In this document: one piece after another, positions 1 through 64,000 of the stretch | Layout: each line of letters begins with the position of its first letter | Position numbering within the stretch: the first letter of the stretch is position 1 | Origin: an uncultured Aminicenantes bacterium | GTDB taxonomy: Bacteria > Acidobacteriota > Aminicenantia > UBA2199 | DNA length: 64,000 bases | NCBI GenBank assembly: GCA_965195285.1 | Contig: CBDAFS010000031.1 | Coordinates: 4,371 to 68,370 of the forward strand | Direction of reading: 5' to 3' | Program-made: the position numbers and the translations under genes | Notes under the pieces: model-generated | The model's database searches: none | Told to the model about the DNA's origin: nothing | The model's input: only the letters and a program-made list of their open reading frames with translations

Positions 1-1028
1 TATTCGGCCATCTGTTCTTTGTCATACAGATCATATCCGGTGGCGGTGATGATGGTTCCAACTTCCGCCTCGATGATCTCCGGCTGCATATCGTAATTGA
101 TGGCATTGGGTTCACAAACATCGGCGCATTTTCCGCAGGCAATTGGCACCAAACCCGGGCAGTTCTGAATATCCAGGGTATATGTGGCTGGAATGGCCTG
201 GGGAAAGGGAATGTAAATAGCCCGTCTCCCGGTTAATCCCAGATCAAACTCATTGGGAACCACAATCGGGCAAACCGTGGTGCATTCATCACACAGGGTG
301 CATTTTTCAGGGTCTACATAGGTGGGCTTTTTTAGGATTTTGACTTTAAAATTGCCCACATAACCGTTTACCTCCTGAACTTCGCTGTAAGTCAGAAGCT
401 TTATGTTCTTATGTTTGGAGACTTCCACCATTTTGGGTGTCAGGATACACTGGGAGCAATCCAGGGTGGGGAATGTTTCCGACAACTGAATCATATGACC
501 TCCGATGGAGGGAGATCTTTCCACCAGAATCACTTCAAAGCCGCTGTTGGCCAGATCCAGGGCAGACTGAATCCCGGCAATGCCCCCCCCGATGACTAAT
601 GCCCGCCTGGTAACCGGAATACTGACCGGTTCCAGGGGTTCGTTTCTCAGAATCCGCTCGACCGTGCTTTTAGTGATCTTGATGGCTTTTTCGGTGGCTT
701 TCTCGGTATCGGAATGAACCCAGGAGCACTGTTCCCGGATATTGCCGATTTCGCACATGAAGGGATTGATACCGGCTGACTTGCAGGCGTTTCTAAAGGT
801 GGTCTCGTGCAGGGTGGGAGAACAGCAGGAAATGACTACCCGGTCCAGCTGTTTTTCCTTTACCGCATCGATTATTCTATTCTGACCCGGGTCCGAGCAC
901 ATATAGATATAGTCTTCGGAGTGTTCGACTCCTGGATATTTGGCTAATTCCTCGGCAACTTTTTTAACATCCACTGTTCCGGCAATATTGATTCCACAGT
1001 GGCAAATAAAGACTCCGGTTTTTTTCAT
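1..1028 (-). CDS. hdrA: Heterodisulfide reductase subunit A-like flavoprotein, N-terminal part only (gene runs off the left edge of the window)
   Basis: Own minus-strand translation from ATG 1028-1026 gives MKKTGVFICHCGINIAGTVDVKK. An FAD dinucleotide fold LVIGGGIAGIQSALDLANSG lies at c. 600-541. The frame is still open at nt 1 (..GTIITATGYDLYDKEQMAEY). ATGA start/stop overlap with the preceding gene. Confidence 0.85.
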   Translation of the reverse strand, partial: MKKTGVFICHCGINIAGTVDVKKVAEELAKYPGVEHSEDYIYMCSDPGQNRIIDAVKEKQLDRVVISCCSPTLHETTFRNACKSAGINPFMCEIGNIREQCSWVHSDTEKATEKAIKITKSTVERILRNEPLEPVSIPVTRRALVIGGGIAGIQSALDLANSGFEVILVERSPSIGGHMIQLSETFPTLDCSQCILTPKMVEVSKHKNIKLLTYSEVQEVNGYVGNFKVKILKKPTYVDPEKCTLCDECTTVCPIVVPNEFDLGLTGRRAIYIPFPQAIPATYTLDIQNCPGLVPIACGKCADVCEPNAINYDMQPEIIEAEVGTIITATGYDLYDKEQMAE

Positions 1029-1585
1029 TTTTTTCCTTTCTTTTCTTCCTTTTGTATCTCTTCTCCGTATTCATAGCCCTTGTTGAAGGCTTTGATGTTG
1101 AGATCCAGAAACCGTTCCGGTACTAGTCCGGGCAGGGCTTTTTTCATGGCCTCGGCCGATACGATTTTGGTTGTGGCGGTGAAGAATCCCAGCATCACCA
1201 GGTTGGCAATGATCCGGTTACCGAGCTGCTCGGCAAACCGGGTGGAGGGGATTGAATAGATTTTGATACCCGGATGCTGGTTTTTTAACTTGACCAGATC
1301 CTTGTCGACAATAAGAATCCCGTTTTTGCCCAGGTCCGGGCAATATTTTTCATAGGCTTCCTGGGATATGGCCACCAGGATCTGGGGGGAAATCAGGTAG
1401 GGATACAGGACCCGGTCTTCGGATACCACCAGCTGGGAGCTGCAGGCGCTGCCTCGCGCTTCGGGTCCGAAACTCTGGGTCATGGTGGCGTGTTTATTAT
1501 CGAACAGCGACAGGGCTTTTCCTGTAATCAAACCGCAGCGGATTACTCCCTGTCCGCCCAAACCGGAAAATCGGATATCAGTCAT
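1025..1585 (-). CDS. 2-oxoacid:ferredoxin oxidoreductase, gamma subunit
   Basis: ORF 1025..1642. Likely start is ATG 1585 (MTDIRFSGLGGQGVIRCG), with GGGAGG just upstream and an 8-nt overlap with the beta-subunit stop. GLGGQG motif and size fit OFOR gamma. The 2-oxoacid specificity (pyruvate, 2-oxoglutarate or 2-oxoisovalerate) is not decidable by eye. Confidence 0.85.
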   Translation of the reverse strand: MTDIRFSGLGGQGVIRCGLITGKALSLFDNKHATMTQSFGPEARGSACSSQLVVSEDRVLYPYLISPQILVAISQEAYEKYCPDLGKNGILIVDKDLVKLKNQHPGIKIYSIPSTRFAEQLGNRIIANLVMLGFFTATTKIVSAEAMKKALPGLVPERFLDLNIKAFNKGYEYGEEIQKEEKKGKK

Positions 1586-2453
1586 TGCACAACCTCCCGT
1601 AGAGTTGGTAATCATCGCCCAGAACCTTTCCCAGATGGGCATTCATGGCATCCAGAAAAGTGAGTTTTTCCTTTTCCACAAACTTTCCCACTATCAGTTC
1701 TCCCTGATAAGTAATATTCAGGTTTTTGGTGTCCGCATTGTGTTTGATCTCGGATTTATCATAGTAATATTTCATTAGATTCAGACCGTCTCCCAGCCGG
1801 TTTCTCCGGGCGTACAGGGTCACGCAGGGGGTGATGACCTCAATGAATGAAAAGCCCTTTCTTCCCAGGGCTTCCTGCATGGACTGGGTGACCCGTCTCA
1901 TGTGAAGCGCGGTCCAGCGGGCCACATAGGTGGCACCACTGGCTTCGGCCAGGTAAGGGAGGCTAAAAGAGCCCTCAAAATTTCCGTAAGGGGCGGTTGA
2001 GGCATTGGCGGTTTCCGGAGTGGTGGCTGCCACCTGACCTCCGGTCATGGCATAATTGAAATTATTCACGCAAATCACCACCAGATCCATGTTTCGTCTG
2101 GCCGCATGGATGAAATGATTGCCTCCGATTCCGACCAGGTCACCGTCCCCGCTGAATACCACTACTTTCATATCCGGATTGGCCAGTTTTAATCCGGTGG
2201 CATAGGGAATGGCCCGGCCGTGGGTGGTATGAAAAGAGTCCAGTTTGATATAACCGGCCACCCGGCCCGTACAGCCGATACCCGATACGACGGCAACCTT
2301 GTCAAGATCGATTTTGCTTTTTTTCAATGCTTCGGTGAATGAAGTAACCACGGTTCCGATCCCGCATCCCGGACACCAGATGTGGGGGATCCGGTCCATT
2401 CTGAGCAAATCTTCAATCGGATTTTTTTCTTCCGGGCGGTCTTCATTTTTCAT
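1578..2453 (-). CDS. 2-oxoacid:ferredoxin oxidoreductase, beta (TPP-binding) subunit
   Basis: 291-aa ORF with WCPGCGIG, GIGCTGR and FSGDGD..GGNH motifs typical of the TPP/Fe-S subunit. 4-nt overlap with the alpha-subunit stop. Confidence 0.9.
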   Translation of the reverse strand: MKNEDRPEEKNPIEDLLRMDRIPHIWCPGCGIGTVVTSFTEALKKSKIDLDKVAVVSGIGCTGRVAGYIKLDSFHTTHGRAIPYATGLKLANPDMKVVVFSGDGDLVGIGGNHFIHAARRNMDLVVICVNNFNYAMTGGQVAATTPETANASTAPYGNFEGSFSLPYLAEASGATYVARWTALHMRRVTQSMQEALGRKGFSFIEVITPCVTLYARRNRLGDGLNLMKYYYDKSEIKHNADTKNLNITYQGELIVGKFVEKEKLTFLDAMNAHLGKVLGDDYQLYGRLCND

Positions 2454-3616
2454 TTTGCAGCCTCCTGTATGGTCTTAAAGATATCATCCGGATCGTGAAC
2501 CCATCCGCCGCAGTGGGGTATCCCGATTACCCGGGTTTGGCCCTGGGCGCAACGCTCAACTTCGAGTACTATTTGGCCATAATTGATTTCCGGAACTACA
2601 AATGCCTTGATTTTTTTTGCCAGTTCTCTTATGCGCTTTTCAGGAAAGGGCCACACCGTTATCAATCTCAGGGTGCCCACTTTTAAACCGGCCTTTCGGG
2701 CCATCTGTACTGCCCGGATGGCGACTCGTGAGGTGATGCCATAAGAGATGACCACGATATCGGCATCTTCAATCTGATTTTCCTCTATTTTGATAATCTT
2801 GTCTGCATTTCCTCTGATCTTTTCAACCAGGTGGCGAACCACCACATCCTGGCATTCGGCATTGAGGACCGGATAACCGAGTTCATCCCGGGTCAATCCG
2901 GTGGTATGAAAGCGATACCCGTCTCCGGCTTTAACCAAAAAGGGGATACCATCCTTGTCCAGTTTATAGGGCTTGTATTCATCCTTGGGGCCCTTATACC
3001 ACTTTCGCTCCACCAGTTCGATTTTATCGGCCGGTGGAATTACCACTTTTTCATGCATGTGGCCGACACATTCATCGGTCATGATAAAGACCGGAACCCG
3101 GTAGGTTTCGGACAGGTTAAAGGCCTCGATGGTCAGATCGAAGCATTCCTGAGGTGAATCGGGAGACAGGGCAATAATTTCGTAATCACCGTGGGATCCC
3201 CATCTCGCCTGCATCATGTCCTGCTGTCCGGTTAGGGTGGGAAGGCCGGTGGACGGTCCGCCCCTCTGAACATTGGCAATGACCAGCGGTATTTCCTGCA
3301 TGCAGGCCAGTCCGATGTTTTCCATCATCAGGGAAAACCCGGGACCAGATGTTACGGTCATGACCTTTTGACCTCCCCAGACAGCTCCGATTAATGCCGC
3401 AATTGAGGCCAGTTCATCTTCCATCTGAATGAATACGCCGCCGACTTTGGGGATTCTTTCGGAAAACCGTTCCGCGGTTTCAGTGGAGGGAGTGATGGGA
3501 TATCCGGCAAAAAAACGGCAGCCGGCAGCCAGGGCACCTTCGGCAAGGGCAAAATCTCCATCCAGATAGTGAGCGCCGGTTAAAACTCCCTTAGGGTCTG
3601 CTTTCAACTTTTTCAC
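2450..3616 (-). CDS. 2-oxoacid:ferredoxin oxidoreductase, alpha subunit
   Basis: ORF open to 3706, but GTG at 3616 is preceded by AAGGAGG (VKKLKADPKGVLTGAHYLDGDFALAEG). The GYPITPSTE motif is diagnostic. The upstream extension overlaps the delta gene and is low-complexity. Confidence 0.85.
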   Translation of the reverse strand: MKKLKADPKGVLTGAHYLDGDFALAEGALAAGCRFFAGYPITPSTETAERFSERIPKVGGVFIQMEDELASIAALIGAVWGGQKVMTVTSGPGFSLMMENIGLACMQEIPLVIANVQRGGPSTGLPTLTGQQDMMQARWGSHGDYEIIALSPDSPQECFDLTIEAFNLSETYRVPVFIMTDECVGHMHEKVVIPPADKIELVERKWYKGPKDEYKPYKLDKDGIPFLVKAGDGYRFHTTGLTRDELGYPVLNAECQDVVVRHLVEKIRGNADKIIKIEENQIEDADIVVISYGITSRVAIRAVQMARKAGLKVGTLRLITVWPFPEKRIRELAKKIKAFVVPEINYGQIVLEVERCAQGQTRVIGIPHCGGWVHDPDDIFKTIQEAAK

Positions 3617-3872
3617 CTTTTTCCTCCTTTTTCTTGATTGTAACGAATATGGCAAATTCCGGGCAAATGGTTTCGCAGAGCTGGCAATAGCAGCACTCCT
3701 CTTCATTTTTTATATAGGGAGGGTGGTATCCCTTTGAATTAAATTCTTCAGAAAGTTCCAGCACATCTCTGGGGCAGTATTCCACACAGAAGCCACAACC
3801 TTTACATCGGTCCTTATTAATATGGATTTTACCTTTTGTTGGGTTGAGTTTACCGAAATAAATCATCTGCAC
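3591..3872 (-). CDS. 2-oxoacid:ferredoxin oxidoreductase, delta subunit (2x[4Fe-4S] ferredoxin)
   Basis: 93-aa ORF with two CxxCxxCxxxCP clusters (CKGCGFCVEYCP, CCYCQLCETICP). Start is GTG 3872 or ATG 3866. Lies 1 nt after the hdrB stop. Confidence 0.85.
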   Translation of the reverse strand: MQMIYFGKLNPTKGKIHINKDRCKGCGFCVEYCPRDVLELSEEFNSKGYHPPYIKNEEECCYCQLCETICPEFAIFVTIKKKEEKGEKVESRP

Positions 3873-3873
3873 C

Positions 3874-4752
3874 TCAAATTAATCCTTTTTCCTTTAAAAT
3901 TGGTTTTGGATCTATGTAATGTAAGTCAAACCGTAATACATCTTCCGGGCTGCCGAAGGCAATTGCCATCAGCTGGGTGAAGTATAGAACCGGGATGTGT
4001 TTGAATTCCGGAAACTGTTGAACCGTTTCTTTCTGACGGTGATCCAGATTAAAGGCACACAGGGGACAGCTGACCACCACCACATCGGCTTGGTTTTTTT
4101 GAACTGACTGAAGAATCTGGAAAGTTCTTTCTGCAACCATCTCTGGTTTGTCAACGGTTTGATAGGACCCGCAACACTCGGTTTTATAGGGAAAGTCAAC
4201 AGGAATCCCGCCGAGTAAACCGATGAGTTCTTCGATGATGGTGGGGTTTTCAACATCATCGATTCCGATTTCCTGAGGCCGAACCAGGTAACAACCGTAA
4301 TAACTGGCAACCTTCAGGTCGGTCAGCGGTTTGACCACTTTACTCTTGATATTTTCAAACTTCACTTCATCTTTCAGTAATTCCAGCAGGTGAAGCACCT
4401 CGACATCACCCTCATATTTGATTTTCTCCCGGTACATAAACTGATTTAACTTGTCCAGGCTTTCCGAATCATTTTTCATGAATTCATTGGCCCGTTTTAA
4501 GGTGTTGAAACACATGGCGCAGAGGGTCATGACCTTGTCGGAGTTGGCTTCCTTTACCCGTATCAGATTTCTTATGGGTGCGAGATGGTGCATTAAATCA
4601 TCGGTTGTCAGAGAAAATACAGTTCCACAGCAGTTCCACCGGGGCAATTCCTGGACTTCGACTCCCAGATGATTCAGGGCGAAAATAGCTGAACTTTCAA
4701 AGTTTTCTGCTTTATTCTTTAATGTACATCCCGGATAGTAAGTTAGTTTCAT
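3874..4752 (-). CDS. hdrB: Heterodisulfide reductase subunit B-like (two CCG domains)
   Basis: 292-aa ORF with duplicated CCG motifs (RWNCCGT, TECCGSYQ) and additional conserved Cys. Size is typical of HdrB. Confidence 0.8.
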   Translation of the reverse strand: MKLTYYPGCTLKNKAENFESSAIFALNHLGVEVQELPRWNCCGTVFSLTTDDLMHHLAPIRNLIRVKEANSDKVMTLCAMCFNTLKRANEFMKNDSESLDKLNQFMYREKIKYEGDVEVLHLLELLKDEVKFENIKSKVVKPLTDLKVASYYGCYLVRPQEIGIDDVENPTIIEELIGLLGGIPVDFPYKTECCGSYQTVDKPEMVAERTFQILQSVQKNQADVVVVSCPLCAFNLDHRQKETVQQFPEFKHIPVLYFTQLMAIAFGSPEDVLRFDLHYIDPKPILKEKGLI

Positions 4753-4812
4753 TTCAGATTCCTTACATTTCTTGAATTAAAAATGGATGGTTTTGAGTTC
4801 ATGATTCGCTTT

Positions 4813-5220
4813 CTATGAGGTGAATTTTCTAAAACAAGCGATTAAGGCAATCGGCGGTACTTCCCTTTTTTTCTCTTCGGATAAATCCTTTAGCTCAACA
4901 TGGTCTTTTCTCTTTCGCAACAGAATCTGTCTCACTGCTTCGATAACTTCAGCCACATTGATCCCTTTGGGGCAACGTGTATTGCAGGTCATACAGGAGG
5001 CGCATACCCAGATGGATTTTGATTTAAACAATTCGTTTTTTAATCCCAGCTGGGCCAGACGGATGATTTGATTGGGGAGAATATCCATCTGGGAAACAGC
5101 CGGGCAACCAGCCGAACATTTACCGCACTGGTAACAGGCCAGAAGATTCTGGCCGCTTAACTCCTCGACTTTAGCGACAAAATCGCTTTTGACTTTTTTT
5201 TTGGAGATATTGACTATCAT
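4813..5220 (-). CDS. hdrC: Heterodisulfide reductase subunit C-like (2x[4Fe-4S])
   Basis: 135-aa ORF with CYQCGKCSAGCP and CASCMTCNTRCP. Immediately upstream of hdrB on the same strand. Confidence 0.8.
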   Translation of the reverse strand: MIVNISKKKVKSDFVAKVEELSGQNLLACYQCGKCSAGCPAVSQMDILPNQIIRLAQLGLKNELFKSKSIWVCASCMTCNTRCPKGINVAEVIEAVRQILLRKRKDHVELKDLSEEKKREVPPIALIACFRKFTS

Positions 5221-5587
5221 TAGAATTCATTTTTTATGATAATTTATCCTAATATTTATTTGAAAGCTTTGTAAAAAAATGAGCCTGATGATTGATTTTC
5301 GTTTTTTATATTTAAAAAAATCCATCAAATACCCTGTCAATTTGGCAATTGAAAGGAGTTATGATAATACATATTACAGGTTTTGTCAAAGGAAAGTTAA
5401 TGGAAAATTTTTTTTTATTGGTTTTTATCCATTTTACTTTTATTCTTTTTTTTTATAGATTTTGTTGGGATTTCGGTTTGGAAAACATGATACTTTTGGC
5501 TATAATTAGATGAATTCCCGAGAGTCTTTGCTGGTCGTATATTAATGGATTAATTGTGAGCAAGGCAAAAAATATTCAGGAGAAAAG

Positions 5588-7075
5588 ATGAACACAACCG
5601 GCCCAAGAATATGCTTATTGATTGTTTTCCTGTTCATTCGTTTTGGATTGGCCGGGGAAGAGATGAAATTGGTGTTACCCATCAGGGTTATTGATAAGAT
5701 CCTTGAAACTGAAAAGGTGAATCCTCAAGATTTCAAACTCTTTATAAACGGCTCTTCAAGAGAGATTATCGATGTGATAAAAAAGGTTCATAAAATTAAA
5801 GGTGGATCAAATCTGGGTCGAAATTTTGTGCTTTCTTTTTATATCAGCGAATATGACAACAAGATATTTGATCTGATTTCATATTTTGTCCACCATTTAT
5901 TAAGCCCCAGAGACAGGTTGATCATTCTTTCCCCACTGAAGAGCTACCGTATAAAGGTCATTCCCAATAAAGTCAAATTGGTTATGGATATTGAAAATCG
6001 TCTAAAAACGGATTATGCATTTTTCAAAAAGAATGAGTTTGCCGCTGAGAAAAAATTGATAAATTCGATCAACAGACTCAAAACAGCCATGGCTGATCGA
6101 TCCAGGAGTTCGGATTTCGAGGTACAGCGGTACAAGGCGATCAACATGTTTCTTTATGAATATCCCCATGAATTCCAAATATATCGTAATTTGTATTTGC
6201 TCCCTCGTGTCGGGAAGTATAACCAGATATTAAAAACCTTGAAAAACCAGGATGGTGAGATATGGTGGATTCATTTTCATCAGCGGCAGACCGGCAACCT
6301 GATTCCCATCACCAAAAATATGGTCAATCAGATCAATAACTATTTCAGGGAATATGTGTCCACCTTCAGCCGTTTGATTTCACATCTCGAAGATCTCCTG
6401 AATATATCGGAAGCATTTCCAACAGACCCCCTTCTGAAGGATATGGTTGACAACAATGTCTGTTATAACACGGTTTATTTTGGAGGTCTGAAGAACATGC
6501 AGCCTGAAACCCTCTCCCGGGGATCATCGGGTTTGATAACATTATTGGGAGATATCTCCAGAAGCTGCGGAGGCAGGTCCATAATTAATATAAATCCAGA
6601 TGATGGGCTGAAGGTAATTGAGAACCACCCGAATACCTACTATGAATTGACATATAACTTCAACGGTCTGGTCGAACCCAAAACAATTAAGATTCACTGG
6701 GAAAACAAAAAAAACTTGGTCTATAAAACCCATTTTGATATTGAAGAAATCGAACAATTGATTCAGTATCACCAACATGAAAAAATTAAAATTGAAGGTT
6801 TTTCAATAAAGGGCAGGAAAATCAGGTTTTGTATAAAAAATTTTGAAAGGGAAGCAAAGACCAAGGTGGGTATAATTAAGGTTGGTATTGATCTTCAGCA
6901 TCAAAGTGGAATAAAGGTTTATGAAAACACAAAGACGTTGCGAGCCTTAAAAGAAAAGATCTCTCTTTCCCTTAATTTACCGGATGAATATGAGGGTAAT
7001 TTGAATCTCAAAATAACAGTCACGGATCTGATTGCCAACCGGCAGGCGGATTTTGAGTATCAGATCCTTCTATAA
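5588..7075 (+). CDS. Secreted hypothetical protein (no family recognised with confidence)
   Basis: 495-aa ORF. AGGAGA lies 4-5 nt upstream of the ATG. N-terminal signal-like segment RICLLIVFLFIRFGLAGEE. Visibly more AT-rich than neighbours. The N-terminal 'FKLFINGSSREIIDV' loosely recalls VWA-related secreted proteins, which is unverified. Confidence 0.65.
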   Translation: MNTTGPRICLLIVFLFIRFGLAGEEMKLVLPIRVIDKILETEKVNPQDFKLFINGSSREIIDVIKKVHKIKGGSNLGRNFVLSFYISEYDNKIFDLISYFVHHLLSPRDRLIILSPLKSYRIKVIPNKVKLVMDIENRLKTDYAFFKKNEFAAEKKLINSINRLKTAMADRSRSSDFEVQRYKAINMFLYEYPHEFQIYRNLYLLPRVGKYNQILKTLKNQDGEIWWIHFHQRQTGNLIPITKNMVNQINNYFREYVSTFSRLISHLEDLLNISEAFPTDPLLKDMVDNNVCYNTVYFGGLKNMQPETLSRGSSGLITLLGDISRSCGGRSIININPDDGLKVIENHPNTYYELTYNFNGLVEPKTIKIHWENKKNLVYKTHFDIEEIEQLIQYHQHEKIKIEGFSIKGRKIRFCIKNFEREAKTKVGIIKVGIDLQHQSGIKVYENTKTLRALKEKISLSLNLPDEYEGNLNLKITVTDLIANRQADFEYQILL

Positions 7076-7126
7076 AAACAGGAATTGTTTTTCTATTTTT
7101 ATTCGGAGTCAATGGGATAGGCTAAA

Positions 7127-7825
7127 TCAGCCAAAACCAGGGACATTGAATGCGGACTCTAACATTTTACTGGATCGTTTGTCTTCAGGATTAAGATCCA
7201 GGGCCTTTCGAAACATTTTGATGGATTTTGAAAATCGACCCGTCTTAAAATAAGCAACTCCCAGGTGATAGAGAACGGCCTCATCTTCGGCATTCATTTC
7301 AAGGACTTTTTCAAAGTGGGGAATGGCTTTGTCATATTTTTCGATGGAATTGTATATGGTTCCCAGATGGTAGTTGGCCACAATCGAGGTGTGGTGTTTT
7401 TTCAACAGTTTTTTAAATGAAGCAATGGACTGGTGACTGTCCCCTTTGTGGTAACTGGCCAGTCCCAGCCAGTAATGGGCCATGTTGAAATCCGGGTCCA
7501 GTTCTATGCATTTTTTCAGACAGTCACTGGCTTTCTTAAACTGAATTTGATGGTAGTAGCATACACCCAGATTGTAATAGGCATCGGGAAAGTCGGGTTT
7601 CAGCTCTATGGCCCGGGCCAGATTCTCGATGGACCCTTTTATATTGCCGATCTTGAACATCAGTTTACCGGTGATCCGGTATATATGGGGATTGGATTGA
7701 TTCATATCCATGTATTTGTGGCATGCCTTGATGGCTGCCATGATTTTTCCTTGAGAATTTAATTCATTGATGAGTTCTTCCAACTGGGACAGTACGGGAT
7801 CTTTCTTCGAATTTTTTTTCTCCAT
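7127..7825 (-). CDS. Tetratricopeptide-repeat protein
   Basis: 232-aa ORF with about six recognisable 34-residue TPR units (..AIELKPDFPDAYYNLGVCYY.., ..CIELDPDFNMAHYWLGLASY.., ..VLEMNAEDEAVLYHLGVAYF..). Confidence 0.85.
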   Translation of the reverse strand: MEKKNSKKDPVLSQLEELINELNSQGKIMAAIKACHKYMDMNQSNPHIYRITGKLMFKIGNIKGSIENLARAIELKPDFPDAYYNLGVCYYHQIQFKKASDCLKKCIELDPDFNMAHYWLGLASYHKGDSHQSIASFKKLLKKHHTSIVANYHLGTIYNSIEKYDKAIPHFEKVLEMNAEDEAVLYHLGVAYFKTGRFSKSIKMFRKALDLNPEDKRSSKMLESAFNVPGFG

Positions 7826-7989
7826 TTTTTTTCCTCGGGTGTTGGTTATTAACTAACATAGAGTGTGGTCAAAGTCAAATAACACTTTACAAATGACTGT
7901 TTTTTTTTTAAAATCTGAAATGATCTGTGACAGAAATCTATATATCATTCTGTCTCGCATCAAATCCATTCAGATGAACACGGGACATC

Positions 7990-10359
7990 ATGAAATCCAA
8001 TAACCATCAAAAAAAATCCATTGCTGAAATTCCGACCCAGCTGAGCCGCGACCTCAGTCTGTTTCAGGTCACCATGATTGGAGTCGGTGCCATGATTGGA
8101 GCAGGTATTTTTGTGCTGACCGGGATTGCTGCCGGATATGCCGGACCGGCACTGATTCTGGTCTTTGCCCTGAATGGATTGGTTACTCTTTTGACTGCCT
8201 TATCCTATGCCGAGCTGGGTTCTTCCTTTCCCGAGGCCGGGGGGGGGTACCTGTGGGTGAAAGAGGGGCTGGGCGGATTGAACGGTTTTCAGGCCGGCTG
8301 GATGAGCTGGTTTGCCCATGCCATGGCCTGCAGTCTCTATATCCTGGGATTCGGTTACTATTTCTGGGAGGCGCTGCGATTTCTTCAGGTGGATACCCTG
8401 ATAACCCCTGTGCTGGCTGCGGTTTTACCGGGAATGGAAAACCATTTTCTGATCGTACAGAAAATTCTGGCGGTTCTGGTGGCGTTGTTCTTTGGCTATA
8501 TAAATTTCAGGGGAGCCTCGGAAACCGGAAAATGGGGAAGCCTGGTAACCATTCTCAAGGTGGTGATACTGGCCGGTTTTGCCCTGTCCGGTCTGCTGGT
8601 TATTTTAAGGAATCCGGACTGGATGGCCAAGTTCGAACCCTTTATGGGCAAGGGAGTTGTGGGAGTATTGGGGGCCATGGGGTTGACCTACATTGCTTTT
8701 GAGGGATATGAAATCATTGTCCAGAGCGGGGAGGAGATCAAGAATCCCAGTAAAAACATACCCAGGGCCATTTTTATTTCCCTGCTGATCGTGGTACCCG
8801 TCTATATTTTTGTGGGCTTCATTGCCCTGGGGGCGGTGGAGATACCTGAGGCGGTCCGGCAGGCCCATCCTGAAATCATTAAAATCTGGGATTACCTGGC
8901 CTTTGCCAAAGAAGGGGCCATGGTTGAGGCAGCCAAGCAGTTCATGCCCCTGGGATACCTGATGATGATACTGGGTGGATTGTTTGCCACCATGTCCGCC
9001 CTGAATGCCACCATCTATTCATCCTCCCGGGTTTCCTTTGCCATGGGCCGCGACAAAAACCTTCCCGATATCTTCGGTAAAATCCACCGGTTGAAGAGAA
9101 CCCCCCATATGGCGGTTTTCCTGTCGGTTATTTTGATTGTGCTGATGGCCCTGATCCTGCCCATCGAAGATGTGGCCGCAGCAGCGGATATCATGTTTAT
9201 TTTACTGTTTGTCCAGGTGAACTGGACACTGATCGTTCTGCGGAAAAAGAAGTCCAAAATGAAGCGATATTTCCGGGTACCGCTGGTACCCCTGGTTCCC
9301 ATCATTGCCATTGTGCTGCAGTTGATTTTGGGGTATTTCCTGTTTCACCTGAGCCCGGTGGCCTGGATTACGGCCATTGTCTGGCTGGTGATGGGCGTGT
9401 TGATCTATTACCTGTATTCCAGCGGCCGGGAAAAGGAGCGGGCCGAAGCCCAGGTTGTTTACGAGGAAAAGCTTCCGGTCAAAACCGGTTACCGTATCCT
9501 GGTTCCATTGGCTCACCCGGATCATGTGGATGATTTGATCCAGATGGCGGCCTCCATTGCCAAATACCGGAACGGCGAAATCCTGGCCCTGGGAATTGTC
9601 CAGGTTCCGGAACAACTACCCGTGGCCGAAGGCCGACGTTTTATCGATGAATCCAAAGTGATGATGGAAAAGGCGGTAAAATCAGGCAAGCGTTACGGTG
9701 TGGTGGTCAACACTCTGCTGCGCATCGGCCACAAGGTGACCCGGGCCATCACCGATACGGTCAAAGAGCGAGATGTCGATATGATGGTCATGGGCTGGAA
9801 GGGTTTCAGTAATACCCGGGGATCAGTATTCGGAGGGACCCTGGATGATGTGGTCATGAATGCCGAGTGTGATGTGATGATGATCAAAATGGTTCACCTG
9901 GAAAAGATGAAACGCATTCTGCTGCCCACCTCGGGAGGCCCCCATGCCGGTTTTGCCCTGGAAATTGCCCCGGCCATTGCCCAAACCTACGGAAGTTCCA
10001 TTATGGTGAGTATGATTGTTCCGCCCGATACCAGGCCGGAAGTCCAGGCTGTATACCAGCAGCGGGTGGATGACAACGTGGCTTACTTGAAGGATAAGGT
10101 TAAAAAGGTGGAGGGACAGCTGGTTAAGGCCCGGTCCATCAGTTCCGGAATTTTAAAACTGACCGAACGTTATGATGCCTGTATCATGGGAGCGGCCAGG
10201 GAAGGCCTGATGCAGCAGATGCTGTTTGGCAGTATTCCGAATAAGATCGGCCGAAAGGGCCGGCATACGGTGATCATGGTCAAAAAACACCAGGGAGCCC
10301 TGAAGAATATCCTCAGCCGGATTTTTCAACGCTCTACCGAACGGGTAGGCAAACGTTAA
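7990..10359 (+). CDS. APC-family amino acid/polyamine permease fused to two C-terminal universal stress protein (USP) domains
   Basis: 789-aa ORF. The N-terminal ~480 aa has about 12 hydrophobic helices with APC-type motifs (GAMIGAGIFVLTG, FEGYE). The C-terminal ~290 aa has two USP-like units (RILVPLAHPDH...MVMGWKG and RILLPTSGGPH...CIMGAAREG). Confidence 0.9.
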   Translation: MKSNNHQKKSIAEIPTQLSRDLSLFQVTMIGVGAMIGAGIFVLTGIAAGYAGPALILVFALNGLVTLLTALSYAELGSSFPEAGGGYLWVKEGLGGLNGFQAGWMSWFAHAMACSLYILGFGYYFWEALRFLQVDTLITPVLAAVLPGMENHFLIVQKILAVLVALFFGYINFRGASETGKWGSLVTILKVVILAGFALSGLLVILRNPDWMAKFEPFMGKGVVGVLGAMGLTYIAFEGYEIIVQSGEEIKNPSKNIPRAIFISLLIVVPVYIFVGFIALGAVEIPEAVRQAHPEIIKIWDYLAFAKEGAMVEAAKQFMPLGYLMMILGGLFATMSALNATIYSSSRVSFAMGRDKNLPDIFGKIHRLKRTPHMAVFLSVILIVLMALILPIEDVAAAADIMFILLFVQVNWTLIVLRKKKSKMKRYFRVPLVPLVPIIAIVLQLILGYFLFHLSPVAWITAIVWLVMGVLIYYLYSSGREKERAEAQVVYEEKLPVKTGYRILVPLAHPDHVDDLIQMAASIAKYRNGEILALGIVQVPEQLPVAEGRRFIDESKVMMEKAVKSGKRYGVVVNTLLRIGHKVTRAITDTVKERDVDMMVMGWKGFSNTRGSVFGGTLDDVVMNAECDVMMIKMVHLEKMKRILLPTSGGPHAGFALEIAPAIAQTYGSSIMVSMIVPPDTRPEVQAVYQQRVDDNVAYLKDKVKKVEGQLVKARSISSGILKLTERYDACIMGAAREGLMQQMLFGSIPNKIGRKGRHTVIMVKKHQGALKNILSRIFQRSTERVGKR

Positions 10360-10370
10360 ATCGCTTTTCC

Positions 10371-10943
10371 ATGAAGATCCTGCTGGTCAACAATGCCGAG
10401 AAGGGTATCGCTGATTACTGTATTCCCATTGAGCATATAATCCGGCATCAATTCGTTACCTTCAAACGGATAGAATATTCGGAAACACTGAGTGCCGATC
10501 TGTCGATTTACCACGGATTCATCCTGACCGGCTCGCCCTGCGGAAATGACATCGTGGAGCATCACCTGCCCTATTTCAAATGGATCAGGGAGATAGACAA
10601 GCCTGTACTGGGAATCTGTGCCGGTCACCACATCATCGGGGCCCTGTTCGGTTCCCGGTTAATTCGGGATGTTGAAAGCGAATTGGGTGATTCAACTATT
10701 ACGATTATCAAGCCAGACCCCATTTTCAATGGACTGGAACAGGAAACGCTGGTTGCTCAGGCTCATCATGATGCCATCACCCTTGCGGACAATTTTGTTC
10801 TGTTGGCCGGTTCCGAAAGGTGTCCGGTCCAGGCCATGAAGCATGAAACCCGTCCTCTCTACTCCACCCAGTTCCACCCCGAAACCCGCAATCCCCGAAT
10901 CATAAAAAACTTCCTGGATATAGTTATGAAATTGGGGGAGTGA
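10371..10943 (+). CDS. Class-I glutamine amidotransferase (GMP-synthase subunit-A-like)
   Basis: 190-aa ORF with nucleophile elbow GICAGHH and C-terminal FHPE (His-Glu of the triad). No synthetase domain is attached. Confidence 0.8.
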   Translation: MKILLVNNAEKGIADYCIPIEHIIRHQFVTFKRIEYSETLSADLSIYHGFILTGSPCGNDIVEHHLPYFKWIREIDKPVLGICAGHHIIGALFGSRLIRDVESELGDSTITIIKPDPIFNGLEQETLVAQAHHDAITLADNFVLLAGSERCPVQAMKHETRPLYSTQFHPETRNPRIIKNFLDIVMKLGE

Positions 10944-11113
10944 AAATGCAAAAATGGTATGCGCCCCCCTTTATTGTCTCCAGTATGTTAACATATTGCT
11001 AACTTACTGGTTATTTGTCAAGATAAAAATGTTGCAACGTAAAACCTCACCCTCCATAGTAAGGCTATACAAGGTTTTAAGGGTTTTCAAATTGAAAATT
11101 TGTGAAAATTATT

Positions 11114-11129
11114 TGGCACAAATCTGGCA
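11114..11129 (+). promoter_or_regulatory. Sigma-54-like -24/-12 element (TGGCAC-N5-TGGCA), or tandem TGGCA half-sites, upstream of the SIR2-like gene
   Basis: TGGCACAAATCTGGCA read directly. The GG and GC are spaced exactly as in consensus TGGCAC-N5-TTGC, with one mismatch (TTGC to TGGC). A near-identical copy lies at 12681-12696. Confidence 0.35.
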
Positions 11130-11145
11130 CAGTTAATATATATTA

Positions 11146-11174
11146 TTGACAATGTGCACGCCCTTAATTAAAAT
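11146..11174 (+). promoter_or_regulatory. Sigma-70-type promoter candidate (TTGACA-N17-TAAAAT) upstream of the SIR2-like gene
   Basis: TTGACA at 11146-11151, a 17-nt spacer, then TAAAAT at 11169-11174. About 105 nt upstream of ATG 11279. Confidence 0.45.
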
Positions 11175-11278
11175 ACCAGTAGGGAATTATTAATTCTCCT
11201 TCATCAATTATTGCAATAGCTTCTTTAACTGAATATAAATTAATTGATTAATATTATTATTTCTTAAAGGAGAGATAT

Positions 11279-12298
11279 ATGGGAAACAGTGAACCAAAAA
11301 AGCGATTCATTACTTATCTACTCGGTGCAGGTGCAAGTGCTAATGCTCTTCCGGTTGTTAAAATAATTCCTGAAAGATTAAGTCAGTTTAGGGATGATGT
11401 CAAAAAATATTTGAATCCAAAAAAAGAAATTATTACTCAACGTGATATCGATAAGAAGCCTCATCAAATAATAACAGATATAGATTGGCTTTTAGAACAA
11501 ACAAAAAAACATATGAGTATTGATACATTTGCCAAGAAACTCTGGACACGAGGGAATCGTGAAGAATTAATGAAATTGAAAAAGCTATTGTCGTATTTTT
11601 TTATTTTTGAACAGGTGGATAAATTGGATATGAGGTACGACAATTTCATTGCGTCTATCATTGATTCAACAAAAAAACCTTCGAATGATGTTCGGATTTT
11701 AAATTGGAATTATGATTATCAATTCGAAAAAGCTTATTCTGAGTATCAGGGGTATTCAGATTTGGATATCATTCAAGAGAAGTTAAACGTTGCTCCCTCT
11801 CCAAATAAAACCAATCCAGATTCAACTCAAGGGTTTTTAGATAAATTATGCCTTGTGAAATTGAATGGTACAACTTCGTTTAAGACTATGGAAGGTGAAA
11901 TACTAAATCTCATCAAGGATTTAAAGAAAAGAAAGGATGAGATCGAATTTAAGAAAATATTTGAATCTCATTACAATACGCCTGATTCTCATTCCCTTGT
12001 CACTTTTGCTTGGGAAAAAAATCAATTACCAAGCCACCAAAAAGTTCAATTCATTTTAAATCATACTGTTGCAATGGTTATCATTGGATATTCCTTCCCT
12101 CAGTTTAATCGTGAGGTCGATAAACAAATTTTTAATCAGTTGCAAGGAACAGGAAAAAAGATTTATATTCAAGATTTAAATACAGATACAATTAAGGTAA
12201 AACTGAAAGGAGTTATGAAAACCAATGATTATTGGGATATTATTCCAGTAAACATGACCGATCAGTTTTTTATCCCTTTTGAGTTAGAAATCAAATAA
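11279..12298 (+). CDS. SIR2-like (SIR2_2/DHS-like NAD-binding fold) protein with Asn in place of the conserved His
   Basis: 339-aa ORF with RBS AAGGAGAG 7 nt upstream. The ordered motifs LLGAGAS (aa 14-20), NWNYD (aa 142-146), VKLNGT (aa 193-198) and VIIGYSF (aa 267-273) match the GAGxS..TNYD..KxHG..GYS layout of prokaryotic SIR2-like proteins. AbiH-like proteins have a similar layout. AT-rich island. Confidence 0.6.
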   Translation: MGNSEPKKRFITYLLGAGASANALPVVKIIPERLSQFRDDVKKYLNPKKEIITQRDIDKKPHQIITDIDWLLEQTKKHMSIDTFAKKLWTRGNREELMKLKKLLSYFFIFEQVDKLDMRYDNFIASIIDSTKKPSNDVRILNWNYDYQFEKAYSEYQGYSDLDIIQEKLNVAPSPNKTNPDSTQGFLDKLCLVKLNGTTSFKTMEGEILNLIKDLKKRKDEIEFKKIFESHYNTPDSHSLVTFAWEKNQLPSHQKVQFILNHTVAMVIIGYSFPQFNREVDKQIFNQLQGTGKKIYIQDLNTDTIKVKLKGVMKTNDYWDIIPVNMTDQFFIPFELEIK

Positions 12299-12316
12299 AA
12301 GAATTTAGTATCTCTT

Positions 12317-12586
12317 TTACAATTTAATATCAACTTTGGATTCATCAAGATATAAATCATCGGGGCATTCCAAACGAGCATACCAGCTTTCGTTCGGATG
12401 TTCTGGAAGTTCTCCCCATGATGTCCTAGTCTCAACAGGTGTCCCTAATTTCGACCTTTTGGGTTCTTTAAGCTTACATCCATGAGCTTCATAAATTTCA
12501 ACAGCTTTCCGAACTTTCTCCTCAATAGTTCCGCTTAGCCTTTTAACCAGGATTGAATCCAATCCTATTGTTTCATCACGACTCAT
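12317..12586 (-). CDS. Small acidic hypothetical protein (89 aa), convergent with the SIR2-like gene
   Basis: ORF with a strong RBS (AAGGAGG 5 nt before the ATG) and its own TTGAAA-N17-TAAAAT promoter. No recognisable family. Confidence 0.6.
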   Translation of the reverse strand: MSRDETIGLDSILVKRLSGTIEEKVRKAVEIYEAHGCKLKEPKRSKLGTPVETRTSWGELPEHPNESWYARLECPDDLYLDESKVDIKL

Positions 12587-12617
12587 TTTTCCTCCTTCTC
12601 TCCTGTTTTAAAATTTT

Positions 12618-12646
12618 ATTTTATAGAATATAACTAAATATTTCAA
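12618..12646 (-). promoter_or_regulatory. Sigma-70-type promoter (TTGAAA-N17-TAAAAT) for the 89-aa ORF
   Basis: Minus strand reads TTGAAA (12646-12641), a 17-nt spacer, then TAAAAT (12623-12618). Shares the 12-mer TTGAAATATTTA with the promoter at 19600-19628. Confidence 0.5.
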
Positions 12647-12680
12647 CATATGGGACTGCGCATTGAATATTCGAAAAAAC

Positions 12681-12696
12681 TGGCATATATCTGGCA
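12681..12696 (+). promoter_or_regulatory. Sigma-54-like -24/-12 element (TGGCAT-N5-TGGCA) upstream of the CHAT gene
   Basis: TGGCATATATCTGGCA read directly. It is the second copy of the motif at 11114-11129, embedded in a ~40-nt imperfect direct repeat (11091-11134 vs 12662-12700). No good sigma-70 -35/-10 pair was seen between it and the CHAT start. Confidence 0.35.
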
Positions 12697-12861
12697 CAAT
12701 TTGAAAGGTGCAGCAGTGCAAAGTCTGACTCCAGTCTATTTTATTAAACGTCATAAGAAGATTTGATCCCTTTTTTTTTACCATTCATGATATTGAAACA
12801 AAAGGATTTCTTAATTATAATTGATTTGAACGTAGTGAATGTTTACAAGGAGAGAAAAATA

Positions 12862-15800
12862 TTGAGTTGGCAAAAGATAATTCCATTTATTTTAATTTTG
12901 AATGTATTTCTTTTTTCTGAAGCCAGGAATAATTTGGATGAAGAATTATTTGTTGCAGTAAAATCAGGGAGTCTTGAAGTTGTACAGTCTCTAATAGAAA
13001 AGGGAGCTGATGTGAATACCAAAGATGAATGGAAGTTGACTCCCTTATTTTATGCTGTATGGAAAAATAAAACCGACATAATTTCATACTTGAAAAAGCA
13101 TGGCGGGATTATATCTAATAAGTCAAAGTTGGAAAAAGTTTTTGAAGCCGAAAAGTATATAAAAGAAGCTGCATTATTGGAGCGAGATTCCAAAATTGAA
13201 AATTCTTTAAATGGTTATATAAAGGCCTTGAAAATCTATGAGAAAATATTTAATAACAATCATGAAGAAATTGCATTACTACTTTTTAAATGTGCAACTA
13301 TATATTCAAAACTGAAAGACTATAACTCAGCTTTAAGCTATCACCATAAAGAAGTAAAAATTAATTTGGAATTATTTGGAGGAATGCATAAAAGTACTGC
13401 AATTAGTTATGGAAATATTGGATTTACATATAGGAATTTAAATCAATTTCAAGAGGCGATTTTAAATTTTAATAATGCAATTGTAATTCTGGAAAAAATT
13501 GATGAAAGCAATAATCTATTGAATATGCTATATAGGGCTATTGGTGATATTTATAAAATGATAAATAATGGCGAAAAGGCATTAAATTTTTATTCTAAAG
13601 CTTATATATCCCATATAATGTTATATGGAGAAAATAATGAAAGTGTTGCAGATATTTTACTTGAAATTGGGCTTGTAAATAAAAACAAAAACAATTTTAA
13701 AGAAGCGAATATTAATCTAATGAAAGCTCATACTATTTATGAAGAGCTTTTGGGGAAATGGCATCCAAAAATAGCTATCGTTTGTGAACATCTTGGATAT
13801 TTGAATGAATTTATGAAAAAATATAGTACTGCATTAGATTATTTCAATAAAAGTTTAGAAGTAAAGAAAAGAATATTGGGAGAGGATGACAAACTGATTG
13901 CTGAATCCTTTGAAAATATTGGAAGAATCTACCAATATTTAGGCAAACCAAATGAAGCTTCTGATTTTTTGAAAAGAACATTAGATATGAAAATAAAATT
14001 GTATGGGAAAAATCATATTCAAGTCATATATACATTAAATTCTCTGGGCCATTTAGCCAATTCTATTGGAAATCATGAAGAGGCGATAGAACATTTTCTT
14101 GAGGCATTAAATATACATAATAATATTTCTAGAGAAGATAAAACTCTTGTTGCTGGAATATACCGGAGTATAGGTGGTGTTTATAACAAGTTAAAGAAAT
14201 TTGATCTTGCACTTAATTATTTAAATGATGCACTAGTTATTCAAAAAATGCATAGTATTAATAAACCATCTGAATTATCATTGACTTACCGTATAATAAA
14301 AGATGTATATGCACGCTTAGACCATAAGAATAAGGATTTATTTTATCTGAAAAAAGAAGGACAGTTTTGCATGAAATATTTTGGGGAGAACAGTCTTCCT
14401 GTTTTTTGGATATATTATGGCATTGCAGTTTATTATTCTCAAATAGAGGATAATAGCAATGCATTAAAGTATTTAAATAAATCATTATATGTTCATGAAA
14501 AAATAAATCCAGAGTCAAATTGGGATACTGGAGATTTATATTTCTGGATTGGATTTAAAGAGTTCAATATTGATAAATATGATGATGCGATGAAGAATGT
14601 CAAGAGGGCATTGTTGATTTTTAATGGATTGAATAAGAGTAATAAAAATGAAATACAAATTGCTCAATGTTATGAGCTACTTGCTTTCATTTATCGTAGC
14701 TTAAATCAGAAAAAATTGGCACTTCAAATCTATAAGAATGCATATAAAATAAGGCAAAAGATTTATAAAAATGATGCTGAAAAGCTTGCACATGAGAATG
14801 TTCAAATGGGAAGTTTTTATGGTACATTGGGTGATATCAAATCTGCAAAAGAACACCACTTAAAGGCATTAAATCTTTTACTTAAAAATCATGATGAAGA
14901 CAATATTGATGTTGCATATTGTTATGAATGGCTTGGCAGGGCTTTAATGGTGAAGCAAAATTTTAAAGAAGCCCTCGAATATATAACAAAGGCACAGAAA
15001 ATTTATACAAAGATTTTTGGGGTGAATCATATAAAAATTGCAGAAATATATGGCGCATTTGGAACGATATACAGACATTCCAAAAAATATGAAAATGCTC
15101 TCAATGCTTATTTTAAAGCACTGGATATTTATGAAAAAAATTCTTCAAGTAAAAAATATTCCATTGGAGGGATCTATTTAGCTATTGGATTTAGTTATGA
15201 ATTAATAGGCAATCATAAAAAGGCAATTTCATACTTAGAGAGATGTATTGAGATGTTTGAATCAATTGAGAATAAAATGAGTTTATCAAGAGCTAAATTC
15301 TATTTGGCAGGTGCTTATGCTTTTTCAGAAAACCATGAAAATGCTATTCGAGAATTAGAGGAATCAATTAATATTAAAGACAGAATAAGATTTGAAATTC
15401 AAGATCCTACTCATAAAGAATCATTTTATGAAGATTATTTAGATAATTATCGTTTACTAATAAGAATGCTAATGAAAAAAAAGAAATACAATAGGGCTTT
15501 TATAAAAGCAGAACAATCAAAGAGTGTTGTTTTTGCAGATATGATGGCCAAAAAAGGTGCAAGGGATAATTTCGCAAAAAAAGATTCTAGATTCCAAGAT
15601 TTACTCAAGGAAGAATATGAGATCTTGAATAAAATAAATAAATTAAAAAATTTATTGAAAACACAGACAGAGAAATCTGATTTAACAAAACGAATGTTAA
15701 TTAACGCACAATCCCAGCTTTCTAACCTGCAAGATTTAATGTCAAAAAAATATCCAAGTTATTCAGAACTTTCTTATCCAAAGGAAATAACTGTTGAGGA

Positions 15801-17091
15801 AGCAAAATCATTTTTGAAGGATGATGAAACATATTTAAGTTTTTATATACTTAGTGATTATTCTGTAGTTTTTATTCTCACAAAAAATGATTTTAAAGTA
15901 CAGATGATCAATTTTGGAAAAGAGTATTTCCAAACCAAAATACCTGAATTAAAAAAACAAATAAAAACTTGTTTGAATAAACTTACTTTGTTTATGGGTG
16001 GAGTAAAATCTGCAATAAAGAAAAAGGATTATTATCCGGGACTCAGTAAGGAATTCTATAAAAACATATTTCAACCAGTAGAAAAACATATTAGGACAAA
16101 GAAATTAATTGTTTCTGCGGATGGAATTCTATACGGATTCCCTTTAGAAGCCCTGGTTATAGAACAAAAAGAGAAAGTATCATTTGGTGGTGAACTACAT
16201 TCTATCGAGAAGTGTAAGGATATGCAATTTAGAGGAGAAGCACCTCTATTTTCTGAATATAACAGTATGACTTTTTTAGGCGATAAGTATAATATATTTT
16301 ATATACCCTCACTCTCAACTTTAAAAATTTTAAGAACCGAAACCAAGACGAATGTCAATGTTGAAAATAAAGTAATTGCCTTTGCTGATCCAATATTTAA
16401 TGATGAGGACCCGAGGGTCAAAGGTACAGAAAAAAAAGCAACGCAATTGGTTGAGGGTCAATTATATGTAAATAGCAATACTGTACGGAGCTGGCCGCCC
16501 CATAGGTTACCAGAAACATCAGAAGAAGCAAAGATTTTTGTAAAAGAAATAGGCAAGGGTGATGTATATGTTGGAATTGAAGCAAATGAAAAGAGAGTAT
16601 GGGACAAGGAACTGTCTGATGCGAAATATATTTTATTCTCCACTCACGGTATATTGGGAACTGAAATTCAAAGAAGTGAAATGATCGAACCGGCATTGGT
16701 ATTATCATTGGTTGGAAATACGGAAGAGTATAACGGTCTTTTGGAAATGAGTGAAGCGGCAGGCCTTCGTTTGAATTCTGAGCTTGTTATTCTGGCAGCA
16801 TGTAATAGCGCAGGTGAAAGTGGAAAGGGTGGTGAGGGATTTGCTGGATTGGCCAGAAGTTTTATTTTTGCAGGGACCCAAGGGGTTATTGCTAGCCATT
16901 GGAAGATTGAGAGTATGGCTACAAAAAATTTGATTTCAATTTTGGGTGAAATGTTATCAAAAAATGATAGACGGCAGGCTTTTTTTAAGGCGAGAGAAAA
17001 ATTTAAGAGTGTAATTGGAAAGCTTAAATATTTTAATATATGTTATGCCCATCCATATTTTTGGTCTGCATTTGTTTATATTGGGGACTGA
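12862..17091 (+). CDS. Ankyrin-TPR-CHAT protein (caspase-like CHAT protease domain), probable signal peptide
   Basis: ORF open from 12763 (1442 aa). The best-supported start is TTG 12862 (AAGGAGAG 7 nt upstream), giving SWQKIIPFILILNVFLFSEA|RNN; the alternative is ATG 12787. Two ankyrin repeats (..LIEKGADVNTKDEWKLTPLFYAV..) are followed by about 20 42-residue TPR-like units. The C-terminal CHAT domain has His in FSTHGILG (CAC 16645-16647) and Cys in LAACNSAG (TGT 16801-16803). Confidence 0.9.
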   Translation: MSWQKIIPFILILNVFLFSEARNNLDEELFVAVKSGSLEVVQSLIEKGADVNTKDEWKLTPLFYAVWKNKTDIISYLKKHGGIISNKSKLEKVFEAEKYIKEAALLERDSKIENSLNGYIKALKIYEKIFNNNHEEIALLLFKCATIYSKLKDYNSALSYHHKEVKINLELFGGMHKSTAISYGNIGFTYRNLNQFQEAILNFNNAIVILEKIDESNNLLNMLYRAIGDIYKMINNGEKALNFYSKAYISHIMLYGENNESVADILLEIGLVNKNKNNFKEANINLMKAHTIYEELLGKWHPKIAIVCEHLGYLNEFMKKYSTALDYFNKSLEVKKRILGEDDKLIAESFENIGRIYQYLGKPNEASDFLKRTLDMKIKLYGKNHIQVIYTLNSLGHLANSIGNHEEAIEHFLEALNIHNNISREDKTLVAGIYRSIGGVYNKLKKFDLALNYLNDALVIQKMHSINKPSELSLTYRIIKDVYARLDHKNKDLFYLKKEGQFCMKYFGENSLPVFWIYYGIAVYYSQIEDNSNALKYLNKSLYVHEKINPESNWDTGDLYFWIGFKEFNIDKYDDAMKNVKRALLIFNGLNKSNKNEIQIAQCYELLAFIYRSLNQKKLALQIYKNAYKIRQKIYKNDAEKLAHENVQMGSFYGTLGDIKSAKEHHLKALNLLLKNHDEDNIDVAYCYEWLGRALMVKQNFKEALEYITKAQKIYTKIFGVNHIKIAEIYGAFGTIYRHSKKYENALNAYFKALDIYEKNSSSKKYSIGGIYLAIGFSYELIGNHKKAISYLERCIEMFESIENKMSLSRAKFYLAGAYAFSENHENAIRELEESINIKDRIRFEIQDPTHKESFYEDYLDNYRLLIRMLMKKKKYNRAFIKAEQSKSVVFADMMAKKGARDNFAKKDSRFQDLLKEEYEILNKINKLKNLLKTQTEKSDLTKRMLINAQSQLSNLQDLMSKKYPSYSELSYPKEITVEEAKSFLKDDETYLSFYILSDYSVVFILTKNDFKVQMINFGKEYFQTKIPELKKQIKTCLNKLTLFMGGVKSAIKKKDYYPGLSKEFYKNIFQPVEKHIRTKKLIVSADGILYGFPLEALVIEQKEKVSFGGELHSIEKCKDMQFRGEAPLFSEYNSMTFLGDKYNIFYIPSLSTLKILRTETKTNVNVENKVIAFADPIFNDEDPRVKGTEKKATQLVEGQLYVNSNTVRSWPPHRLPETSEEAKIFVKEIGKGDVYVGIEANEKRVWDKELSDAKYILFSTHGILGTEIQRSEMIEPALVLSLVGNTEEYNGLLEMSEAAGLRLNSELVILAACNSAGESGKGGEGFAGLARSFIFAGTQGVIASHWKIESMATKNLISILGEMLSKNDRRQAFFKAREKFKSVIGKLKYFNICYAHPYFWSAFVYIGD

Positions 17092-17127
17092 ATAATAAAA
17101 CTTTAATCTTTTGATGTATATCTAATC

Positions 17128-18600
17128 TTATTCTTTTGTTCCTTTTTTCTCTATCATTGTTTCAATATTGGCTGCAATTCTGTGTATACTCATTCCTACA
17201 ATAGCAAATCCAAAATTCAGAAAAACACCGGTGTTAAGAAAGTATAAATAGCCAATATATCCCAAGCCAACCAAAATAATGAGAGATACAAGAACCTGAG
17301 CCAATAGTGATGATAGGTATAAAAATGCATAGGCAGCCAAAATAATAACAATTATTTCAAATAAAAGATTTATCCATCGTGGAGGTGGGGTTGGTTGTTT
17401 TTTGGTTAAGATTGTGTTTATGGCATTTCCAAGAATGTAAATTCCAGCCATTTCTCCAACAGGGGTTTGATGGATATCTCCAACATCCGGGCTTGAATTT
17501 CCGATAATTATGATTTTCTTTTTGATGAAATCCTTATAATATGGTAATTGATCAAACTTGATGTTAATCTGAAAAAGATTTCCTTTACTTAAATCAGTTA
17601 TTGTTTGATCTTGGTTTCTAAATTGGGAAGGAATTAATGAATAGCGAATTCTTTGCAAATATATAAAGTGTTTGTCATCAGTAACTTTTATTGTTTTTCC
17701 ATTTCGAAGAGTTATTGTTGATTTAAAACTTTTAAATCTATTCTGATTTGATGATAATATCTCTTTTTCCAAATCGAATAAAACATTAATATTTCCATCG
17801 ATAGCAAGTAATACAGTTAAGATGGGAATGCCCCATAGTATTTTCTTTGATCCATTGTTATCCACATAGGTGCTGTATAGATTCCAGTAACGGACAATGT
17901 CATCTCTGTGAGTTGCAGATACCCTGGGAACAACTCTGTAAAATTTCCTGATATTATTGTTATAGTTTATTCCTTCCTCAAATAGATCGCTATATTGATT
18001 CTTTTTGAGATCACACTGGACGCCAATTCTTTGGGGGAATATGATTTTTGTTATGTTATTTTTATTATCATGAAGGATATTTTCAAGGACACTTCGCAAT
18101 TTCTGATCAGCGTCTTTATCACTGGATTTATCTTCTAATAATATATCTAATATAATCACTTTTGCCATACCTTGATAGGCAGTTTCCAGAATCGAAGCAA
18201 GTTTATCCCTTGGAGTAATTAATGGTTCTCCCCAGTCTTGATAGGTTTCATGATCAATATCAACAAACAATATTGGAGATGTCTTTATTTTTTGTTTTTC
18301 TTGAACTGCTTCTTTGGCTTCAGCTCTAATAAAATGATCAAATAATTTATCAATAATGCTTTCCCCTAGACTTGTATGTTCCAAATAGTGCATGGATAAA
18401 GCAATAACGATACCTATTATGATATTTATAAAAAAATGGATTCTTTTCTTTTTATTGAACTTGAAAAAGTTAAATGCATTATTAAATCCTTTGGAAATAA
18501 ATACAATAGTTTGAATAATTTTTCTTAGTAGGGAGGAAATAGTTTTAATACCTTGTCTTATTATTCCTCTTGATGAGGGAACTTTATTTTTTTGATTCAT
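17128..18600 (-). CDS. Stand-alone CHASE2-domain membrane protein (no output domain)
   Basis: 490-aa ORF. TM1 is IHFFINIIIGIVIALSMHYL. CHASE2-type motifs follow (ILFVDIDHETYQDWGEPL, VIILDILLED, IVRYWNL, KIIIIGNSSPDVGDIHQTPVGEMAGIYILGNAINT). There are three C-terminal TM helices, and the protein ends about 25 aa after the last one. Confidence 0.8.
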   Translation of the reverse strand: MNQKNKVPSSRGIIRQGIKTISSLLRKIIQTIVFISKGFNNAFNFFKFNKKKRIHFFINIIIGIVIALSMHYLEHTSLGESIIDKLFDHFIRAEAKEAVQEKQKIKTSPILFVDIDHETYQDWGEPLITPRDKLASILETAYQGMAKVIILDILLEDKSSDKDADQKLRSVLENILHDNKNNITKIIFPQRIGVQCDLKKNQYSDLFEEGINYNNNIRKFYRVVPRVSATHRDDIVRYWNLYSTYVDNNGSKKILWGIPILTVLLAIDGNINVLFDLEKEILSSNQNRFKSFKSTITLRNGKTIKVTDDKHFIYLQRIRYSLIPSQFRNQDQTITDLSKGNLFQINIKFDQLPYYKDFIKKKIIIIGNSSPDVGDIHQTPVGEMAGIYILGNAINTILTKKQPTPPPRWINLLFEIIVIILAAYAFLYLSSLLAQVLVSLIILVGLGYIGYLYFLNTGVFLNFGFAIVGMSIHRIAANIETMIEKKGTKE

Positions 18601-18611
18601 AATTTAAAAAT

Positions 18612-19580
18612 TTATTTTAATTGATGATTTATCATCTGTTGTTCCAAATGATTGTAATAATGCATAATCAAGATGATAAAAAGCTTTTTATTGTCATCTT
18701 GAAGTGATTTTCTATCCATTTCGTTTAGAATTAAATAACTCTTCCAATATAAATCAAATTCAGTGGGGTAAGTATCACTTATAAATTGTAAATATGATGC
18801 TCTTTTAAGCTTCTTTATAGTATCGTTCGATTCTTTATTTCCAATAGACAAAAGATCCTTTTTTATCAAATCTGATTGAGATTTGTCTAAAATTTTTAAA
18901 TAGTATTTATCAGTTTTTTCAATAGAATCTTTTTTGGTAACTTCCCAGGAGTAGATCCCTGAAGTTTTCAATTTTAATTCAACTACATTAGTTTTTATTG
19001 ATTTATGACCTTTTGTTGGAGTACTAAATTTAATTGTATCTGAATTATCTTTAATTACTATTTCTTCTGTATCATTATTATCCCAGGCAAATGTAATGGT
19101 ACTATCTGGCAGTAATGTTGCCCAATACCCAGGTTGAGGGAAAAAAGGTTCATCCTCCGCATTAATAATATCGTTTTCGCTCCTTGTGGCAAGGTTTCTT
19201 TTTTTATATCTTTCTTTTTCAAAGCCAATAAAAGAAGCAAGTTTTTTTAGGAATCCTTTTTTATCTTTAGGAGGATTATTTAAAATAATTATGGTTTTAG
19301 CATTTACTTTTTTTATTGATGTAAAAGGAGAAAGTTTTATCTTTAAGTTTTGGATCCCACTTTTTTGATAAATCTTATCGCCTTCAAAAAGTTCAGTCAT
19401 AGGTTCAGCCTTAAATTTTAAATTATTGGATCTCTGAACAACACAGTCTTTATCAAAACCACCCAGAAGTAAGGCAATTGGGTTTTTCGCATGAATTTCG
19501 GCACCTTGAATTATAAAAAAATAAAAAAATATTAAAATTAGATATAATTTATTTGATTTTTTTAAGAATGACTTATTCAT
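18612..19580 (-). CDS. Secreted hypothetical protein, N-terminal FecR-like beta-sandwich region (tentative)
   Basis: 322-aa ORF with RBS AAGGAGAGGAG and signal peptide LYLILIFFYFFIIQGAEIHA. The segment VVQRSNNLKFKAEPMTELFEGDKIYQKSGIQNLKIKLSPFTSIKKV resembles the FecR pattern. Sits 11 nt upstream of the CHASE2 gene on the same strand. Confidence 0.6.
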   Translation of the reverse strand: MNKSFLKKSNKLYLILIFFYFFIIQGAEIHAKNPIALLLGGFDKDCVVQRSNNLKFKAEPMTELFEGDKIYQKSGIQNLKIKLSPFTSIKKVNAKTIIILNNPPKDKKGFLKKLASFIGFEKERYKKRNLATRSENDIINAEDEPFFPQPGYWATLLPDSTITFAWDNNDTEEIVIKDNSDTIKFSTPTKGHKSIKTNVVELKLKTSGIYSWEVTKKDSIEKTDKYYLKILDKSQSDLIKKDLLSIGNKESNDTIKKLKRASYLQFISDTYPTEFDLYWKSYLILNEMDRKSLQDDNKKLFIILIMHYYNHLEQQMINHQLK

Positions 19581-19599
19581 TTCTCCTCTCCTTAACTAC

Positions 19600-19628
19600 A
19601 TTCTAAAAAAAATGATTAAATATTTCAA
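19600..19628 (-). promoter_or_regulatory. Sigma-70-type promoter (TTGAAA-N17-TAGAAT) for the FecR-like/CHASE2 operon
   Basis: Minus strand reads TTGAAA (19628-19623), a 17-nt spacer, then TAGAAT (19605-19600). About 20 nt upstream of the RBS. Confidence 0.5.
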
Positions 19629-19881
19629 TACTTAATAGTAATAATGTCTGAACTATAGAATAGCCAAGTTTTTTCTTGAAATAAATATTTATTTTTTATA
19701 TAAGAAACCTTATCTAAGCCTTTTAAACAAATAGTTTATCATGTGTCATATCTTTACCATGTCTATTAAGAATATTTAAAAAGATAAGGATCAAATCTTT
19801 GTTATTGAAAAAGGCTTGGGAAAGATTATCAGGCAACAAATAGAAATGTGTAAAGATTGGGCATACGGTGGGAATTGGAAT

Positions 19882-22800
19882 TTACATGTTGCGGCGGTAC
19901 TGGCCGCCCACCCGGTAGAGGGCATTGGTGATCTGGCCCAGGGAGCAGCACTTGCTCGCTTCCATCAGCTTTTCAAATATATTCTGATTCTTTTTTACCA
20001 CTCCCTGCAATTCGGCCAGCAGTTTCGGGGTGTTGTCGGCGTGTTTTTTTTGCAGGTGATCCAGCATGCGGATCTGGTATTTTTTTTCGGTTTCCGTGGC
20101 CCGGATCACTTCCTTGGGCATGATGGTGGGCGAACCCTCGGATGACAGAAAGGTGTTCACCCCGATGATGGGATATTCACCGGTCTGTTTCCGGTCTTCG
20201 TAATACAGGGATTCTTCCTGGATTCTGGACCGCTGGTAATTGGTCTCCATGGCCCCCAGCACTCCGCCCCGATCAGAAATGCGTTCAAATTCCGAAAGGA
20301 CTGCCTCTTCAACCAGGTCGGTCAGTGCTTCGATGATGAAGGAGCCCTGCAAAGGATTCTGGTTTTTGGTCAGACCGTATTCCCGGTTTATGATCAGCTG
20401 GATGGCAATGGCCCGGCGAACCGATTCCTCGGTGGGGGTGGTAATGGCCTCATCGTAGGCATTGGTATGAAGCGAATTGCAGTTGTCATAGACGGCATAC
20501 AGGGCTTGCAGGGTGGTGCGGATATCATTGAAATTGATTTCCTGGGCATGCAGGGATCGGCCCGAGGTCTGGATATGGTACTTGAGCAGCTGGGAGCGCT
20601 TGTCGGCATGGTATTTCAATTTCATGGCCTTGGCCCAGATGCGCCTGGCCACCCGTCCGATCACCGCATATTCGGCATCGATGCCGTTGGAGAAAAAGAA
20701 GGAGAGGTTGGGACCGAACCGGTTGATATCCATTCCCCGGGACAGGTAGTATTCCACATAGGTGAATCCGTTGGACAGGGTCAGGGCAAGCTGGGTAATA
20801 GGATTGGCCCCGGCCTCATCGATATGGTAACCGGAGATTGAAACCGAGTAAAAATTCCGGACATTATGATCGATAAAATATTCCTGGACATCACCCATCA
20901 GTTTCAGGGCAAATTCAGTGGAAAAGATACAGGTGTTCTGGGCCTGGTCTTCCTTAAGGATATCGGCCTGAACCGTACCCCGGACTCTGGAGATGGCCTC
21001 TTTCTTAATGTTTTCATAGATATCACGGGGAAGCACCTGGTCACCGGTAACCCCGAGCAGCATCAATCCCAGTCCGTTGTGTCCCCGGGGCAGCTTGCCC
21101 TGGTATTCGGGACGGGGCAGGCCTTTTTTCTGATAAATGGAATTTATTTTCTTCTGGACTTGTTTTTCCAGGCCGTTCTTTTTGATATGGACTTCACACT
21201 CCTGGTCAATGACCGCATTCATGAAAAAACCGGCCATAATGGCTGCCGGCCCGTTGATGGTCATGGAAACCGAGCTGCTGGAATCGGTCAGCCGGAAACC
21301 GGAATAGAGTTTCTTGGCATCATCCAGGCAGCAGATTGAAACACCCGAATTACCGATTTTGCCGTAAATATCCGGCCGTTGGGCCGGGTCCTCTCCGTAG
21401 AGGGTTACCGAATCAAAGGCAGTAGACAGGCGAACAGCCGGCTGGCCGGCTGACACATAGTGAAAACGCTTGTTTGTACGCTCCGGTCCACCCTCGCCGG
21501 CAAACATTCGGGTCGGGTCTTCTCCCTCCCGTTTAAAGGGAAACACGCCGGCCGTGTAGGGGAATTCCCCGGGCACGTTTTCCTGCAAATTCCATTTCAG
21601 GATGTCTCCCCAGGCCCGGTAGCGGGGCAGGCTGATCTTGGGGATCCGGGTGTGGGAAAGGGTTTCGGTATGGGTGGCGATTTTTAATTTTTGATCCCGG
21701 ACCTGAAAGTGGAAATATTCACCCTGGTAGGCCCGGATCTTCTTCTGCCAGTTTTTCAGGACTTCCCGGTTCTCGGAACTGAGGCCGGATTCGAATTTTT
21801 TGTAAAGAGCTGACAGGTGTTTTTCAAGGGAATTCTCGTCCTGTGAGCCGGATTCCTTCAGGGCTTCCCGGGATTGATGAATCCCGTAGAGTTTTTGAGC
21901 AATGTCGCTCTGTTCGGTTGCCCAGTCGTTGTATTTTTGAATTGAATCCACAATTTCGGACAGGTAGCGGGAGCGATTGGAGGGAATGATGGATATCCGG
22001 TCGGATATCTCTGCTTTCGGGTCATAGCCGGTTTTTAAACCGGTCCCGGTTTTTTCCACCAGTTTGTCCAGAGTGGTCCGGTAAAGGGTGTTGATTCCCG
22101 GATCGTAAAAATGCGAGGCAATGGTGCCAAAAACCGGGAGTTGTTCATCCCCGGTATCCCAGTTGCTGTGATTTCTCCGGTATTGCTTCCGCACATCCCG
22201 CAGCGCGTCCAGGGCACCCCGCTTGTCGAATTTATTGATGGCAATGATGTTGGCAAAATCCAGCATGTCGATTTTTTCCAGCTGGGTGCTGGCCCCATAC
22301 TCAGGGGTCATGACATACAGGCAGAGGTCGGCATAATCAGTGATTTCCGAATCGGATTGGCCGATGCCCGATGTTTCCAGGATGATTAAATCAAAGGCAG
22401 CGGCCTTTAATATATTTATTGCTTCCCGAATATGTCTGGACATGGCAATATTGGACTGACGGGTGGCCAAAGAGCGCATGTAAACCCGGTCGGATTCGAT
22501 GCTGTTCATGCGGATGCGGTCGGCCAGCAGGGCGCCGCCGGTCTTGCGTTTGGTGGGATCCACCGAAACAATGGCCACGGTTTTCTCCCGAAAATCATTT
22601 AAAAACCGGTTAACCAGTTCATCGATCAGGGATGATTTTCCCGAACCGCCGGTGCCGGTTATACCCAGAACCGGAACCGATGTTTTGGATGATATTTTTT
22701 TTATTTCATCGAAAATGGTTTTGTTTTTCTCCGGAAAATTTTCCGCGGCTGAGATGAGGCGGGCAATGGTCCGGGGATTTTTTTTCTTCAGATTTTCCAG

Positions 22801-23265
22801 ATAAGGTCTGATACCGGTCCCGGTGGGGAAATCACAGCGGGAGAGCATGTCATTGATCATGCCCTGGAGGCCCATTTCCCGGCCGTCATCCGGGGAATAA
22901 ATGCGTTCGATTCCGTATTGCTGGAGCTCTTTGATCTCATCGGGCAGAATGACTCCACCCCCGCCGGCAAAAATCCGTATTTGTTCCGAATTCGCTTGCT
23001 TGAGCATATCAACCATATATTTAAGGAATTCGATGTGCCCCCCCTGATAGGAAGTGATGCCAATGGCCTGGGCATCCTCCTGGATGGCACAATCCACGAT
23101 TTCCTTTACCGAACGGTTGTGTCCCAGGTGAATCACTTCACAACCCGAAGACTGGATGACGCGGCGCATGATATTGATGGCGGCATCGTGTCCATCAAAG
23201 AGCGAAGCAGCGGTAACCACCCGGACCTTGTTTTTCAATTTATAAATGTCTTGGGCTTTTTTCAT
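19882..23265 (-). CDS. icmF: Fused isobutyryl-CoA mutase (B12-binding domain, MeaB-like GTPase and mutase catalytic domain)
   Basis: ORF open to 23469, but it overlaps the upstream gene. ATG 23265 gives [30 protein letters not shown] (B12 domain), the P-loop [17 protein letters not shown], then a long methylmalonyl-CoA-mutase-like catalytic region. About 1127 aa, consistent with IcmF. Confidence 0.85.
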
Positions 23266-23275
23266 ATTCAGTCCA

Positions 23276-24028
23276 TTATTTCTTGATTGAAAAACGCCAG
23301 GCGCAGTACCATTCTTCCGGATGGGGATCCGGAGGGCAACTGATGCAGCTGGTCCGAATCCGGGAATCGATGGATTCGGCAAAAGTAGTATATTCGATAA
23401 TGCCGGCAGACTTGCAGGGATAATCGGAGAGGCCCTTTCGCTTGCGGGCAGACTGCACCCGACAGTCATTCATTTGAAAAACAAAATCATTTCCGGTTTC
23501 TTCGGAAACGGATTGCTGGTTGATGGCCGCATACAGGCGGAATTCCAGTGCTTTTTTCAGCCCGTCCAGTCCGGGGTTGTCCGGCAGCTTTAGATATTGT
23601 TTGATGGACCAGGCTTCAAAGGGAGAAAAATGCGACCAACAGGAGTCATTGCATTTTTTGGCCTCTGTCATATCCATGGAGAATTCTACGGCCTGAAACC
23701 AGACACCGTCATTGGCCAGCCAGTTCACTGCTATGGTTTTTTTGAGTTCATCGAGTTTTTCCGGAGATAGATTCAGGAGCGGAGCGGGGATATTTTTCTC
23801 CAGATCAAATCCCAGGGTCTTGGACAGTTTACGCATCTGGATTTCAGAGCTGCGCTCATAAACCATTTTTAATATTTCCTGGGCTTTTTCCCGGCCCAGA
23901 TGCTGCTGAACTTCTCCATACCACATGGCATGGTGCATCATGAGGCGGTGAATAAAGTCCATGGTTAAACGAGCATTATCGCGGTGGTTCAGATTTCCGT
24001 CTGACCGGTTGGTTTCTTGAGTTGACAC
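23276..24028 (-). CDS. Conserved hypothetical protein with Cys-rich C-terminus
   Basis: ORF 23276..24040. GTG 24028 is preceded by GGGAGG. The C-terminal pattern is C..x..C..x..[19 protein letters not shown]. Wedged between an acyl-CoA dehydrogenase and icmF with 10-21-nt gaps. Family not recognised with confidence. Confidence 0.7.
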
Positions 24029-24049
24029 TATTCCTCCCAAAAGGGTTGC

Positions 24050-25189
24050 TTATTTCAGCACATTGGCAGATATAACCAGTCTCATAATTTCACTGGTGCC
24101 TTCGTATATTTCGGTGATCTTGGCATCCCTCAGATATCGCTCCACATCAAATTCGGTGGTGTAACCGTACCCCCCGTGAATCTGGATGGCTTTGGCCGCA
24201 CAGAACGATGCTACTTCCGAGGCTTTTAATTTGGCCATGGCCGCTTCCTTGGAATAGGACAGGCCCTTGTCCTTCATCAGAGAGGCCCGGTAGGTCAGTA
24301 GCCAGGCAGCCTCGTATTCGGTGCACATGTCGGCAATCATCCACTGGATGGCCTGAAAATTGGCAATGGGCTGGTCGAATTGTTCCCTCTCCTTGGCAAA
24401 CTTGATGGAGTCGTCAATCGATGCCCGGGCAATTCCCAGGGCCTGGCTGGCAATACCCAGCCGGCCGCCGTCCAGGGTAACCATGGATATCTTGAATCCC
24501 TTATTGACCTCTCCCAGCAGGTTTTCTTTGCCGAGTTTGCAATCCTCCAGGATGAATTCAGCGGTGGAGGTGGATTTGATGCCCAGTTTATGTTCCAGTT
24601 TTCCCACCGTGAATCCGGGCGTTCCCTTCTCAATGATAAAGGCCGAAATTCCCCTGGTTTTCTGAGCCGGATCGGTGGAGGCGATGACCACTGATACTTC
24701 AGCTTCATTGCCGTTGGTGGTAAACTGCTTGGTGCCGTTCAATACCCACTGGTCTCCTTCCAGTTTGGCCGTGGTCTTGGTGGCACCGGCATCCGATCCG
24801 GCGCCGGATTCGGTCAGGGCCAGGCATCCGATCTTTTTTCCCTGACAGAGGTCAGGCATGTATTTTTTTTTCTGCTCCTCGGTTCCGAATCTGAATATCG
24901 GATCCACACACAGGGATGAATGAGCGGAGACGATCACCCCGGTGGAGGCGCAGTATCTTGAGATTTGCTCGATGGCCAGCATGTAACTCACAAAGTCCAT
25001 GCCAGCTCCCCCATACTCTGGAGGGTAAGCCACTCCCATCAAGCCCAGCTCTCCGGCTTTTTTGACGATATCCTCGGGGAATATTCCCTTTTCCTGGTTT
25101 TCTCTGGCCTGGGGACCGATCTCTTCTCTGGAGAATTTTTCAACCATATCCCTGATCATTTTTTGTTCATCGGTAAGTAAATAATCCAT
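24050..25189 (-). CDS. Acyl-CoA dehydrogenase (short/branched-chain type)
   Basis: 379-aa ORF with typical ACAD motifs (ALTESGAGSD, QIHGGYGYTTEFDVERYLRDAKITEIYEGTSEI). Confidence 0.9.
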   Translation of the reverse strand: MDYLLTDEQKMIRDMVEKFSREEIGPQARENQEKGIFPEDIVKKAGELGLMGVAYPPEYGGAGMDFVSYMLAIEQISRYCASTGVIVSAHSSLCVDPIFRFGTEEQKKKYMPDLCQGKKIGCLALTESGAGSDAGATKTTAKLEGDQWVLNGTKQFTTNGNEAEVSVVIASTDPAQKTRGISAFIIEKGTPGFTVGKLEHKLGIKSTSTAEFILEDCKLGKENLLGEVNKGFKISMVTLDGGRLGIASQALGIARASIDDSIKFAKEREQFDQPIANFQAIQWMIADMCTEYEAAWLLTYRASLMKDKGLSYSKEAAMAKLKASEVASFCAAKAIQIHGGYGYTTEFDVERYLRDAKITEIYEGTSEIMRLVISANVLK

Positions 25190-25356
25190 GATTCATGCTC
25201 CTTAATCCTAATTTTGTGTCAAAAAAAACTACGGTTAAAAAACGATCTTAATATAAAGTGTACCCAATTTTTAGAAGAAATGCAACACGGGTCAGGCCCG
25301 GTTCTGATTGGAGTCGGACCGGTGATGTTCCCTCGTTTCCGGACTTAAAACGGTTA

Positions 25357-25385
25357 TTGACAATCCTGACTTTGTATGCTATAGA
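25357..25385 (+). promoter_or_regulatory. Sigma-70-type promoter candidate (TTGACA-N17-TATAGA) with a ~165-nt leader before the hydroxyacyl-CoA dehydrogenase gene
   Basis: TTGACA at 25357-25362, a 17-nt spacer, then TATAGA at 25380-25385. The leader contains two copies of AAATAGATAT (25469-25478 and 25500-25509). Confidence 0.45.
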
Positions 25386-25554
25386 ATTTATTTGCTGCTG
25401 AAGCCGGTCCGAATGGAATTGAGTTGGGAGTTGAATGATTTTTAAGTAAAATTCAGTCATTGTTGTTCAAATAGATATTTCTTTGATGATCATTTTGAAA
25501 AATAGATATGAAAATATTTGGTTGCTAGAAAAAGTAACATTTTAGGAGGTGAGC

Positions 25555-26883
25555 ATGAATCTTGATGATTTACTGGAAAATGTTTCCGTAATCGGAGCAG
25601 CCGGTAAAATGGGGAGCGGGATTTCCACCCTGATTGCCCAGGAAGTTGCCGGTTTGAAAATTAAGAATCCGGATAAAATTTATCGGCTGAATCTCATTGA
25701 TGTCAATGAAGCGGGAGTTGACGGTTTGCAAAAATATATCAAAACCCAGCTCATCAAAGTTGCAGAGAAAACCATTGTTAGCCTGAGGCAGGCCTATGAA
25801 TCCAGAGAGGATCTGGTAGAAAACCAGGAGATTATTGATACCTTTGTGGATGAAGCACTCGGGATTCTGCGATTTGATACGGATATGAATCTGGCCCGCA
25901 ACTCCGGGCTGGTATTTGAGGCCATCATTGAAAATGAAGAACTGAAAATCAAGATACTCAAGCAGCTGGAACAGATATGCGGTGATCATACCCTCTTTAT
26001 GACCAATACCTCATCGATTCCCATCGGATTCCTGGATGAACAGGCCGGTCTGAAGGGAAGGATCATTGGTTATCATTTTTACAATCCCCCCATTGTACAG
26101 AAGTTGGTGGAAGTCATTTCCGCCGGGAATACCCGCCCCGAACTGAAGGACCTGGCCGATGAACTGGGAAAACGACTGAGAAAAAAATTGATTCCCTCCA
26201 ATGATATTGCCGGTTTTGTCGGCAACGGGCATTTTTCCCGGGATGGTCTGCTGGGAATTTCCGAACTGATGAAGATAAAAGCTGAACATTCTTTTGCCAG
26301 TGCCGTGTATATCATCAACCGGATTACCCAGGATTTTCTGGTGAGGCCCATGGGCATCTTCCAGCTGATCGATTATGTGGGCATTGATGTGTTTCAGAGC
26401 ATACTGAGGGTCATGGGCAAGCATCTGAATGACCCGGAGCTTCACAGTGACCTGATTGATGTCCTGATGGAGAAAAACATCCGGGGGGGTCAGCGGGGAG
26501 ACGGTTCTCAGAAAGACGGATTTTTTAAATATGAAAAAAACCGCCTGACTGCTATCTATGACCTTGATGAGGAAAAGTATGTTGAGGTTGAGACCCTGAA
26601 GGCCAAACTGGATGAAAAGCTCGGCGTATTGCCCGCAGAACATCTCCCCTGGAAAAAACTGGTCTCCAACCCGGAAAGGGAAACTCTGTTGAGTGCATAT
26701 TTTAAGAGGCTCCAGGAAATTGAGGGGTTGGGTGCGGAACTGGCTGTCCATTTTTTAAGACAGACCAAAAAAATCGGTGAACAATTGGTTGAGGATGGAG
26801 TGGCCGAGAATCAAAAGGATGTCAATGAAGTGCTGATAAACGGATTTTACTGGCTGTACGGCCCCATCAATGATTATGTGTGA
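25555..26883 (+). CDS. 3-hydroxyacyl-CoA dehydrogenase family protein (long form)
   Basis: ORF from GTG 25549. ATG 25555 lies 5 nt after AGGAGG. NAD-binding VSVIGAAGKMGSGIS and a downstream HFYNPP motif fit the 3HCDH family. Confidence 0.85.
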   Translation: MNLDDLLENVSVIGAAGKMGSGISTLIAQEVAGLKIKNPDKIYRLNLIDVNEAGVDGLQKYIKTQLIKVAEKTIVSLRQAYESREDLVENQEIIDTFVDEALGILRFDTDMNLARNSGLVFEAIIENEELKIKILKQLEQICGDHTLFMTNTSSIPIGFLDEQAGLKGRIIGYHFYNPPIVQKLVEVISAGNTRPELKDLADELGKRLRKKLIPSNDIAGFVGNGHFSRDGLLGISELMKIKAEHSFASAVYIINRITQDFLVRPMGIFQLIDYVGIDVFQSILRVMGKHLNDPELHSDLIDVLMEKNIRGGQRGDGSQKDGFFKYEKNRLTAIYDLDEEKYVEVETLKAKLDEKLGVLPAEHLPWKKLVSNPERETLLSAYFKRLQEIEGLGAELAVHFLRQTKKIGEQLVEDGVAENQKDVNEVLINGFYWLYGPINDYV

Positions 26884-26950
26884 TGAGTGTGGGCTCCCCA
26901 TTTTCCGGTCAAGGAGACCGATAGAACGAGAGTTCATGTATTAAGGAGGA

Positions 26951-28198
26951 ATGATGAGTTTTTTCAGAAAACCAATTTATGCAACGGCTGGATATTATAC
27001 GACTTCCATGGGTCAGGGCAGGAAGGAATTCCGCCCCAAGGATAAGCGGCCGGGTCTGGAGCATTATATAAAAGAAGCGGGTGAGGGTTGCCTGGCTCAG
27101 GTTGCCAATCCCGAAGCCATCGATGAAGGAGTCATTACCAATTTTATGATGGGTCGCTATAACCACCAGGGTAACCGCCCCGGGTTTTTCCCCATGATTC
27201 ATCCGTCTTTCCGATACAAACCCGCTACCGGGGTTGAGGGCGCCTGCGATTCCGGTGGGCTGGGACTATCGGTTGCACTGAAAACCATTCTGGCTGATCT
27301 GGCTGATGCGGTAATGGTGGTGGGGGTGGAAGTTCAGACCACGGTCAAGGCGGTTTATGGCGCTGACTACCTGGCCGGAGCCGGCTATTACAAGGACCGG
27401 AAAAAGGGCCATGCCCATTTCTTTCCCGGACAGTTTTCCAACCGGGCCGGTGTCTGTTTTGAAAAATTCGATCATGAAACCGTTCGGAAGGGAATGACCA
27501 GCTGGTATGTTCAGGCCATAAAAAATGCCCGCCTGAATCCCAAGGCCCAGGAATACCATAATACCGTAAAGGATCTTTTTACCCAGGGGAATACCCCGCC
27601 TAATCCCAGGGTGTTCTGTGACAACATCAATGTATTTGATTGTTCCAAGGTGTCTGATGCCGGGACGGCTATCATTTTTGCCTCTGAACAAGGGTTGAAG
27701 AAATTGGGCGTGGAAATGAAAGATGCGGTCGAGGTGGTGGGATTCGGACAAACCGAAGACGATATTACCAATCCCCAGCCGGATATGACCCGGATGGTAA
27801 CCAGCCAGAAGGCTGCGGAACTGGCCTACCAGAGAGCCGGCCTCTCTCCCCACAACATCGGGGTACTGGACGTGCATGATTGTTTTTCTATTGCCGGGGT
27901 CCTGATGATCGAAGCCCTGGGTTTTGCCGGTTACGGAGAGGGAGCGGATTTTGTCAGCTCCGGAAAAACCGGCCGGCAGGGTAGTATACCCACCAATACC
28001 AGCGGCGGACTGATCGGTTACGGTCATCCGGTGGGAGCTTCCGGAGTGAGGCAGGCGGTTGACCTGGTTCACCAACTGACCGGAAAATCAGGGGATTACC
28101 AGGTTCCAATTGAATCTGACCGCCCCTATGGAATGATGGTCTCCATGGGTGGTAATGATATCACCGTGGTGTCCATGATATTTAAAAAGATCGGTTAG
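26951..28198 (+). CDS. Thiolase-like protein (SCP-x/archaeal-type acetyl-CoA C-acyltransferase)
   Basis: 415-aa ORF after AAGGAGG. Nucleophile region GVEGACDSGG and C-terminal GGLIGYGHPVGASG..MVSMGG are typical of the thiolase fold. Confidence 0.8.
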   Translation: MMSFFRKPIYATAGYYTTSMGQGRKEFRPKDKRPGLEHYIKEAGEGCLAQVANPEAIDEGVITNFMMGRYNHQGNRPGFFPMIHPSFRYKPATGVEGACDSGGLGLSVALKTILADLADAVMVVGVEVQTTVKAVYGADYLAGAGYYKDRKKGHAHFFPGQFSNRAGVCFEKFDHETVRKGMTSWYVQAIKNARLNPKAQEYHNTVKDLFTQGNTPPNPRVFCDNINVFDCSKVSDAGTAIIFASEQGLKKLGVEMKDAVEVVGFGQTEDDITNPQPDMTRMVTSQKAAELAYQRAGLSPHNIGVLDVHDCFSIAGVLMIEALGFAGYGEGADFVSSGKTGRQGSIPTNTSGGLIGYGHPVGASGVRQAVDLVHQLTGKSGDYQVPIESDRPYGMMVSMGGNDITVVSMIFKKIG

Positions 28199-28253
28199 TT
28201 GAGTTGTCCGGCCAGGGGAGACGGTTGGATATTCGGTATATGGAGGTGACAGA

Positions 28254-29396
28254 ATGGATTTTTCCTTCAGTGAAGAACAAGAGATGATCATTGGTGGAGC
28301 CAGGCGGTTCGCCGAGAAAGAGCTGGCGCCGGTGGTGGAAGAACTGGATCAAAAGGGTGAATCCAATGTAAAGGCACTGCGGGATCTGGGTAACCTGGGC
28401 TATATGGGCATGACGATTCCAGTTGAATACGGGGGTTCCGATGTCGGTGCCGTGGCCTATGCCGGCTCCATGCTGGAGCTCAGCAAGGAGGATGCCGGTA
28501 CCTCGGTTGCCGTTTCTGTCCACAACTCCCTGGCGAATGAATCGGTTTTAAAATTCGGAACCGAGAGTCAGAAAAAGAAATATTTACACAAACTGGCCAC
28601 AGGGGAATGGATAGGCTGTTTCTCCCTTTCCGAAGCGGATGCCGGCAGTGATCCCGGCTCCCTGAGACTTTCGGCCGAACCGGACGGCGACGGATTTGTA
28701 TTGAATGGGACCAAAAACTTTACTACCAGCGGCGGATTTGCCGAGGTGATCATTGTTTTTGCACAGACCGATAAAAAAAAGGCATCCAGGGGGATTTCAG
28801 CTTTTATCCTGAAAAATGACACTTCCGGTTTTTCCATCGGGAAACATGAAAATAAAATGGGAATTCGTTCTGCCAGCTGTACCGAACTGGTGTTCAATGA
28901 TTGTCATCTGCCGGCAGAGGCGCTGCTCGGACAAGAAAATAAAGGATTGAAGATTGCCCTGACGGTTCTGGACGGGGGGCGCATGGGAATCGCGGCCCAG
29001 GCCATCGGTATTGCCGAAGCTGCTTATGAGGAAGCCCTGCGTTATTCAAAAAACCGGATCCAGTTTAAAAAACCGATCTCGGGATTCCAGGTCATTCGCT
29101 TTATGCTGGCGGATATGGCCACCGAAATCGAGGTGGCCAGGACCATGCTCTACCGGGTGGCCTGGATGAAGGAATCGGGCCAGAAGAAATTGACCAAGGA
29201 AGCCGCCATGCTGAAACTCTACGCTTCGGAAATGGCTCACCGGGTCTGCCACCAGGCCCTTCAGATTCACGGGGGGTACGGATACATGAAAGACTACAAA
29301 GTCGAGAGGCTGTACCGGGACCAGCGGATTACCGAGATCTATGAGGGCACATCCCAGATCCAGAAATATGTGATTTCGCGGGAAATTATCGATTAG
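28254..29396 (+). CDS. Acyl-CoA dehydrogenase
   Basis: 380-aa ORF with SLSEADAGSD and QIHGGYGYMKDYKVERLYRDQRITEIYEGTSQI. Confidence 0.9.
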   Translation: MDFSFSEEQEMIIGGARRFAEKELAPVVEELDQKGESNVKALRDLGNLGYMGMTIPVEYGGSDVGAVAYAGSMLELSKEDAGTSVAVSVHNSLANESVLKFGTESQKKKYLHKLATGEWIGCFSLSEADAGSDPGSLRLSAEPDGDGFVLNGTKNFTTSGGFAEVIIVFAQTDKKKASRGISAFILKNDTSGFSIGKHENKMGIRSASCTELVFNDCHLPAEALLGQENKGLKIALTVLDGGRMGIAAQAIGIAEAAYEEALRYSKNRIQFKKPISGFQVIRFMLADMATEIEVARTMLYRVAWMKESGQKKLTKEAAMLKLYASEMAHRVCHQALQIHGGYGYMKDYKVERLYRDQRITEIYEGTSQIQKYVISREIID

Positions 29397-29505
29397 GGTC
29401 CTTCCGGTTGCCAAAAAATATTTTTTATTATATAAGTATCCCGGATATGGTGTTCAGACAAGGAAAGACCGGTATCCAAAATGACCAGGGTGACAGGAGT
29501 TTAAA

Positions 29506-31074
29506 ATGAGCGATGACAATCATCGTGATCATGAAAAAGCCCGCAAGCGGTTGACCGATCTGGAAAATCAGGCCGAATTGTCCGGTGGACAATCCCGGAT
29601 TGACAAGCAGCATCAGGCCGGGAAATATACGGCCCGGGAACGGATTGAAATGCTGCTGGATCCGGGCAGTTTTGTAGAACTGGACAAATTGAAAACCCAT
29701 CGCTGTACAGATTTCAGCATGGAGGAAAAAAAGATATACGGTGATGGGGTGGTGACCGGATACGGGCGGATTGAAGACCGGCTGGTGTATATTTTTGCCC
29801 AGGATTTTACGGTTTTTGGTGGATCCCTGAGCGGCGCTTTTGCCGAAAAGGTGTGCAAGATCATGGATCTGGCCATGAGAAGCGGGGCGCCGGTCATTGG
29901 TCTGAACGATTCGGGGGGAGCCCGGATCCAGGAGGGAGTGGTCAGCCTGGCCGGATATGCGGATATATTCCTGCGCAATACCCTGGCTTCCGGTGTTATT
30001 CCCCAGATATCAGCCGTCATGGGGCCCTGTGCCGGTGGTGCGGTATATTCCCCGGCCATCACCGATTTTATCTTGATGATTGAAAATACTTCCTATATGT
30101 TCATTACCGGCCCGGATGTCATCCGGACAGTTACCCGTGAGGAGGTCAGCAAAGAAGATCTGGGCGGGGCCATGAGCCATGCTTCCAAAAGCGGGGTGGC
30201 CCATTTGACAGCCGGGAATGAAGACCAGGGTTTTTTAATAATTCGCGAACTTTTAAGTTACCTGCCCTCGAACAATATGGAAGAGCCTCCCCGGATAAAC
30301 TGCGAGGATCCGGTTGACCGGAAAGAGGAAAAACTGAAAACCATTATACCCTCCAATCCCAATAAACCTTATGATATAAAGGATGTCATTCGACTGGTGG
30401 TGGATGATTATCATTTTTTTGAGATACATGAACACTATGCCCGGAATATTGTGGTCGGATTTGCCCGAATCAATGGCGTTTCGGTGGGGATTGTGGCCAA
30501 TCAGCCTGCTCATCTGGCCGGCTGTCTGGACATTCATTCCTCGATCAAAGGGGCCCGTTTTGTTCGTTTTTGCGATGCCTTTAACATTCCGTTGATTACC
30601 TTTGAGGATGTACCCGGTTTTTTACCCGGTATTGATCAGGAGCATGGCGGAATTATCAAACACGGAGCTAAATTATTATATGCTTTTGCCGAATCCACCG
30701 TACCCAAGGTCACCATTATTACCCGCAAGGCTTACGGCGGCGCTTTTGATGTGATGGCTTCCAAGCATATCCGGGGTGATATCAACCTGGCCTATCCCAC
30801 GGCCGAAATTGCAGTCATGGGGCCTGAAGGAGCCGTTAATATCATATTCAGAAACGAAATTGCCGAGGCCAAGGATCCGGAGAAAAAGCGGAAGGAGCTC
30901 ATCAAGTATTACCGTGATACTTTTTCCAATCCCTATAAGGCAGCGGAACTGGGATATGTTGATGCGGTCATTTTCCCGGAAGATACCCGCCGGCACATTG
31001 CCGATTCACTGGAAATGCTGAAAAACAAACGCCAGAGCAATCCGCCCAAAAAACACGGGAACATACCGTTGTAG
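29506..31074 (+). CDS. Acyl-CoA carboxylase carboxyltransferase subunit (propionyl-CoA carboxylase beta / methylmalonyl-CoA carboxyltransferase type)
   Basis: 522-aa ORF. The pattern [23 protein letters not shown]...[13 protein letters not shown]...[13 protein letters not shown] is typical of the PccB/MmdA family. Confidence 0.9.
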
Positions 31075-31084
31075 TGATAGGGGT

Positions 31085-32593
31085 ATGGCTGAAGGTCGGA
31101 AAATCAGGAAAATTTTGATTCCCAATCGAGGGGAGATTGCAGTCCGCATTCAGCGAACCTGCCGGGAGCTCAATATTCCGTCGGTTGCCGTATTTTCGGA
31201 GCCGGATCGAAACGCCCTCCATGTCCGCTATGCGGATGAAGCGTATCCCCTTTCCGGAAATATCCCCGTTGAAACCTATTTGAATCAGGATCGGATTTTT
31301 GAGATTGCCAGGGCGTGTGGTGCCGATGCCATTCATCCCGGGTATGGATTCCTGAGTGAAAATGCCGAGTTTGCCCGGCGATGCTTGGAAAATGATATCA
31401 TTTTCATCGGTCCTTCCCCTGAAGCCATTGAATTAATGGGGCTAAAAACCGAGGCCAGGCATCATATGGGCCAGGCGGGTGTACCGGTGATTCCCGGAAC
31501 CGAACCCCTGGATAACCTGGAGATCTGCCGGCAGGAAGCCGAGAGAATCGGTTATCCGGTTTTGATTAAGGCGGTAGCCGGGGGCGGGGGCAAGGGCATG
31601 CGCATGGTTGCAACTCCGGAAGCCCTGGAACGCGCCTACGGGTCTGCGGGCCGGGAGGCCAAATCCGCTTTCGGGGATCAACGGGTTTACATTGAGAAAT
31701 ACCTGAGCAAGCCGCGTCACATCGAATTTCAAATCCTGGCTGATCAGAACGGAAATGTTGTTCACCTTTATGAGCGGGAGTGTTCGGTACAGAGGCGCCA
31801 TCAGAAAATCATAGAAGAGACCCCCTCTCCGATCCTGGATGAGGAGATGCGCTCCCGGATGGGTGCCGTGGCCATTGAAGCCGCCCGAGCCTGTCAGTAT
31901 ACCAATGCCGGGACGGTTGAATTTCTGGTGGATGAGAGGCGCAACTTCTATTTTCTGGAAATGAACACCCGGCTCCAGGTGGAGCATCCCATTACCGAGA
32001 TGATCACCGGTATCGATATTGTCAAGCAGCAGATTCATATTGCCCAGGGAGGGAACATCTCTCCGGGTCCGGTTTTCCGGCATGGAGCCGCCCTGGAGTG
32101 CCGGATCTATGCCGAGGACCCGACGCGCGATTTTTTACCCTCCCCGGGATTGATCAAGGGGCTCACCGATCCGGGAGGTCCGGGTGTTCGAAATGATTCG
32201 GGGGTTTACAGCGGTTATACCATTCCCGTAGAATACGATCCCATGATATCCAAGCTGGTGACCTGGGGAACAGACCGTAACCAGGCTCTGAACCGGATGT
32301 TGCGGGCCCTGGAAGAATTTCGTCTGTTGGGAATACGAACCAATATATCCTACCTTCGGAAAATATTGCAACACCCCGGTTTTCAATCCGGGGACTACGA
32401 TACCCTGTTTATTGAAAAATTTCAGCAGGAGTTGCTCCAATCCACCGGAAAGGGAGATGAAACCATTGCCCTTTACGCTGCTGCGGTTTTAAGCCTGATC
32501 AGTGGAAAAAAAACCGGTTCGGTCTCTTGGGATGAGAATAAAAAAGTGTCGTCCTGGAAATATTCAAACAGAACCTGGAAGGTCCCCCGATGA
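31085..32593 (+). CDS. Biotin carboxylase subunit
   Basis: 502-aa ORF with ILIPNRGEIAVRI, an ATP-grasp region (GYPVLIKAVAGGGGKGMR) and EMNTRLQVEHPITE. Confidence 0.9.
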   Translation: MAEGRKIRKILIPNRGEIAVRIQRTCRELNIPSVAVFSEPDRNALHVRYADEAYPLSGNIPVETYLNQDRIFEIARACGADAIHPGYGFLSENAEFARRCLENDIIFIGPSPEAIELMGLKTEARHHMGQAGVPVIPGTEPLDNLEICRQEAERIGYPVLIKAVAGGGGKGMRMVATPEALERAYGSAGREAKSAFGDQRVYIEKYLSKPRHIEFQILADQNGNVVHLYERECSVQRRHQKIIEETPSPILDEEMRSRMGAVAIEAARACQYTNAGTVEFLVDERRNFYFLEMNTRLQVEHPITEMITGIDIVKQQIHIAQGGNISPGPVFRHGAALECRIYAEDPTRDFLPSPGLIKGLTDPGGPGVRNDSGVYSGYTIPVEYDPMISKLVTWGTDRNQALNRMLRALEEFRLLGIRTNISYLRKILQHPGFQSGDYDTLFIEKFQQELLQSTGKGDETIALYAAAVLSLISGKKTGSVSWDENKKVSSWKYSNRTWKVPR

Positions 32594-33099
32594 AGTATAC
32601 CACCGTACTGAATGAACAGGAACGGGAACTTGAAATTACCCCCCTGAAAACACATCTTTTTGAAATAAAAATTGACGGGGAATGTCATGAGATTGAGGCC
32701 TGCCACTGCGGAAACGATTTGATTTCTTTGCTCATCGATAACCGGTCTTATGATATCTCATATTCCTTTGATGGTGATATGGTTTATTTGAATTTCAGAA
32801 ACCAGTATTTTAATATTGAAGTGCTGGATGAACGGAAAATTCGCATGCGCCGGGTGCGTTCCAGCCTGGATCTTTCCGGACCGGAGATCATCAAAACCTC
32901 CATGCCCGGCCGGGTGGTCAAAATCCTGGTTGAACCCGGTGAAAAGGTGGAGGTCGGGGCCGGGATTATTATCATTGAAGCCATGAAGATGGAAAACGAG
33001 ATCCAGTGTCGTCATTCGGGAGTGGTCAAAAAGCTGAATGTCAAGCCGGGACAGACGGTTGAGAGTGAAGTGGTCCTGGTGGAGATAGAGCCCGAATAA
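32590..33099 (+). CDS. Biotin carboxyl carrier protein (biotinyl domain with N-terminal extension)
   Basis: 169-aa ORF with a 4-nt overlap with the biotin carboxylase gene. Biotinylation motif EAMKMEN. Confidence 0.85.
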   Translation: MKYTTVLNEQERELEITPLKTHLFEIKIDGECHEIEACHCGNDLISLLIDNRSYDISYSFDGDMVYLNFRNQYFNIEVLDERKIRMRRVRSSLDLSGPEIIKTSMPGRVVKILVEPGEKVEVGAGIIIIEAMKMENEIQCRHSGVVKKLNVKPGQTVESEVVLVEIEPE

Positions 33100-33117
33100 A
33101 TTATGTTACAATAAACC

Positions 33118-35067
33118 ATGAAAAAATATTTTTCCCTGGGTCGGCTGGTCATTTTGATGGCAGCCGTGGTATTTGGTTGTAGTTTCTGTCAGGAAGAGGA
33201 AATCATTGTCCCTGAGATAATTGAAATCCGCCTCGAGGATCATACCCGGGAAGCCGGGCTGGAGGTCTATAAGATGACTTTCGGGGTGGCGGTAAGCGAT
33301 ATCAACAATGACGGACATGATGACCTGGTGGTGGGCAATCATGGAGATCTGCCCTCCCTGTTTCTGCGTCAGGGCCCGCAATTCAAGGATTTTTCAGACA
33401 TCCTTCCCGAGCGGATTGAGATGGACCGGCACGGGGTCACTGTTGTTGACCTGGAGAATGACGGGGATAAAGACCTGGTTTTTGCCGGGGGCGGGGCCGA
33501 TGGCGTTGGCAACGGATGCAAGAACCGGCTCTACAAGAATTTGAAAAGCGAGACAAACAACCTGGCCTTCCAGGATATTTCCGAGGAGGTGGGCATCGCC
33601 TACCAGCCCTGGAGAACCCGGCATTTTTTGCCTCTGCCCGGTCCCGGCGGTTCTCTGGTTGACCTGTACATGGTTTGCCTGGTCCGGGAAAGTTGCCCGG
33701 ATCTATATTTTTCCAATCAGAGCGTTGGCTCCATCCGGCTCCAGGTGAATGAATCACCGGGGCTCAACCAGGGCTTCAGCTCCGAGGGAAGGGATATTTT
33801 TTTTGATTATGACCGGGACGGGGATCAGGATTTGTTGATCATTTCCAAGAGCAAACCTCAGTTTTATGAACGGGTAAACAATCAATATCAACGGAAAGAC
33901 GGGATATTCCCTTCCCTGGCCAGTGTGTTCTGTCTGGCCTGCGGAGATTTGAATAATGATGGTTATCTGGATGTCTATTTTGGCCGGGAAGCCAGGAAAA
34001 CCAAATCCGACAATTTGTCCACCAATAATAACGAGATTCATTTTGTCTTCAGAAAGCATGATGATGACCGGTTTGACCGGATCAACTTTAATATTAACGG
34101 CAATTCGATTTACATTGACTTTGTTCAGCATCTTACCACCGGTGAGACTATTGTGGATCCCTCTAATATTTTTATCGGAGCGGAAAATCAGAATCCGGAG
34201 GCCCGGAGAGCGACCATCATGGCCGAATTGGCTGTCGGCGAATCGCTGAGGGAAAAGCCCGGAATATATATCTGGAAAGATTCAGGGATCAACCTGTGGC
34301 ACCTGGAGTGGGTGTATGATGAAGAGGAGAGAACAGACAAGGGCCGTTTATTGGCCGAATCCATCAACAACCTGACAGAGGAAAACCTGGAAATCATTCC
34401 GGTCGACGACATCAATGACCTGATTTTCATCAATCAGAGTGGTATGACTTTTGTGGAATTGGTGCTTCCGGAATTGATCCACCAGAAGGTGACCCGGACC
34501 GTGACCATGTGTGATTTGAATAATGACGGCTGGCTGGATATTGTCGGGCTTCGCGGCGGGGAAGATGGCCAGTACAATGGGGATCCCTTCCTGTTTACCA
34601 ATCAGGGGGATCTGAGTTTCGAATTCAACCGGATCATGCAGAATGACCAGGATGACATTTTTCAGGCCGATCAGCTGGTCTGGGGATTCTTCAATAATGA
34701 CGGGTTGCCGGATATCTTTTTTACCAACGGTTTCGGCTTGAATCCGGGTCAGCTGGGGCCCTATAAGATGTACCTGAACCAAACCCAGAATCCCGGCAAT
34801 TTTGTGATCATTGAGCTGGAAGGCCTGACCTGCAACCGGGATGCCATTGGCGCCCAGGTTGAATTAAATACAGCTTCCGGTGAATTCCTGGGTTATCGCC
34901 AGCTGGGAGCCGGTTTTAACCGTTCTCAGAGCACCCATAAACTTCATTTCGGTTTGGGAGAAACAAATGAAGAACTTTGGGCCCGGATCCGCTGGCCCGG
35001 AACCTCCATCTGGGACGAGAGAGAGGTCCGGATCAATCAAATCAACCGGATCGTACAGCAGATGTGA
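33118..35067 (+). CDS. FG-GAP/VCBS-repeat protein with C-terminal ASPIC/UnbV domain (CRTAC1 family), lipoprotein-like signal
   Basis: 649-aa ORF with signal plus lipobox-like VVFGCS. Repeated DxNxDGxxD units (DINNDGHDDLV, DLENDGDKDLV, DLNNDGYLDV, DLNNDGWLDIV). C-terminal NRDAIGAQVEL...HFGLG...IRWPG. Confidence 0.85.
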   Translation: MKKYFSLGRLVILMAAVVFGCSFCQEEEIIVPEIIEIRLEDHTREAGLEVYKMTFGVAVSDINNDGHDDLVVGNHGDLPSLFLRQGPQFKDFSDILPERIEMDRHGVTVVDLENDGDKDLVFAGGGADGVGNGCKNRLYKNLKSETNNLAFQDISEEVGIAYQPWRTRHFLPLPGPGGSLVDLYMVCLVRESCPDLYFSNQSVGSIRLQVNESPGLNQGFSSEGRDIFFDYDRDGDQDLLIISKSKPQFYERVNNQYQRKDGIFPSLASVFCLACGDLNNDGYLDVYFGREARKTKSDNLSTNNNEIHFVFRKHDDDRFDRINFNINGNSIYIDFVQHLTTGETIVDPSNIFIGAENQNPEARRATIMAELAVGESLREKPGIYIWKDSGINLWHLEWVYDEEERTDKGRLLAESINNLTEENLEIIPVDDINDLIFINQSGMTFVELVLPELIHQKVTRTVTMCDLNNDGWLDIVGLRGGEDGQYNGDPFLFTNQGDLSFEFNRIMQNDQDDIFQADQLVWGFFNNDGLPDIFFTNGFGLNPGQLGPYKMYLNQTQNPGNFVIIELEGLTCNRDAIGAQVELNTASGEFLGYRQLGAGFNRSQSTHKLHFGLGETNEELWARIRWPGTSIWDEREVRINQINRIVQQM

Positions 35068-35126
35068 AAAGAACCGGGTTTCCTTTATCACTTCAAAAAA
35101 GAAAATAAAAAAAATTCAAATAAAAG

Positions 35127-35161
35127 TTGACAAATGAGATTAATTATCGTATATTTACGAT
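35127..35161 (+). promoter_or_regulatory. arsR promoter (TTGACA-N17-TATATT) overlapped by a 16-nt imperfect palindrome, candidate ArsR operator
   Basis: TTGACA at 35127-35132 and TATATT at 35150-35155. The palindrome ATCGTATATTTACGAT (35146-35161) covers the -10. Confidence 0.5.
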
Positions 35162-35178
35162 GAACGATAAGAGAGGTT

Positions 35179-35499
35179 GTGATGGTGAAATCAAAAACCA
35201 AAAGAATCAATCCGGAATATCTGTTACTGGCTGATTATTCCAAGGCCTTATCCCATCCGGTCAGGGTTGAAATTCTGAAAATCCTTATGGAAAAAAAAAC
35301 CTGTATCTGTGGTGATATTGTTGAATTGCTGCCCCTGGCCCAGTCCACGGTCTCCCAACACCTGAAGGAGCTGAAACGGGTGGGTCTGATCAAAGGAGAG
35401 ATAGAGGGGCCCAGAACCTGTTATTGTTTAGATATTAGCAGGTTGAAAAAAGCAAAGAGGGTTTTTTCAGAATTATTTTCAAAAATTTGTCAATGTTGA
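35179..35499 (+). CDS. arsR: ArsR/SmtB-family metalloregulator
   Basis: 106-aa ORF (GTG 35179 or ATG 35182). wHTH region and ELCVCDL-like metal site ([12 protein letters not shown]), then [16 protein letters not shown]. Confidence 0.85.
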
Positions 35500-35517
35500 A
35501 TTTAGGGAGAATATAAG

Positions 35518-36351
35518 ATGCAGGATGCAAAAGAAATCAAGGAAATTGTGAAGAAGAAGTACGGGGAAATTGCCAGAAAAACCAGGGGGGAAAATTGTTG
35601 CGGGTCTTCCGGTTGTTGTTCCTCAAAAGAACCGGATTATACAGCCATTGGTGAAAAATATGAGGACATAAACGGATATGTGGCTGAAGCGGATCTGGGT
35701 CTGGGCTGCGGTCTGCCCACCGAATATGCGGACATCAAACCCGGTGATACGGTGGTTGATCTGGGGTCGGGTGCCGGAAACGATGTGTTTGTGGCCCGCT
35801 CAATAGTTGGAGAAACCGGAAGGGTTATCGGGATTGATATGACCCCGGAGATGATCGAACAGGCCAATATCAACAATCAAAAAATGGGATTTGAAAATGT
35901 TGAGTTTCATCACAGTGAGATCGAAGACCTCCCCCTTGAGCAGAATTCGGTTGATGTGGTGGTCAGTAATTGTGTACTAAATCTTGTCCCTGATAAGAAT
36001 AAGGCATTTTCGGAAATCCATCGCATCCTGAAACCCGGTGGTCATTTTTGCATTTCTGATATTGTTTTGAAAGGAAAGCTCCCTGAAGAATTGAAGAGAT
36101 CTGTCGAGGTGTATGTGGGATGTGTGGCCGGTGCAATGCAAATGGATGAATATCTGGATGTGATTAAAGAAGCCGGATTTTCCGGGATTGAGATCAAAGC
36201 CTCCAAATCCATTTGCCTGACCGATGAAATGTTTAAGGATTTTATCACTGAAAAGGAAATAGAGCTTTATAAAAACAGTCGGGTCGACATTTTTAGTATC
36301 ACGGTTGTGGGCCATAAATCCAATATTAAGTTAAGGGGGGACGGTGCTTGA
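35518..36351 (+). CDS. arsM: Arsenite S-adenosylmethionine methyltransferase-like
   Basis: 277-aa ORF with an N-terminal Cys cluster (CCGSSGCCSS), SAM motif VVDLGSGAGNDVF, SNCVLNLVPDK, and a later Cys in VGCVAGA. Adjacent to arsR. Confidence 0.8.
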   Translation: MQDAKEIKEIVKKKYGEIARKTRGENCCGSSGCCSSKEPDYTAIGEKYEDINGYVAEADLGLGCGLPTEYADIKPGDTVVDLGSGAGNDVFVARSIVGETGRVIGIDMTPEMIEQANINNQKMGFENVEFHHSEIEDLPLEQNSVDVVVSNCVLNLVPDKNKAFSEIHRILKPGGHFCISDIVLKGKLPEELKRSVEVYVGCVAGAMQMDEYLDVIKEAGFSGIEIKASKSICLTDEMFKDFITEKEIELYKNSRVDIFSITVVGHKSNIKLRGDGA

Positions 36352-36387
36352 ATTTTTGAGTTTATTCATCTGCCTCTTTTTCCTTAA

Positions 36388-37423
36388 GGGGTCAAATCTG
36401 TGTTTGACGTTTCAGACACAAGCTTTTAAGTTCTTCAACCTTCTGTCTGAAGACAGTATCCTTCTCCATCCCTTTTTTTATACCTCTGAGGACGGTACTG
36501 ACCGAACTGTGGGCATTTAAAAAATAATCTTTTCCCAATTGCTCCAAGGTGTTATTCCGCAAAGATCTCGATAAATAAATTGCCACATCCCTCGGTTCAT
36601 TAAAGGATCTTCTCTTGTCAATGCAAAGGCTTTTCCTGGGGATGTTATAATGTTTACAAACTACATCCATTATATGATCAAGATCTGGAGATAAAATTGA
36701 GGATTCAGGAATCTCCTTATCCCTTTTCTCCTGATAATATTTCTCTTTCATGGAAAGGACAAATTCGTCAGAACCAAAAAATGATGGCCATCTTTTACCT
36801 TCAAGGAGTTTTATAATCTCTTTTTTGTCCTCCTGGCCCATAAATTTTTTATAAGTAACCAGCTGGTTCTTTTTATTATTTGAAAAAATTGATAACATAA
36901 AATCCTTATACAACCAATTCCAATCCTTGGATTTTGAGATATACCCTAGGTGACTACTCCACTCAAAATCATCAATATGTTTGACCAGTTTTGCCCGAAG
37001 GGGATTTCTGTGGATATACCGCAACAGCTGCATTAGATAGCTATCTCCCTCAACCAGGATCGATTTATAACGACCCTTGAATAACTGTCCTTCACAACTA
37101 TTAATTTTATTAAACCTCTGGGTATACACGCCATTGACATGCCGCATAAATCGACTCAGGTTTCCTTTTGGTGTATTGATCAGTAAATGGTAATGATTGG
37201 ACATTAAACAAAAGGCTGCAATATTGACTGTCCATAAATCTGAGGCTTCGAGTAATAATTCAACAAAGATATGGTAGTCCTTTTTTTTAAAAAAGATCTC
37301 TTCAGATCTTCTCCCCCTGTTCATGACATGATACCAGGCTCTAGCGTATTCAATTCTTAATGGTCGACTCATGAAAAAACTGTATCAAACTCTACCTGAA
37401 AAGTCAATCACAGATTTGACCCC
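36388..37423. mobile_element. Compact (~1.04 kb) Y1-transposase element bounded by 21-bp terminal inverted repeats that are each internally palindromic
   Basis: Left end is GGGGTCAAATCTGTGTTTGAC (36388-36408). The reverse complement of the right end (37403-37423) is GGGGTCAAATCTGTGATTGAC, so 20/21 are identical. Each end contains GTCAA(A)-N6/7-TTTGAC, a potential hairpin. The single ORF inside is an IS200/RAYT-like Y1 transposase. Confidence 0.6.
36392..37372 (-). CDS. IS200/RAYT-like Y1 (HUH) transposase fused to a C-terminal DnaA-C-like helix-turn-helix
   Basis: 326-aa ORF with the HUH motif in MSNHYHLLI, a catalytic-Tyr region LLRYIHRNPLRAKLV, and a C-terminal RDVAIYLSRSL..NTLEQLGKDY....HSSVSTVLRGI resembling DnaA domain IV. 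Confidence 0.8.
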   Translation of the reverse strand: MSRPLRIEYARAWYHVMNRGRRSEEIFFKKKDYHIFVELLLEASDLWTVNIAAFCLMSNHYHLLINTPKGNLSRFMRHVNGVYTQRFNKINSCEGQLFKGRYKSILVEGDSYLMQLLRYIHRNPLRAKLVKHIDDFEWSSHLGYISKSKDWNWLYKDFMLSIFSNNKKNQLVTYKKFMGQEDKKEIIKLLEGKRWPSFFGSDEFVLSMKEKYYQEKRDKEIPESSILSPDLDHIMDVVCKHYNIPRKSLCIDKRRSFNEPRDVAIYLSRSLRNNTLEQLGKDYFLNAHSSVSTVLRGIKKGMEKDTVFRQKVEELKSLCLKRQTQI

Positions 37424-37449
37424 TTTTTTGTTCGACCCCTTTTTTGTTC
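37418..37449. repeat. Perfect tandem duplication of the 16-mer GACCCCTTTTTTGTTC at the right end of the Y1 element
   Basis: Read directly: copy 1 at 37418-37433 and copy 2 at 37434-37449. Copy 1 begins inside the right inverted repeat (its GACCCC is the IR tip). Confidence 0.9.
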
Positions 37450-37535
37450 ACCCTGATAGACCAATAACACCTGTCACCCACATTTCAGCCTCCAGCTCCC
37501 TGCCCCCAGACAAAACCAGTTCAAGGTTATTTTTT

Positions 37536-37559
37536 TTTACCTTTACCTTAACCTTTACC
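37536..37559. repeat. Hexamer microsatellite (TTTACC)2-TTAACC-TTTACC upstream of the HDAC-like gene
   Basis: Read directly: TTTACC TTTACC TTAACC TTTACC. Confidence 0.9.
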
Positions 37560-37599
37560 TGAGTATTGAAAAAAAAGTGAATTGGTGGTAAAAAATAAG

Positions 37600-38652
37600 A
37601 TGATTGGATTGGAGATGACACGATTTGAGTTTTTGACCGGAATACTGGGTTCGGCAGCGATATTTTTAATGCCCTGGGCCGGATTCTCAGAGCTTAAAAA
37701 AGATAAGCAGGGGAAAACCGCTTACCTCTATGATGAGGTTTATCTGGAGCATGAAACCGGCGGATTTCACCCGGAGCGGCCCGAGCGCCTCATGGCCATC
37801 AACAAAATGGTTGAAAATTCCGGGTGGAATAAAGATTTGCTGAAATTACAGGCCCGGGTGGCCGACCCGGACACCATTGCCCGTGTCCACGAACAGGAAT
37901 ATATTGACAGAGTCAAGCGGGAGTGTGAAGCCGGCTATGGCGGATTGTCCACCGGCGATACCACCATTTGCCGGGAAAGTTATTCGGTGGCCCTGAAGGC
38001 AGTTGGCGGGGTGCTGAATACGGTGGATGCGGTGATGGATGGGAAAGCCAAAAATGCCTTCTGTGCGGTTCGCCCGCCCGGACATCATGCCGGCCAGAAA
38101 CAGGGGATGGGATTCTGCGTGTTCAACAACATTGCCATTGCCGCCCGTTATGCCCAGAAAAAATATGGCCTGGAGCGGGTATTGATCGCTGACTGGGATG
38201 TGCATCACGGCAATGGTACCCAGGATATTTTTTATGAGGATCCAACGGTTTTTTACATGAGCAGTCACCAGTATCCCTGGTACCCGGGAACCGGTCACTT
38301 CAGTGAAACCGGTTCGGGCCCGGGAAAGGGATTTACCATGAACCGGCCCTTTCCGGCCGGGTCCGGTAATAAAGAGATCATCAATGTCTATCAGAATGAT
38401 TTGATAAGCGCTGCCAGGGAATTCAAGCCCCAGCTAACCCTCATCTCGGCCGGTTTTGATTCACGGGCCGGAGATCCACTGGGGAATCTATTGCTGGATG
38501 ATCAGGGGTTCAGGGAATTAACCCGGATCATGCTGGAGATTGCTAACATCAGCGGGAAGGGCAGGCTGGTTTCCATTCTGGAGGGCGGCTATAGCCTGGA
38601 GGGCCTGTCACTGGGCATCCAGGCTCACCTGGATGAATTATCAAGAGCGTAG
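37600..38652 (+). CDS. Histone deacetylase/acetoin-utilisation (HDAC, arginase-fold) family deacetylase with hydrophobic N-terminal extension
   Basis: ORF open from TTG 37582; the first ATGs are at 37600 and 37615. Motifs HPERPER, RPPGHHA, DWDVHHGNGTQ and EGGY are typical of the HDAC family. The N-terminus MTRFEFLTGILGSAAIFLMPWAGFSE looks like a signal or anchor. Confidence 0.85.
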   Translation: MIGLEMTRFEFLTGILGSAAIFLMPWAGFSELKKDKQGKTAYLYDEVYLEHETGGFHPERPERLMAINKMVENSGWNKDLLKLQARVADPDTIARVHEQEYIDRVKRECEAGYGGLSTGDTTICRESYSVALKAVGGVLNTVDAVMDGKAKNAFCAVRPPGHHAGQKQGMGFCVFNNIAIAARYAQKKYGLERVLIADWDVHHGNGTQDIFYEDPTVFYMSSHQYPWYPGTGHFSETGSGPGKGFTMNRPFPAGSGNKEIINVYQNDLISAAREFKPQLTLISAGFDSRAGDPLGNLLLDDQGFRELTRIMLEIANISGKGRLVSILEGGYSLEGLSLGIQAHLDELSRA

Positions 38653-38675
38653 TAAGTCATTTTATTTAAAGCAAA

Positions 38676-40610
38676 ATGAAAAAAATTTCCTGGCTCATTA
38701 TTCTCCTGATTTTACTGAATTTCATTTTATATTCATCTGAAAAACCTAATGAAAAAAGAGTCGTTTCGGTAGGGATTTGTCTGGATGAGGAATGTCAGGA
38801 ATTAAGCAAATGGGATTTTTTGAGAGACATGATTAATGAGGTGTCAAAAGATTTTGAAAAAGATTTTGCCATCGTATTATCTCCTGAAAAATATCAGCCC
38901 TGGAAAAGTAATAATAAATTTCATTCCCTGGACTTACTTTTTCAATCTTTTATTAGAAAAGTCACTAAAAAAAATTTTAATATTGTTTTAGGATTTACAA
39001 ATCAGGAAGGTATTCAGGGAAGTTACGGGATATCCCTTTATCAAGAGGCCTATATCCTTGTCCGGTTTTTAGAAGACAGAACATTTTTAAAAAAAGTATT
39101 AATGCACGAAATGTGTCATCTTTTTGGTGCTACTCATGTGGATGACGAAAAAGACTTGATGGATAGGTTTCTGAGAGGAACAGAACTGGGGCAGGAAAAT
39201 AAAAAAATCATTGATCTGCATAGAGAGAGAAATTTTAAGAATATTGGGTTTCCTCTGCCCAGGGAAGAATTTACAAAATTGATTGAACTGTATAATAAAA
39301 TTGCCATTTCGAATGAATTGCTAAAAAACAGTAAACTGCCTTCAACCAAGAGGAGACAGCTGCGAAAGAAGCTGAATTTTTTACCGTCAATAAAATCAAC
39401 ATTACAAGAGGTTCAAAAAGTTTATTCAGGTCTGGAGGATGTTTATATTTATCTGGTTTTTATATTTATTGAAATGGAAAGATACGATGAGGCATTAAAT
39501 ACCTGTGAGAAAGCCTTGAGAATCAATCCCGATCTGAATGAAGTTTATAATCTGATGGGAATTGCCTCTCGAAGAAGTGGCAAAATAAATAGAGCTATTC
39601 AGTATTATAAGAAGGTTCTGAAAAGCAGGCCTGATTATCCGAAAGTACATTATAACCTTGGAATCGCTTATATGAAAAGAGGGGATGTAGACTTAGCCGT
39701 CTCAGCATATAAAAAGGCTATTGGTTTAAATCCCAATTTTGCCGATCCCTGGAACAATCTTGGTTATATTGATCTTGAGAAAGGAAGGCTGGATCAAGCC
39801 CTTGAGAAATTTAAGAAGGCCATTGACCTGAATCCTTTTTTCCCTCTGGCCTATTCCAATCTTGCCGAAGGATTATTAAGAAAAGGACAGGTTGATATTG
39901 CATTAGAGAAAGTAAAAAAAGCATTGACACTGGATTCTCGATTACCCGGTCCTCATAATATTTTGGGAAAGATCTATTCTGCAAAAAAAGAATTCCATAA
40001 AGCTGAAAAAGAATATAAAATAGCCATATCACTAAAGCCCAGTTATTATAAAGCCTACTTCAATTTGGGCAATATCTGTTTTAAAAAAAGCCAGCTATCT
40101 CAAGCCCGTAAATATTTTCAGAAGTCTATTGATATTTCTCCCCGATTCGGTCAAGCGTATGCTGGCCTGGGGGATTGTTTTCTTAAAGAAGGACATCTGG
40201 ATCAGGCGGAAAGAAAATTCAAAAGAGCCGTCAACCTGGGGTATAAAACAGCCCAGGTCTATTTGAATCTCAGTTTCATAAAAATAAAAAAGAAGGATTA
40301 TGATGGGGCCATTCATTACGGGAACCTGGCCAGGACCGATTTCCCCGGGCATGAAAAAGTACACCAGAATCTGGGTATCGCCTATTTCCTGAAGGGAATG
40401 TTGCCTCAGGCCGAACAGGAGTTCAAAGATGTGCTTCGCTTAAATCCGAAACATGCCGATATGCATAAAAATCTAATGATGCTTTATTTATTAAAAAAAG
40501 ACTATAATATGGCAGGCCAATACCTGGAAAAATACGAGAAACTGGGTTTTCAGGTGAATGAAGAATTGAAAAATGAAATATTGAGATATAAAAAAGAGCA
40601 AGAAAAATAA
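38676..40610 (+). CDS. Secreted metzincin-type Zn-metalloprotease domain fused to a long TPR array
   Basis: 644-aa ORF with signal ISWLIILLILLNFILYSS and zinc motif HEMCHLFGATHVDD (HExxHxxGxxHD, reprolysin-like). About ten canonical TPRs follow (..ALRINPDLNEVYNLMGIA.., ..AIGLNPNFADPWNNLGYI..). AT-rich. Confidence 0.75.
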   Translation: MKKISWLIILLILLNFILYSSEKPNEKRVVSVGICLDEECQELSKWDFLRDMINEVSKDFEKDFAIVLSPEKYQPWKSNNKFHSLDLLFQSFIRKVTKKNFNIVLGFTNQEGIQGSYGISLYQEAYILVRFLEDRTFLKKVLMHEMCHLFGATHVDDEKDLMDRFLRGTELGQENKKIIDLHRERNFKNIGFPLPREEFTKLIELYNKIAISNELLKNSKLPSTKRRQLRKKLNFLPSIKSTLQEVQKVYSGLEDVYIYLVFIFIEMERYDEALNTCEKALRINPDLNEVYNLMGIASRRSGKINRAIQYYKKVLKSRPDYPKVHYNLGIAYMKRGDVDLAVSAYKKAIGLNPNFADPWNNLGYIDLEKGRLDQALEKFKKAIDLNPFFPLAYSNLAEGLLRKGQVDIALEKVKKALTLDSRLPGPHNILGKIYSAKKEFHKAEKEYKIAISLKPSYYKAYFNLGNICFKKSQLSQARKYFQKSIDISPRFGQAYAGLGDCFLKEGHLDQAERKFKRAVNLGYKTAQVYLNLSFIKIKKKDYDGAIHYGNLARTDFPGHEKVHQNLGIAYFLKGMLPQAEQEFKDVLRLNPKHADMHKNLMMLYLLKKDYNMAGQYLEKYEKLGFQVNEELKNEILRYKKEQEK

Positions 40611-40646
40611 AATAGGTTTTGAAAAAAACCAATTATTGCCTATTTT

Positions 40647-40675
40647 TTGACATCAGATTTTTCATATGTTATATC
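40647..40675 (+). promoter_or_regulatory. Sigma-70-type promoter candidate (TTGACA-N17-TATATC)
   Basis: TTGACA at 40647-40652, a 17-nt spacer, then TATATC at 40670-40675. About 55 nt upstream of ATG 40731. Confidence 0.4.
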
Positions 40676-40730
40676 TTTAAGTAATAAATATGGAGTTATA
40701 TGATCTGATTCATCCCTGGGTAAACAAAGA

Positions 40731-41690
40731 ATGAAAATCAAAGAAATAAAAGATATCAATCCCGGGCAATTCATTGATCAGAAGATCAGAGAAACACATT
40801 CTTTTGTGGGAGATGCCCTGGCCATCAATACCCTTTCCGGAGGTGTGGATTCGGCAGTGGTCACCATGCTGGGTTATCGGGCCCTGGGAGAGCGGTTGAA
40901 AACCTTTTTTATCGATACCGGATTGATGCGAAAGGATGAGCCCCAACAGGTGGTTTCAACCTTTAAAAAATTAGGGATTCACGTTCAGGTTGTTCAGGCC
41001 CAGGATCAAATCTTTTCCGCTCTGAAGGGTTTGAAGGATCCGGAAGAGAAACGGGCTACCATCACTCATATTTTTTACAAAGAAATTTTCGGAAAATTGA
41101 TCAGGGAAAGCGGAGCCAAATTTTTACTCCGGGGCACCAATTATACCGATGTGGAGGAAACTGTTGCCGGTTTGAAACACCAGCAAGAAGTACTGGAACA
41201 GCTGGGGATTGATACCGAAGAGGTCTACGAATACAAGGTGATCGAACCCCTGATTCAGATCCGAAAACCATTGGTTCGTAAAGTCTGCCGTACTCTGGGC
41301 ATGCCCGCAGCCATCCATTCCCGCCCCTCTTTTCCGGCACCGGGACTGGCAGCCAGGATTTTGGGTGAAATCACTCCGGACAAAGTTGACCTGGTCCGGG
41401 AAGCCAATAGAATTGTGGAAACATTTTTATCCGCAACCGGAGCGTTTCAATATATGGCCATCCTACACAATGACTGGGTAACCGGAGTAAAAAAGGGAAA
41501 GCGTTATCCCGGCTGGCAAATTGAAATCAGGTGCTGGGATAGCAAGGATGCACTGTCAGGGGTTCCCTTCAGATTGAACCAGACACTCCTGCTGGAGATG
41601 TCGGATAAAATAATAGCCGAAGTGCCGGGAGTGGTCAGTGTGTTATACAATATCACCAGAAAGCCACCCTTAACCATTGAGGCTGTATAA
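40731..41690 (+). CDS. GMP-synthase-like ATP pyrophosphatase (subunit-B type; PP-loop plus GMP synthase C-terminal dimerisation domain)
   Basis: 319-aa ORF with PP-loop SGGVDSAV, EPL..IRK..VR..LGMP.....RPSFPAPGLAARILGEIT and a C-terminal ..ITRKPPLTIEAV, matching the GuaA synthetase half. No GATase domain. Confidence 0.8.
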   Translation: MKIKEIKDINPGQFIDQKIRETHSFVGDALAINTLSGGVDSAVVTMLGYRALGERLKTFFIDTGLMRKDEPQQVVSTFKKLGIHVQVVQAQDQIFSALKGLKDPEEKRATITHIFYKEIFGKLIRESGAKFLLRGTNYTDVEETVAGLKHQQEVLEQLGIDTEEVYEYKVIEPLIQIRKPLVRKVCRTLGMPAAIHSRPSFPAPGLAARILGEITPDKVDLVREANRIVETFLSATGAFQYMAILHNDWVTGVKKGKRYPGWQIEIRCWDSKDALSGVPFRLNQTLLLEMSDKIIAEVPGVVSVLYNITRKPPLTIEAV

Positions 41691-41725
41691 ACCGTTCGGT
41701 ACGGCCCCAAAGATAGGAGGTAAAC

Positions 41726-43513
41726 ATGGTCAAAGGCATTCAGAATAAATATCTACAGATTGATCTCGACAACCGAACCTTCCGGTCCGGAACTCCACCC
41801 GGGGATCTTTTTCCCCAATTTTTAGGAGGAAAAGGCGCGGGATTGAAAGTCATGATGGATCTGGGGCTGACCTCAGAAGATCCATTCGGGGCAGGTAATC
41901 CCCTCATATTTGTGACCGGCCCTTTTACCGGGACACCGGTTCAGACATCGGCCCGCTCTGCCCTGGTCACCATGTCACCGTTGACCGGAACCTTTCTGGA
42001 CAGCCATGTGGGTGGCCATTTCGGCCCCATGATCAAGAGAGCGGGATATGACTATGTGGTCATAACCGGAAAGAGTGAACACCCGGTTTATCTCTATTTC
42101 ACTCCGGATGGGGTGGTATTTGAGGATGCCGCATCCCTCTGGGGCCGGGGTATATTTGAAACCGAAAAGCAGTTAAAATCCAGATACCCAAAGAGCCGGA
42201 TCGCTTCTATAGGGCCGGCCGGAGAAAACAAAGTACGCTTTGCCTGTATCGGTACCGATTACTACCGGCAGTTCGGCAGGGGAGGGGCCGGAGCGGTAAT
42301 GGGATCAAAAAACCTCAAAGCCGTGGTGTTTGAGGGCAATGAAAAAGTTGATTTTTTCGACCGCGACAAATTTACGGAACTCAACACCCGTCTGACCAAT
42401 GATGTCATGCAGCATCCCAACCGGGCCAAAAGATTTGATCTGGGCACCAACATGTGGATACGCATGGCCCAGGAAGATGGTCATTTTCTGCCTACCCGGA
42501 ATTTTCAGGATGTTCACTTTGAGGATTATGAAAATATTACCTCTGAAGCAATGAAGAAAAAACTGAACTGGAAGAGTGTGGGCTGTTTTAATTGTGTTAT
42601 TCAATGTTCCAAAATGGCTACTTGGAAGGGTTTTGAACTGGAGGGTCCTGAATACGAAACCACCGCTTATCTGGGATCCGGCTGTGGTATTGGTGATGCC
42701 GAAGCAGTGGCCCAGGCCAATTATCTTTGCGATGATCTGGGGTTGGATACCATTTCCGCCGGGGTGGTTACTTCTTTTGTCATGGAGGCCTTTGAAAAGG
42801 GTATTCTCTCCCCCCAGGATTGTGATGGACTTGAACTGAAATTCGGGAATGCCCAGGCCCAGGTTTCATTGTTGAAAAAAATAGCCAGCAGGGATGGTAT
42901 CGGGGATATTCTGGCCGAGGGAACTCGGATCGCTTCCCGGCATATCGGAAAGGGAAGTGAGTATTTTGCTATCCAGACTGCGGGGATGGAGCTGTCAGGG
43001 GTGAACATCAAGGGATGTGCCTCAATGGGATTGACCCTGGCCACTTCGGATTTCGCCAGTCATACCCGGTTCTGGTCTGCCTCGGATGAGATGGCCGGTA
43101 ATTTGACCTTTGAAAACACACCGGAATATGTCATGAAAGGCCAGGATGAGGTTAATGCCCGAAACTCTTTGATCATATGTGATTTTCTGCCTTTCGGATT
43201 TGATCGCCTGGTTCCGATTTACGAGAGTCTGACCGGGATCAAGGTGGATGAGTCCCGTTTGATGGAGATCGGGGAAAAGATTTCCAATATCACCCGGATG
43301 ATCAATATCCGGAACGGAAGAACCCGGAAAGATGATACGCTGCCCCAGCGGTTTTTCAAAGAGGAGCACCTGGCAGGAATCTTCAAGGGGAAATATATGT
43401 CTATGGAAATTTTCGATCAATGGCTGGATATGTATTACCAGGCCAGGGGATGGGACCCAAAAGGGATTCCCACAGATGCCAAGTTGAAAGAACTGGATTT
43501 AGATCATTTTTAA
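41726..43513 (+). CDS. Aldehyde:ferredoxin oxidoreductase family (tungstopterin enzyme)
   Basis: 595-aa ORF. The N-terminal pattern YLQIDLDNRTF....FLGGKGAGLKVM...NPLIFVTGPFTG and internal GCFNCVIQC / EYET motifs are typical of AOR. Confidence 0.9.
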   Translation: MVKGIQNKYLQIDLDNRTFRSGTPPGDLFPQFLGGKGAGLKVMMDLGLTSEDPFGAGNPLIFVTGPFTGTPVQTSARSALVTMSPLTGTFLDSHVGGHFGPMIKRAGYDYVVITGKSEHPVYLYFTPDGVVFEDAASLWGRGIFETEKQLKSRYPKSRIASIGPAGENKVRFACIGTDYYRQFGRGGAGAVMGSKNLKAVVFEGNEKVDFFDRDKFTELNTRLTNDVMQHPNRAKRFDLGTNMWIRMAQEDGHFLPTRNFQDVHFEDYENITSEAMKKKLNWKSVGCFNCVIQCSKMATWKGFELEGPEYETTAYLGSGCGIGDAEAVAQANYLCDDLGLDTISAGVVTSFVMEAFEKGILSPQDCDGLELKFGNAQAQVSLLKKIASRDGIGDILAEGTRIASRHIGKGSEYFAIQTAGMELSGVNIKGCASMGLTLATSDFASHTRFWSASDEMAGNLTFENTPEYVMKGQDEVNARNSLIICDFLPFGFDRLVPIYESLTGIKVDESRLMEIGEKISNITRMINIRNGRTRKDDTLPQRFFKEEHLAGIFKGKYMSMEIFDQWLDMYYQARGWDPKGIPTDAKLKELDLDHF

Positions 43514-43568
43514 TGATATGTGTCATCGCCTGTGTTGATAATGAATCGCTTAGAAAAGGAGGAATCGA

Positions 43569-44750
43569 ATGAAAAAGGCCCATAATCGGCTGGCCAACCG
43601 CATCCAGCACCTGGAGCCGGAAGGTGCCTATGAGATGCTGGCCCGGGCCCAGCAACTGGAATCAGAAGGGCGGAAAATCATTCATCTTGAAATCGGTCAA
43701 CCGGATTTCCAGACTTTTACCAATATCGGGATTTCAGGGATCCGTGCCATTGCCAACGGGCAGACCCGCTATACCCCTTCGGCCGGAATTCCCGAATTAA
43801 AAAAGGAAATTGCCCGGTATACCGCTTCCCGGATAGGTATTCCGTTAACAGCAGATCAGGTGGTGGTGGGACCCGGTGCCAAACCACTACTTTTCTTTCC
43901 CATGATGGCCATTCTGGAACCGGGCGATGAAGCCATATATCCGGATCCGGGATTTCCCAGCTACCGGGCCATCATCGAAACCATGGGAGCTACACCAATA
44001 CCGATTTCCTTGAAAGAGGAATCCGGTTTTTCTTTTGATATGGATGTGTTTTTGAAGCAGGTCAATGAGAATACCCGGCTGGTGATTATCAATTCCCCTT
44101 CAAATCCCACCGGAGGCATTATTCCCGAGCATGACCTGAAGCGTATCGCCGATATGGCCATTGAATATGATTTCTGGGTTTTATCCGATGAAATTTATAC
44201 CCGGCTGGTTTATTCCTCGGAGCCCATTCTGAGTATTGCCTCAATGCCGGGCATGAATGAGCGTACGATTATCATGGATGGATTTTCCAAAACCTATGCC
44301 ATGACCGGCTGGCGACTGGGTTACGGGCTGATGCCTGAAGATTTGGCCCGGAAGGTGGGATTGCTGTTAACCCATTCTGTGGGCTGTACCGCTTCCTTTA
44401 CCCAGATAGCCGGTATTGAAGCTTTAATTGGACCCCAGCAACAGGTAGAAGAAGTACGCCAGCTGTTTCAGAAGCGGCGGGATGTGATTGTGAGCGGATT
44501 GAATAATATTCCCGGAATAGAGTGCCAGAATCCCCAGGGGGCTTTTTATGTGTTTCCCAATATTAAAAGTTTTGACCGGTCTTCAAAAGAATTGGCTGAT
44601 TTTCTGTTAAATGAGGCCGGAGTGGCCGTGCTGCCCGGAACGTCTTTTGGAGACCTGGCTGAGGGTTATCTGCGGCTGTGTTATGCCAATTCGATTGAGA
44701 ACATCGAAAAGGCCCTGGCTCTGATCGAACAGGCAGTGAAAAAACTTTGA
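43569..44750 (+). CDS. Class-I pyridoxal-phosphate aminotransferase (aspartate aminotransferase-like)
   Basis: 393-aa ORF after AAGGAGG with INSPSNPTGG and the Lys motif DGFSKTYAMTGWRLGY. Confidence 0.9.
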   Translation: MKKAHNRLANRIQHLEPEGAYEMLARAQQLESEGRKIIHLEIGQPDFQTFTNIGISGIRAIANGQTRYTPSAGIPELKKEIARYTASRIGIPLTADQVVVGPGAKPLLFFPMMAILEPGDEAIYPDPGFPSYRAIIETMGATPIPISLKEESGFSFDMDVFLKQVNENTRLVIINSPSNPTGGIIPEHDLKRIADMAIEYDFWVLSDEIYTRLVYSSEPILSIASMPGMNERTIIMDGFSKTYAMTGWRLGYGLMPEDLARKVGLLLTHSVGCTASFTQIAGIEALIGPQQQVEEVRQLFQKRRDVIVSGLNNIPGIECQNPQGAFYVFPNIKSFDRSSKELADFLLNEAGVAVLPGTSFGDLAEGYLRLCYANSIENIEKALALIEQAVKKL

Positions 44751-44795
44751 GACAGAAAACCGCTAAATTTAAATGATAAAAACAAGGAGGAATGA

Positions 44796-46034
44796 ATGGC
44801 TTTACATTATTCTTTTTTAAGTGAAAAAGACAGGCAACAGATGGATGCCCTGAAGGAATCGTATGGGGGTGCATCCGAGATTATGAAAACCATAGAAAAT
44901 CTGAGGGAATATCCGAAGCGAAAACAAATTGCCGAAGAAAAGGGATTTGGAGAAATGCTGGAACAGGCTGAGAACTATGCCAAATCCTTTCCCAAAGTTG
45001 AGGATTTTATTGAGAGGGAAAGCCTTCAATTGATCAAGCCCGGGAAGGCAACCACACAGGTGTCCGGGTTTCAGGGTGCTCCCATTACCCTGGGAGCCAT
45101 GAAGAGAATTGCCGAGGACGGTGAGACCCTGGTGCCCACGGAGTTCATATCGGTTATGGCCCTGAGCGAAGATTATGTGTTGAATGGCGAGCTGGTGACC
45201 ACCCTGGCCATGGCCGAAAATATCATGGGTGCATCCAAGTTTTGCAATACCAATATGGTGGGGACACCGCTCAACAATGAGATCTACAGTAGGCTGGAAA
45301 AGGTGACCGGTGAAAAATTTGACACCTGGGAACCTGCTTCGGGAATGCGAGCCCTGGTGTTGAAAAATATGGGAACCCCCTTTGGTAATCTAGGCGGGGT
45401 GGAAGTGGCCAATAACAATCATCTGGTGTACCTGGATGGAGTCACCCGGTGTACATTGAACACCGGGGGGGATTTTTACCTGAATCCCAGCTGGTCGACA
45501 ATTGTGGCTGCCTGCTATTATGCCCGGGATATTCTGAATCTCAATTTTAAGATTTCCATGTTGCTGTCAACCCAGAATGTCATTCAACTTCGTATGCTGT
45601 TGAATATCATGAAAGAGTACCTCCGGGATAATGGGACGACTCCGATATATGAAATCAATCTGGGTAATGGTCAATCGCCGGAAATGTTTATTCAATGTGC
45701 CCGGGACTTAAAGGAATCCGGAATTCCTGGAGTTTCCCTGGCTGCCCATTTGAGAATCAATCCGGACCTGGGCATTGCTGATTTTGACTGGACTGAGAAT
45801 GCCCACCGGGTACTGGAATCGGGCACCGATATTACCATCAAATATGAAAGTGACGGAACCTCCAGACCCATGGATACCATGGGAACCTACTTTTTATCAA
45901 AAGAGGATCGACTCAAAAATCAGGAACAGATCGGAGATGTCATTTATCATAAATGTGTGCGGTGTTCCAATGATGTTAAAGAAATAATGAGAATGGGACA
46001 TCCGGCAAGTTTTGCCACCATTTCTCATCGTTGA
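44796..46034 (+). CDS. Conserved-looking hypothetical protein (412 aa), no family recognised
   Basis: Long ORF with normal core-genome composition. Strong RBS (AAGGAGG 5 nt before the ATG). Gaps to its neighbours are 45 nt upstream and 25 nt downstream, on the same strand. Confidence 0.75.
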   Translation: MALHYSFLSEKDRQQMDALKESYGGASEIMKTIENLREYPKRKQIAEEKGFGEMLEQAENYAKSFPKVEDFIERESLQLIKPGKATTQVSGFQGAPITLGAMKRIAEDGETLVPTEFISVMALSEDYVLNGELVTTLAMAENIMGASKFCNTNMVGTPLNNEIYSRLEKVTGEKFDTWEPASGMRALVLKNMGTPFGNLGGVEVANNNHLVYLDGVTRCTLNTGGDFYLNPSWSTIVAACYYARDILNLNFKISMLLSTQNVIQLRMLLNIMKEYLRDNGTTPIYEINLGNGQSPEMFIQCARDLKESGIPGVSLAAHLRINPDLGIADFDWTENAHRVLESGTDITIKYESDGTSRPMDTMGTYFLSKEDRLKNQEQIGDVIYHKCVRCSNDVKEIMRMGHPASFATISHR

Positions 46035-46059
46035 ATGACCTTTGAAAAGGAGGATAACC

Positions 46060-47079
46060 ATGATACATAGAATTATCATATTGGGTTTTGGTACGGTCGG
46101 GCAGGGTTTGGCTGAAATATTAATGTCAAAAAGAGATTTCTTGAAGAAGAAATACGGATTTGAATTTGAAGTGGTAGGCATCAGTGACCTGATGTGGGGC
46201 ACGGTTTACAATCCGGACGGATTGAATCTGGAGAACCTGCTGGCCTCGGTTCAGTCAGAAACAAAATTTTCGCAGGATGTGAAAGACTGGGATGGTATGA
46301 CCCTGATCAAGGAATCCAACGCAACTGTTCTTTGTGAGTTGACTTTTACCAATCTTGAATCCGGAGAGCCGGCCATCTCGCATTGTAAAACCGCTTTTCA
46401 AAACGGGAAACATGTGGTAACCAGCAATAAAGGTCCGGCTGCCCTGGCCTACCGGGAGATGAAATCCCTGGCAGCTGAAAAAGGGGTAGATTTTTTCATT
46501 GAAGGTACGGTCATGAGCGGAACCCCGGTGTTGAATCTTGCCGATGGTCCATTGGCCGGATGTGAGGTGTCCAAAGCCCGGGGTATTCTGAATGGAACCA
46601 CCAACTACATCCTTACCCAGATGGAAATTGGTATGAGCTATGATGAGGCACTGAAAAAGGCCCAGGAACTCGGTTATGCCGAGGCTGATCCCGCCGGCGA
46701 TGTGGAAGGATACGATGCCAGGGGCAAGGTGACCATCCTGGCCAATGCGGTCATGGATGCCTCATTGCGCATCTCCGATGTCCAATGTCAGGGAATCACC
46801 CGTATTTCAGCCGATGACATCGAAAAGGCCCGGGAAAAGAAATCACGCTGGAAGTTAATCGGTTCTGTGGAAAAGAAGAACGGGACGATTACCGCTTCTG
46901 TATCACCGGAAATGGTACCCATGACCCATCCCCTTGCCGGTATTATGGGGGCCACCAATGCCATTACCTTTTCCACCGATTTAATGGGCGATATCACTGT
47001 GGTCGGGGCCGGAGCCGGTAAAATTGAAACCGGATATTCGATTTTAACCGATCTTCTGAGAATTCATCGTTCAGCCTGA
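46060..47079 (+). CDS. hom: Homoserine dehydrogenase (short form without ACT domain)
   Basis: ORF open from TTG 46042. ATG 46060 lies 6 nt after AAGGAGG. Motifs are IIILGFGTVGQG (NAD fold), VVTSNKGP, ILNGTTNYILT and AQELGYAEADPAGDVEGYDA. Confidence 0.85.
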   Translation: MIHRIIILGFGTVGQGLAEILMSKRDFLKKKYGFEFEVVGISDLMWGTVYNPDGLNLENLLASVQSETKFSQDVKDWDGMTLIKESNATVLCELTFTNLESGEPAISHCKTAFQNGKHVVTSNKGPAALAYREMKSLAAEKGVDFFIEGTVMSGTPVLNLADGPLAGCEVSKARGILNGTTNYILTQMEIGMSYDEALKKAQELGYAEADPAGDVEGYDARGKVTILANAVMDASLRISDVQCQGITRISADDIEKAREKKSRWKLIGSVEKKNGTITASVSPEMVPMTHPLAGIMGATNAITFSTDLMGDITVVGAGAGKIETGYSILTDLLRIHRSA

Positions 47080-47198
47080 AATTGACAAACCGGTTCGAAT
47101 TGCCTATGATATTCAGGTATAGGTATAGTAGAGGCAAGTTCGGATCAGAAAGTTGTTCCCAATCAGAATTTCATTACCGGGTTTCAAGAGAATCATAA

Positions 47199-49190
47199 AT
47201 GAATAATAGCTCAAAAAAGAGCACACAAAAATCCAAAAAGTCAGAGGTTAGCATACTGGAGCTTCAGGCGGAGAACAAGAGGCTCCAAGAGGCCCTGCAG
47301 GAAATCACAGATCTGTACCAGGTGCTCCTGGAGACCTTTCCGGATGCCGTAACCATGAGTGATCTGGAAGGGAAAATTACCCAGGTTTCGCAAAAGACCC
47401 TGGAACTGCATGGATTCGATAGCATTGATGATATGATTGATAAATATGTGCTGGATTTCATTGATCCCGATGATCATGAGATGGTTACAGAAAAAATGAT
47501 GAAGGGGCTTGAGAAGGGTTTGGTGAGAAGCTTGGAATACAAGCTGGTACGAAAAGACGGGAGCCGGTTTCATGGAGAATCGAATGTGGCCCCGGTTAGG
47601 GATCCGGAAGGAAATGTCAAAGCCTATATTGCCACGACCCGGGATGTTAGTAAACGAAAGTCTCTCGAACGATCATTCAAAGACAGTGAAGAGCGGTATC
47701 GGCAGTTGATTGAATCCCAGAATGATGGCATTTATCTGTTGTTCAACCGTAAATTTGAAATCATCAATAAGAAGTTCAGTGATATGTTTAAGCTGACCCT
47801 GGAGGATGTGAATGACCCGGATTTCGATTTCATTGACCTGGTTTCCCCCAAGAGCCGTTTTTTGGTTGAAGACCGGGTCAAAAAATTAGCTCAGGGAATC
47901 AAGCTGGAACCGAAATATGAATTTACCGCCCTTTCCAGGGATAATAAAGAAATCGAAGTGGAAGCCTCGGTTTCCTATATCAAGTACAAAGACGGTATCG
48001 GGGTTCTGGGCATTGTTCGGGACATTTCAGAACGAAAGCAGCTGGAAAAACAATTGCTTCAGGCCCAGAAACTTGAAGGTATCGGCAGGCTGGCCGGGGG
48101 AATTGCTCATGACTTTAACAATATACTCACTTCGATAATCGGCTATGTGGGCCTGATCAATATAAAAATTCCGGTTGATGATCCCTGCCGGGATTACGTC
48201 AAGCAAATTCTAAAGGCTTCGGATCGGGCCACCACCCTGGTCCAGCAACTTTTAGCCTTTAGCCGGAAAGCCATTACCAAGCCCCGGGTAATCAATCTCA
48301 ATACGGTCATCAAGAACTTTTCCAAAATGTTGCAGCGAATACTGGGAGAGGATATTGAGTTTGAGTTTATTTCCGGACCGGATATCGACAACATCAAGGC
48401 GGATCCGGTTCAAATCGAACAGATTATCATGAACCTGGCTGTTAATTCCCGGGATGCCATGCCCCAGGGTGGAAAACTCAGTATTGAGACCCAAAATTGC
48501 CTGCTGGATGAGAAATATGTCCACAAGTATCCTTATGTAAAAGCGGGCCCCTATGTTTTGTTGATGTTCAGTGATACCGGTTCTGGCATGAATGAGGAAA
48601 CCCTTTCCAAGATTTTTGAACCTTTCTTTACCACCAAGACCAATGGGGAAGGAACCGGGCTTGGGCTCTCTATGGTGTATGGAATTACCAGGCAAAGCGG
48701 CGGTCATATTACCTGTTACAGTGAGGTTGATCAAGGAACCATCTTCAAGATTTATCTTCCCCTGGTGGATGAACCGGCTGATTATGTTGCCAGCTCCCCG
48801 GAGCTGGCGGTGTTTCCAACCGGAACTGAGAGCATCCTGGTGGTGGAAGATGACATGACGGTTCGTGAAATGATAGTGGATATCCTGACCCAGAGCGGTT
48901 ATCAGGTTCTGGTGGCCAGCAGCGGAAATGAAACCCTTTCCATCTGGGAGAGAAAGGCCAATGAGATTGATTTGCTGATTACCGATATGGTCATGCCGGG
49001 CATGAGCGGAAGCGAGCTGGCCAAACGCTTATCTCAAAAAAAACCCCAGCTGAAAGTGCTTTACATGTCCGGTTATGCACGTCGTGCCATTTCTCAGTAT
49101 GATATGGAAGGGGAAGATATTGCTTTTATTCAAAAACCGTTTAATGCAACTGATTTAACCATAAAAATCAGAGAAGTTCTGGATACTTGA
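47199..49190 (+). CDS. PAS-domain hybrid sensor histidine kinase (two PAS, HisKA, HATPase and receiver domains)
   Basis: 663-aa ORF with H-box IAHDFNNILTSIIGY, G-boxes DTGSGM and GTGLGLSMVYG, and a C-terminal receiver (ILVVEDD...DLLITDMVMPGMSG...K). Confidence 0.9.
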   Translation: MNNSSKKSTQKSKKSEVSILELQAENKRLQEALQEITDLYQVLLETFPDAVTMSDLEGKITQVSQKTLELHGFDSIDDMIDKYVLDFIDPDDHEMVTEKMMKGLEKGLVRSLEYKLVRKDGSRFHGESNVAPVRDPEGNVKAYIATTRDVSKRKSLERSFKDSEERYRQLIESQNDGIYLLFNRKFEIINKKFSDMFKLTLEDVNDPDFDFIDLVSPKSRFLVEDRVKKLAQGIKLEPKYEFTALSRDNKEIEVEASVSYIKYKDGIGVLGIVRDISERKQLEKQLLQAQKLEGIGRLAGGIAHDFNNILTSIIGYVGLINIKIPVDDPCRDYVKQILKASDRATTLVQQLLAFSRKAITKPRVINLNTVIKNFSKMLQRILGEDIEFEFISGPDIDNIKADPVQIEQIIMNLAVNSRDAMPQGGKLSIETQNCLLDEKYVHKYPYVKAGPYVLLMFSDTGSGMNEETLSKIFEPFFTTKTNGEGTGLGLSMVYGITRQSGGHITCYSEVDQGTIFKIYLPLVDEPADYVASSPELAVFPTGTESILVVEDDMTVREMIVDILTQSGYQVLVASSGNETLSIWERKANEIDLLITDMVMPGMSGSELAKRLSQKKPQLKVLYMSGYARRAISQYDMEGEDIAFIQKPFNATDLTIKIREVLDT

Positions 49191-49208
49191 TTTCAGGTAT
49201 AGATAAGA

Positions 49209-50456
49209 ATGAAGATTGAATTACCGTATCACCGCCATCGTATTTCGATTGAAATACCCGATGGTATTCAAACCGAGATCGTAACTGCCAGAGAACATGC
49301 CTCCCGGGTCCAATCTGACCTTTTCCGTCAGGCACTGGCCAATCCGCTCAATTCGGTTTCGGTCGAAGCGTTCATGAATTCCGGGAAGGAATGTTTATTT
49401 ATCATCAATGATGCCACCCGGCCCACTCCGACTGCAGTTGTGCTGGAATCAGTTTATGACATCATAAGGGATAAGGATATCAAATTCATGATTGCCACCG
49501 GAACCCATCGTTCTCCCACCCTGAAGGAATTGCAGGATATTATGGGGCGTTTTTATTTGGAATTCAAAGACTGTATTCTCATCCATGATGCCCGGAACGA
49601 AGATGAATTGGTAAAGGCGGGTCATTCCCGGGCCGGGCATGAGATATGGATAAACCGTCATGTTCATCAGGCCCGGAAACTGGTGGTCATCAATTCTGTA
49701 GAGCCCCATTATTTTGCCGGATACACCGGAGGGAGAAAGTCCTTTTTCCCGGGTATTGCCGGATATCATACCATTGAACAGAACCATAGATTCGCCATGA
49801 GCCAGGATTCCTGTTCCCTGAAACTGAGGGGAAATCCGGTTCATGAAGATATGGTTGATTCCCTGCGTTGTCTGGGGGATAAAGATATATTTTCGATTCA
49901 GACCGTGCTGGATCTCAAAAACAATATCTTTGCCGTCACTGCGGGTCATATCCATGATTCTTTTATGGCAGCCGTTAGAGAGGCGGAATCGATTTTTTCC
50001 GTAAAAGTCCGGAACCAGTCGGATATTGTGATTGCCGTGGTGCTTCCCCCCAAAGATATCAATCTGTATCAGGCTCAGAATTCTCTTGAAAATGCAAAAT
50101 TAATATTAAAAGACGGAGGGATTCTTATTCTGGTCTCATCCTGCCGGGAGGGAATAGGTCCTTCGGCATTTTTTGATTTATTGTCCGGATCCAACACCCC
50201 TCAGGATGTTCTGAAGACGGTTGAGAGCGGGTATAAACTCGGATACCACAAAGCGGTCAAGATTGCTCAGACCTTGGCACGGGCTGAAATCTGGGGGGTC
50301 ACCGAACTGCCGGAATCCCAACTGGAATCTATATTCATCCGTTCGTTTCATTCCCTGCAGGAGGCTGTGGGTCAGGCTGTTCAGAGCCAGGGCAGCCGGT
50401 CCAGTATGACCGTGTTGATGGATAGTGACCGGGCGGTTCCGGTGATAGGACCATGA
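49209..50456 (+). CDS. LarA-like (lactate racemase family / DUF2088) nickel-pincer-dependent enzyme homologue
   Basis: 415-aa ORF with IINDATRPTP, ATGTHR and HYFAGYTGGRKSFFPGIA, which match the LarA N-terminal domain signature. Confidence 0.8.
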   Translation: MKIELPYHRHRISIEIPDGIQTEIVTAREHASRVQSDLFRQALANPLNSVSVEAFMNSGKECLFIINDATRPTPTAVVLESVYDIIRDKDIKFMIATGTHRSPTLKELQDIMGRFYLEFKDCILIHDARNEDELVKAGHSRAGHEIWINRHVHQARKLVVINSVEPHYFAGYTGGRKSFFPGIAGYHTIEQNHRFAMSQDSCSLKLRGNPVHEDMVDSLRCLGDKDIFSIQTVLDLKNNIFAVTAGHIHDSFMAAVREAESIFSVKVRNQSDIVIAVVLPPKDINLYQAQNSLENAKLILKDGGILILVSSCREGIGPSAFFDLLSGSNTPQDVLKTVESGYKLGYHKAVKIAQTLARAEIWGVTELPESQLESIFIRSFHSLQEAVGQAVQSQGSRSSMTVLMDSDRAVPVIGP

Positions 50457-50626
50457 AAACCGAGAAATCTCCAAACCCTGTCAGCCTGGAATATGATTAT
50501 GTGATCATCGGATCCGGTTTCGGGGGAAGTGTATGTGCACTCCGACTCCAAAAATGTCTGCTATTGAGTCCAGAAGTTAAGGGTCAGGTTTTTTTGATCA
50601 TAACAGGCATAGCTGAATGATCGAAT
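50453..50626 (+). pseudogene. Truncated N-terminal remnant of a GMC/FAD-dependent oxidoreductase
   Basis: ATG 50453 overlaps the larA-like stop (ATGA). It encodes MKTEKSPNPVSLEYDYVIIGSGFGGSVCALRLQK, a classic GMC/cholesterol-oxidase-type FAD fold. Similarity then ends, and the frame runs antisense into the lpxH 3' end and stops after 57 codons. Confidence 0.5.
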
Positions 50627-51289
50627 CCAGTCTCCGCAGTTTATATAAATTTTTTCACCGGTTTCCCGGATCATGGGAATATGGAGGTGTCCCAGAATCA
50701 CGTAATCAAATCCTTCTTCAAACTTATCCCGGGCAAACTGGAAATATTCTTCACTCCAGGAGGATTTTTTTTTGGATGGGAAGCTCCGACTGGAAACGGA
50801 GATCCATTTGGCCATTTGTATGCCAAAGTCTGCCGGGACGAACGTTTTGTACAAAAAAATGGATGCCGGGTTGCGAATGATTTTTTTTAAAAACCGGTAT
50901 CCCCGGTCATTCCTGGCCAAGCCGTCGCCGTGGGCAACAAAAAAACGTTTGTGGTTCAGGGTGAATTCACTGGACTCCGAATGACAGACCAGCCCAATTT
51001 CCTTTTGCAGGTATTCTCCCAGATAGAAATCATGGTTGCCCTTGATTAAATTGATTGTGATTCCGGCTTCGGTCATTTTCCTGAAGCGGTGCAAAAATGG
51101 GAACCAGTACTTGGGAATCACGTGGTACCACTCGAACCAGAAATCAAAAAGATCCCCCAGGATATACAGTTCTCGGGCATCTTTTTCAATATGCTCCAAA
51201 AAGGCATGAAGGTTTATCCTTTTCAGTTGTTCATTTTCACTGTTTTCAAAACCCAGATGAATATCTGAAATAAAGTAAATGTTGTTCAT
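50561..51289 (-). CDS. lpxH: UDP-2,3-diacylglucosamine diphosphatase
   Basis: 242-aa ORF with calcineurin-like motifs ISDIHLG, ILGDLFDFWFEW, GNHDF and AHGDG, in the LpxH arrangement. Confidence 0.8.
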   Translation of the reverse strand: MNNIYFISDIHLGFENSENEQLKRINLHAFLEHIEKDARELYILGDLFDFWFEWYHVIPKYWFPFLHRFRKMTEAGITINLIKGNHDFYLGEYLQKEIGLVCHSESSEFTLNHKRFFVAHGDGLARNDRGYRFLKKIIRNPASIFLYKTFVPADFGIQMAKWISVSSRSFPSKKKSSWSEEYFQFARDKFEEGFDYVILGHLHIPMIRETGEKIYINCGDWIRSFSYACYDQKNLTLNFWTQ

Positions 51290-51326
51290 GGGGATTGTGT
51301 GTCGGCTAGGAGCAAGATCGTTGTTT

Positions 51327-51887
51327 TCAAGAATTTATCTTTTTTAGAATATCATCGGCATTCTTGGAGTTTTTCAATTCAGTGAAAATGGAAGGCCATT
51401 TTTCCTGAACATCCAGAATAAAGTCAATCACTTCCCTGACTGCTCCTCTTCCGCCGTAGCGCTTGGCAATATAATGGGAAATACGCTTGATTAGAGGATG
51501 AGCATCCCCGACTGCTGCGGAAAAACCCACCATGCCCATGACTTCTGCATCTCCGATATCATCACCGATGTAGGCCACTTCCTCTTTTTTTAACTGATAC
51601 TTTTCCAACAATTGATTGAAGGGAATGCACTTGTTGGTAGACCCCTCAAAGTAATCATCAATTTGAAGTTCCTCGGCGCGCCTTTTCACTGCTTCTGAGG
51701 ACTTCCCTGATATGATGGCGGTCTTAATTCCGGCCAGGCCGGCAAATATGATACCGGTTCCATCCTTGACATCGAAAGATTTGATAACATCTCCGTTGGG
51801 AAGCATAAAAAACCGTCCATCCGATAAGGTTCCGTCAACATCCATGATAATCAATTTCACCTGTTTGGCAAGTTCCTTTTGATCCAT
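51327..51887 (-). CDS. kdsC: 3-deoxy-D-manno-octulosonate 8-phosphate phosphatase (HAD)
   Basis: ORF to 51908. ATG 51887 (MDQKELAKQVKLIIMDVDGTLSDG) overlaps the kdsD stop by 1 nt. Also has DVKDGTGI and GDDIGD motifs. Confidence 0.85.
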   Translation of the reverse strand: MDQKELAKQVKLIIMDVDGTLSDGRFFMLPNGDVIKSFDVKDGTGIIFAGLAGIKTAIISGKSSEAVKRRAEELQIDDYFEGSTNKCIPFNQLLEKYQLKKEEVAYIGDDIGDAEVMGMVGFSAAVGDAHPLIKRISHYIAKRYGGRGAVREVIDFILDVQEKWPSIFTELKNSKNADDILKKINS

Positions 51888-52846
51888 TATATCATCTCCG
51901 TTCTCCATAAGTCATGCAAGTGCAAAAGTCCCTTGAGATTATTCTGCTCATCCATTACCACCAGTGAAGTGATCAAGTGATCTTCCAATGTTTTCAATGC
52001 TTCAACAGCCAGTTGATTTTCTCCGATAGTCAGTGGGTTTTCGGACATGTTATCCCGGGCAGTGGTTGTGGAGAAATCCACTCCCTTCAACATGAGTCGG
52101 CGCAAATCGCCATCGGTGATAATTCCGATTAACCGGTTTGAATTATCAACCACCAGGGCAACCCCAAAATGTTTTTCATCTATGGTTTTGATCACCGCTT
52201 TTATATTGAGGTCTGCTTTAACGATGGGAAGTTCATGGTCCGAATGCATCAAATGTTTTACTTTCAGTAATTTTTTCCCGATGAAACCACCGGGATGGAA
52301 ATTCCGAAAATCCTCTTCGTTGAATCCTTTTTTTTCCATCAGAGCGATCGAAATCGCATCACCGATCGCCAGGGTCAGGGTGGTTGAGGTGGTGGGTACA
52401 AAGCCGATGGGACAGGCTTCCTTTTCGATGCTGCAATCGATAAACACATCACTCTGAAGAGCCAGGGTGGAGGTAGGAGAACCCACCAGGGTAATCAATT
52501 TGACTCCGATCCGTTTGATATAATTGATCAACCGTATGACTTCAAAGGTCTCTCCGCTGGTGGAGAGGGCCACGACTGCATCGTCATGATGAATGATTCC
52601 AATATCACCGTGCAGGGCTTCGGAGGGGTGTAAGAAGACAGATGGGGTACCGGTTGAGGTGAGGGTGGCGGAAAATTTTCTTCCGATAATTCCGGATTTT
52701 CCCATACCGGTAATAACGATTCTTCCCTTGACTTTGAACAGGATATTGACAGCTTTTTCAAATTCTTCATCCAGTTTTTGTATGGCTGATTCAATGGCCT
52801 TGGCTTCAATTTCCAGAACTTTTCGGCCGGTTTCAACGATGTTCAT
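51887..52846 (-). CDS. kdsD: Arabinose-5-phosphate isomerase (SIS domain plus two CBS domains)
   Basis: 319-aa ORF with GRIVITGMGKSG, HPSEALHGDIG and C-terminal CBS pairs. Confidence 0.9.
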   Translation of the reverse strand: MNIVETGRKVLEIEAKAIESAIQKLDEEFEKAVNILFKVKGRIVITGMGKSGIIGRKFSATLTSTGTPSVFLHPSEALHGDIGIIHHDDAVVALSTSGETFEVIRLINYIKRIGVKLITLVGSPTSTLALQSDVFIDCSIEKEACPIGFVPTTSTTLTLAIGDAISIALMEKKGFNEEDFRNFHPGGFIGKKLLKVKHLMHSDHELPIVKADLNIKAVIKTIDEKHFGVALVVDNSNRLIGIITDGDLRRLMLKGVDFSTTTARDNMSENPLTIGENQLAVEALKTLEDHLITSLVVMDEQNNLKGLLHLHDLWRTEMI

Positions 52847-53658
52847 TAAATTACATTATATATTTTTTTCAACTGAATTAACAGATCTTTCAAGTTTTTT
52901 ATGGCCAGCAGGTTTTTACCGTCAGAGAGGGCCTTATCAGGATCGGGATGAATCTCCATGAAAACACCGTTGGCGCCGGCAACCACTCCCGCTTTGGCCA
53001 TGATCGGAATAAATTCGGGATCTCCTCCGGAGACACCTTTTTCCGCGCTCGGTTTCTGGAGCGAATGGGTGGCATCGATGACAACCGGGCAGCCGGTTTG
53101 TTTCATGATGGGAATGTTTCTGAAATCCACCACCAGATTCCGGTAACCGAAAAAGTTTCCCCGCTCAGTAAGCATGATGCGGCTGTTTCCGGTAGATTGA
53201 ATTTTTTCGATTACCAGGGTCATGTCTTCTGCGGACATGAACTGACCTTTTTTTACGTTTATCGGAAGTCCGGTGCTTCCTGCGGCCAGTAACAGGTCGG
53301 TTTGCCGGCTCAGGAAAGCCGGAATTTGAATAATGGATAATACTTCTGAAGCCGGTTGAACCTGCCAGACCTCATGGATATCGGATAGAACCGGGATCCG
53401 GAATTGTTCCTTGACCCGGGCCAAAATCTGCAATCCCTTCTCAATTCCCGGACCCCGGAAGGAACCCAGGGAAGACCGATTGGCCTTATCGAATGAAGCC
53501 TTGAATATTAGCGGGACTTCGATCTCATCGGCGATCTTTTTTACCTGCTCGGCGATTCGGAGGGTAATGTCCTGGTTTTCAATGACACAGGGGCCCAGAA
53601 TAAAAAACAGTCTGTCATTGCTCAATTCCAGACCTTCGATTTCCCAGTAAGTGCTCAT
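52846..53658 (-). CDS. kdsA: 2-dehydro-3-deoxyphosphooctonate aldolase (KDO-8-P synthase)
   Basis: 270-aa ORF with GPCVIE, FKASFDKANRSS, VKKGQF and DATHS motifs. Confidence 0.9.
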   Translation of the reverse strand: MSTYWEIEGLELSNDRLFFILGPCVIENQDITLRIAEQVKKIADEIEVPLIFKASFDKANRSSLGSFRGPGIEKGLQILARVKEQFRIPVLSDIHEVWQVQPASEVLSIIQIPAFLSRQTDLLLAAGSTGLPINVKKGQFMSAEDMTLVIEKIQSTGNSRIMLTERGNFFGYRNLVVDFRNIPIMKQTGCPVVIDATHSLQKPSAEKGVSGGDPEFIPIMAKAGVVAGANGVFMEIHPDPDKALSDGKNLLAIKNLKDLLIQLKKIYNVI

Positions 53659-53731
53659 TTCAGAATTTTATCAAGTATCTTTCAAAAGTGCAAATATAAA
53701 TTTACCCATTCTGTACTGGCCGAATGACCGC

Positions 53732-55984
53732 TCAAAGTTCGGTCTTCATCTTTTCCAGCTCCTCCATATTCAGCAATATATCCCTCTGATTCTTACTGTT
53801 GGGAGCGGAAACGACTTCCCTGGCCTGAAGTTGATCGATCAATCGACCGGCCCTGGCATAACCGACTCTCATTTTTCGTTGAAGGTAAGAGGCCGAAGCC
53901 TGACCGGTGTTGATGATAATTTCGGCGGCGTCGAAAAAGAGCTCATCCAGATCCCCGTCCTCGAGCTCGCTATCGGCTTTGACATGGGTTTTTATCACCT
54001 GGGTGTTGTATTTGGGTTTTCTGAGTTTGGACAGATATCCAATGACCCTCAAGGTCTCCTCCTCTGATACAAAAGCACAGTGGCAGCGGACCAGGGTGGC
54101 GGTCTTGGGTGGCAGAAACAGCATGTCTCCGCTCCCCAGTAATTTTTCAGCTCCCATGACATCGATGATGGTCCGCGAATCAAATTTGGAGGGAACGGCC
54201 ATGGCAATTCTGGAGGGGAAATTGTTTTTGATGGTTCCGGTAATCACATCGATGGAAGGTCGTTGGGTGGCCAGTATCAGGTGAATCCCCACGGCCCGGG
54301 ATTTCTGGGCCATCTTCTGGATAGACTCTTCAATCTCTCTTGATGCCGTCATCATTAAATCGGCAAATTCATCAATGATGACTACGATATAGGGCATTTT
54401 CTCCTGGTTTTCCAATTTTTCCAGTAACTCATCTTCCACCTGGGTCAGCAATTCAATTTTTTTATTGTATTGCTCGATATTCCTGACCTGGAGCAGGGCC
54501 AGTTGTTTGTACCTTCGCTCGATTTCAAATATGGTCCAATCCAGGGCATTTTTGGCCAGTTTGGTGTTGACCACCACCGGGGTCAGCAGGTGGGGGAGCG
54601 AGTTATAGATAGCCAGCTCCACCCGCTTGGGATCAATCAATACGAATTTGACCTCTTCGGGCGGGGATTTGTATAAAATACTTAAAATGATAGTGTGGAT
54701 GGCCACACTTTTTCCGCTTCCAGTGGCTCCGGCAATGATTAAATGAGGCATCTCGCGCAAATCGGTAATAAAAATTTCACCGCTCTTGCTTTTACCCAGG
54801 GCAATGGTAAGAGGTGAACTGGATTGCTGGTATTCGGGGGATTCAAGGATCTCCCTCAGGTGAATGAGCTCCCTTTTATTGTTGGGGATTTCGATGCCGA
54901 TAGCCTTTTTGCCCAGTATTCTTTCGATTCGGACATACTGGGCTTTGACCACCAGGGCCAGGTCCTCGGACAGGTTGGTCACATCCTTTACCTTAACCCC
55001 CGTGTCCGGTACAAATTCATAGGTGGTAATGACCGGTCCGGGTGTGTATTCCATGATTTCGCCCTTTATTCTGAATTCATTCAACCGGCTGGACAATTCA
55101 ATCTTCTTTTCGTCCAGTTCTTTGTAGTCTATCTTGCTCTTTTTGGTGGGGGCATCCAGGTAGGAAAGGGGCGGGGGCTGGAATTTTTCCAGACTTGGGT
55201 ATTCCTCTTCCAGGTCGGAAAACAAATAGGTTTCTTCGGGAATTTTACTGGGTTTTTTGACAATTTTTCTTTTTTCTTTCCTGGTTAGAAATTCGGATTT
55301 TTCCTTTAAAATCCGGCCGGGACCTGCCTGATATTTTTTTTTGATCCGCTCCCGTTGCTGATTTTCCCGATATTTTTCAATGTTTTTATTTAAAACTGAT
55401 CCGATTTTTTTAAATAATTTGGCTATCAATTGGGACAGGAATTTGAAGATTCGATGAAGGGAAAATTTGGCAATCAGGGCCAGTGAAATGAGAACAAGAA
55501 TGAGAGACAATAACAGTGAAAAAAAAGGTTTTATCTCCGTATTTAAAAAATGGTTGAAAAAGTAACCGATCAATCCACCGGTTTTGGATTCGACATTTTC
55601 TATGATTGACAACGGGTTAATATTATCGAGAAAAGAGGCAAAGGAAAGGAGTAATAGTAAATAACCCAGATTTTTGCTAATAAAATTTTTTATATTGCGA
55701 TTAAACAGAAAAAAACTGGTCAGGAAAAGCAGGTATAAAATAAAAATATATGAAGCGTAGCCGAACAGGTTAAACAAAACCGCTGCGATTTCGGACCCGA
55801 TTTGTCCCCCGTAGTTGGTTACCGATTCCTTGATCGATGAATGAAAGAAACTCGGGTCCGAAGGCGAATAGCTGACCAGACTGAACAATAGAAAAATGGA
55901 AATAAAAAGGGCGATGATTCCGAATATCTCGTTTCTCAGGGACAATTCGTTGCCAGGAACCTTTTCTCTCTTTACTTTTCTCAT
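53732..55984 (-). CDS. ftsK: DNA translocase FtsK
   Basis: 750-aa ORF with N-terminal TM helices, a basic linker, a motor domain (PHLIIAGATGSGKSV, VVIIDEFADLM, ILATQRPS) and a C-terminal gamma wHTH (ASASYLQRKMRVGYARAGRLIDQL). Confidence 0.9.
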   Translation of the reverse strand: MRKVKREKVPGNELSLRNEIFGIIALFISIFLLFSLVSYSPSDPSFFHSSIKESVTNYGGQIGSEIAAVLFNLFGYASYIFILYLLFLTSFFLFNRNIKNFISKNLGYLLLLLSFASFLDNINPLSIIENVESKTGGLIGYFFNHFLNTEIKPFFSLLLSLILVLISLALIAKFSLHRIFKFLSQLIAKLFKKIGSVLNKNIEKYRENQQRERIKKKYQAGPGRILKEKSEFLTRKEKRKIVKKPSKIPEETYLFSDLEEEYPSLEKFQPPPLSYLDAPTKKSKIDYKELDEKKIELSSRLNEFRIKGEIMEYTPGPVITTYEFVPDTGVKVKDVTNLSEDLALVVKAQYVRIERILGKKAIGIEIPNNKRELIHLREILESPEYQQSSSPLTIALGKSKSGEIFITDLREMPHLIIAGATGSGKSVAIHTIILSILYKSPPEEVKFVLIDPKRVELAIYNSLPHLLTPVVVNTKLAKNALDWTIFEIERRYKQLALLQVRNIEQYNKKIELLTQVEDELLEKLENQEKMPYIVVIIDEFADLMMTASREIEESIQKMAQKSRAVGIHLILATQRPSIDVITGTIKNNFPSRIAMAVPSKFDSRTIIDVMGAEKLLGSGDMLFLPPKTATLVRCHCAFVSEEETLRVIGYLSKLRKPKYNTQVIKTHVKADSELEDGDLDELFFDAAEIIINTGQASASYLQRKMRVGYARAGRLIDQLQAREVVSAPNSKNQRDILLNMEELEKMKTEL

Positions 55985-56061
55985 TTTTAAAAAGTATATG
56001 TTTACCCCTGTATTTTGTCAAGTTGTGGCAAATGGTCCGGGTTAGAGGGTCGGAATAGAAA

Positions 56062-57093
56062 TTATTCCCAGTTTAAGAGGACTTTGCCGGATTGGCCGGA
56101 TTCCATGATATCAAAGGCTTTTTGATACTGGTTTATGTGGAACCGGTGGGTAATGATCGGAGAAATATCCAGTCCGGACAGAACCATTTGTTCCATCTTG
56201 TACCAGGTCTCAAACATTTCCCTGCCGTAAATGCCTTTTAAATGCAGGGCTTTGAATATGAATTCATCCCACTGGATCCGGGTGGTTGATGGCAATATGC
56301 CCAGGAGTGCAATTTTGGAACCATTGTACATATTGCTGATCATGTCGTTAAAGGCCTGGGGAGATCCGGACATTTCAAGACCCACATCAAAACCGACCAT
56401 TCCCAATTCCCTGACCACATCCGATATTTTTTCATTTCGGGGATCAATGGCTCTGGTGGCTCCCATTTTCCGGGCAATCTCAAGGCGGTATTCTACCAGG
56501 TCGGTGACCACAATATAGCGGGCTCCGGCAAATCGACTGATGGCTACGGCCATGTTTCCGATCAATCCGGCCCCGGTGATCAATACATCCTCGCCGATAA
56601 CCGGAAATGAGAGCGCGGTATGGGTGGCATTTCCGAAGGGATCAAAAATGGCCACGATATCATCACTGATCTTGGGATTGATCTTGATGACATTCTGGGA
56701 GGGAATGGCCACATATTCGGCAAATGCCCCATCTCGATTTACCCCCACGCCGACGGTGTTTTCGCAAACGTGTTTCTTGCCTCTCCGGCAGTTTCGGCAA
56801 TGACCGCAGGCGATGTGTCCTTCTCCGGTCACGCGTTCGCCGATTTCCAGATCCTCCACTCCGGATCCTTTGCGGGCAATGGTTCCCACATATTCATGGC
56901 CGATAACCATGGGGGTTTTGATGGTTTTTCGTGCCCAGTCATTCCACAGGTAGATATGCAGATCGGTTCCGCAAATGGCGGTTTTTTTTATCTTGATCAA
57001 TACATCGTTGATGCCGATTTCGGGGATATCCACGTTGTCCATCCAGATACCCTTGCCCGGTTGTTTCTTAACCAGTGCTTTCATTGTTGTCAT
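56062..57093 (-). CDS. tdh: L-threonine 3-dehydrogenase (Zn-dependent MDR family)
   Basis: 343-aa [56 protein letters not shown] closely parallels enterobacterial Tdh. Also has the [10 protein letters not shown] structural Zn site. Confidence 0.9.
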
Positions 57094-57238
57094 TGTTTAC
57101 CTCATTGCAGGTTAGTTTAAAAACCATAATATTGGGGAATTTGATTTCCCTGAAGTTAAATTGTAAGAAAAAATGGTTTATTTTTCAAGACACCCTGGTT
57201 ATTCGTTTTGCCAGTTGAAATATATTTTTTAAAATACT

Positions 57239-59128
57239 ATGATTATGCTTAATATCAACATGAAAAAATTTATTTTACTGATTTTGCTATTCTCAATAGG
57301 CTGTTTGTTGGTCAAGGCAGCCCAGCCAGCGGAAGTGAAGTTCCCCTCGATGGTTTTTAAAGGGAAAATATTGAAGTTGAAAGATATCGGGTTGTTTGAC
57401 CGGATCTATGTGAACGGAACAGAAATAAAATCCGATCAAATTGTTTTTTCACAAACCGGTACCCACACAATTACTGTGGTTCAGGGAGACCGTGAATTGA
57501 TCTTCAGTGTATATTCCCTGGAAGGAATTCTTACCCTGCTTCCGCCCCTGATCGCCATTATTCTGGCCCTGATTTTCAAGGAAGTAGTGGTTTCATTGTT
57601 TGTGGGCATTTTTACCGGTGCCCTGCTGTTGAGCCGCTTTGATTTTATCAATGCCTTTTTTAATGTGATTGACAAATATATTATCAATGCCATTGCCGAT
57701 AAAGACCGGGCTTCCATTCTGGTTTTCACCTTGTTGTTGGGCGGGATGGTGGGAATCATTACCAAATCCGGAGGCGTGAAAGGAATCGTTGAGGGTCTCT
57801 CACGACGGGTTAAGTCGGAGAGAGGCACCCAGTTTTATACCTGGTTGATGGGGATTTTGATATTTTTTGATGATTATACCAATACCCTGATCGTAGGGAA
57901 CACCATGCGGCCACTTACGGATAAATGGAAAGTATCCCGGGAAAAACTCTCCTATATTGTCGATTCCACAGCTGCTCCCATGGCTTCCATTGCCCTGATC
58001 TCCACCTGGATCGGATTTGAAATCTCTTTGATTGACCAATCGCTGAAAGCGTATGGATTTCAATATGATGCCTATCAGATTTTTTTGGCTTCACTGCCTT
58101 ATCGATTTTATCCCATTCTGGCCTTATTATTAGTCATGTTGGTTTTTACCCTCAGAAGGGATTTCGGACCCATGCTGAAAGCGGAAAAAAGAGCCAGCAG
58201 AGGCCAATTACTCAGTGATGAGGCTGTTCCCCTGGCTGATTTTGAGAGTTCCGGCCTGAATCCTTCGGAATCCACTCCGCACCGCTGGTTCAACGGTTTG
58301 ATTCCCATTGTGGTGGTCATTGTTTTTACCTTCGGAGGGCTTTACATTTCAGGTGTGAACCGGTTGCTTTCCAATGGGAATCCGCTGGCAGAAAAATCAT
58401 TTTTTCAGGTGGTTTTTTCCAGCAGTGGTTTTAAGGATCTGGGAACCATTATTTCCACGGCAAATTCTTTTGAAGTGCTTCTCTGGGCTTCACTGATGGG
58501 AGTCATTACCGCACTCGGTCTGGCTTTTTTTCAGAAGATACTGTCCCTGAGGGAAGGCATTTCATCCCTGGTTCAGGGAATGAAATCCATGATGATGGCC
58601 GTTGTTATTCTGGTTCTGGCCTGGTCGCTGGGAGTGGTATTAGTGGAATTACACACGGCAGATTTTCTGGTCTCTTTGTTGTCTTCATCACTCGACTATC
58701 AATTGTTTCCGGCCCTGGTCTTTGTTTTTTCAGCCCTTATTGCCTTTTCAACCGGAACGTCCTGGGGGACCATCGGGATCATGTATCCCCTGGTTATCCC
58801 CATCACCATCGGATTGGGCAGAGGTTTACCGGATTTAAAATACTTTATCATTCTCACCATTTCATCGGTACTGGCAGGCGCCGTGTTTGGAGATCATTGC
58901 TCCCCCATATCGGACACCACCATTATGAGCTCAATGGCCTCATCCTGTGATCATATTGATCATGTCAAGACCCAGATCCCCTATGCACTACTGGCGGCAT
59001 CGGTTGCGCTTTTCTGCGGGATTATCCCGGTTTCCTATGGCTTTCCCTATATCCTGTCTGTTTTGATATCTGTTGGAATCATCAGCCTGATTTTACTGGT
59101 AGCGGGTAAGAAGAGCCGGGGAAACTGA
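57239..59128 (+). CDS. NhaC-family Na+/H+ antiporter-like transporter with an extra N-terminal extracytoplasmic segment
   Basis: 629-aa ORF; the likely start is ATG 57260 (MKKFILLILLFSIGCLL). A soluble-looking region of about 70 aa is followed by many TM helices, with the NhaC-type FFDDY..NT motif. Confidence 0.8.
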   Translation: MIMLNINMKKFILLILLFSIGCLLVKAAQPAEVKFPSMVFKGKILKLKDIGLFDRIYVNGTEIKSDQIVFSQTGTHTITVVQGDRELIFSVYSLEGILTLLPPLIAIILALIFKEVVVSLFVGIFTGALLLSRFDFINAFFNVIDKYIINAIADKDRASILVFTLLLGGMVGIITKSGGVKGIVEGLSRRVKSERGTQFYTWLMGILIFFDDYTNTLIVGNTMRPLTDKWKVSREKLSYIVDSTAAPMASIALISTWIGFEISLIDQSLKAYGFQYDAYQIFLASLPYRFYPILALLLVMLVFTLRRDFGPMLKAEKRASRGQLLSDEAVPLADFESSGLNPSESTPHRWFNGLIPIVVVIVFTFGGLYISGVNRLLSNGNPLAEKSFFQVVFSSSGFKDLGTIISTANSFEVLLWASLMGVITALGLAFFQKILSLREGISSLVQGMKSMMMAVVILVLAWSLGVVLVELHTADFLVSLLSSSLDYQLFPALVFVFSALIAFSTGTSWGTIGIMYPLVIPITIGLGRGLPDLKYFIILTISSVLAGAVFGDHCSPISDTTIMSSMASSCDHIDHVKTQIPYALLAASVALFCGIIPVSYGFPYILSVLISVGIISLILLVAGKKSRGN

Positions 59129-59131
59129 AAG

Positions 59132-60775
59132 TCACGCCTTCATTTTCTCCCTGATTGATTTAAGGGATTCGATACCGATAAAGGCTCCCAGAATAACCAG
59201 AATAAAGGCGGTAATGGCCAGTACCGTATCTCCGGTGTTTTTTAAGAATCCTCCGATATATTGAAAAATTAACAGATAGAGCAGGGAGGCCTCGGTGACC
59301 AGCCACATGAAAATAGAGGGGATCAAGCTGTAGAGGACTGGCCTTTTAATGCCGGCAAAATAGGCTGTAACCGTAAAAAGTGCCAGTGCAGCGATTAATT
59401 GATTGGCGCTTCCAAATATGGGCCAGATGATATTCCAGCTATTGGATTTGGCAAGCACATAGGCGAAAAGGACTCCAATCAACCCCGCTACCCAGCGATT
59501 GGACAGGGCAGACTTTTTTTTAAACAGGGATTCCTGAAACACAAAACGACTCAACCGAACCGCGGTATCCAGGCTGGTCAGGACAAAGGCATTGAGCATC
59601 AATATCCCAAAGGATACGGCCAGGTCGAAGGGGATGCCGATGGCTGATACCGCCCGGCCGAAACCGTGGCCAAAAGCAATGATGGGGCCTTTTTTCATTA
59701 GATCCTGAAATATGAAATCAGATAATGCCTGGGGTGCTTCATTCCAGAACAGGGCCGAGGCCATCAGTATCAATACCAGCAGGGCCAGAACACCTTCAAA
59801 AATCATTCCACCGGCACCGATAAATTTGCCGCTGCTTTCCCGGTTTAATTGTTTGGCTGTGGTTCCGGATGCTACCAGTGAATGAAACCCGGAGATGGCA
59901 CCGCAGGCCACAATCACAAACAGCATGGGAATCAGGGGTGTGTTGCTGGAAATGAATACGGTATGGAATGGCCCGTTGATATTCGGATGAAGGATTATAA
60001 GCCCGGCATAACCCAGGATTAAGCCCACAAAAAGAATGGTCATTGACAGATAATCCCGGGGTTGCAGCAGTACCCATACCGGTATTGAGGAAGCAATATA
60101 GGCATAAAACAAAAAAACAAAAAACCAAAGGTCAAAAGAGGCCACAATTGGATAGCGGTAGCCCAGCTGGACCAGAAAGACAATGATCACCCAGGCGACC
60201 AGGGTGGCCGGAATTAAATTAATCCTGAGCCTGTAAACTGCCAGTCCAAATAAGGAGGCCAGGGCAACCAATCCCAGGGTGGGAATCACAATTTCAGGTT
60301 TCTCGGCCAGTGTTTTAGCTGTGATCACCGAGAAAACGGCTACAATCAGGACGAGGCTCAGCCAGACAAAGATGGAAAACATCCATTTTGCTGTTGGAGA
60401 TATCACTTGACCTGAAATCTCGGTTATACTGATTCCCCGATTCCGGGTCGAAACCATCAATGAAAAATAGTCGTGAATGATACCGATGAAGGCGGTACCC
60501 AGAAGTATCCACAACAGTGCTGCCCCCCATCCAAAAAGGGCGTAGGCCAGTATGGGGCCGACAATGGGCCCGGCTCCGGCAATGGAAGAAAAATGATGTC
60601 CGAACAAGAGGGGTTTCGGAGATGGTACGTAGTCTATACCGTCGTTCAGGACATGGGCCGGCGTTCTGCGGGTGTCATCCGGTTTGATGACTTTTTTATC
60701 GATTCGCTTTACATAAAACCGATAAATCAGGAAAAACCAGAGCAGTCCGGCAATCAGGATTAGGGTTGAATTCAC
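59132..60775 (-). CDS. cstA: Carbon starvation protein A family transporter
   Basis: 547-aa polytopic ORF with FGHHFSSIAGAGPIVGP and GFHSLVASGTTAKQ signatures of CstA. Confidence 0.85.
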   Translation of the reverse strand: MNSTLILIAGLLWFFLIYRFYVKRIDKKVIKPDDTRRTPAHVLNDGIDYVPSPKPLLFGHHFSSIAGAGPIVGPILAYALFGWGAALLWILLGTAFIGIIHDYFSLMVSTRNRGISITEISGQVISPTAKWMFSIFVWLSLVLIVAVFSVITAKTLAEKPEIVIPTLGLVALASLFGLAVYRLRINLIPATLVAWVIIVFLVQLGYRYPIVASFDLWFFVFLFYAYIASSIPVWVLLQPRDYLSMTILFVGLILGYAGLIILHPNINGPFHTVFISSNTPLIPMLFVIVACGAISGFHSLVASGTTAKQLNRESSGKFIGAGGMIFEGVLALLVLILMASALFWNEAPQALSDFIFQDLMKKGPIIAFGHGFGRAVSAIGIPFDLAVSFGILMLNAFVLTSLDTAVRLSRFVFQESLFKKKSALSNRWVAGLIGVLFAYVLAKSNSWNIIWPIFGSANQLIAALALFTVTAYFAGIKRPVLYSLIPSIFMWLVTEASLLYLLIFQYIGGFLKNTGDTVLAITAFILVILGAFIGIESLKSIREKMKA

Positions 60776-60944
60776 GAATTTCCTCCTTATTGTATCATTA
60801 TAAATTGATGCTTCCCGGTTTTCAATATTGAATTTATATTTATTTTATATTGCTTTCCATATTAGAATTTGGTATCTTAGTATCCTGACACAGATCAGAA
60901 GACTGAGATTTCTTTTTTTCAACAGTGTTCCGAGGAGGATTTGA

Positions 60945-61550
60945 ATGGTTACCAAGAAAGCGACCAATGTGGTCTGGCATGAGCATAAGGTTAAACCTCA
61001 GGATCGGGAAACCTTACTGGATCAAAAGGGTGTGGTGTTGTGGTTTACCGGGTTGCCTTCCAGTGGGAAATCCACCATTGCCAATGAAGTTGCCTTCCAG
61101 CTCCATAAGCTGGGGAAATTTTCCTATGTCCTGGATGGTGATAATATCCGGCATGGTTTGAATAAAGATCTTGGTTTTTCACCGGAAGACAGAGAAGAAA
61201 ATATCCGCCGTATTTCCGAGGTGGCTCACCTGTTTGCGGATTCCGGAGCCATTGCCATTACCGCTTTTGTCTCACCTTACCGCAAAGACCGTGATTTCTG
61301 CCGCCAATTATTGGGGGGGGATCGTTTTTTTGAAATTCTGGTGAAAGCGGATCTGAAAACCTGTGAGAAGCGAGATCCCAAGGGAATGTATAAGAGAGCC
61401 ATCAAAGGGGAAATCAAAGAATTTACCGGGATTTCCGCTCCCTATGAAGAACCGTTGCATCCGGAAATCGTACTGGATACAGATTCCCTGAGTATTGAAG
61501 AAGAAACCGAAATGGTGATTGACCATCTTCGAAAAAAAGGAATCATTTAA
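60945..61550 (+). CDS. cysC: Adenylylsulfate (APS) kinase
   Basis: 201-aa ORF with VLWFTGLPSSGKSTIA, LDGDNIRHGLNKDLGFS and FVSPYR. Confidence 0.9.
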   Translation: MVTKKATNVVWHEHKVKPQDRETLLDQKGVVLWFTGLPSSGKSTIANEVAFQLHKLGKFSYVLDGDNIRHGLNKDLGFSPEDREENIRRISEVAHLFADSGAIAITAFVSPYRKDRDFCRQLLGGDRFFEILVKADLKTCEKRDPKGMYKRAIKGEIKEFTGISAPYEEPLHPEIVLDTDSLSIEEETEMVIDHLRKKGII

Positions 61551-61618
61551 ATGGCTTGTTTTTCCGTATGTCAAACTGATTTTTTTTAATGTGAATAAAA
61601 AAAAACAGGAGAACCAAA

Positions 61619-62875
61619 ATGAAAAAATTTAAAAAACGGGCATTTTTTGTCGCTTTTTTCTCAGCTTTTTTGCTGGTTTTTTATGTAGCTATCAATGCAG
61701 TTCCTGCTCAAGATGAGAAAGATATAATACAGAGAGTCAGGGCCGCCATTGTTGCCCGGGGTGCTGACTGGCAGGCCGGGGAAACTTCTATGACCGCGCT
61801 CTCGAAAGAGGAAAGGCAGAAGCGGCTGGGGGCCTTAATCCCGGAAATTGAAAACCCCAAAAAAATGATTTATTCTGGTCCTCTGGTTTCAACCCCGGTA
61901 AAGATGGATTGGCGGAACCAGCTGGGAGAAAATTTCATCAGTTCGGTAAAAAACCAGGCCAGCTGTGGCAGCTGCTGGGCATTTGCCATCGTAGCGGTCA
62001 TGGAAGCCATGTACAACATTGAAAATTCCACTCCCTACGGGCAGGGCAATTTTGTCTCCCAGAATTTTGAACTGGATCTTTCCGAGCAGTTCCTGGTTTC
62101 CTGTTCCGATGCCGGTGATTGTCAGGGGGGGTATCCCGATGAGGCTGCCGATTATATTAAGAGAAATGGTATTGCCAAGGAAGAGTTTTTACCCTATGCG
62201 GCTGCCGATGCTCCCTGTAATCCTGCCCCGGACTGGATCAATCAGATATACTCAATTGAAGACTGGGGATTTGTCACCCAGGGAATCGAAGATCGGGAAG
62301 CCATCTACAATGCCCTTCAAAATGGGCCGATTTCTCTTTATATGGTTATCTACACTGATTTTTACAGCTATCAATCCGGAATATACGAACATACATTCGG
62401 TGAAGTTGAAGGCGGTCATGCCATACTGCTGGTGGGATATGATAAGGGTGGTAACTACTGGATTTGCAAGAATTCCTGGGGTGAGAACTGGGGAGAAAAC
62501 GGATATTTTAAAATCAAGATGGGTCAATGCCAATCAGGAACCTGGATGGTTGCAGCCTGGGGAGTTATCCCCCCTTCATTTTATCCTCCGGCCAATGTAG
62601 CCGGTAGCAAGGTTGAAAATAAATCACTGCTTCTTAGTGAATATGGAAATTTGATTATTTGGGAACCCAATCCCATGAACACCGGGATCAATGTCACCAA
62701 GTACAGGATTTATGAACAGCAATATGGTCACTGGATCCAGTTGGGCGAAGTGGATGCCAGTGAATTTGAATACTTTCACCGGAACATTGACCAGTATATG
62801 CAGCAGGAATATGCAGTCACAGCTATTTCTGATAACAACCAGGAAAGTTGTGCCGGATTTATCACCGTATTTTAA
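61619..62875 (+). CDS. Secreted papain-family (C1A) cysteine protease with a C-terminal beta-sandwich-like extension
   Basis: 418-aa ORF with a signal peptide, catalytic Cys in QASCGSCWAF, His in GGHAILLVGYD and Asn/Trp in KNSWGENWGENGYF. There are about 100 extra C-terminal residues. Confidence 0.9.
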   Translation: MKKFKKRAFFVAFFSAFLLVFYVAINAVPAQDEKDIIQRVRAAIVARGADWQAGETSMTALSKEERQKRLGALIPEIENPKKMIYSGPLVSTPVKMDWRNQLGENFISSVKNQASCGSCWAFAIVAVMEAMYNIENSTPYGQGNFVSQNFELDLSEQFLVSCSDAGDCQGGYPDEAADYIKRNGIAKEEFLPYAAADAPCNPAPDWINQIYSIEDWGFVTQGIEDREAIYNALQNGPISLYMVIYTDFYSYQSGIYEHTFGEVEGGHAILLVGYDKGGNYWICKNSWGENWGENGYFKIKMGQCQSGTWMVAAWGVIPPSFYPPANVAGSKVENKSLLLSEYGNLIIWEPNPMNTGINVTKYRIYEQQYGHWIQLGEVDASEFEYFHRNIDQYMQQEYAVTAISDNNQESCAGFITVF

Positions 62876-62922
62876 TACGGTTGATATAAATTTGGCCCCG
62901 CCTGGATCAGTGGGGATAGCGT

Positions 62923-63987
62923 ATGAGTGAGCCTGTTTATTTTATCAAAGTTGTTCATTCCGAAGAAGATTTGATTATCTCAAAAAAGATTCAAGAATTG
63001 ATTCTAAAGCAAAATCTACTTTCATTTATAGAACCCAGGGATTTTGTGGCTATAAAAACCCATTTTGGCGAGGAGGGTACTCAGGGTTATGTGCGTCCAT
63101 TGCATTTCAAGATGCTGGGCAAATTACTTAAAGATATCGGGGCTTTTCCCTTTTTAACCGAAACGTCAACCCTGTACCGGGGAAGACGCTCCAATGCCAT
63201 TGAGCATATTCAACTGGCCTTTGAGCATGGTTTTTCAGTCCGGGAAACCGGACTGCCCATTATCATGTCCGACGGGTTATTGGGTGATGACGAGGTAGAA
63301 ATTAATATAAATGCCAGAATATATCAGAAAGTGGGGATTGCCAAATTACTGGAGAAATCACAATCTATGGTTCTGGTATCTCACTTTACCGGCCATATGT
63401 TATCCGGTTTCGGGGCAGCGCTGAAAAATCTGGGTATGGGTTGTGCCAGCCGAAAAGGCAAGTTGATCCAGCACTCTACAGCCAAACCCTCCATCAAAAC
63501 ATCAAAGTGCACGGGATGCGGAGAATGTATGAAGTGGTGTCCGGCCGATGCCATTACAGTGGTGGACGGAATTGCCCGGATTGACCGGAATGCTTGTATC
63601 GGCTGCGGGGAGTGTCTGGCCATATGCCGGTTTGATGCGGTGGGATATAACTGGTTGGAAACCCATGAAAATCTTCAAAAAAAAATGGTCGAGCATGCCC
63701 TGGGAGTCATGAAGTCCAAAAGGGGAAAGATCATCTGTATCAATTTCCTGACCCGTATCACCAAGGATTGTGACTGCATGAGGGGGTATAACCGGATTGC
63801 GCCGGACATAGGGGTTTTGCTCTCCCATGATCCGGTGGCTGTAGATGCCGCTTCTGTTGACCTGATTGAGAGAACCGTGGGGAAAAAATGGTCCCAGCTG
63901 ACTTTTGATATTCCCAACCGGGTTCAGATCGAATACGCTGCCGAAATCGGCCTGGGCAACCCCGATTACCAACTGATGGAAATGTAG
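62923..63987 (+). CDS. DUF362-domain protein with an inserted 2x[4Fe-4S] ferredoxin module
   Basis: 354-aa ORF with VAIKTHFGE near the N-terminus, CTGCGECMKWCP and CIGCGECLAICR, and the C-terminal DCDC motif typical of the DUF362 family. Confidence 0.8.
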   Translation: MSEPVYFIKVVHSEEDLIISKKIQELILKQNLLSFIEPRDFVAIKTHFGEEGTQGYVRPLHFKMLGKLLKDIGAFPFLTETSTLYRGRRSNAIEHIQLAFEHGFSVRETGLPIIMSDGLLGDDEVEININARIYQKVGIAKLLEKSQSMVLVSHFTGHMLSGFGAALKNLGMGCASRKGKLIQHSTAKPSIKTSKCTGCGECMKWCPADAITVVDGIARIDRNACIGCGECLAICRFDAVGYNWLETHENLQKKMVEHALGVMKSKRGKIICINFLTRITKDCDCMRGYNRIAPDIGVLLSHDPVAVDAASVDLIERTVGKKWSQLTFDIPNRVQIEYAAEIGLGNPDYQLMEM

Positions 63988-64000
63988 ATCAAAATCAATC

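What the first reader, a model, noticed from the sequence alone, without database searches (positions are those of the whole stretch)
10950..19815. Sharp AT-rich ~8.9-kb island between a GATase gene and the icmF acyl-CoA cluster
By eye the composition drops abruptly just after the GATase stop (10943) and recovers just before the icmF stop (19882). Inside the island there are long A/T runs and AAA/AAT/ATT-dominated codons, against roughly balanced composition in the flanks. All five ORFs inside are conflict- or signalling-type: SIR2-like, an 89-aa unknown, Ank-TPR-CHAT, CHASE2 and FecR-like. None is housekeeping. I saw no integrase, transposase, tRNA or border direct repeat, so the acquisition mechanism is not evident. 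This is the most likely place in the window for an undescribed system.
Basis: partly seen in the sequence, partly recalled or inferred. Interest (0 to 1): 0.75.

Follow-up and report, generated by a model that had tools for sequence, protein, structure and literature searches.

The report
AT-rich island with envelope caspase-like module
A sharply AT-rich, strain-variable 8.9-kb insertion in an Aminicenantes genome carries a lone SIR2-like gene, an orphan 89-aa gene and a recurrent, uncharacterised three-gene set (secreted caspase-like protease, periplasmic MtxA-like protein, output-less CHASE2 membrane sensor) that probably works in the cell envelope.

Summary
Window 10950-19815 has GC 0.30 against 0.47 elsewhere. 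Its five genes have GC3 of 0.21-0.29 against 0.53±0.06, with sharp edges at the GATase and icmF stop codons. It is accessory. In three Aminicenantes relatives (icmF 78-96% nt identical) homology stops exactly at the icmF stop and different cargo follows. One relative resumes homology at the permease-Usp gene, so the slot is a hypervariable hotspot. No tRNA, integrase or border direct repeat was found.

The five genes are not one system. ORF3 (Ank-TPR-CHAT), ORF4 (stand-alone CHASE2) and ORF5 form a conserved module. In all 14 related loci with adequate flank, an ORF5-family gene abuts a stand-alone CHASE2 gene. In 13 of these a giant TPR-CHAT or WD40-caspase protein lies alongside. Fusion proteins link the parts, and all parts carry export signals. 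ORF5 is not FecR by HMM. It resembles MtxA, whose gene also precedes a CHASE2 gene.

ORF1 is a solo SIR2-superfamily protein with the catalytic His invariantly replaced by Asn. ORF2 is an orphan. No known defence system matches.

The most likely mechanism is a periplasmic sensor pair controlling a secreted caspase-fold protease. That mechanism is inferred, not shown.

The parts
10371..10943 (+). Class-I glutamine amidotransferase gene. It forms the left flank and has host-like composition, but it lies inside the variable slot relative to L005.
   Evidence: Pfam GATase 1.2e-23. GC 0.49 and GC3 0.59. No homolog in L005, where homology resumes at window 10361.
10944..11278 (.). Left junction and ORF1 upstream region. 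The GC drop occurs here. It contains a 21-nt motif at 11114-11134 (TGGCAC-N5-TGGCAC, with GG-N10-GC spacing) and a sigma70-like site at 11146-11174.
   Evidence: Logan contigs L001 and L002 break here with a 30-nt overlap at 11008-11037.
11279..12298 (+). ORF1, 339 aa. A solo SIR2-superfamily-like protein with GAGAS (res 16-20), WNYD (143-146), K-L-N196-G in place of the SIR2 'HG', and GYS..N..D (270-281).
   Evidence: 629 homologs, all unannotated. Invariant motifs. 20 of 30 members give weak SIR2_2 hits, best 3.3e-4. No PDB sequence hit and no PADLOC or PHROG hit. Relatives in Leptospira phages keep the motifs.
12317..12586 (-). ORF2, 89 aa. An orphan with no detectable relatives or domains. 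Whether it is a real gene is uncertain.
   Evidence: No Pfam, NCBIfam, PADLOC or PHROG hit. Not conserved next to ORF1 homologs or in module loci. Called as a gene in the Logan assembly.
12587..12861 (.). ORF2/ORF3 divergent intergenic region. It holds the second copy of the 21-nt motif (12681-12701), one arm of the inverted repeat (12758-12780), a sigma70-like site (12793-12821, 11 of 12 matches) and an AAGGAG Shine-Dalgarno sequence before the TTG at 12862.
12862..17091 (+). ORF3, 1409 aa from the probable TTG start at 12862 (the ORF is open from 12763). It has a signal peptide (12862-12924), Ank repeats (12946-13116), a long TPR array (~13321-15462) and a CHAT caspase-fold protease domain (16048-17088). 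The His codon is at 16645-16647 and the Cys codon at 16801-16803.
   Evidence: Pfam TPR_12 9.7e-84, CHAT 1.1e-39, Ank_4 2.1e-11. CHAT alone 4.8e-41. The dyad is invariant among the three CHAT partners. Start codon and signal peptide.
17128..18600 (-). ORF4, 490 aa. A stand-alone CHASE2 membrane protein: basic cytoplasmic N-terminus (11 K+R, 0 D+E in residues 1-51), TM1, an alpha/beta ectodomain, three C-terminal TM helices and no output domain.
   Evidence: Pfam CHASE2 9.1e-26, 91 bits against a 26.3-bit cut-off. 63 homologs, all CHASE2-only and 400-510 aa. AF2 model pLDDT 88.8, pTM 0.87. No PDB fold match. Charge count.
18612..19580 (-). ORF5, 322 aa. A secreted MtxA-like protein with a signal peptide, N-terminal beta domain, linker with conserved Arg133 (codon 19182-19184), Ig-like domain and C-terminal helical domain. 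It lies 11 nt upstream of ORF4 on the same strand, so the two are a likely operon.
   Evidence: Family of 228 representatives. AF2 model pLDDT 77. Top Foldseek hit is MtxA 4z29, E=7e-5. Always adjacent to stand-alone CHASE2. Conservation.
19581..19881 (.). ORF5 upstream region and right junction. It holds a sigma70-like site (19628-19600, minus strand) and the second arm of the inverted repeat (19777-19799). GC recovers at ~19815-19880.
   Evidence: Homology with three relatives ends at 19881-19883.
19882..23469 (-). icmF (fused isobutyryl-CoA mutase/GTPase). This is the conserved right flank and the anchor of the hotspot.
   Evidence: NCBIfam IcmF 1716.8 bits against a 1500-bit cut-off. 78-96% nt identity to Aminicenantes relatives.

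Best explanation
The segment is horizontally acquired, strain-variable cargo in a hypervariable slot of an Aminicenantes chromosome. The slot lies between the 3' end of icmF and the permease-Usp/GATase genes. It carries two unrelated items.

(a) ORF1 is a mobile, solo SIR2-superfamily gene whose catalytic His is invariantly Asn. ORF2 is an orphan next to it.

(b) ORF3, ORF4 and ORF5 form a conserved three-gene envelope module.

Shown for the module:
- An ORF5-family gene and a stand-alone CHASE2 gene are always adjacent.
- A giant repeat protein ending in a caspase-fold protease (CHAT or Peptidase_C14) almost always accompanies them.
- All three have export signals or an extracytoplasmic domain.
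- The ORF3 His/Cys dyad is intact.
- ORF4 has no cytoplasmic output domain.

Inferred mechanism:
- ORF5 (MtxA-like) and the ORF4 CHASE2 ectodomain form a membrane-anchored periplasmic receptor pair.
- Instead of driving a fused kinase or cyclase, as described CHASE2 receptors are annotated to do, the pair docks or gates the separately encoded, secreted Ank-TPR-CHAT protease.
- The variable repeat arrays (Ank/TPR here, WD40 elsewhere) select the target or ligand.
- Proteolysis in the periplasm is the output.
- The conserved Arg in ORF5's disordered linker is a candidate processing or contact site.

Whether the purpose is envelope signalling or inter-organism conflict is not resolved.
For: Island and hotspot:
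- Composition statistics.
- Nucleotide homology to L047 (96%), L005 (81%) and L003 (78%) ends at window 19881-19883. L005 resumes at 10361.
- Slot cargo differs: a PAS histidine kinase in L047; antiporter, EIIA-like, Usp-like and OmpA-like genes in L005; a toxin-antitoxin-like pair in L003.
- That cargo is absent from the window apart from distant paralogs.

Module:
- ORF5 family plus stand-alone CHASE2 are adjacent in the window, L054, L055, L056, L057/58, L059, L060, L064, L066, L068, L069 and the P0345 contig. L065 and L067 end before the CHASE2 position.
- The caspase-fold partner is verified by Pfam: C14 1e-7 to 2e-11, CHAT 4.8e-41 to 1.3e-52.
- L068 has both a C14-type and a CHAT-type partner.
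- Fusions: P0206 is CHASE2 plus an ORF5 module, with a topology that puts both outside. P0152 is TPR plus an ORF5 module. P0146 is an ORF5 module plus DUF4384.
- Signal-peptide-like N-termini occur on ORF3, ORF5 and the partner proteins.
- The dyad is intact.
- ORF4 topology and lack of output domain.

Precedents:
- mtxA is followed by a CHASE2-cyclase gene (PMC4439547), and MtxA is the top fold hit for ORF5.
- A secreted LysM-FecR protein precedes a CHASE2 kinase (PMC5192318).
- Caspase-CHASE2 fusions exist (PMC3501461, PMC8195603).
- Nostoc has a WD40-CHASE2-DUF928 cluster (PMC5587647).

ORF1.
Against: - No direct evidence of physical interaction, protease activity, substrate or signal.
- The MtxA match has low TM-scores (0.27/0.44) and no sequence-level support.
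- One locus (L069) has the CHASE2-ORF5 pair with no caspase-fold gene within 8 kb.
- Many of the 14 loci are related to one another (for example L054/L055 and L056/L059/L064), so there are perhaps 7-8 independent lineages.
- In the published caspase-CHASE2 fusions the caspase is predicted to be cytoplasmic, unlike here.
- Signal peptides were judged from hydrophobicity and charge, not with a dedicated predictor.
- The gene arrangement in the window (ORF3 convergent with ORF4) differs from the same-strand or divergent arrangements elsewhere.
- No mobility genes explain the acquisition.
- The donor is unknown. The closest module relatives (38-52% identity) sit in 57-65% GC contigs.
Confidence: 0.6

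Rival explanations
1. The whole island, or the triad plus ORF1, is an anti-phage or abortive-infection defence island. The CHAT protease and a SIR2 NADase act as cell-killing effectors triggered by infection.
For: - CHAT/caspase and SIR2 domains are typical of conflict systems (established knowledge; Kaur et al., PMC8195603).
- The island is accessory and AT-rich.
- One ORF1 homolog sits among HEPN/MNT, DUF2971 and Type ISP restriction genes.
- ORF1 relatives occur on Leptospira phages.
- The giant partner genes decay or vary between strains (L054 versus L055).
- Relative L003 has a toxin-antitoxin-like pair in the slot.
Against: - PADLOC finds no system. The only hit is an Ank-repeat match.
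- All three module proteins are extracytoplasmic, so they cannot directly sense cytoplasmic phage replication.
- No NTPase, nuclease or other sensor is present.
- ORF1 lacks the catalytic His that ThsA/DSR-type NADases need (requirement from established knowledge).
- ORF1 never co-occurs with the module.
- Slot cargo in other relatives is not defence-related.
Confidence: 0.2
2. The triad is a maturation or processing device for secreted or surface proteins, such as two-partner-secretion exoproteins. The CHAT protease would process cargo at the envelope, and CHASE2/ORF5 would serve as a membrane scaffold rather than a sensor.
For: - In the P0345 contig the order is TpsB (ShlB/POTRA) - TpsA (TPS domain) - TPR-CHAT - CHASE2 - 305-aa protein.
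- L068 has M48 and trypsin-like peptidase genes downstream.
- All parts are exported.
Against: - Only 1 of 14 loci has TPS genes.
- No secretion or exoprotein gene lies in the window's island.
- CHASE2 is otherwise known only as a receptor ectodomain (Zhulin 2003, as cited).
Confidence: 0.12
3. The island is ancestral core DNA of unusual composition, or an assembly chimera joining DNA of two organisms.
For: - No integrase, tRNA or direct repeats.
- The left edge coincides with a contig break in the Logan assembly.
- Other low-GC genes exist in the window.
Against: - Three relatives lack the genes at this position, with breakpoints exact to the base at the icmF stop.
- The independent contig L002 runs from DUF6125/icmF through all five island genes.
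- L001 extends 94 nt into the AT-rich DNA and overlaps L002 by 30 nt.
- Relatives also have AT-rich, but different, DNA in the same slot.
Confidence: 0.04

Closest known systems
MtxA and the downstream CHASE2-adenylate-cyclase gene of Magnetospirillum (PDB 4Z29; PMC4439547)
   Same: ORF5 and MtxA are both ~315-320 aa, with a signal peptide, a beta region, an Ig-like (Big) domain and a helical TPR-like domain. MtxA is the top Foldseek hit for the ORF5 model. In both cases the gene sits immediately upstream of a CHASE2 gene. The MtxA authors suggested a periplasmic sensing or mediating role.
   Different: No sequence-level similarity is detectable by profile search, and TM-scores are low. The MtxA partner carries a cyclase output, whereas ORF4 has none. 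No caspase-fold gene is reported for the mtx cluster.
LysM-FecR protein plus CHASE2 histidine kinase ('BiofilmReg' operon, Burkholderia; PA4035/36-type pair in Pseudomonas; PMC5192318)
   Same: A secreted accessory protein is encoded directly upstream of a CHASE2 membrane protein.
   Different: ORF5 matches neither the FecR nor the LysM HMM. That operon has a response regulator and kinase output. Here there is no two-component output, and a caspase-fold protease is the partner.
Caspase/metacaspase-CHASE2 fusion proteins (Trichodesmium erythraeum; EACC2-caspase-CHASE2; PMC3501461, PMC2853523, PMC8195603)
   Same: A caspase-fold protease is functionally linked to a CHASE2 ectodomain.
   Different: Those are single polypeptides with the caspase predicted on the cytoplasmic side. 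Here the protease is a separate, signal-peptide-bearing giant repeat protein, and a third, MtxA-like component is obligatory.
Nostoc punctiforme cluster of 2 WD40 proteins, a hypothetical protein, a CHASE2 sensor and a DUF928 protein (PMC5587647)
   Same: Probably the same kind of module. WD40 giants are partners in most related loci, and 2 of 55 ORF5-family members weakly hit DUF928.
   Different: That cluster was mentioned in one paragraph as lineage-specific. The paper noted no caspase domain, export signal or conservation. The window's version uses Ank-TPR-CHAT instead of WD40-C14.
TPR-CHAT (Csx29) of type III-E CRISPR 'Craspase'
   Same: A TPR array is fused to a CHAT protease with a His/Cys dyad (the Csx29 architecture is from established knowledge).
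   Different: No Cas7-11/gRAMP gene, CRISPR array or Csx30/31 is nearby. ORF3 has a signal peptide and Ank repeats and is paired with CHASE2/ORF5.
SIR2 defence effectors (ThsA, DSR1/2, SIR2-HerA; Pfam SIR2_2)
   Same: ORF1 shares the GAGxS, NxD and GYS..D motifs and gives weak SIR2_2 hits. It is mobile and is sometimes found in defence-type neighbourhoods.
   Different: It scores below the Pfam threshold and has no PADLOC hit. The catalytic His is invariantly Asn. It has no partner domain or partner gene.

Membership tests
Genomic island / region of genomic plasticity | Composition deviates from the host genome | tested here: met
   GC 0.30 vs 0.47. GC3, CAI and tetranucleotide distance are each >4 sd from the other genes or windows.
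Genomic island / region of genomic plasticity | Absent or replaced in close relatives between conserved flanks | tested here: met
   L047, L005 and L003 have breakpoints at window 19881-19883. L005 resumes at 10361. The cargo differs in each.
Genomic island / region of genomic plasticity | Integrase or transposase, tRNA target, flanking direct repeats | tested here: not met
   No tRNA, no such domains and no border direct repeats. The nearest transposase-like gene is at 36392-37372.
SIR2 / SIR2_2 (PF13289), for ORF1 | HMM score above the gathering threshold | tested here: not met
   15 bits against 24.5 (E=0.027). 20 of 30 relatives hit weakly, best 3.3e-4.
SIR2 / SIR2_2 (PF13289), for ORF1 | NAD-binding GAGxS and NxD motifs | tested here: met
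   G16-A-G-A-S20 and N144-Y-D146 are invariant in 30 sequences.
SIR2 / SIR2_2 (PF13289), for ORF1 | Catalytic His in the 'HG' motif | tested here: not met
   K194-L-N196-G197 is invariant, and is also Asn in the Leptospira phage relatives.
SIR2 / SIR2_2 (PF13289), for ORF1 | Rossmann-type SIR2 fold | not tested
Profile and single-sequence searches of PDB sequences gave nothing.
FecR (PF04773), for ORF5 | HMM match to the FecR domain | tested here: not met
   No FecR hit at E<=10 for ORF5. FecR is not among the 25 most-matched Pfam families listed for the 55 family members at E<=1.
MtxA-like periplasmic proteins, for ORF5 | Signal peptide + beta region + Big domain + helical TPR-like domain, ~315 aa | tested here: met
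   AF2 secondary-structure layout compared with the MtxA description.
MtxA-like periplasmic proteins, for ORF5 | Structural similarity to 4Z29 | tested here: inconclusive
   Top Foldseek hit with E=7e-5 and prob 1.0, but TM 0.27/0.44 and rmsd 8.5.
MtxA-like periplasmic proteins, for ORF5 | Sequence homology to MtxA | tested here: not met
   A profile of 55 members against PDB sequences does not recover 4Z29 at E<=10.
MtxA-like periplasmic proteins, for ORF5 | Gene adjacent to a CHASE2 gene | tested here: met
   Window and every related locus with flank. For MtxA, from the paper.
DUF928 (PF06051), for ORF5 | HMM match | tested here: inconclusive
   2 of 55 family members hit, best E=5.3e-4. ORF5 itself has no hit.
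CHASE2 receptors (PF05226), for ORF4 | CHASE2 HMM above threshold and flanking TM helices (1 + 3) | tested here: met
   91.4 bits against 26.3. AF2 helices at 49-73, 407-427, 430-456 and 463-483.
CHASE2 receptors (PF05226), for ORF4 | Cytoplasmic output domain (kinase, cyclase, GGDEF), as in described receptors | tested here: not met
   The protein ends ~7 residues after the last TM helix. All 63 relatives are CHASE2-only.
CHAT caspase-fold proteases (PF12770), for ORF3 | CHAT HMM and conserved His/Cys dyad | tested here: met
   137-141 bits against 24. H1295 and C1347 are invariant in the alignment.
CHAT caspase-fold proteases (PF12770), for ORF3 | Proteolytic activity | not testable with these tools
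   Requires biochemistry.
Type III-E CRISPR Craspase (TPR-CHAT/Csx29) | Neighbouring Cas7-11/gRAMP gene, CRISPR array and Csx30/31 | tested here: not met
   No such ORFs or repeat arrays in 10300-20000.
Known anti-phage systems (PADLOC-DB v2) | HMM match to any system component | tested here: not met
   The only hit is PDC-M72A at 1.6e-7, to the Ank repeats of ORF3. There is none for ORF1, ORF2, ORF4 or ORF5.

The most novel reading that the evidence does not exclude
The triad is an extracytoplasmic, NTPase-independent caspase switch. On sensing a foreign or damaged envelope component through its repeat array, the secreted CHAT/caspase protease would cleave the MtxA-like protein at the conserved linker Arg. 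The processed fragment would then act as the long-sought ligand of the CHASE2 ectodomain. With no enzymatic output, the four-helix membrane bundle of CHASE2 would itself be the effector, for example by permeabilising the membrane. That would amount to a periplasmic 'apoptosis-like' or immune module, and a first handle on what CHASE2 domains sense.
Probability: 0.1. Interest if true: 0.85.

Novelty: new variant of a known kind. Interest (0 to 1): 0.55.

Why it matters
In the papers read here (2015-2021), CHASE2 is described as an extracellular sensor whose signals are unknown or only presumed, and MtxA, despite a crystal structure, has no assigned function.

This island shows a recurrent arrangement in which a CHASE2 protein stripped of any output domain is always paired with an MtxA-like periplasmic protein. 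It is almost always paired as well with an exported giant caspase-fold protease. That points to three things. CHASE2 ectodomains may work with a dedicated periplasmic partner. Proteolysis may be one of their outputs. And bacterial caspase-like proteases, usually discussed as cytoplasmic death effectors, may also have an envelope-located branch.

It yields concrete, testable predictions about interaction, topology and a candidate cleavage site. It also documents a base-exact hypervariable hotspot downstream of icmF in Aminicenantes.

The island itself (AT-rich accessory DNA) is ordinary.

Tried and rejected
1. CHASE2 as a caspase-fold pseudo-protease that pairs with the CHAT domain. The high-confidence AF2 model (pLDDT 88.8) has no significant PDB fold match (best E=0.25) and no caspase hits. 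Dropped.
2. ORF5 as FecR. No HMM support. Kept only as a positional analogy.
3. ORF1 and ORF2 as a two-gene unit. An 89-aa gene follows an ORF1 homolog in L072 but is unrelated to ORF2.
4. ORF1 or ORF2 as part of the triad. No homologs in any module locus.
5. Inverted repeat 12758-12780 / 19777-19799 as terminal repeats of a mobile unit. My rough estimate for 20 of 23 matches in AT-rich DNA is near chance. The shared 12-mer is enriched in the window (6 sites at <=1 mismatch against 0.96 expected), but the other sites lie in unrelated coding contexts. Left as unexplained.
6. The sigma54-like 21-nt motif upstream of ORF1 and ORF3. It occurs only twice in the window, but the pattern was defined post hoc, there is no enhancer-binding protein in the island, and it is absent from the other loci fetched.
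7. Known RNA families in the island: none.
8. Plasmid carriage of ORF1 or ORF5: none.
It was re-run with A1.
10. Cargo of the relatives being present elsewhere in the window (rearrangement): only distant paralog hits.

Full report
**1. Observation.**
A 1-kb profile of the window shows GC 0.27-0.37 from 11 to 20 kb against about 0.50 on both sides. At 200-nt resolution the drop occurs at 10900-11099 and the recovery at 19800-19999. These points lie directly after the stop of the GATase ORF (10371-10943) and directly before the stop of icmF (19882-23469, minus strand).

Overall the island has GC 0.299 against 0.466 for the rest of the window. Per gene, island GC3 is 0.21-0.29 against 0.534±0.060 for 41 other genes. 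CAI, using the non-island genes as reference, is 0.57-0.58 against 0.69±0.026. The tetranucleotide distance of 2-kb windows is 0.042-0.061 inside against a maximum of 0.035 elsewhere. The deviation is therefore real and far beyond the window's own scatter. Milder low-GC patches exist at 5-8 kb and 36-41 kb.

No tRNA occurs anywhere in the window. The island has no integrase or transposase domain and no flanking direct repeat.

**2. Provenance and assembly.**
The flanking and island proteins occur with 100% identity in an independent Logan assembly of run ERR12308021. Contig L002 runs from the DUF6125 gene and icmF through all five island genes, which excludes a chimeric right junction. Contig L001 covers permease-Usp, GATase and 94 nt of AT-rich DNA. 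It overlaps L002 by 30 nt at window 11008-11037, so the left edge is an assembly-graph branch point there.

**3. Synteny.**
A scan of species-representative genomes with icmF found the closest relatives among Candidatus Aminicenantes MAGs. Nucleotide homology to L047 (95.9%), L005 (81.5%) and L003 (77.6%) ends at window 19882, 19883 and 19881, which is exactly the icmF stop codon. None of the five island proteins is encoded in these loci.

Downstream of icmF the relatives carry different cargo:
- L047 has an AT-rich gene for a PAS histidine kinase.
- L003 has an AT-rich HigB-like/XRE-type pair.
- L005 has about 5 kb with an antiporter-CBS gene and EIIA-like, Usp-like, OmpA-like and unknown genes.

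In L005 homology then resumes at window 10361, the end of the permease-Usp gene (80% aa identity). The GATase gene is absent from L005 even though its composition in the window is host-like. The relatives' cargo is not found elsewhere in the window, apart from distant paralog hits.

The locus between the icmF 3' end and permease-Usp is therefore a hypervariable slot whose content differs even between genomes about 96% identical in icmF.

**4. The five genes are not one system.**
Pfam confirms ORF3 as Ank + TPR + CHAT and ORF4 as CHASE2. PADLOC gives nothing except an Ank-repeat hit.

ORF5 has no Pfam or NCBIfam family. It does have 17 close relatives (~40% identity) and 228 representatives in an exhaustive profile search.

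The genomic contexts of these relatives are strikingly uniform. The ORF5-family gene directly abuts a stand-alone CHASE2 gene (45-54% identical to ORF4). Next to the pair lies a very large repeat protein, either TPR-CHAT (L056, L059, L064) or WD40 with a C-terminal Peptidase_C14 domain (L054, L055, L057/58, L060, L065, L066, L067). The C14 hits have E=1e-7 to 2e-11, above the gathering cut-off.

Starting from more distant stand-alone CHASE2 proteins (30-35% identity) gives the same picture with the gene order flipped:
- L068 has WD40-C14, a 152-aa gene, CHASE2, an ORF5-family gene (E=1e-61) and TPR-CHAT (E=1.3e-52).
- The P0345 contig has TpsB, TpsA, TPR-CHAT, CHASE2 and a 305-aa gene.
- L069 has CHASE2 and an ORF5-family gene (E=4e-89) with no caspase-fold gene within 8 kb.

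ORF1 and ORF2 have no relatives in any of these loci. The conserved unit is therefore ORF3 + ORF4 + ORF5.

Several loci are close relatives of one another, so the number of independent lineages is nearer 7-8 than 14. In their 57-65% GC hosts the ORF5-CHASE2 pair is also several GC points, up to about ten, below its surroundings.

**5. Anatomy of the module.**
*ORF3.* The TTG at 12862 is preceded by AAGGAG and a sigma70-like site. It is also the start chosen by the independent gene call (1409 aa). It yields MSWQKIIPFILILNVFLFSEA, a typical signal peptide. The partner giants in other loci also begin with signal-peptide-like segments. The CHAT His (STHG, codon 16645-16647) and Cys (AACNS, codon 16801-16803) are intact and invariant among the three CHAT partners.

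*ORF4.* All 63 relatives contain only CHASE2 and are 400-510 aa. The AF2 model (pLDDT 88.8, pTM 0.87) shows a basic N-terminal helix (11 K+R and no D/E in residues 1-51), TM1, an alpha/beta ectodomain and three C-terminal TM helices. The chain ends a few residues later, so there is no output domain. Foldseek finds no related solved fold (best E=0.25).

*ORF5.* The AF2 model (pLDDT 77) has a signal peptide, a small beta domain, a low-confidence helical linker, an Ig-like sandwich and a C-terminal helical domain. The best PDB match is the MtxA C-terminal domain, 4Z29 (E=7e-5; TM 0.27/0.44). The other hits are generic Ig-like domains.

The MtxA paper describes a 313-aa periplasmic protein with the same four regions. 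It states that mtxA is followed by a conserved gene with adenylate-cyclase and CHASE2 domains. No sequence-level link to MtxA or FecR is detectable, and 2 of 55 members weakly hit DUF928.

*Fusion proteins.*
- P0206 (988 aa) is CHASE2 plus an ORF5 module. Its hydrophobic segments and basic loops place both parts on the outer side of the membrane.
- P0152 is TPR plus an ORF5 module.
- P0146 is an ORF5 module plus DUF4384.

*Conserved linker Arg.* Within the ORF5 family, an Arg in the disordered linker is 89% conserved across 55 diverse members. It is alignment position 132, which is protein residue 133 because the alignment rows lack the initiator Met. It is followed by a hypervariable stretch.

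**6. Mechanism.**
Shown: the co-occurrence and fusions of the three components, their export signals and topology, the intact protease dyad, and the absence of a cytoplasmic output on CHASE2.

Inferred: ORF5 and the CHASE2 ectodomain form a membrane-anchored periplasmic receptor pair. This parallels MtxA with a CHASE2 cyclase, and the LysM-FecR protein with a CHASE2 kinase (PMC5192318). Here the output is not a fused kinase or cyclase but the adjacent secreted caspase-fold protease. Its interchangeable repeat arrays (Ank/TPR or WD40) would provide target or ligand recognition.

The known caspase-CHASE2 fusion proteins (PMC3501461, PMC2853523, PMC8195603) independently link the two domain types, although there the caspase is predicted to be cytoplasmic.

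The conserved linker Arg could be a cleavage site, since metacaspase-type enzymes cleave after Arg/Lys (established knowledge). It could instead contact the invariant acidic residues of the CHASE2 ectodomain. This is untested. Whether the biological role is envelope signalling, exoprotein processing (suggested by one TPS-linked locus) or inter-organism conflict cannot be decided from sequence.

**7. ORF1 and ORF2.**
ORF1 belongs to a family of at least 629 unannotated proteins, mostly named from Bacteroidota-type MAGs. The motifs GAGAS, WNYD, K-L-N-G and GYS..N..D are invariant. 20 of 30 members give weak SIR2_2 hits (best 3.3e-4), but ORF1 itself scores 15 bits against a 24.5-bit cut-off.

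The position of the SIR2 catalytic His is invariantly Asn. This also holds in the full-length relatives (26% identity) in three Leptospira LE1-type phage genomes. Homologs are solo genes in low-GC patches of their hosts, in one case among HEPN/MNT, DUF2971 and Type ISP restriction genes.

ORF1 is thus a mobile member of the SIR2 superfamily, possibly an NAD(-derivative) binder rather than a canonical NADase. Its fold was not tested. ORF2 has no detectable relatives or domains.

**8. Other signals.**
A 21-nt direct repeat (TGGCAY-N2-ATC-TGGCACA, with GG-N10-GC spacing as in sigma54 promoters) lies 148 and 164 nt upstream of the ORF1 and ORF3 starts. It occurs nowhere else in the window or in the other loci fetched.

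A 23-nt inverted repeat (12758-12780 / 19777-19799, 87% complementary) brackets the triad. Its 12-mer core is enriched in the window, but the other copies lie in unrelated contexts.

Both signals are weak, post hoc leads for shared regulation. No Rfam family is present in the island.

**9. Comparison with what is known, and novelty.**
The island as such is an ordinary AT-rich accessory segment in a hotspot without visible mobility genes. The component families CHAT and CHASE2 are known. Pairwise links have been reported: MtxA with CHASE2, FecR with CHASE2, and caspase-CHASE2 fusions. A Nostoc WD40-CHASE2-DUF928 cluster was mentioned once in passing (PMC5587647).

I found no description of several features in the searchable literature:
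- the three-part module as a conserved unit;
- its output-less CHASE2 subfamily;
- the obligatory MtxA-like partner;
- the exported caspase-fold protease.

I class it as a new variant of a known kind: a CHASE2 sensory system with a periplasmic accessory protein. Interest is moderate (0.55). The mechanism is inferred, but it offers a concrete route to the unknown function of CHASE2 and MtxA and to an envelope branch of bacterial caspase-like proteases.

Noticed in passing
window 11114-11134 and 12681-12701 (+): A 21-nt direct repeat, TGGCAC/T-N5-TGGCACA, with sigma54-like GG-N10-GC spacing. It lies 148 and 164 nt upstream of the ORF1 and ORF3 starts. These are the only two copies in the window, and there are none in the other loci fetched. 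It may be a shared promoter or operator. No enhancer-binding protein is encoded in the island.
   Followed up: partly
window 12758-12780 and 19777-19799: A 23-nt inverted repeat (87% complementary) brackets exactly the ORF3-ORF4-ORF5 module. The core 12-mer AAGATTTGATCC has 6 sites at <=1 mismatch in the window against 0.96 expected, but the other sites are in unrelated coding sequence.
   Followed up: partly
window 10371-10943: The GATase gene has host-like composition but is missing at this position in relative L005. There, homology stops at the end of the permease-Usp gene (window 10361). The variable slot is therefore wider than the AT-rich part.
   Followed up: partly
window 11008-11037: The two Logan contigs covering this region (L001, L002) break here with a 30-nt overlap, at the left edge of the island. 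This is an assembly-graph branch, possibly from co-existing strains with different slot content.
   Followed up: no
window 36392-37372 (-): A low-GC gene encodes an IS200-like Y1 transposase domain fused to a DnaA-type C-terminal HTH. It is the only transposase-like gene seen in the window and lies 17 kb from the island.
   Followed up: no
window 5588-7075 (+), 7127-7825 (-), 38676-40610 (+): Other, milder low-GC genes: a 495-aa protein with no Pfam family, a small TPR protein, and a 644-aa TPR protein with a weak Peptidase_M10 hit. Low-GC accessory genes seem common in this genome.
   Followed up: partly
L003 4902-6036 (-); L047 1466-3294 (+); L005 13612-18755: The same slot downstream of icmF holds a HigB-like + XRE/DUF4065-like pair in L003. 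It holds an AT-rich PAS histidine kinase in L047, and antiporter, EIIA-like, Usp-like and OmpA-like genes in L005. This marks a base-exact hotspot at the icmF stop codon.
   Followed up: partly
L073 4998-6032 (Leptospira phage LbrZ_5399, KF114879.1): Full-length ORF1 relatives (26% identity, E=2e-17) occur in three LE1-type Leptospira phage genomes. They are annotated as hypothetical and keep GAGAS, WNYD and LNG.
   Followed up: partly
L054 versus L055 (contigs carrying the identical ORF5-family protein P0012): Two contigs sharing much of their gene context differ in the giant WD40-caspase genes. One is split into 558-aa and 263-aa pieces, and a second 1410-aa copy is reduced to a 154-aa remnant. 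This suggests rapid turnover of the protease partners.
   Followed up: no
window 17128-18600 (ORF4 model m06d279c7dff6): A high-confidence AF2 model of a CHASE2 protein has no significant match among solved structures (best Foldseek E=0.25). The CHASE2 ectodomain fold appears to be unrepresented in the PDB copy searched.
   Followed up: yes

Follow-up and report, generated by a model that had tools for sequence, protein, structure and literature searches.

A predicted three-gene module of secreted CHAT protease, output-less CHASE2 membrane protein and secreted partner, found in several bacterial phyla

Organisation of the locus

The window (the whole 64,000-nucleotide stretch analysed) contains a compact module of three genes, about 6.8 kb in size. 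The module lies on an 8.9-kb island of foreign GC content, beside a weakly SIR2-like gene. The features are:

10950..19850: low-GC island, ~29% GC against 50-54% in the flanks by composition profiles; holds the module and two unrelated small genes
12758..12780, plus strand: inverted-repeat left arm (23 nt) ahead of the protease gene; candidate shared operator
12862..17091, plus strand: gene of the predicted exported Ank-TPR-CHAT protease, 1409 aa from TTG 12862; frame open back to 12763
12862..12924, plus strand: predicted Sec signal peptide MSWQKIIPFILILNVFLFSEA, followed by RNN; sole N-terminal hydrophobic segment, aligning with that of the homologue P0231
12946..13116, plus strand: two ankyrin repeats (Ank_4 E 2e-11, Ank_2 E 1e-9, ORF aa 62-118), also present in P0231
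13147..15411, plus strand: ~18 TPR units of 42 residues each (TPR_12 E 1e-83, 8 stretches; autocorrelation)
16048..17088, plus strand: CHAT (caspase-fold) domain (PF12770 E 1e-39, aa 1096-1442), with His at 16645-16647 and Cys at 16801-16803
17128..18600, minus strand: gene of the stand-alone CHASE2 membrane protein, 490 aa; PF05226 is the sole Pfam match (E 9e-26)
17143-17379, minus strand: three C-terminal TM helices of the CHASE2 protein, aa 408-486
17335-18369, minus strand: predicted periplasmic CHASE2 domain (PF05226)
18385-18441, minus strand: TM1 of the CHASE2 protein, aa 54-72
18612..19580, minus strand: gene of the predicted secreted partner, 322 aa; signal peptide ~19488-19580; no Pfam match
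19777..19799, minus strand: inverted-repeat right arm (23 nt) ahead of the partner-CHASE2 operon

The protease gene (plus strand) is convergent to the CHASE2/partner pair (minus strand), and the two units are not co-transcribed in the window. The partner gene lies upstream of the CHASE2 gene and ends 11 nt ahead of its start; the gene coordinates thus reproduce the gap given in an earlier, sequence-only reading of this DNA. The arms of the inverted repeat (pair I3 of the repeat search) are 87% complementary and share the exact 12-mer AAGATTTGATCC. Further copies of AAGATTTGATCC in the window were rejected as repeat sites, being within coding regions and devoid of flanking similarity. A sigma-54-like motif, TGGCAY-N5-TGGCAC, was also discarded, as it is not enriched window-wide (5 matches, 2.7 expected).

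The two small genes of the island encode proteins of 339 and 89 aa, of which no homologue occurs in the related loci or among the retrieved proteins. They were therefore treated as cargo and rejected as parts of the module, with which they do not recur. The ORF list and Pfam revealed no sigma or anti-sigma gene in the island, and CRISPR genes are absent here. A plasmid-borne module was dropped as an idea after a tblastn search of the PLSDB plasmids with the CHASE2 protein returned no match. Scanning against PADLOC-DB 2.0 gave only generic Ank, TPR and caspase matches, with none for CHASE2 or the partner; the module proteins do not match system-specific components of the known anti-phage systems in that database.

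The CHASE2 protein and its partner

The CHASE2 domain is matched with a score of 91 bits (gathering cut-off, 26). As had been proposed, the protein consists of TM1, the CHASE2 domain and three TM helices, and its C-terminus lies ~4-15 aa past the last predicted helix. No cytoplasmic output domain (cyclase, His or Ser/Thr kinase, GGDEF) follows the TM helices. The N-terminus is predicted to be a basic cytoplasmic helix: hydropathy and charge analysis counts 13 K/R and no D/E in its 56 residues, and we therefore predict an N-in orientation with the CHASE2 domain outside. Glu415, located inside TM2, is nearly invariant. The AF2 model is confident (pLDDT 84, pTM 0.82), and its best match among PDB structures has an E value of 0.099. 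The model shows no caspase fold, which eliminated the idea of CHASE2 as a caspase-like pseudo-protease dimerising with CHAT. Homologues bearing an output domain would have marked the window copy as a truncation; all 64 of 64 are CHASE2-only (331-510 aa, one flagged partial), and the output-less form is therefore regarded as a family. The protein is strongly predicted to be a four-TM inner-membrane protein whose CHASE2 domain faces the periplasm, without enzymatic output. To our knowledge, no structure of CHASE2, a widespread sensor domain, has been solved, and hardly any of its signals are known.

The partner had been described as a secreted FecR-like protein. Secretion is strongly predicted, the N-terminus being hydrophobic and signal-like, but no FecR homology is detectable and the assignment was rejected: PF04773 (FecR) matched none of 20 partner-family members at E values up to 10, a profile search of PDB sequences was negative for FecR, hhalign against E. 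coli FecR gave a probability of 0.4%, and the top 50 Foldseek matches of the whole partner model in the PDB are Ig-like, FecR not being among them. We also rejected a DUF928 identity, for which just one of 20 members showed a weak match (E 0.11). Pfam, NCBIfam and PADLOC contain no match to the partner, and public sources hold no informative names for the cluster members. By these comparisons the partner is the founder of a new family without a Pfam match, whose sequences group into 228 clusters, each with a representative, at 50% identity. In the AF2 model (pLDDT 72) the protein is laid out as a beta-sandwich, a conserved linker, an Ig-like domain and a helical bundle. The linker (aa 103-133) is highly conserved and predicted to be unstructured; Arg133 is invariant.

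The Ank-TPR-CHAT protein and its predicted export

Pfam analysis of the open frame 12763..17091(+) identified Ank_4/Ank_2, TPR_12 and CHAT, the domains that the sequence-only reading had named for this protein. Two ankyrin repeats and a 42-residue TPR periodicity were borne out, with self-similarity peaks at lags of 42, 84 and 126 (lag 42 being >5 SD over background); the number of TPR units is ~18 rather than the ~20 counted previously. The CHAT domain scores 137 bits (gathering cut-off, 24). Its caspase-like dyad is intact, as claimed: the His codon in LFSTHGILG and the Cys codon in ILAACNSAG are both in frame, the two residues align with H and C of the CHAT domains from related loci, and their columns are invariant in an alignment of 19 sequences. 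A PDB search with the CHAT half as a single sequence gave no match, and the 19-sequence CHAT profile was required to reach DdvA (structure 8rot, E 5e-5, across the dyad region). The clade profile has 78 PDB matches; among the 60 listed, DdvA is the only solved structure with a CHAT domain, and neither Csx29 nor separase is matched at the sequence level.

Signal peptides were called from features of the sequences and from their conservation. The TTG codon at 12862 lies in frame, with the ribosome-binding site AAGGAGAG ahead of it, and an independent gene call on an identical public contig also gives 1409 aa, that is, the same start. From this codon the N-terminus reads M-SWQK, IIPFILILNVFLF and SEA, followed by RNN. 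The closest homologue, P0231, begins directly with a signal peptide, MKKGIIYCWFILLLNLLVYPQ followed by SQ, and continues with the same Ank repeats; the hydrophobic cores of the two proteins align at equal distance from the start. These observations support the start and signal peptide put forward earlier.

The hydrophobic N-terminus could instead be an artefact of start choice, in a protease that is cytoplasmic like Csx29 and separase and merely neighbours two genes with which it shares no function. The in-frame ATG 12787, which places 25 extra residues before the hydrophobic segment, and the convergent, not co-transcribed arrangement in the window speak for this. However, the segment persists when translation begins at ATG 12787, and would then be a predicted signal anchor; it is thus present from either plausible start. 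P0231 has no such extension ahead of its signal peptide. Relatives within the same CHAT clade also argue against a cytoplasmic protease: P0231, P0241 and P0257 have a signal peptide, P0261 has a lipobox, and P0244, P0245, P0247, P0248 and P0252 carry a peptidoglycan-binding OmpA domain. Moreover, the three families recur together in many loci, in some of them as operons with overlapping stop and start codons (see below). The recurring loci and the start of P0231 largely refute the chance-neighbour explanation, which we regard as very improbable.

Classic signal peptides are found on module-linked proteases of other loci (L008, L012, L016, L021, L023, L024, L025), as well as on the TPR-CHAT and WD40 proteins of L005 and both proteins of L003. 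Given this conservation and the lipobox and OmpA relatives, the protease is very probably exported, as the sequence-only reading had it. Because the protein with the intact His/Cys dyad bears an N-terminal Sec signal, the predicted protease would work outside the cytoplasm.

Related loci and the proposed role of the module

Related loci were retrieved through homology to CHASE2 or the partner. A scan of genome contigs with the partner profile yielded five loci and a scan of metagenomes with the CHASE2 profile 17; the neighbourhood statistics therefore rest on a modest sample of ~24 distinct loci. The partner directly adjoins the CHASE2 gene, in either gene order, in 19 of the 20 loci that could be judged. 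One protein, P0150, is a CHASE2-partner fusion, in which the topology stays consistent. A caspase-fold protease (CHAT or C14) is encoded in 12 of the ~15 loci with enough flanking sequence. It may be a TPR-CHAT, a WD40-caspase (L002, L003, L005) or a caspase-Lcl_C protein, and nearly always has a signal peptide. Overlapping or tightly spaced operons occur in L008, L016, L023, L024 and L025. Two loci have long flanks but no caspase-fold protease: L006, and L017, which encodes just an M48 lipoprotein peptidase. In L011 the partner is present but CHASE2 is absent, and L029 and L030 have exported CHAT relatives without CHASE2. In L025 and L027, CHASE2 is fused to DUF4062-like and nSTAND1 regions (nSTAND1 E 3e-89), the N-terminus of the fusion being PDC-S60-like in PADLOC. 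An integrase or transposases adjoin the module in L008, L005 and L006, and decaying copies are present in L002 and L010.

Co-occurrence of the three families is far above chance, often in the form of a tight operon; because the three-way grouping recurs in many independent loci, the association is not accidental. The predicted module of secreted CHAT protease, output-less CHASE2 membrane protein and secreted partner spans several bacterial phyla, and the partner is strongly predicted to be an obligate genomic companion of this CHASE2 clade.

By analogy, the closest characterised system is DdvA of Myxococcus, a periplasmic TPR-CHAT anti-sigma factor controlling phage defence (PMC11506125). DdvA and the window protein share a TPR-CHAT protease-like module with a His-Cys dyad, periplasmic in DdvA and predicted to be so here, and DdvA has been suggested to sense a protein signal, with a membrane-spanning regulator as the target of its action. 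DdvA, however, also includes a zinc anti-sigma domain, which is cytoplasmic, and a TM helix in its single polypeptide, and it pairs with an ECF sigma factor, whereas the window TPR-CHAT is a separate, predicted exported protein and the membrane part is a four-TM CHASE2 protein with a secreted partner. Ahead of the Ank repeats of the window protein there is just a signal peptide of the cleavable type, in place of a zinc anti-sigma domain and TM helix.

The FecR/CHASE2 neighbourhoods mentioned in the sequence-only reading are documented. The Burkholderia 'BiofilmReg' operon encodes a response regulator, a LysM-FecR protein and a CHASE2 histidine kinase (PMC5192318), and a Campylobacterota cluster combines a CHASE2 cyclase, a phosphodiesterase, a FecR-domain protein and a TPR protein (PMC9239204). 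As in the window, a CHASE2 membrane protein of TM1-CHASE2-3TM topology lies beside a secreted accessory, and the Campylobacterota cluster likewise includes a TPR protein. The partner occupies the slot that FecR-domain proteins hold beside other CHASE2 receptors. In contrast to these systems, which have cytoplasmic kinase or cyclase outputs, the window CHASE2 has none, its accessory has no detectable FecR domain, and its TPR protein bears CHAT. CHASE2 cyclases sense a protein signal passed on by an envelope partner (PMC13001267).

Caspase-CHASE2 fusions, namely a Trichodesmium metacaspase-CHASE2 (PMC3501461, PMC2853523) and EACC2-caspase-CHASE2 (PMC8195603), also link a caspase-fold protease functionally to a CHASE2 sensor. 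In these fusions the caspase precedes TM1 and its predicted location is the cytoplasm, whereas the window protease is a separate protein, predicted to be exported to the side of the membrane on which the CHASE2 domain also lies. A gene cluster of Nostoc punctiforme (PMC5587647), which encodes two WD40 proteins, a hypothetical protein, a CHASE2 protein and a DUF928 protein, similarly combines CHASE2 with repeat proteins and a small protein that is uncharacterised, but its DUF928 is not the partner family. Craspase (type III-E Cas7-11 with Csx29) and separase share the TPR-CHAT architecture and caspase-type dyad; they are cytoplasmic and activated by RNA guides or securin release. STAND-NTPase conflict systems (nSTAND1; Kaur et al., as cited in PMC8195603 and PMC10907252) are related through the L025/L027 fusion only, and Pfam found no STAND NTPase in the window module.

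The trio is probably a proteolytic sensing device of the cell envelope. We put at about even chances a reading in which CHASE2 and the partner are an envelope receptor or dock for the exported sensor-protease, the three genes forming one envelope-located module brought in by horizontal transfer. CHASE2 and the partner would build the membrane-bound periplasmic receptor or dock, and the repeat array of the protease (TPR here, WD40 or lectin-like Lcl_C elsewhere) would bind a protein ligand, the partner or both. Regulated CHAT proteolysis in the periplasm would be the output, standing in for the cyclase or kinase output that classical CHASE2 receptors have in the cytoplasm. The substrate would most likely be a module component; candidates are the partner linker with its invariant Arg133 and a juxtamembrane segment of CHASE2. 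Such cleavage would parallel the site-1-type self-cleavage proposed for DdvA. The signal may flow from receptor to protease, or from protease to CHASE2/partner as proposed for DdvA. Control of the protease by CHASE2 and the partner would fit the data.

A quite unlikely alternative has the module act as a protease-activated membrane effector with gasdermin-like logic. The exported TPR/WD40-protease would be the sensor, and cleavage of the partner or CHASE2 ectodomain would free the CHASE2 bundle to permeabilise the membrane and abort infection. As enzymatic output is lacking in the CHASE2 protein, the sole candidate effector is its TM bundle, a four-helix membrane part with a conserved intramembrane Glu and a basic N-terminal helix. 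Bacterial gasdermins provide a precedent, since they are known to be cleavable effectors paired with caspase-fold proteases. The near-invariance of Glu415, the island location and the decaying copies also agree with an effector. Against it, neither CHASE2 nor the partner resembles pore-formers (Foldseek of both models), and Pfam detected no gasdermin-like pore-former beside the protease either. The nSTAND1 fusion implies relay to or from the cytoplasm rather than a pore, and the same CHASE2 fold senses in cyclases and kinases (PMC13001267, PMC5192318).

Somewhat less improbable, though still unlikely in our view, is envelope signalling or maturation unconnected with conflict, in which CHASE2, accessory and TPR protein are a generic periplasmic sensory apparatus controlling the processing of surface or periplasmic proteins, for instance in biofilm formation, aggregation or development, as HetF acts on PatU3. 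The clusters of CHASE2 with FecR-domain and TPR proteins govern cAMP or biofilm two-component signalling (PMC9239204, PMC5192318), and HetF acts as a CHAT-type protease on a developmental substrate (PMC9457339). In L016 a gene for a hybrid histidine kinase precedes the partner gene by ~2 kb, and M48 and trypsin-like envelope peptidases lie near the modules of L005 and L017; these neighbours point the same way. Yet the patchy distribution over phyla, the foreign-GC island and the weakly SIR2-like gene beside the module, the swapping of sensor repeats (TPR, WD40, Lcl_C) over a constant protease and CHASE2 core, and the nSTAND1 variant are more typical of conflict systems.

Returning to the receptor-and-protease reading, its most likely role is envelope surveillance for foreign or damage-associated proteins (conflict or defence), a role less secure than the architecture. 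It is hinted at indirectly by the island location, the patchy occurrence across phyla, the nSTAND1 fusion variant and the DdvA analogy; the integrase or transposases of L005, L006 and L008 and the decaying copies are further hints of conflict. In a bolder, doubtful but possible form, the module would be a periplasmic innate-immunity-like system, in which an exported protease with swappable repeat sensors signals through, or cleaves, CHASE2 and the partner; phage, predator or toxin components entering the envelope would be sensed.

A CHASE2 clade stripped of cytoplasmic output and strictly paired with the partner and exported proteases suggests another use of the domain, in periplasmic protein-protein or proteolytic signalling. 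A new protein family, the partner, is named, and DdvA, the single characterised periplasmic TPR-CHAT protein, would gain a broader multi-phylum context. At ~6.8 kb, the three genes may be moved to a model host for studying an extracytoplasmic caspase-like protease. If the innate-immunity-like reading were true, stand-alone CHASE2 proteins would be protease-coupled receptors or effectors rather than second-messenger sensors, and the module would be an extracytoplasmic counterpart to the cytoplasmic caspase/STAND conflict systems.

The exported protease

The module comprises three genes:

12862-17091, + strand: exported Ank-TPR-CHAT protease
17128-18600, - strand: CHASE2 protein
18612-19580, - strand: secreted 322-aa protein, hereafter the partner

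In the long plus-strand frame 12763..17091, Pfam models match Ank_4/Ank_2 (residues 62-118 of the ORF), TPR_12 (E 1e-83) and CHAT (E 1e-39, residues 1096-1442). Self-similarity within protease residues 96-970 peaks at lags of 42, 84 and 126, with lag 42 more than 5 SD over background. The 42-residue repeat proposed in the sequence-only reading therefore stands, but its count of about 20 TPR units does not: set in rows of 42, the array contains approximately 18. The CHAT dyad is intact as had been claimed, with the His codon at 16645-16647 (LFSTHGILG) and the Cys codon at 16801-16803 (ILAACNSAG) both in frame. The two residues match the His and Cys of other CHAT domains and occupy invariant columns in an alignment of 19 sequences.

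The TTG start at 12862, chosen in that reading for its ribosome-binding site, is in frame and has AAGGAGAG just 5' of it, and a separate gene call on a public contig of identical sequence places the start at exactly this codon, giving a product of 1409 aa. The predicted N-terminus, MSWQK-IIPFILILNVFLF-SEA followed by RNN, follows the n-h-c pattern of Sec signal peptides, as proposed, and it holds the sole N-terminal hydrophobic stretch of the protease.

Export of module-linked proteases is predicted to be conserved among related loci retrieved for comparison (L numbers). The protease of L005 begins with the classic signal MNKFVIGLIVIALMTCNLAQA before AP, that of L003 has a signal ending in LVLAAALAALATSSA before QT, and that of L008 has MKKYILLFFFVALMLPKPLVG before Q; classic signals are also found on the module-linked proteases of L023, L024, L025, L016 and L012. 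A search with the CHAT half identified P0231 as the nearest relative of the window protease (43% identity). In P0231, too, CHAT is combined with Ank repeats and a signal peptide, and the hydrophobic cores of the two proteins align at equal distance from the start. Among the other relatives, P0241 and P0257 have signal peptides, P0261 has a lipobox, and P0244, P0245, P0247, P0248 and P0252 carry an OmpA-like peptidoglycan-binding domain immediately N-terminal to CHAT. These features indicate that the CHAT clade of the window protease is extracytoplasmic in general. Members of the clade also occur without CHASE2 (L029, L030); in L030 a TIR-domain gene lies close to the CHAT-clade gene.

A profile of the CHAT clade matched 8rot/8rw5 (E 5e-5) over the His-Cys region, the only CHAT-bearing solved structure among the best 60 of 78 matches. 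We take this structure to be DdvA, the periplasmic TPR-CHAT anti-sigma factor of Myxococcus, since it is a 991-residue "CHAT domain-containing protein" and both the length of DdvA and the position of its H862/C907 dyad agree. In the model put forward for DdvA, it detects a protein of phage origin and cleaves its own juxtamembrane linker; an RseP-dependent step then frees an ECF sigma factor, which turns on CBASS/CRISPR genes (PMC11506125).

The CHASE2 protein and its partner

CHASE2 (E 9e-26) is the only Pfam match in the 490-aa protein. In its confident AlphaFold2 (AF2) model (pLDDT 84, pTM 0.82), a long helix at the N-terminus precedes TM1, and an α/β ectodomain is followed by three helices at the C-terminal end (408-486). 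The first 56 residues include 13 Lys/Arg and no Asp/Glu, which, together with the modelled helices, indicates that both termini are cytoplasmic and the CHASE2 domain periplasmic. The C-terminal helices reach residue 486 of 490 and leave no space for an output domain, in agreement with the description of this protein as output-less. All 64 homologues retrieved (30-52% identity) likewise contain CHASE2 only, so the output-less form is a family and this copy no truncation. Their lengths range from 400 to 510 aa, apart from one 331-aa entry described as partial by its source. The glutamate at residue 415 (~17356-17358, - strand), inside TM helix 2, is nearly invariant in this family. The CHASE2 fold appears, judging from the model (m1e20ff21cb26), to be unrepresented among solved structures, as its best structural match in the PDB was no better than E 0.099.

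The partner gene has a strong ribosome-binding site, and its stop codon lies 11 nt 5' of the CHASE2 start, as previously noted. The encoded protein has a hydrophobic, signal-like N-terminus and is predicted to be secreted, in line with the sequence-only reading; that it is FecR-like could not be upheld. Pfam, NCBIfam and PADLOC gave no family match, FecR was absent from the hits of 20 family members even at a lax E-value limit of 10, a family profile found nothing meaningful among PDB sequences, and hhalign against E. coli FecR returned a probability of 0.4%. In the AF2 model (pLDDT 72) a signal helix is followed by a β-sandwich at residues 36-101 and, after a stretch modelled with low confidence (104-146), by an Ig-like sandwich at 150-230; a helical bundle (233-321) closes the chain. 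The top 50 Foldseek matches of this model in the PDB are Ig-like and include no FecR, the best being the C-terminal domain of MtxA (E 3e-5). When 1.84 billion representatives were searched exhaustively with a profile, 228 relatives emerged, mostly of 290-320 aa, whose core matches no Pfam family. We therefore assign the partner to a new, unnamed family.

The best-conserved stretch of the partner, residues 103-133 (~19182-19274, - strand), contains the invariant residues P104, K107, L114, F117, G119, F120, E121 and R133, and is predicted by AF2 with very low confidence (pLDDT <50). This combination, typical of docking or cleavage segments, makes it a candidate interaction or cleavage site, analogous to the linker of DdvA. 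The module might also be read as a membrane effector switched on by the protease, which we consider unlikely.

Recurrence of the three genes

Loci came from exact look-ups and from two profile scans, one of genomes using the partner and one of metagenomes using CHASE2; all their ORFs were searched with HMMs built from our own alignments. De-duplication left approximately 24 distinct loci. The expected co-occurrence of the three families was found. Adjacency can be judged in 20 loci, and in 19 of these the partner directly adjoins the CHASE2 gene, in either gene order; L021 lacks a partner, and L011 has a partner without CHASE2. Of about 15 loci with sufficient flank, 12 have a caspase-fold protease no more than 10 kb away:

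TPR-CHAT: the window, L005, L008/L009, L012, L014, L023, L024 (two copies), L025 and L010 (fragmented)
WD40-caspase: L002/L007 (frameshifted), L003/L004/L013 and L005
Peptidase_C14-Lcl_C: L016

There is no protease at the module of L006. L021 encodes a TPR protein with a signal peptide, ended by the contig edge. L017 has only an M48 lipoprotein peptidase (12436-14049), and an M48 zinc metallopeptidase also adjoins the module in L005 (15529-17361). In L008 the genes form a tight operon with overlaps (8674..10005, 9992..10912, 10909..14004), and the arrangements in L025, L023, L024 and L016 are about as compact. Labelled loci come from metagenome-assembled genomes of Aminicenantes, Bacteroidetes and Nitrospiraceae; a contig identical to the Bacteroidetes locus was binned as Bacillota, and Ignavibacteriae labels also occur among the homologues.

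The 988-aa protein P0150 is a natural fusion of CHASE2 (residues 97-425), TM helices and a partner domain (505-807). Its topology is consistent, as the partner signal peptide would serve as a fifth TM helix that brings the partner domain back to the periplasm. In L025 (8006-11050) and L027 (3706-6759), CHASE2 forms the C-terminal end of a 1014-aa protein whose N-terminal extension of ~660 aa contains an nSTAND1 NTPase (E 3e-89) and a DUF4062-like domain; the latter is below the Pfam cut-off and also resembles the N-terminus of the PADLOC candidate PDC-S60. The partner follows 3' in both loci, with an exported TPR-CHAT gene next in L025; the L027 contig stops before the point where such a gene could be detected. 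Other copies are decaying. In L002/L007 (5383-7847, 10444-10914) a frameshift breaks up the WD40-caspase gene and an additional caspase fragment is present 3' of CHASE2, and in L010 (9977-12384) the partner and CHASE2 genes are each in two pieces.

A three-component module situated in the envelope is firmly supported. Caspase-CHASE2 fusions with a cytoplasmic caspase have been described (PMC3501461, PMC2853523, PMC8195603). The view that our genes are mere neighbours and the protease cytoplasmic is largely refuted, and we hold it to be highly improbable.

Genomic setting and possible role

The module lies in a low-GC island of ~8.9 kb (~10,950-19,850; ~29% GC, flanks 50-54%) with sharp edges in the composition profiles, at the stop codons of two flanking genes, one for a GATase (10943) and one for an IcmF-like mutase (19882). 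Window positions 36000-42000 form a second lower-GC region (~40%). The island also contains:

11279-12298, + strand: 339-aa gene with GAGAS and IIGYSF motifs and a weak SIR2_2 match (E 0.027)
12317-12586, - strand: 89-aa gene without matches
12758-12780 and 19777-19799: two arms, 23 nt each, of an inverted repeat that is 87% complementary and has AAGATTTGATCC as its exact core

From its motifs and weak match, the 339-aa protein may be a SIR2-like defence protein of the NADase type. Neither small gene recurs beside the module in the other loci compared, and 10950-19850 showed neither an integrase nor a tRNA nor a flanking direct repeat. Both convergent transcription units have a repeat arm on their 5' side, and the remaining window copies of the 12-mer AAGATTTGATCC are all inside coding regions; the repeat may be a shared operator of the protease and partner-CHASE2 units. 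The motif TGGCAY-N5-TGGCAC, resembling a sigma-54 -24/-12 promoter, occurs at 11114-11134 and 12681-12701, ~165-180 nt 5' of the genes for the 339-aa protein and the protease, and is not enriched across the whole window.

CHASE2 and the partner would form a membrane-bound receptor or dock in the periplasm, the repeat array of the exported protease would bind a protein ligand and/or the partner, and regulated periplasmic proteolysis would substitute for the absent cytoplasmic output of CHASE2. In the sole case studied, CHASE2 receives a protein as its signal through a partner in the outer membrane (PMC13001267). A conflict or surveillance role is possible and would fit the pairing of a variable sensor with a constant core of protease and CHASE2, the siting in an island of foreign GC, the decaying copies, the nSTAND1 variant and the mobile-element genes near the module in L005, L006 and L008. 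That the module is specifically a caspase-based periplasmic immune sensor is a possibility we raise tentatively.

The recurrence of FecR/CHASE2 neighbourhoods, noted in the sequence-only reading, is documented, with CHASE2 receptors repeatedly having genes for secreted FecR-domain proteins next to them: a Burkholderia operon encodes a response regulator, LysM-FecR and a CHASE2 histidine kinase (PMC5192318), and in Campylobacterota the gene for a CHASE2-cyclase clusters with those for a PDE, a FecR-domain protein and a TPR protein (PMC9239204). Beside such clusters, and with M48 peptidases adjoining some copies, the module might instead be a non-conflict system for signalling or protein maturation, which seems doubtful to us next to the features that fit conflict or surveillance. 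WD40, CHASE2 and DUF928 form a gene cluster in Nostoc (PMC5587647). The literature searched contained no paper combining "CHASE2" with "CHAT domain". All domains of the module except that of the partner are already known, as are periplasmic TPR-CHAT proteins (DdvA) and operons of CHASE2 with accessory genes. The conserved trio itself, in which a stand-alone CHASE2 protein is joined by a new family of secreted partners and by a caspase-fold protease that is exported, appears to be undescribed, as do its fusion variants.
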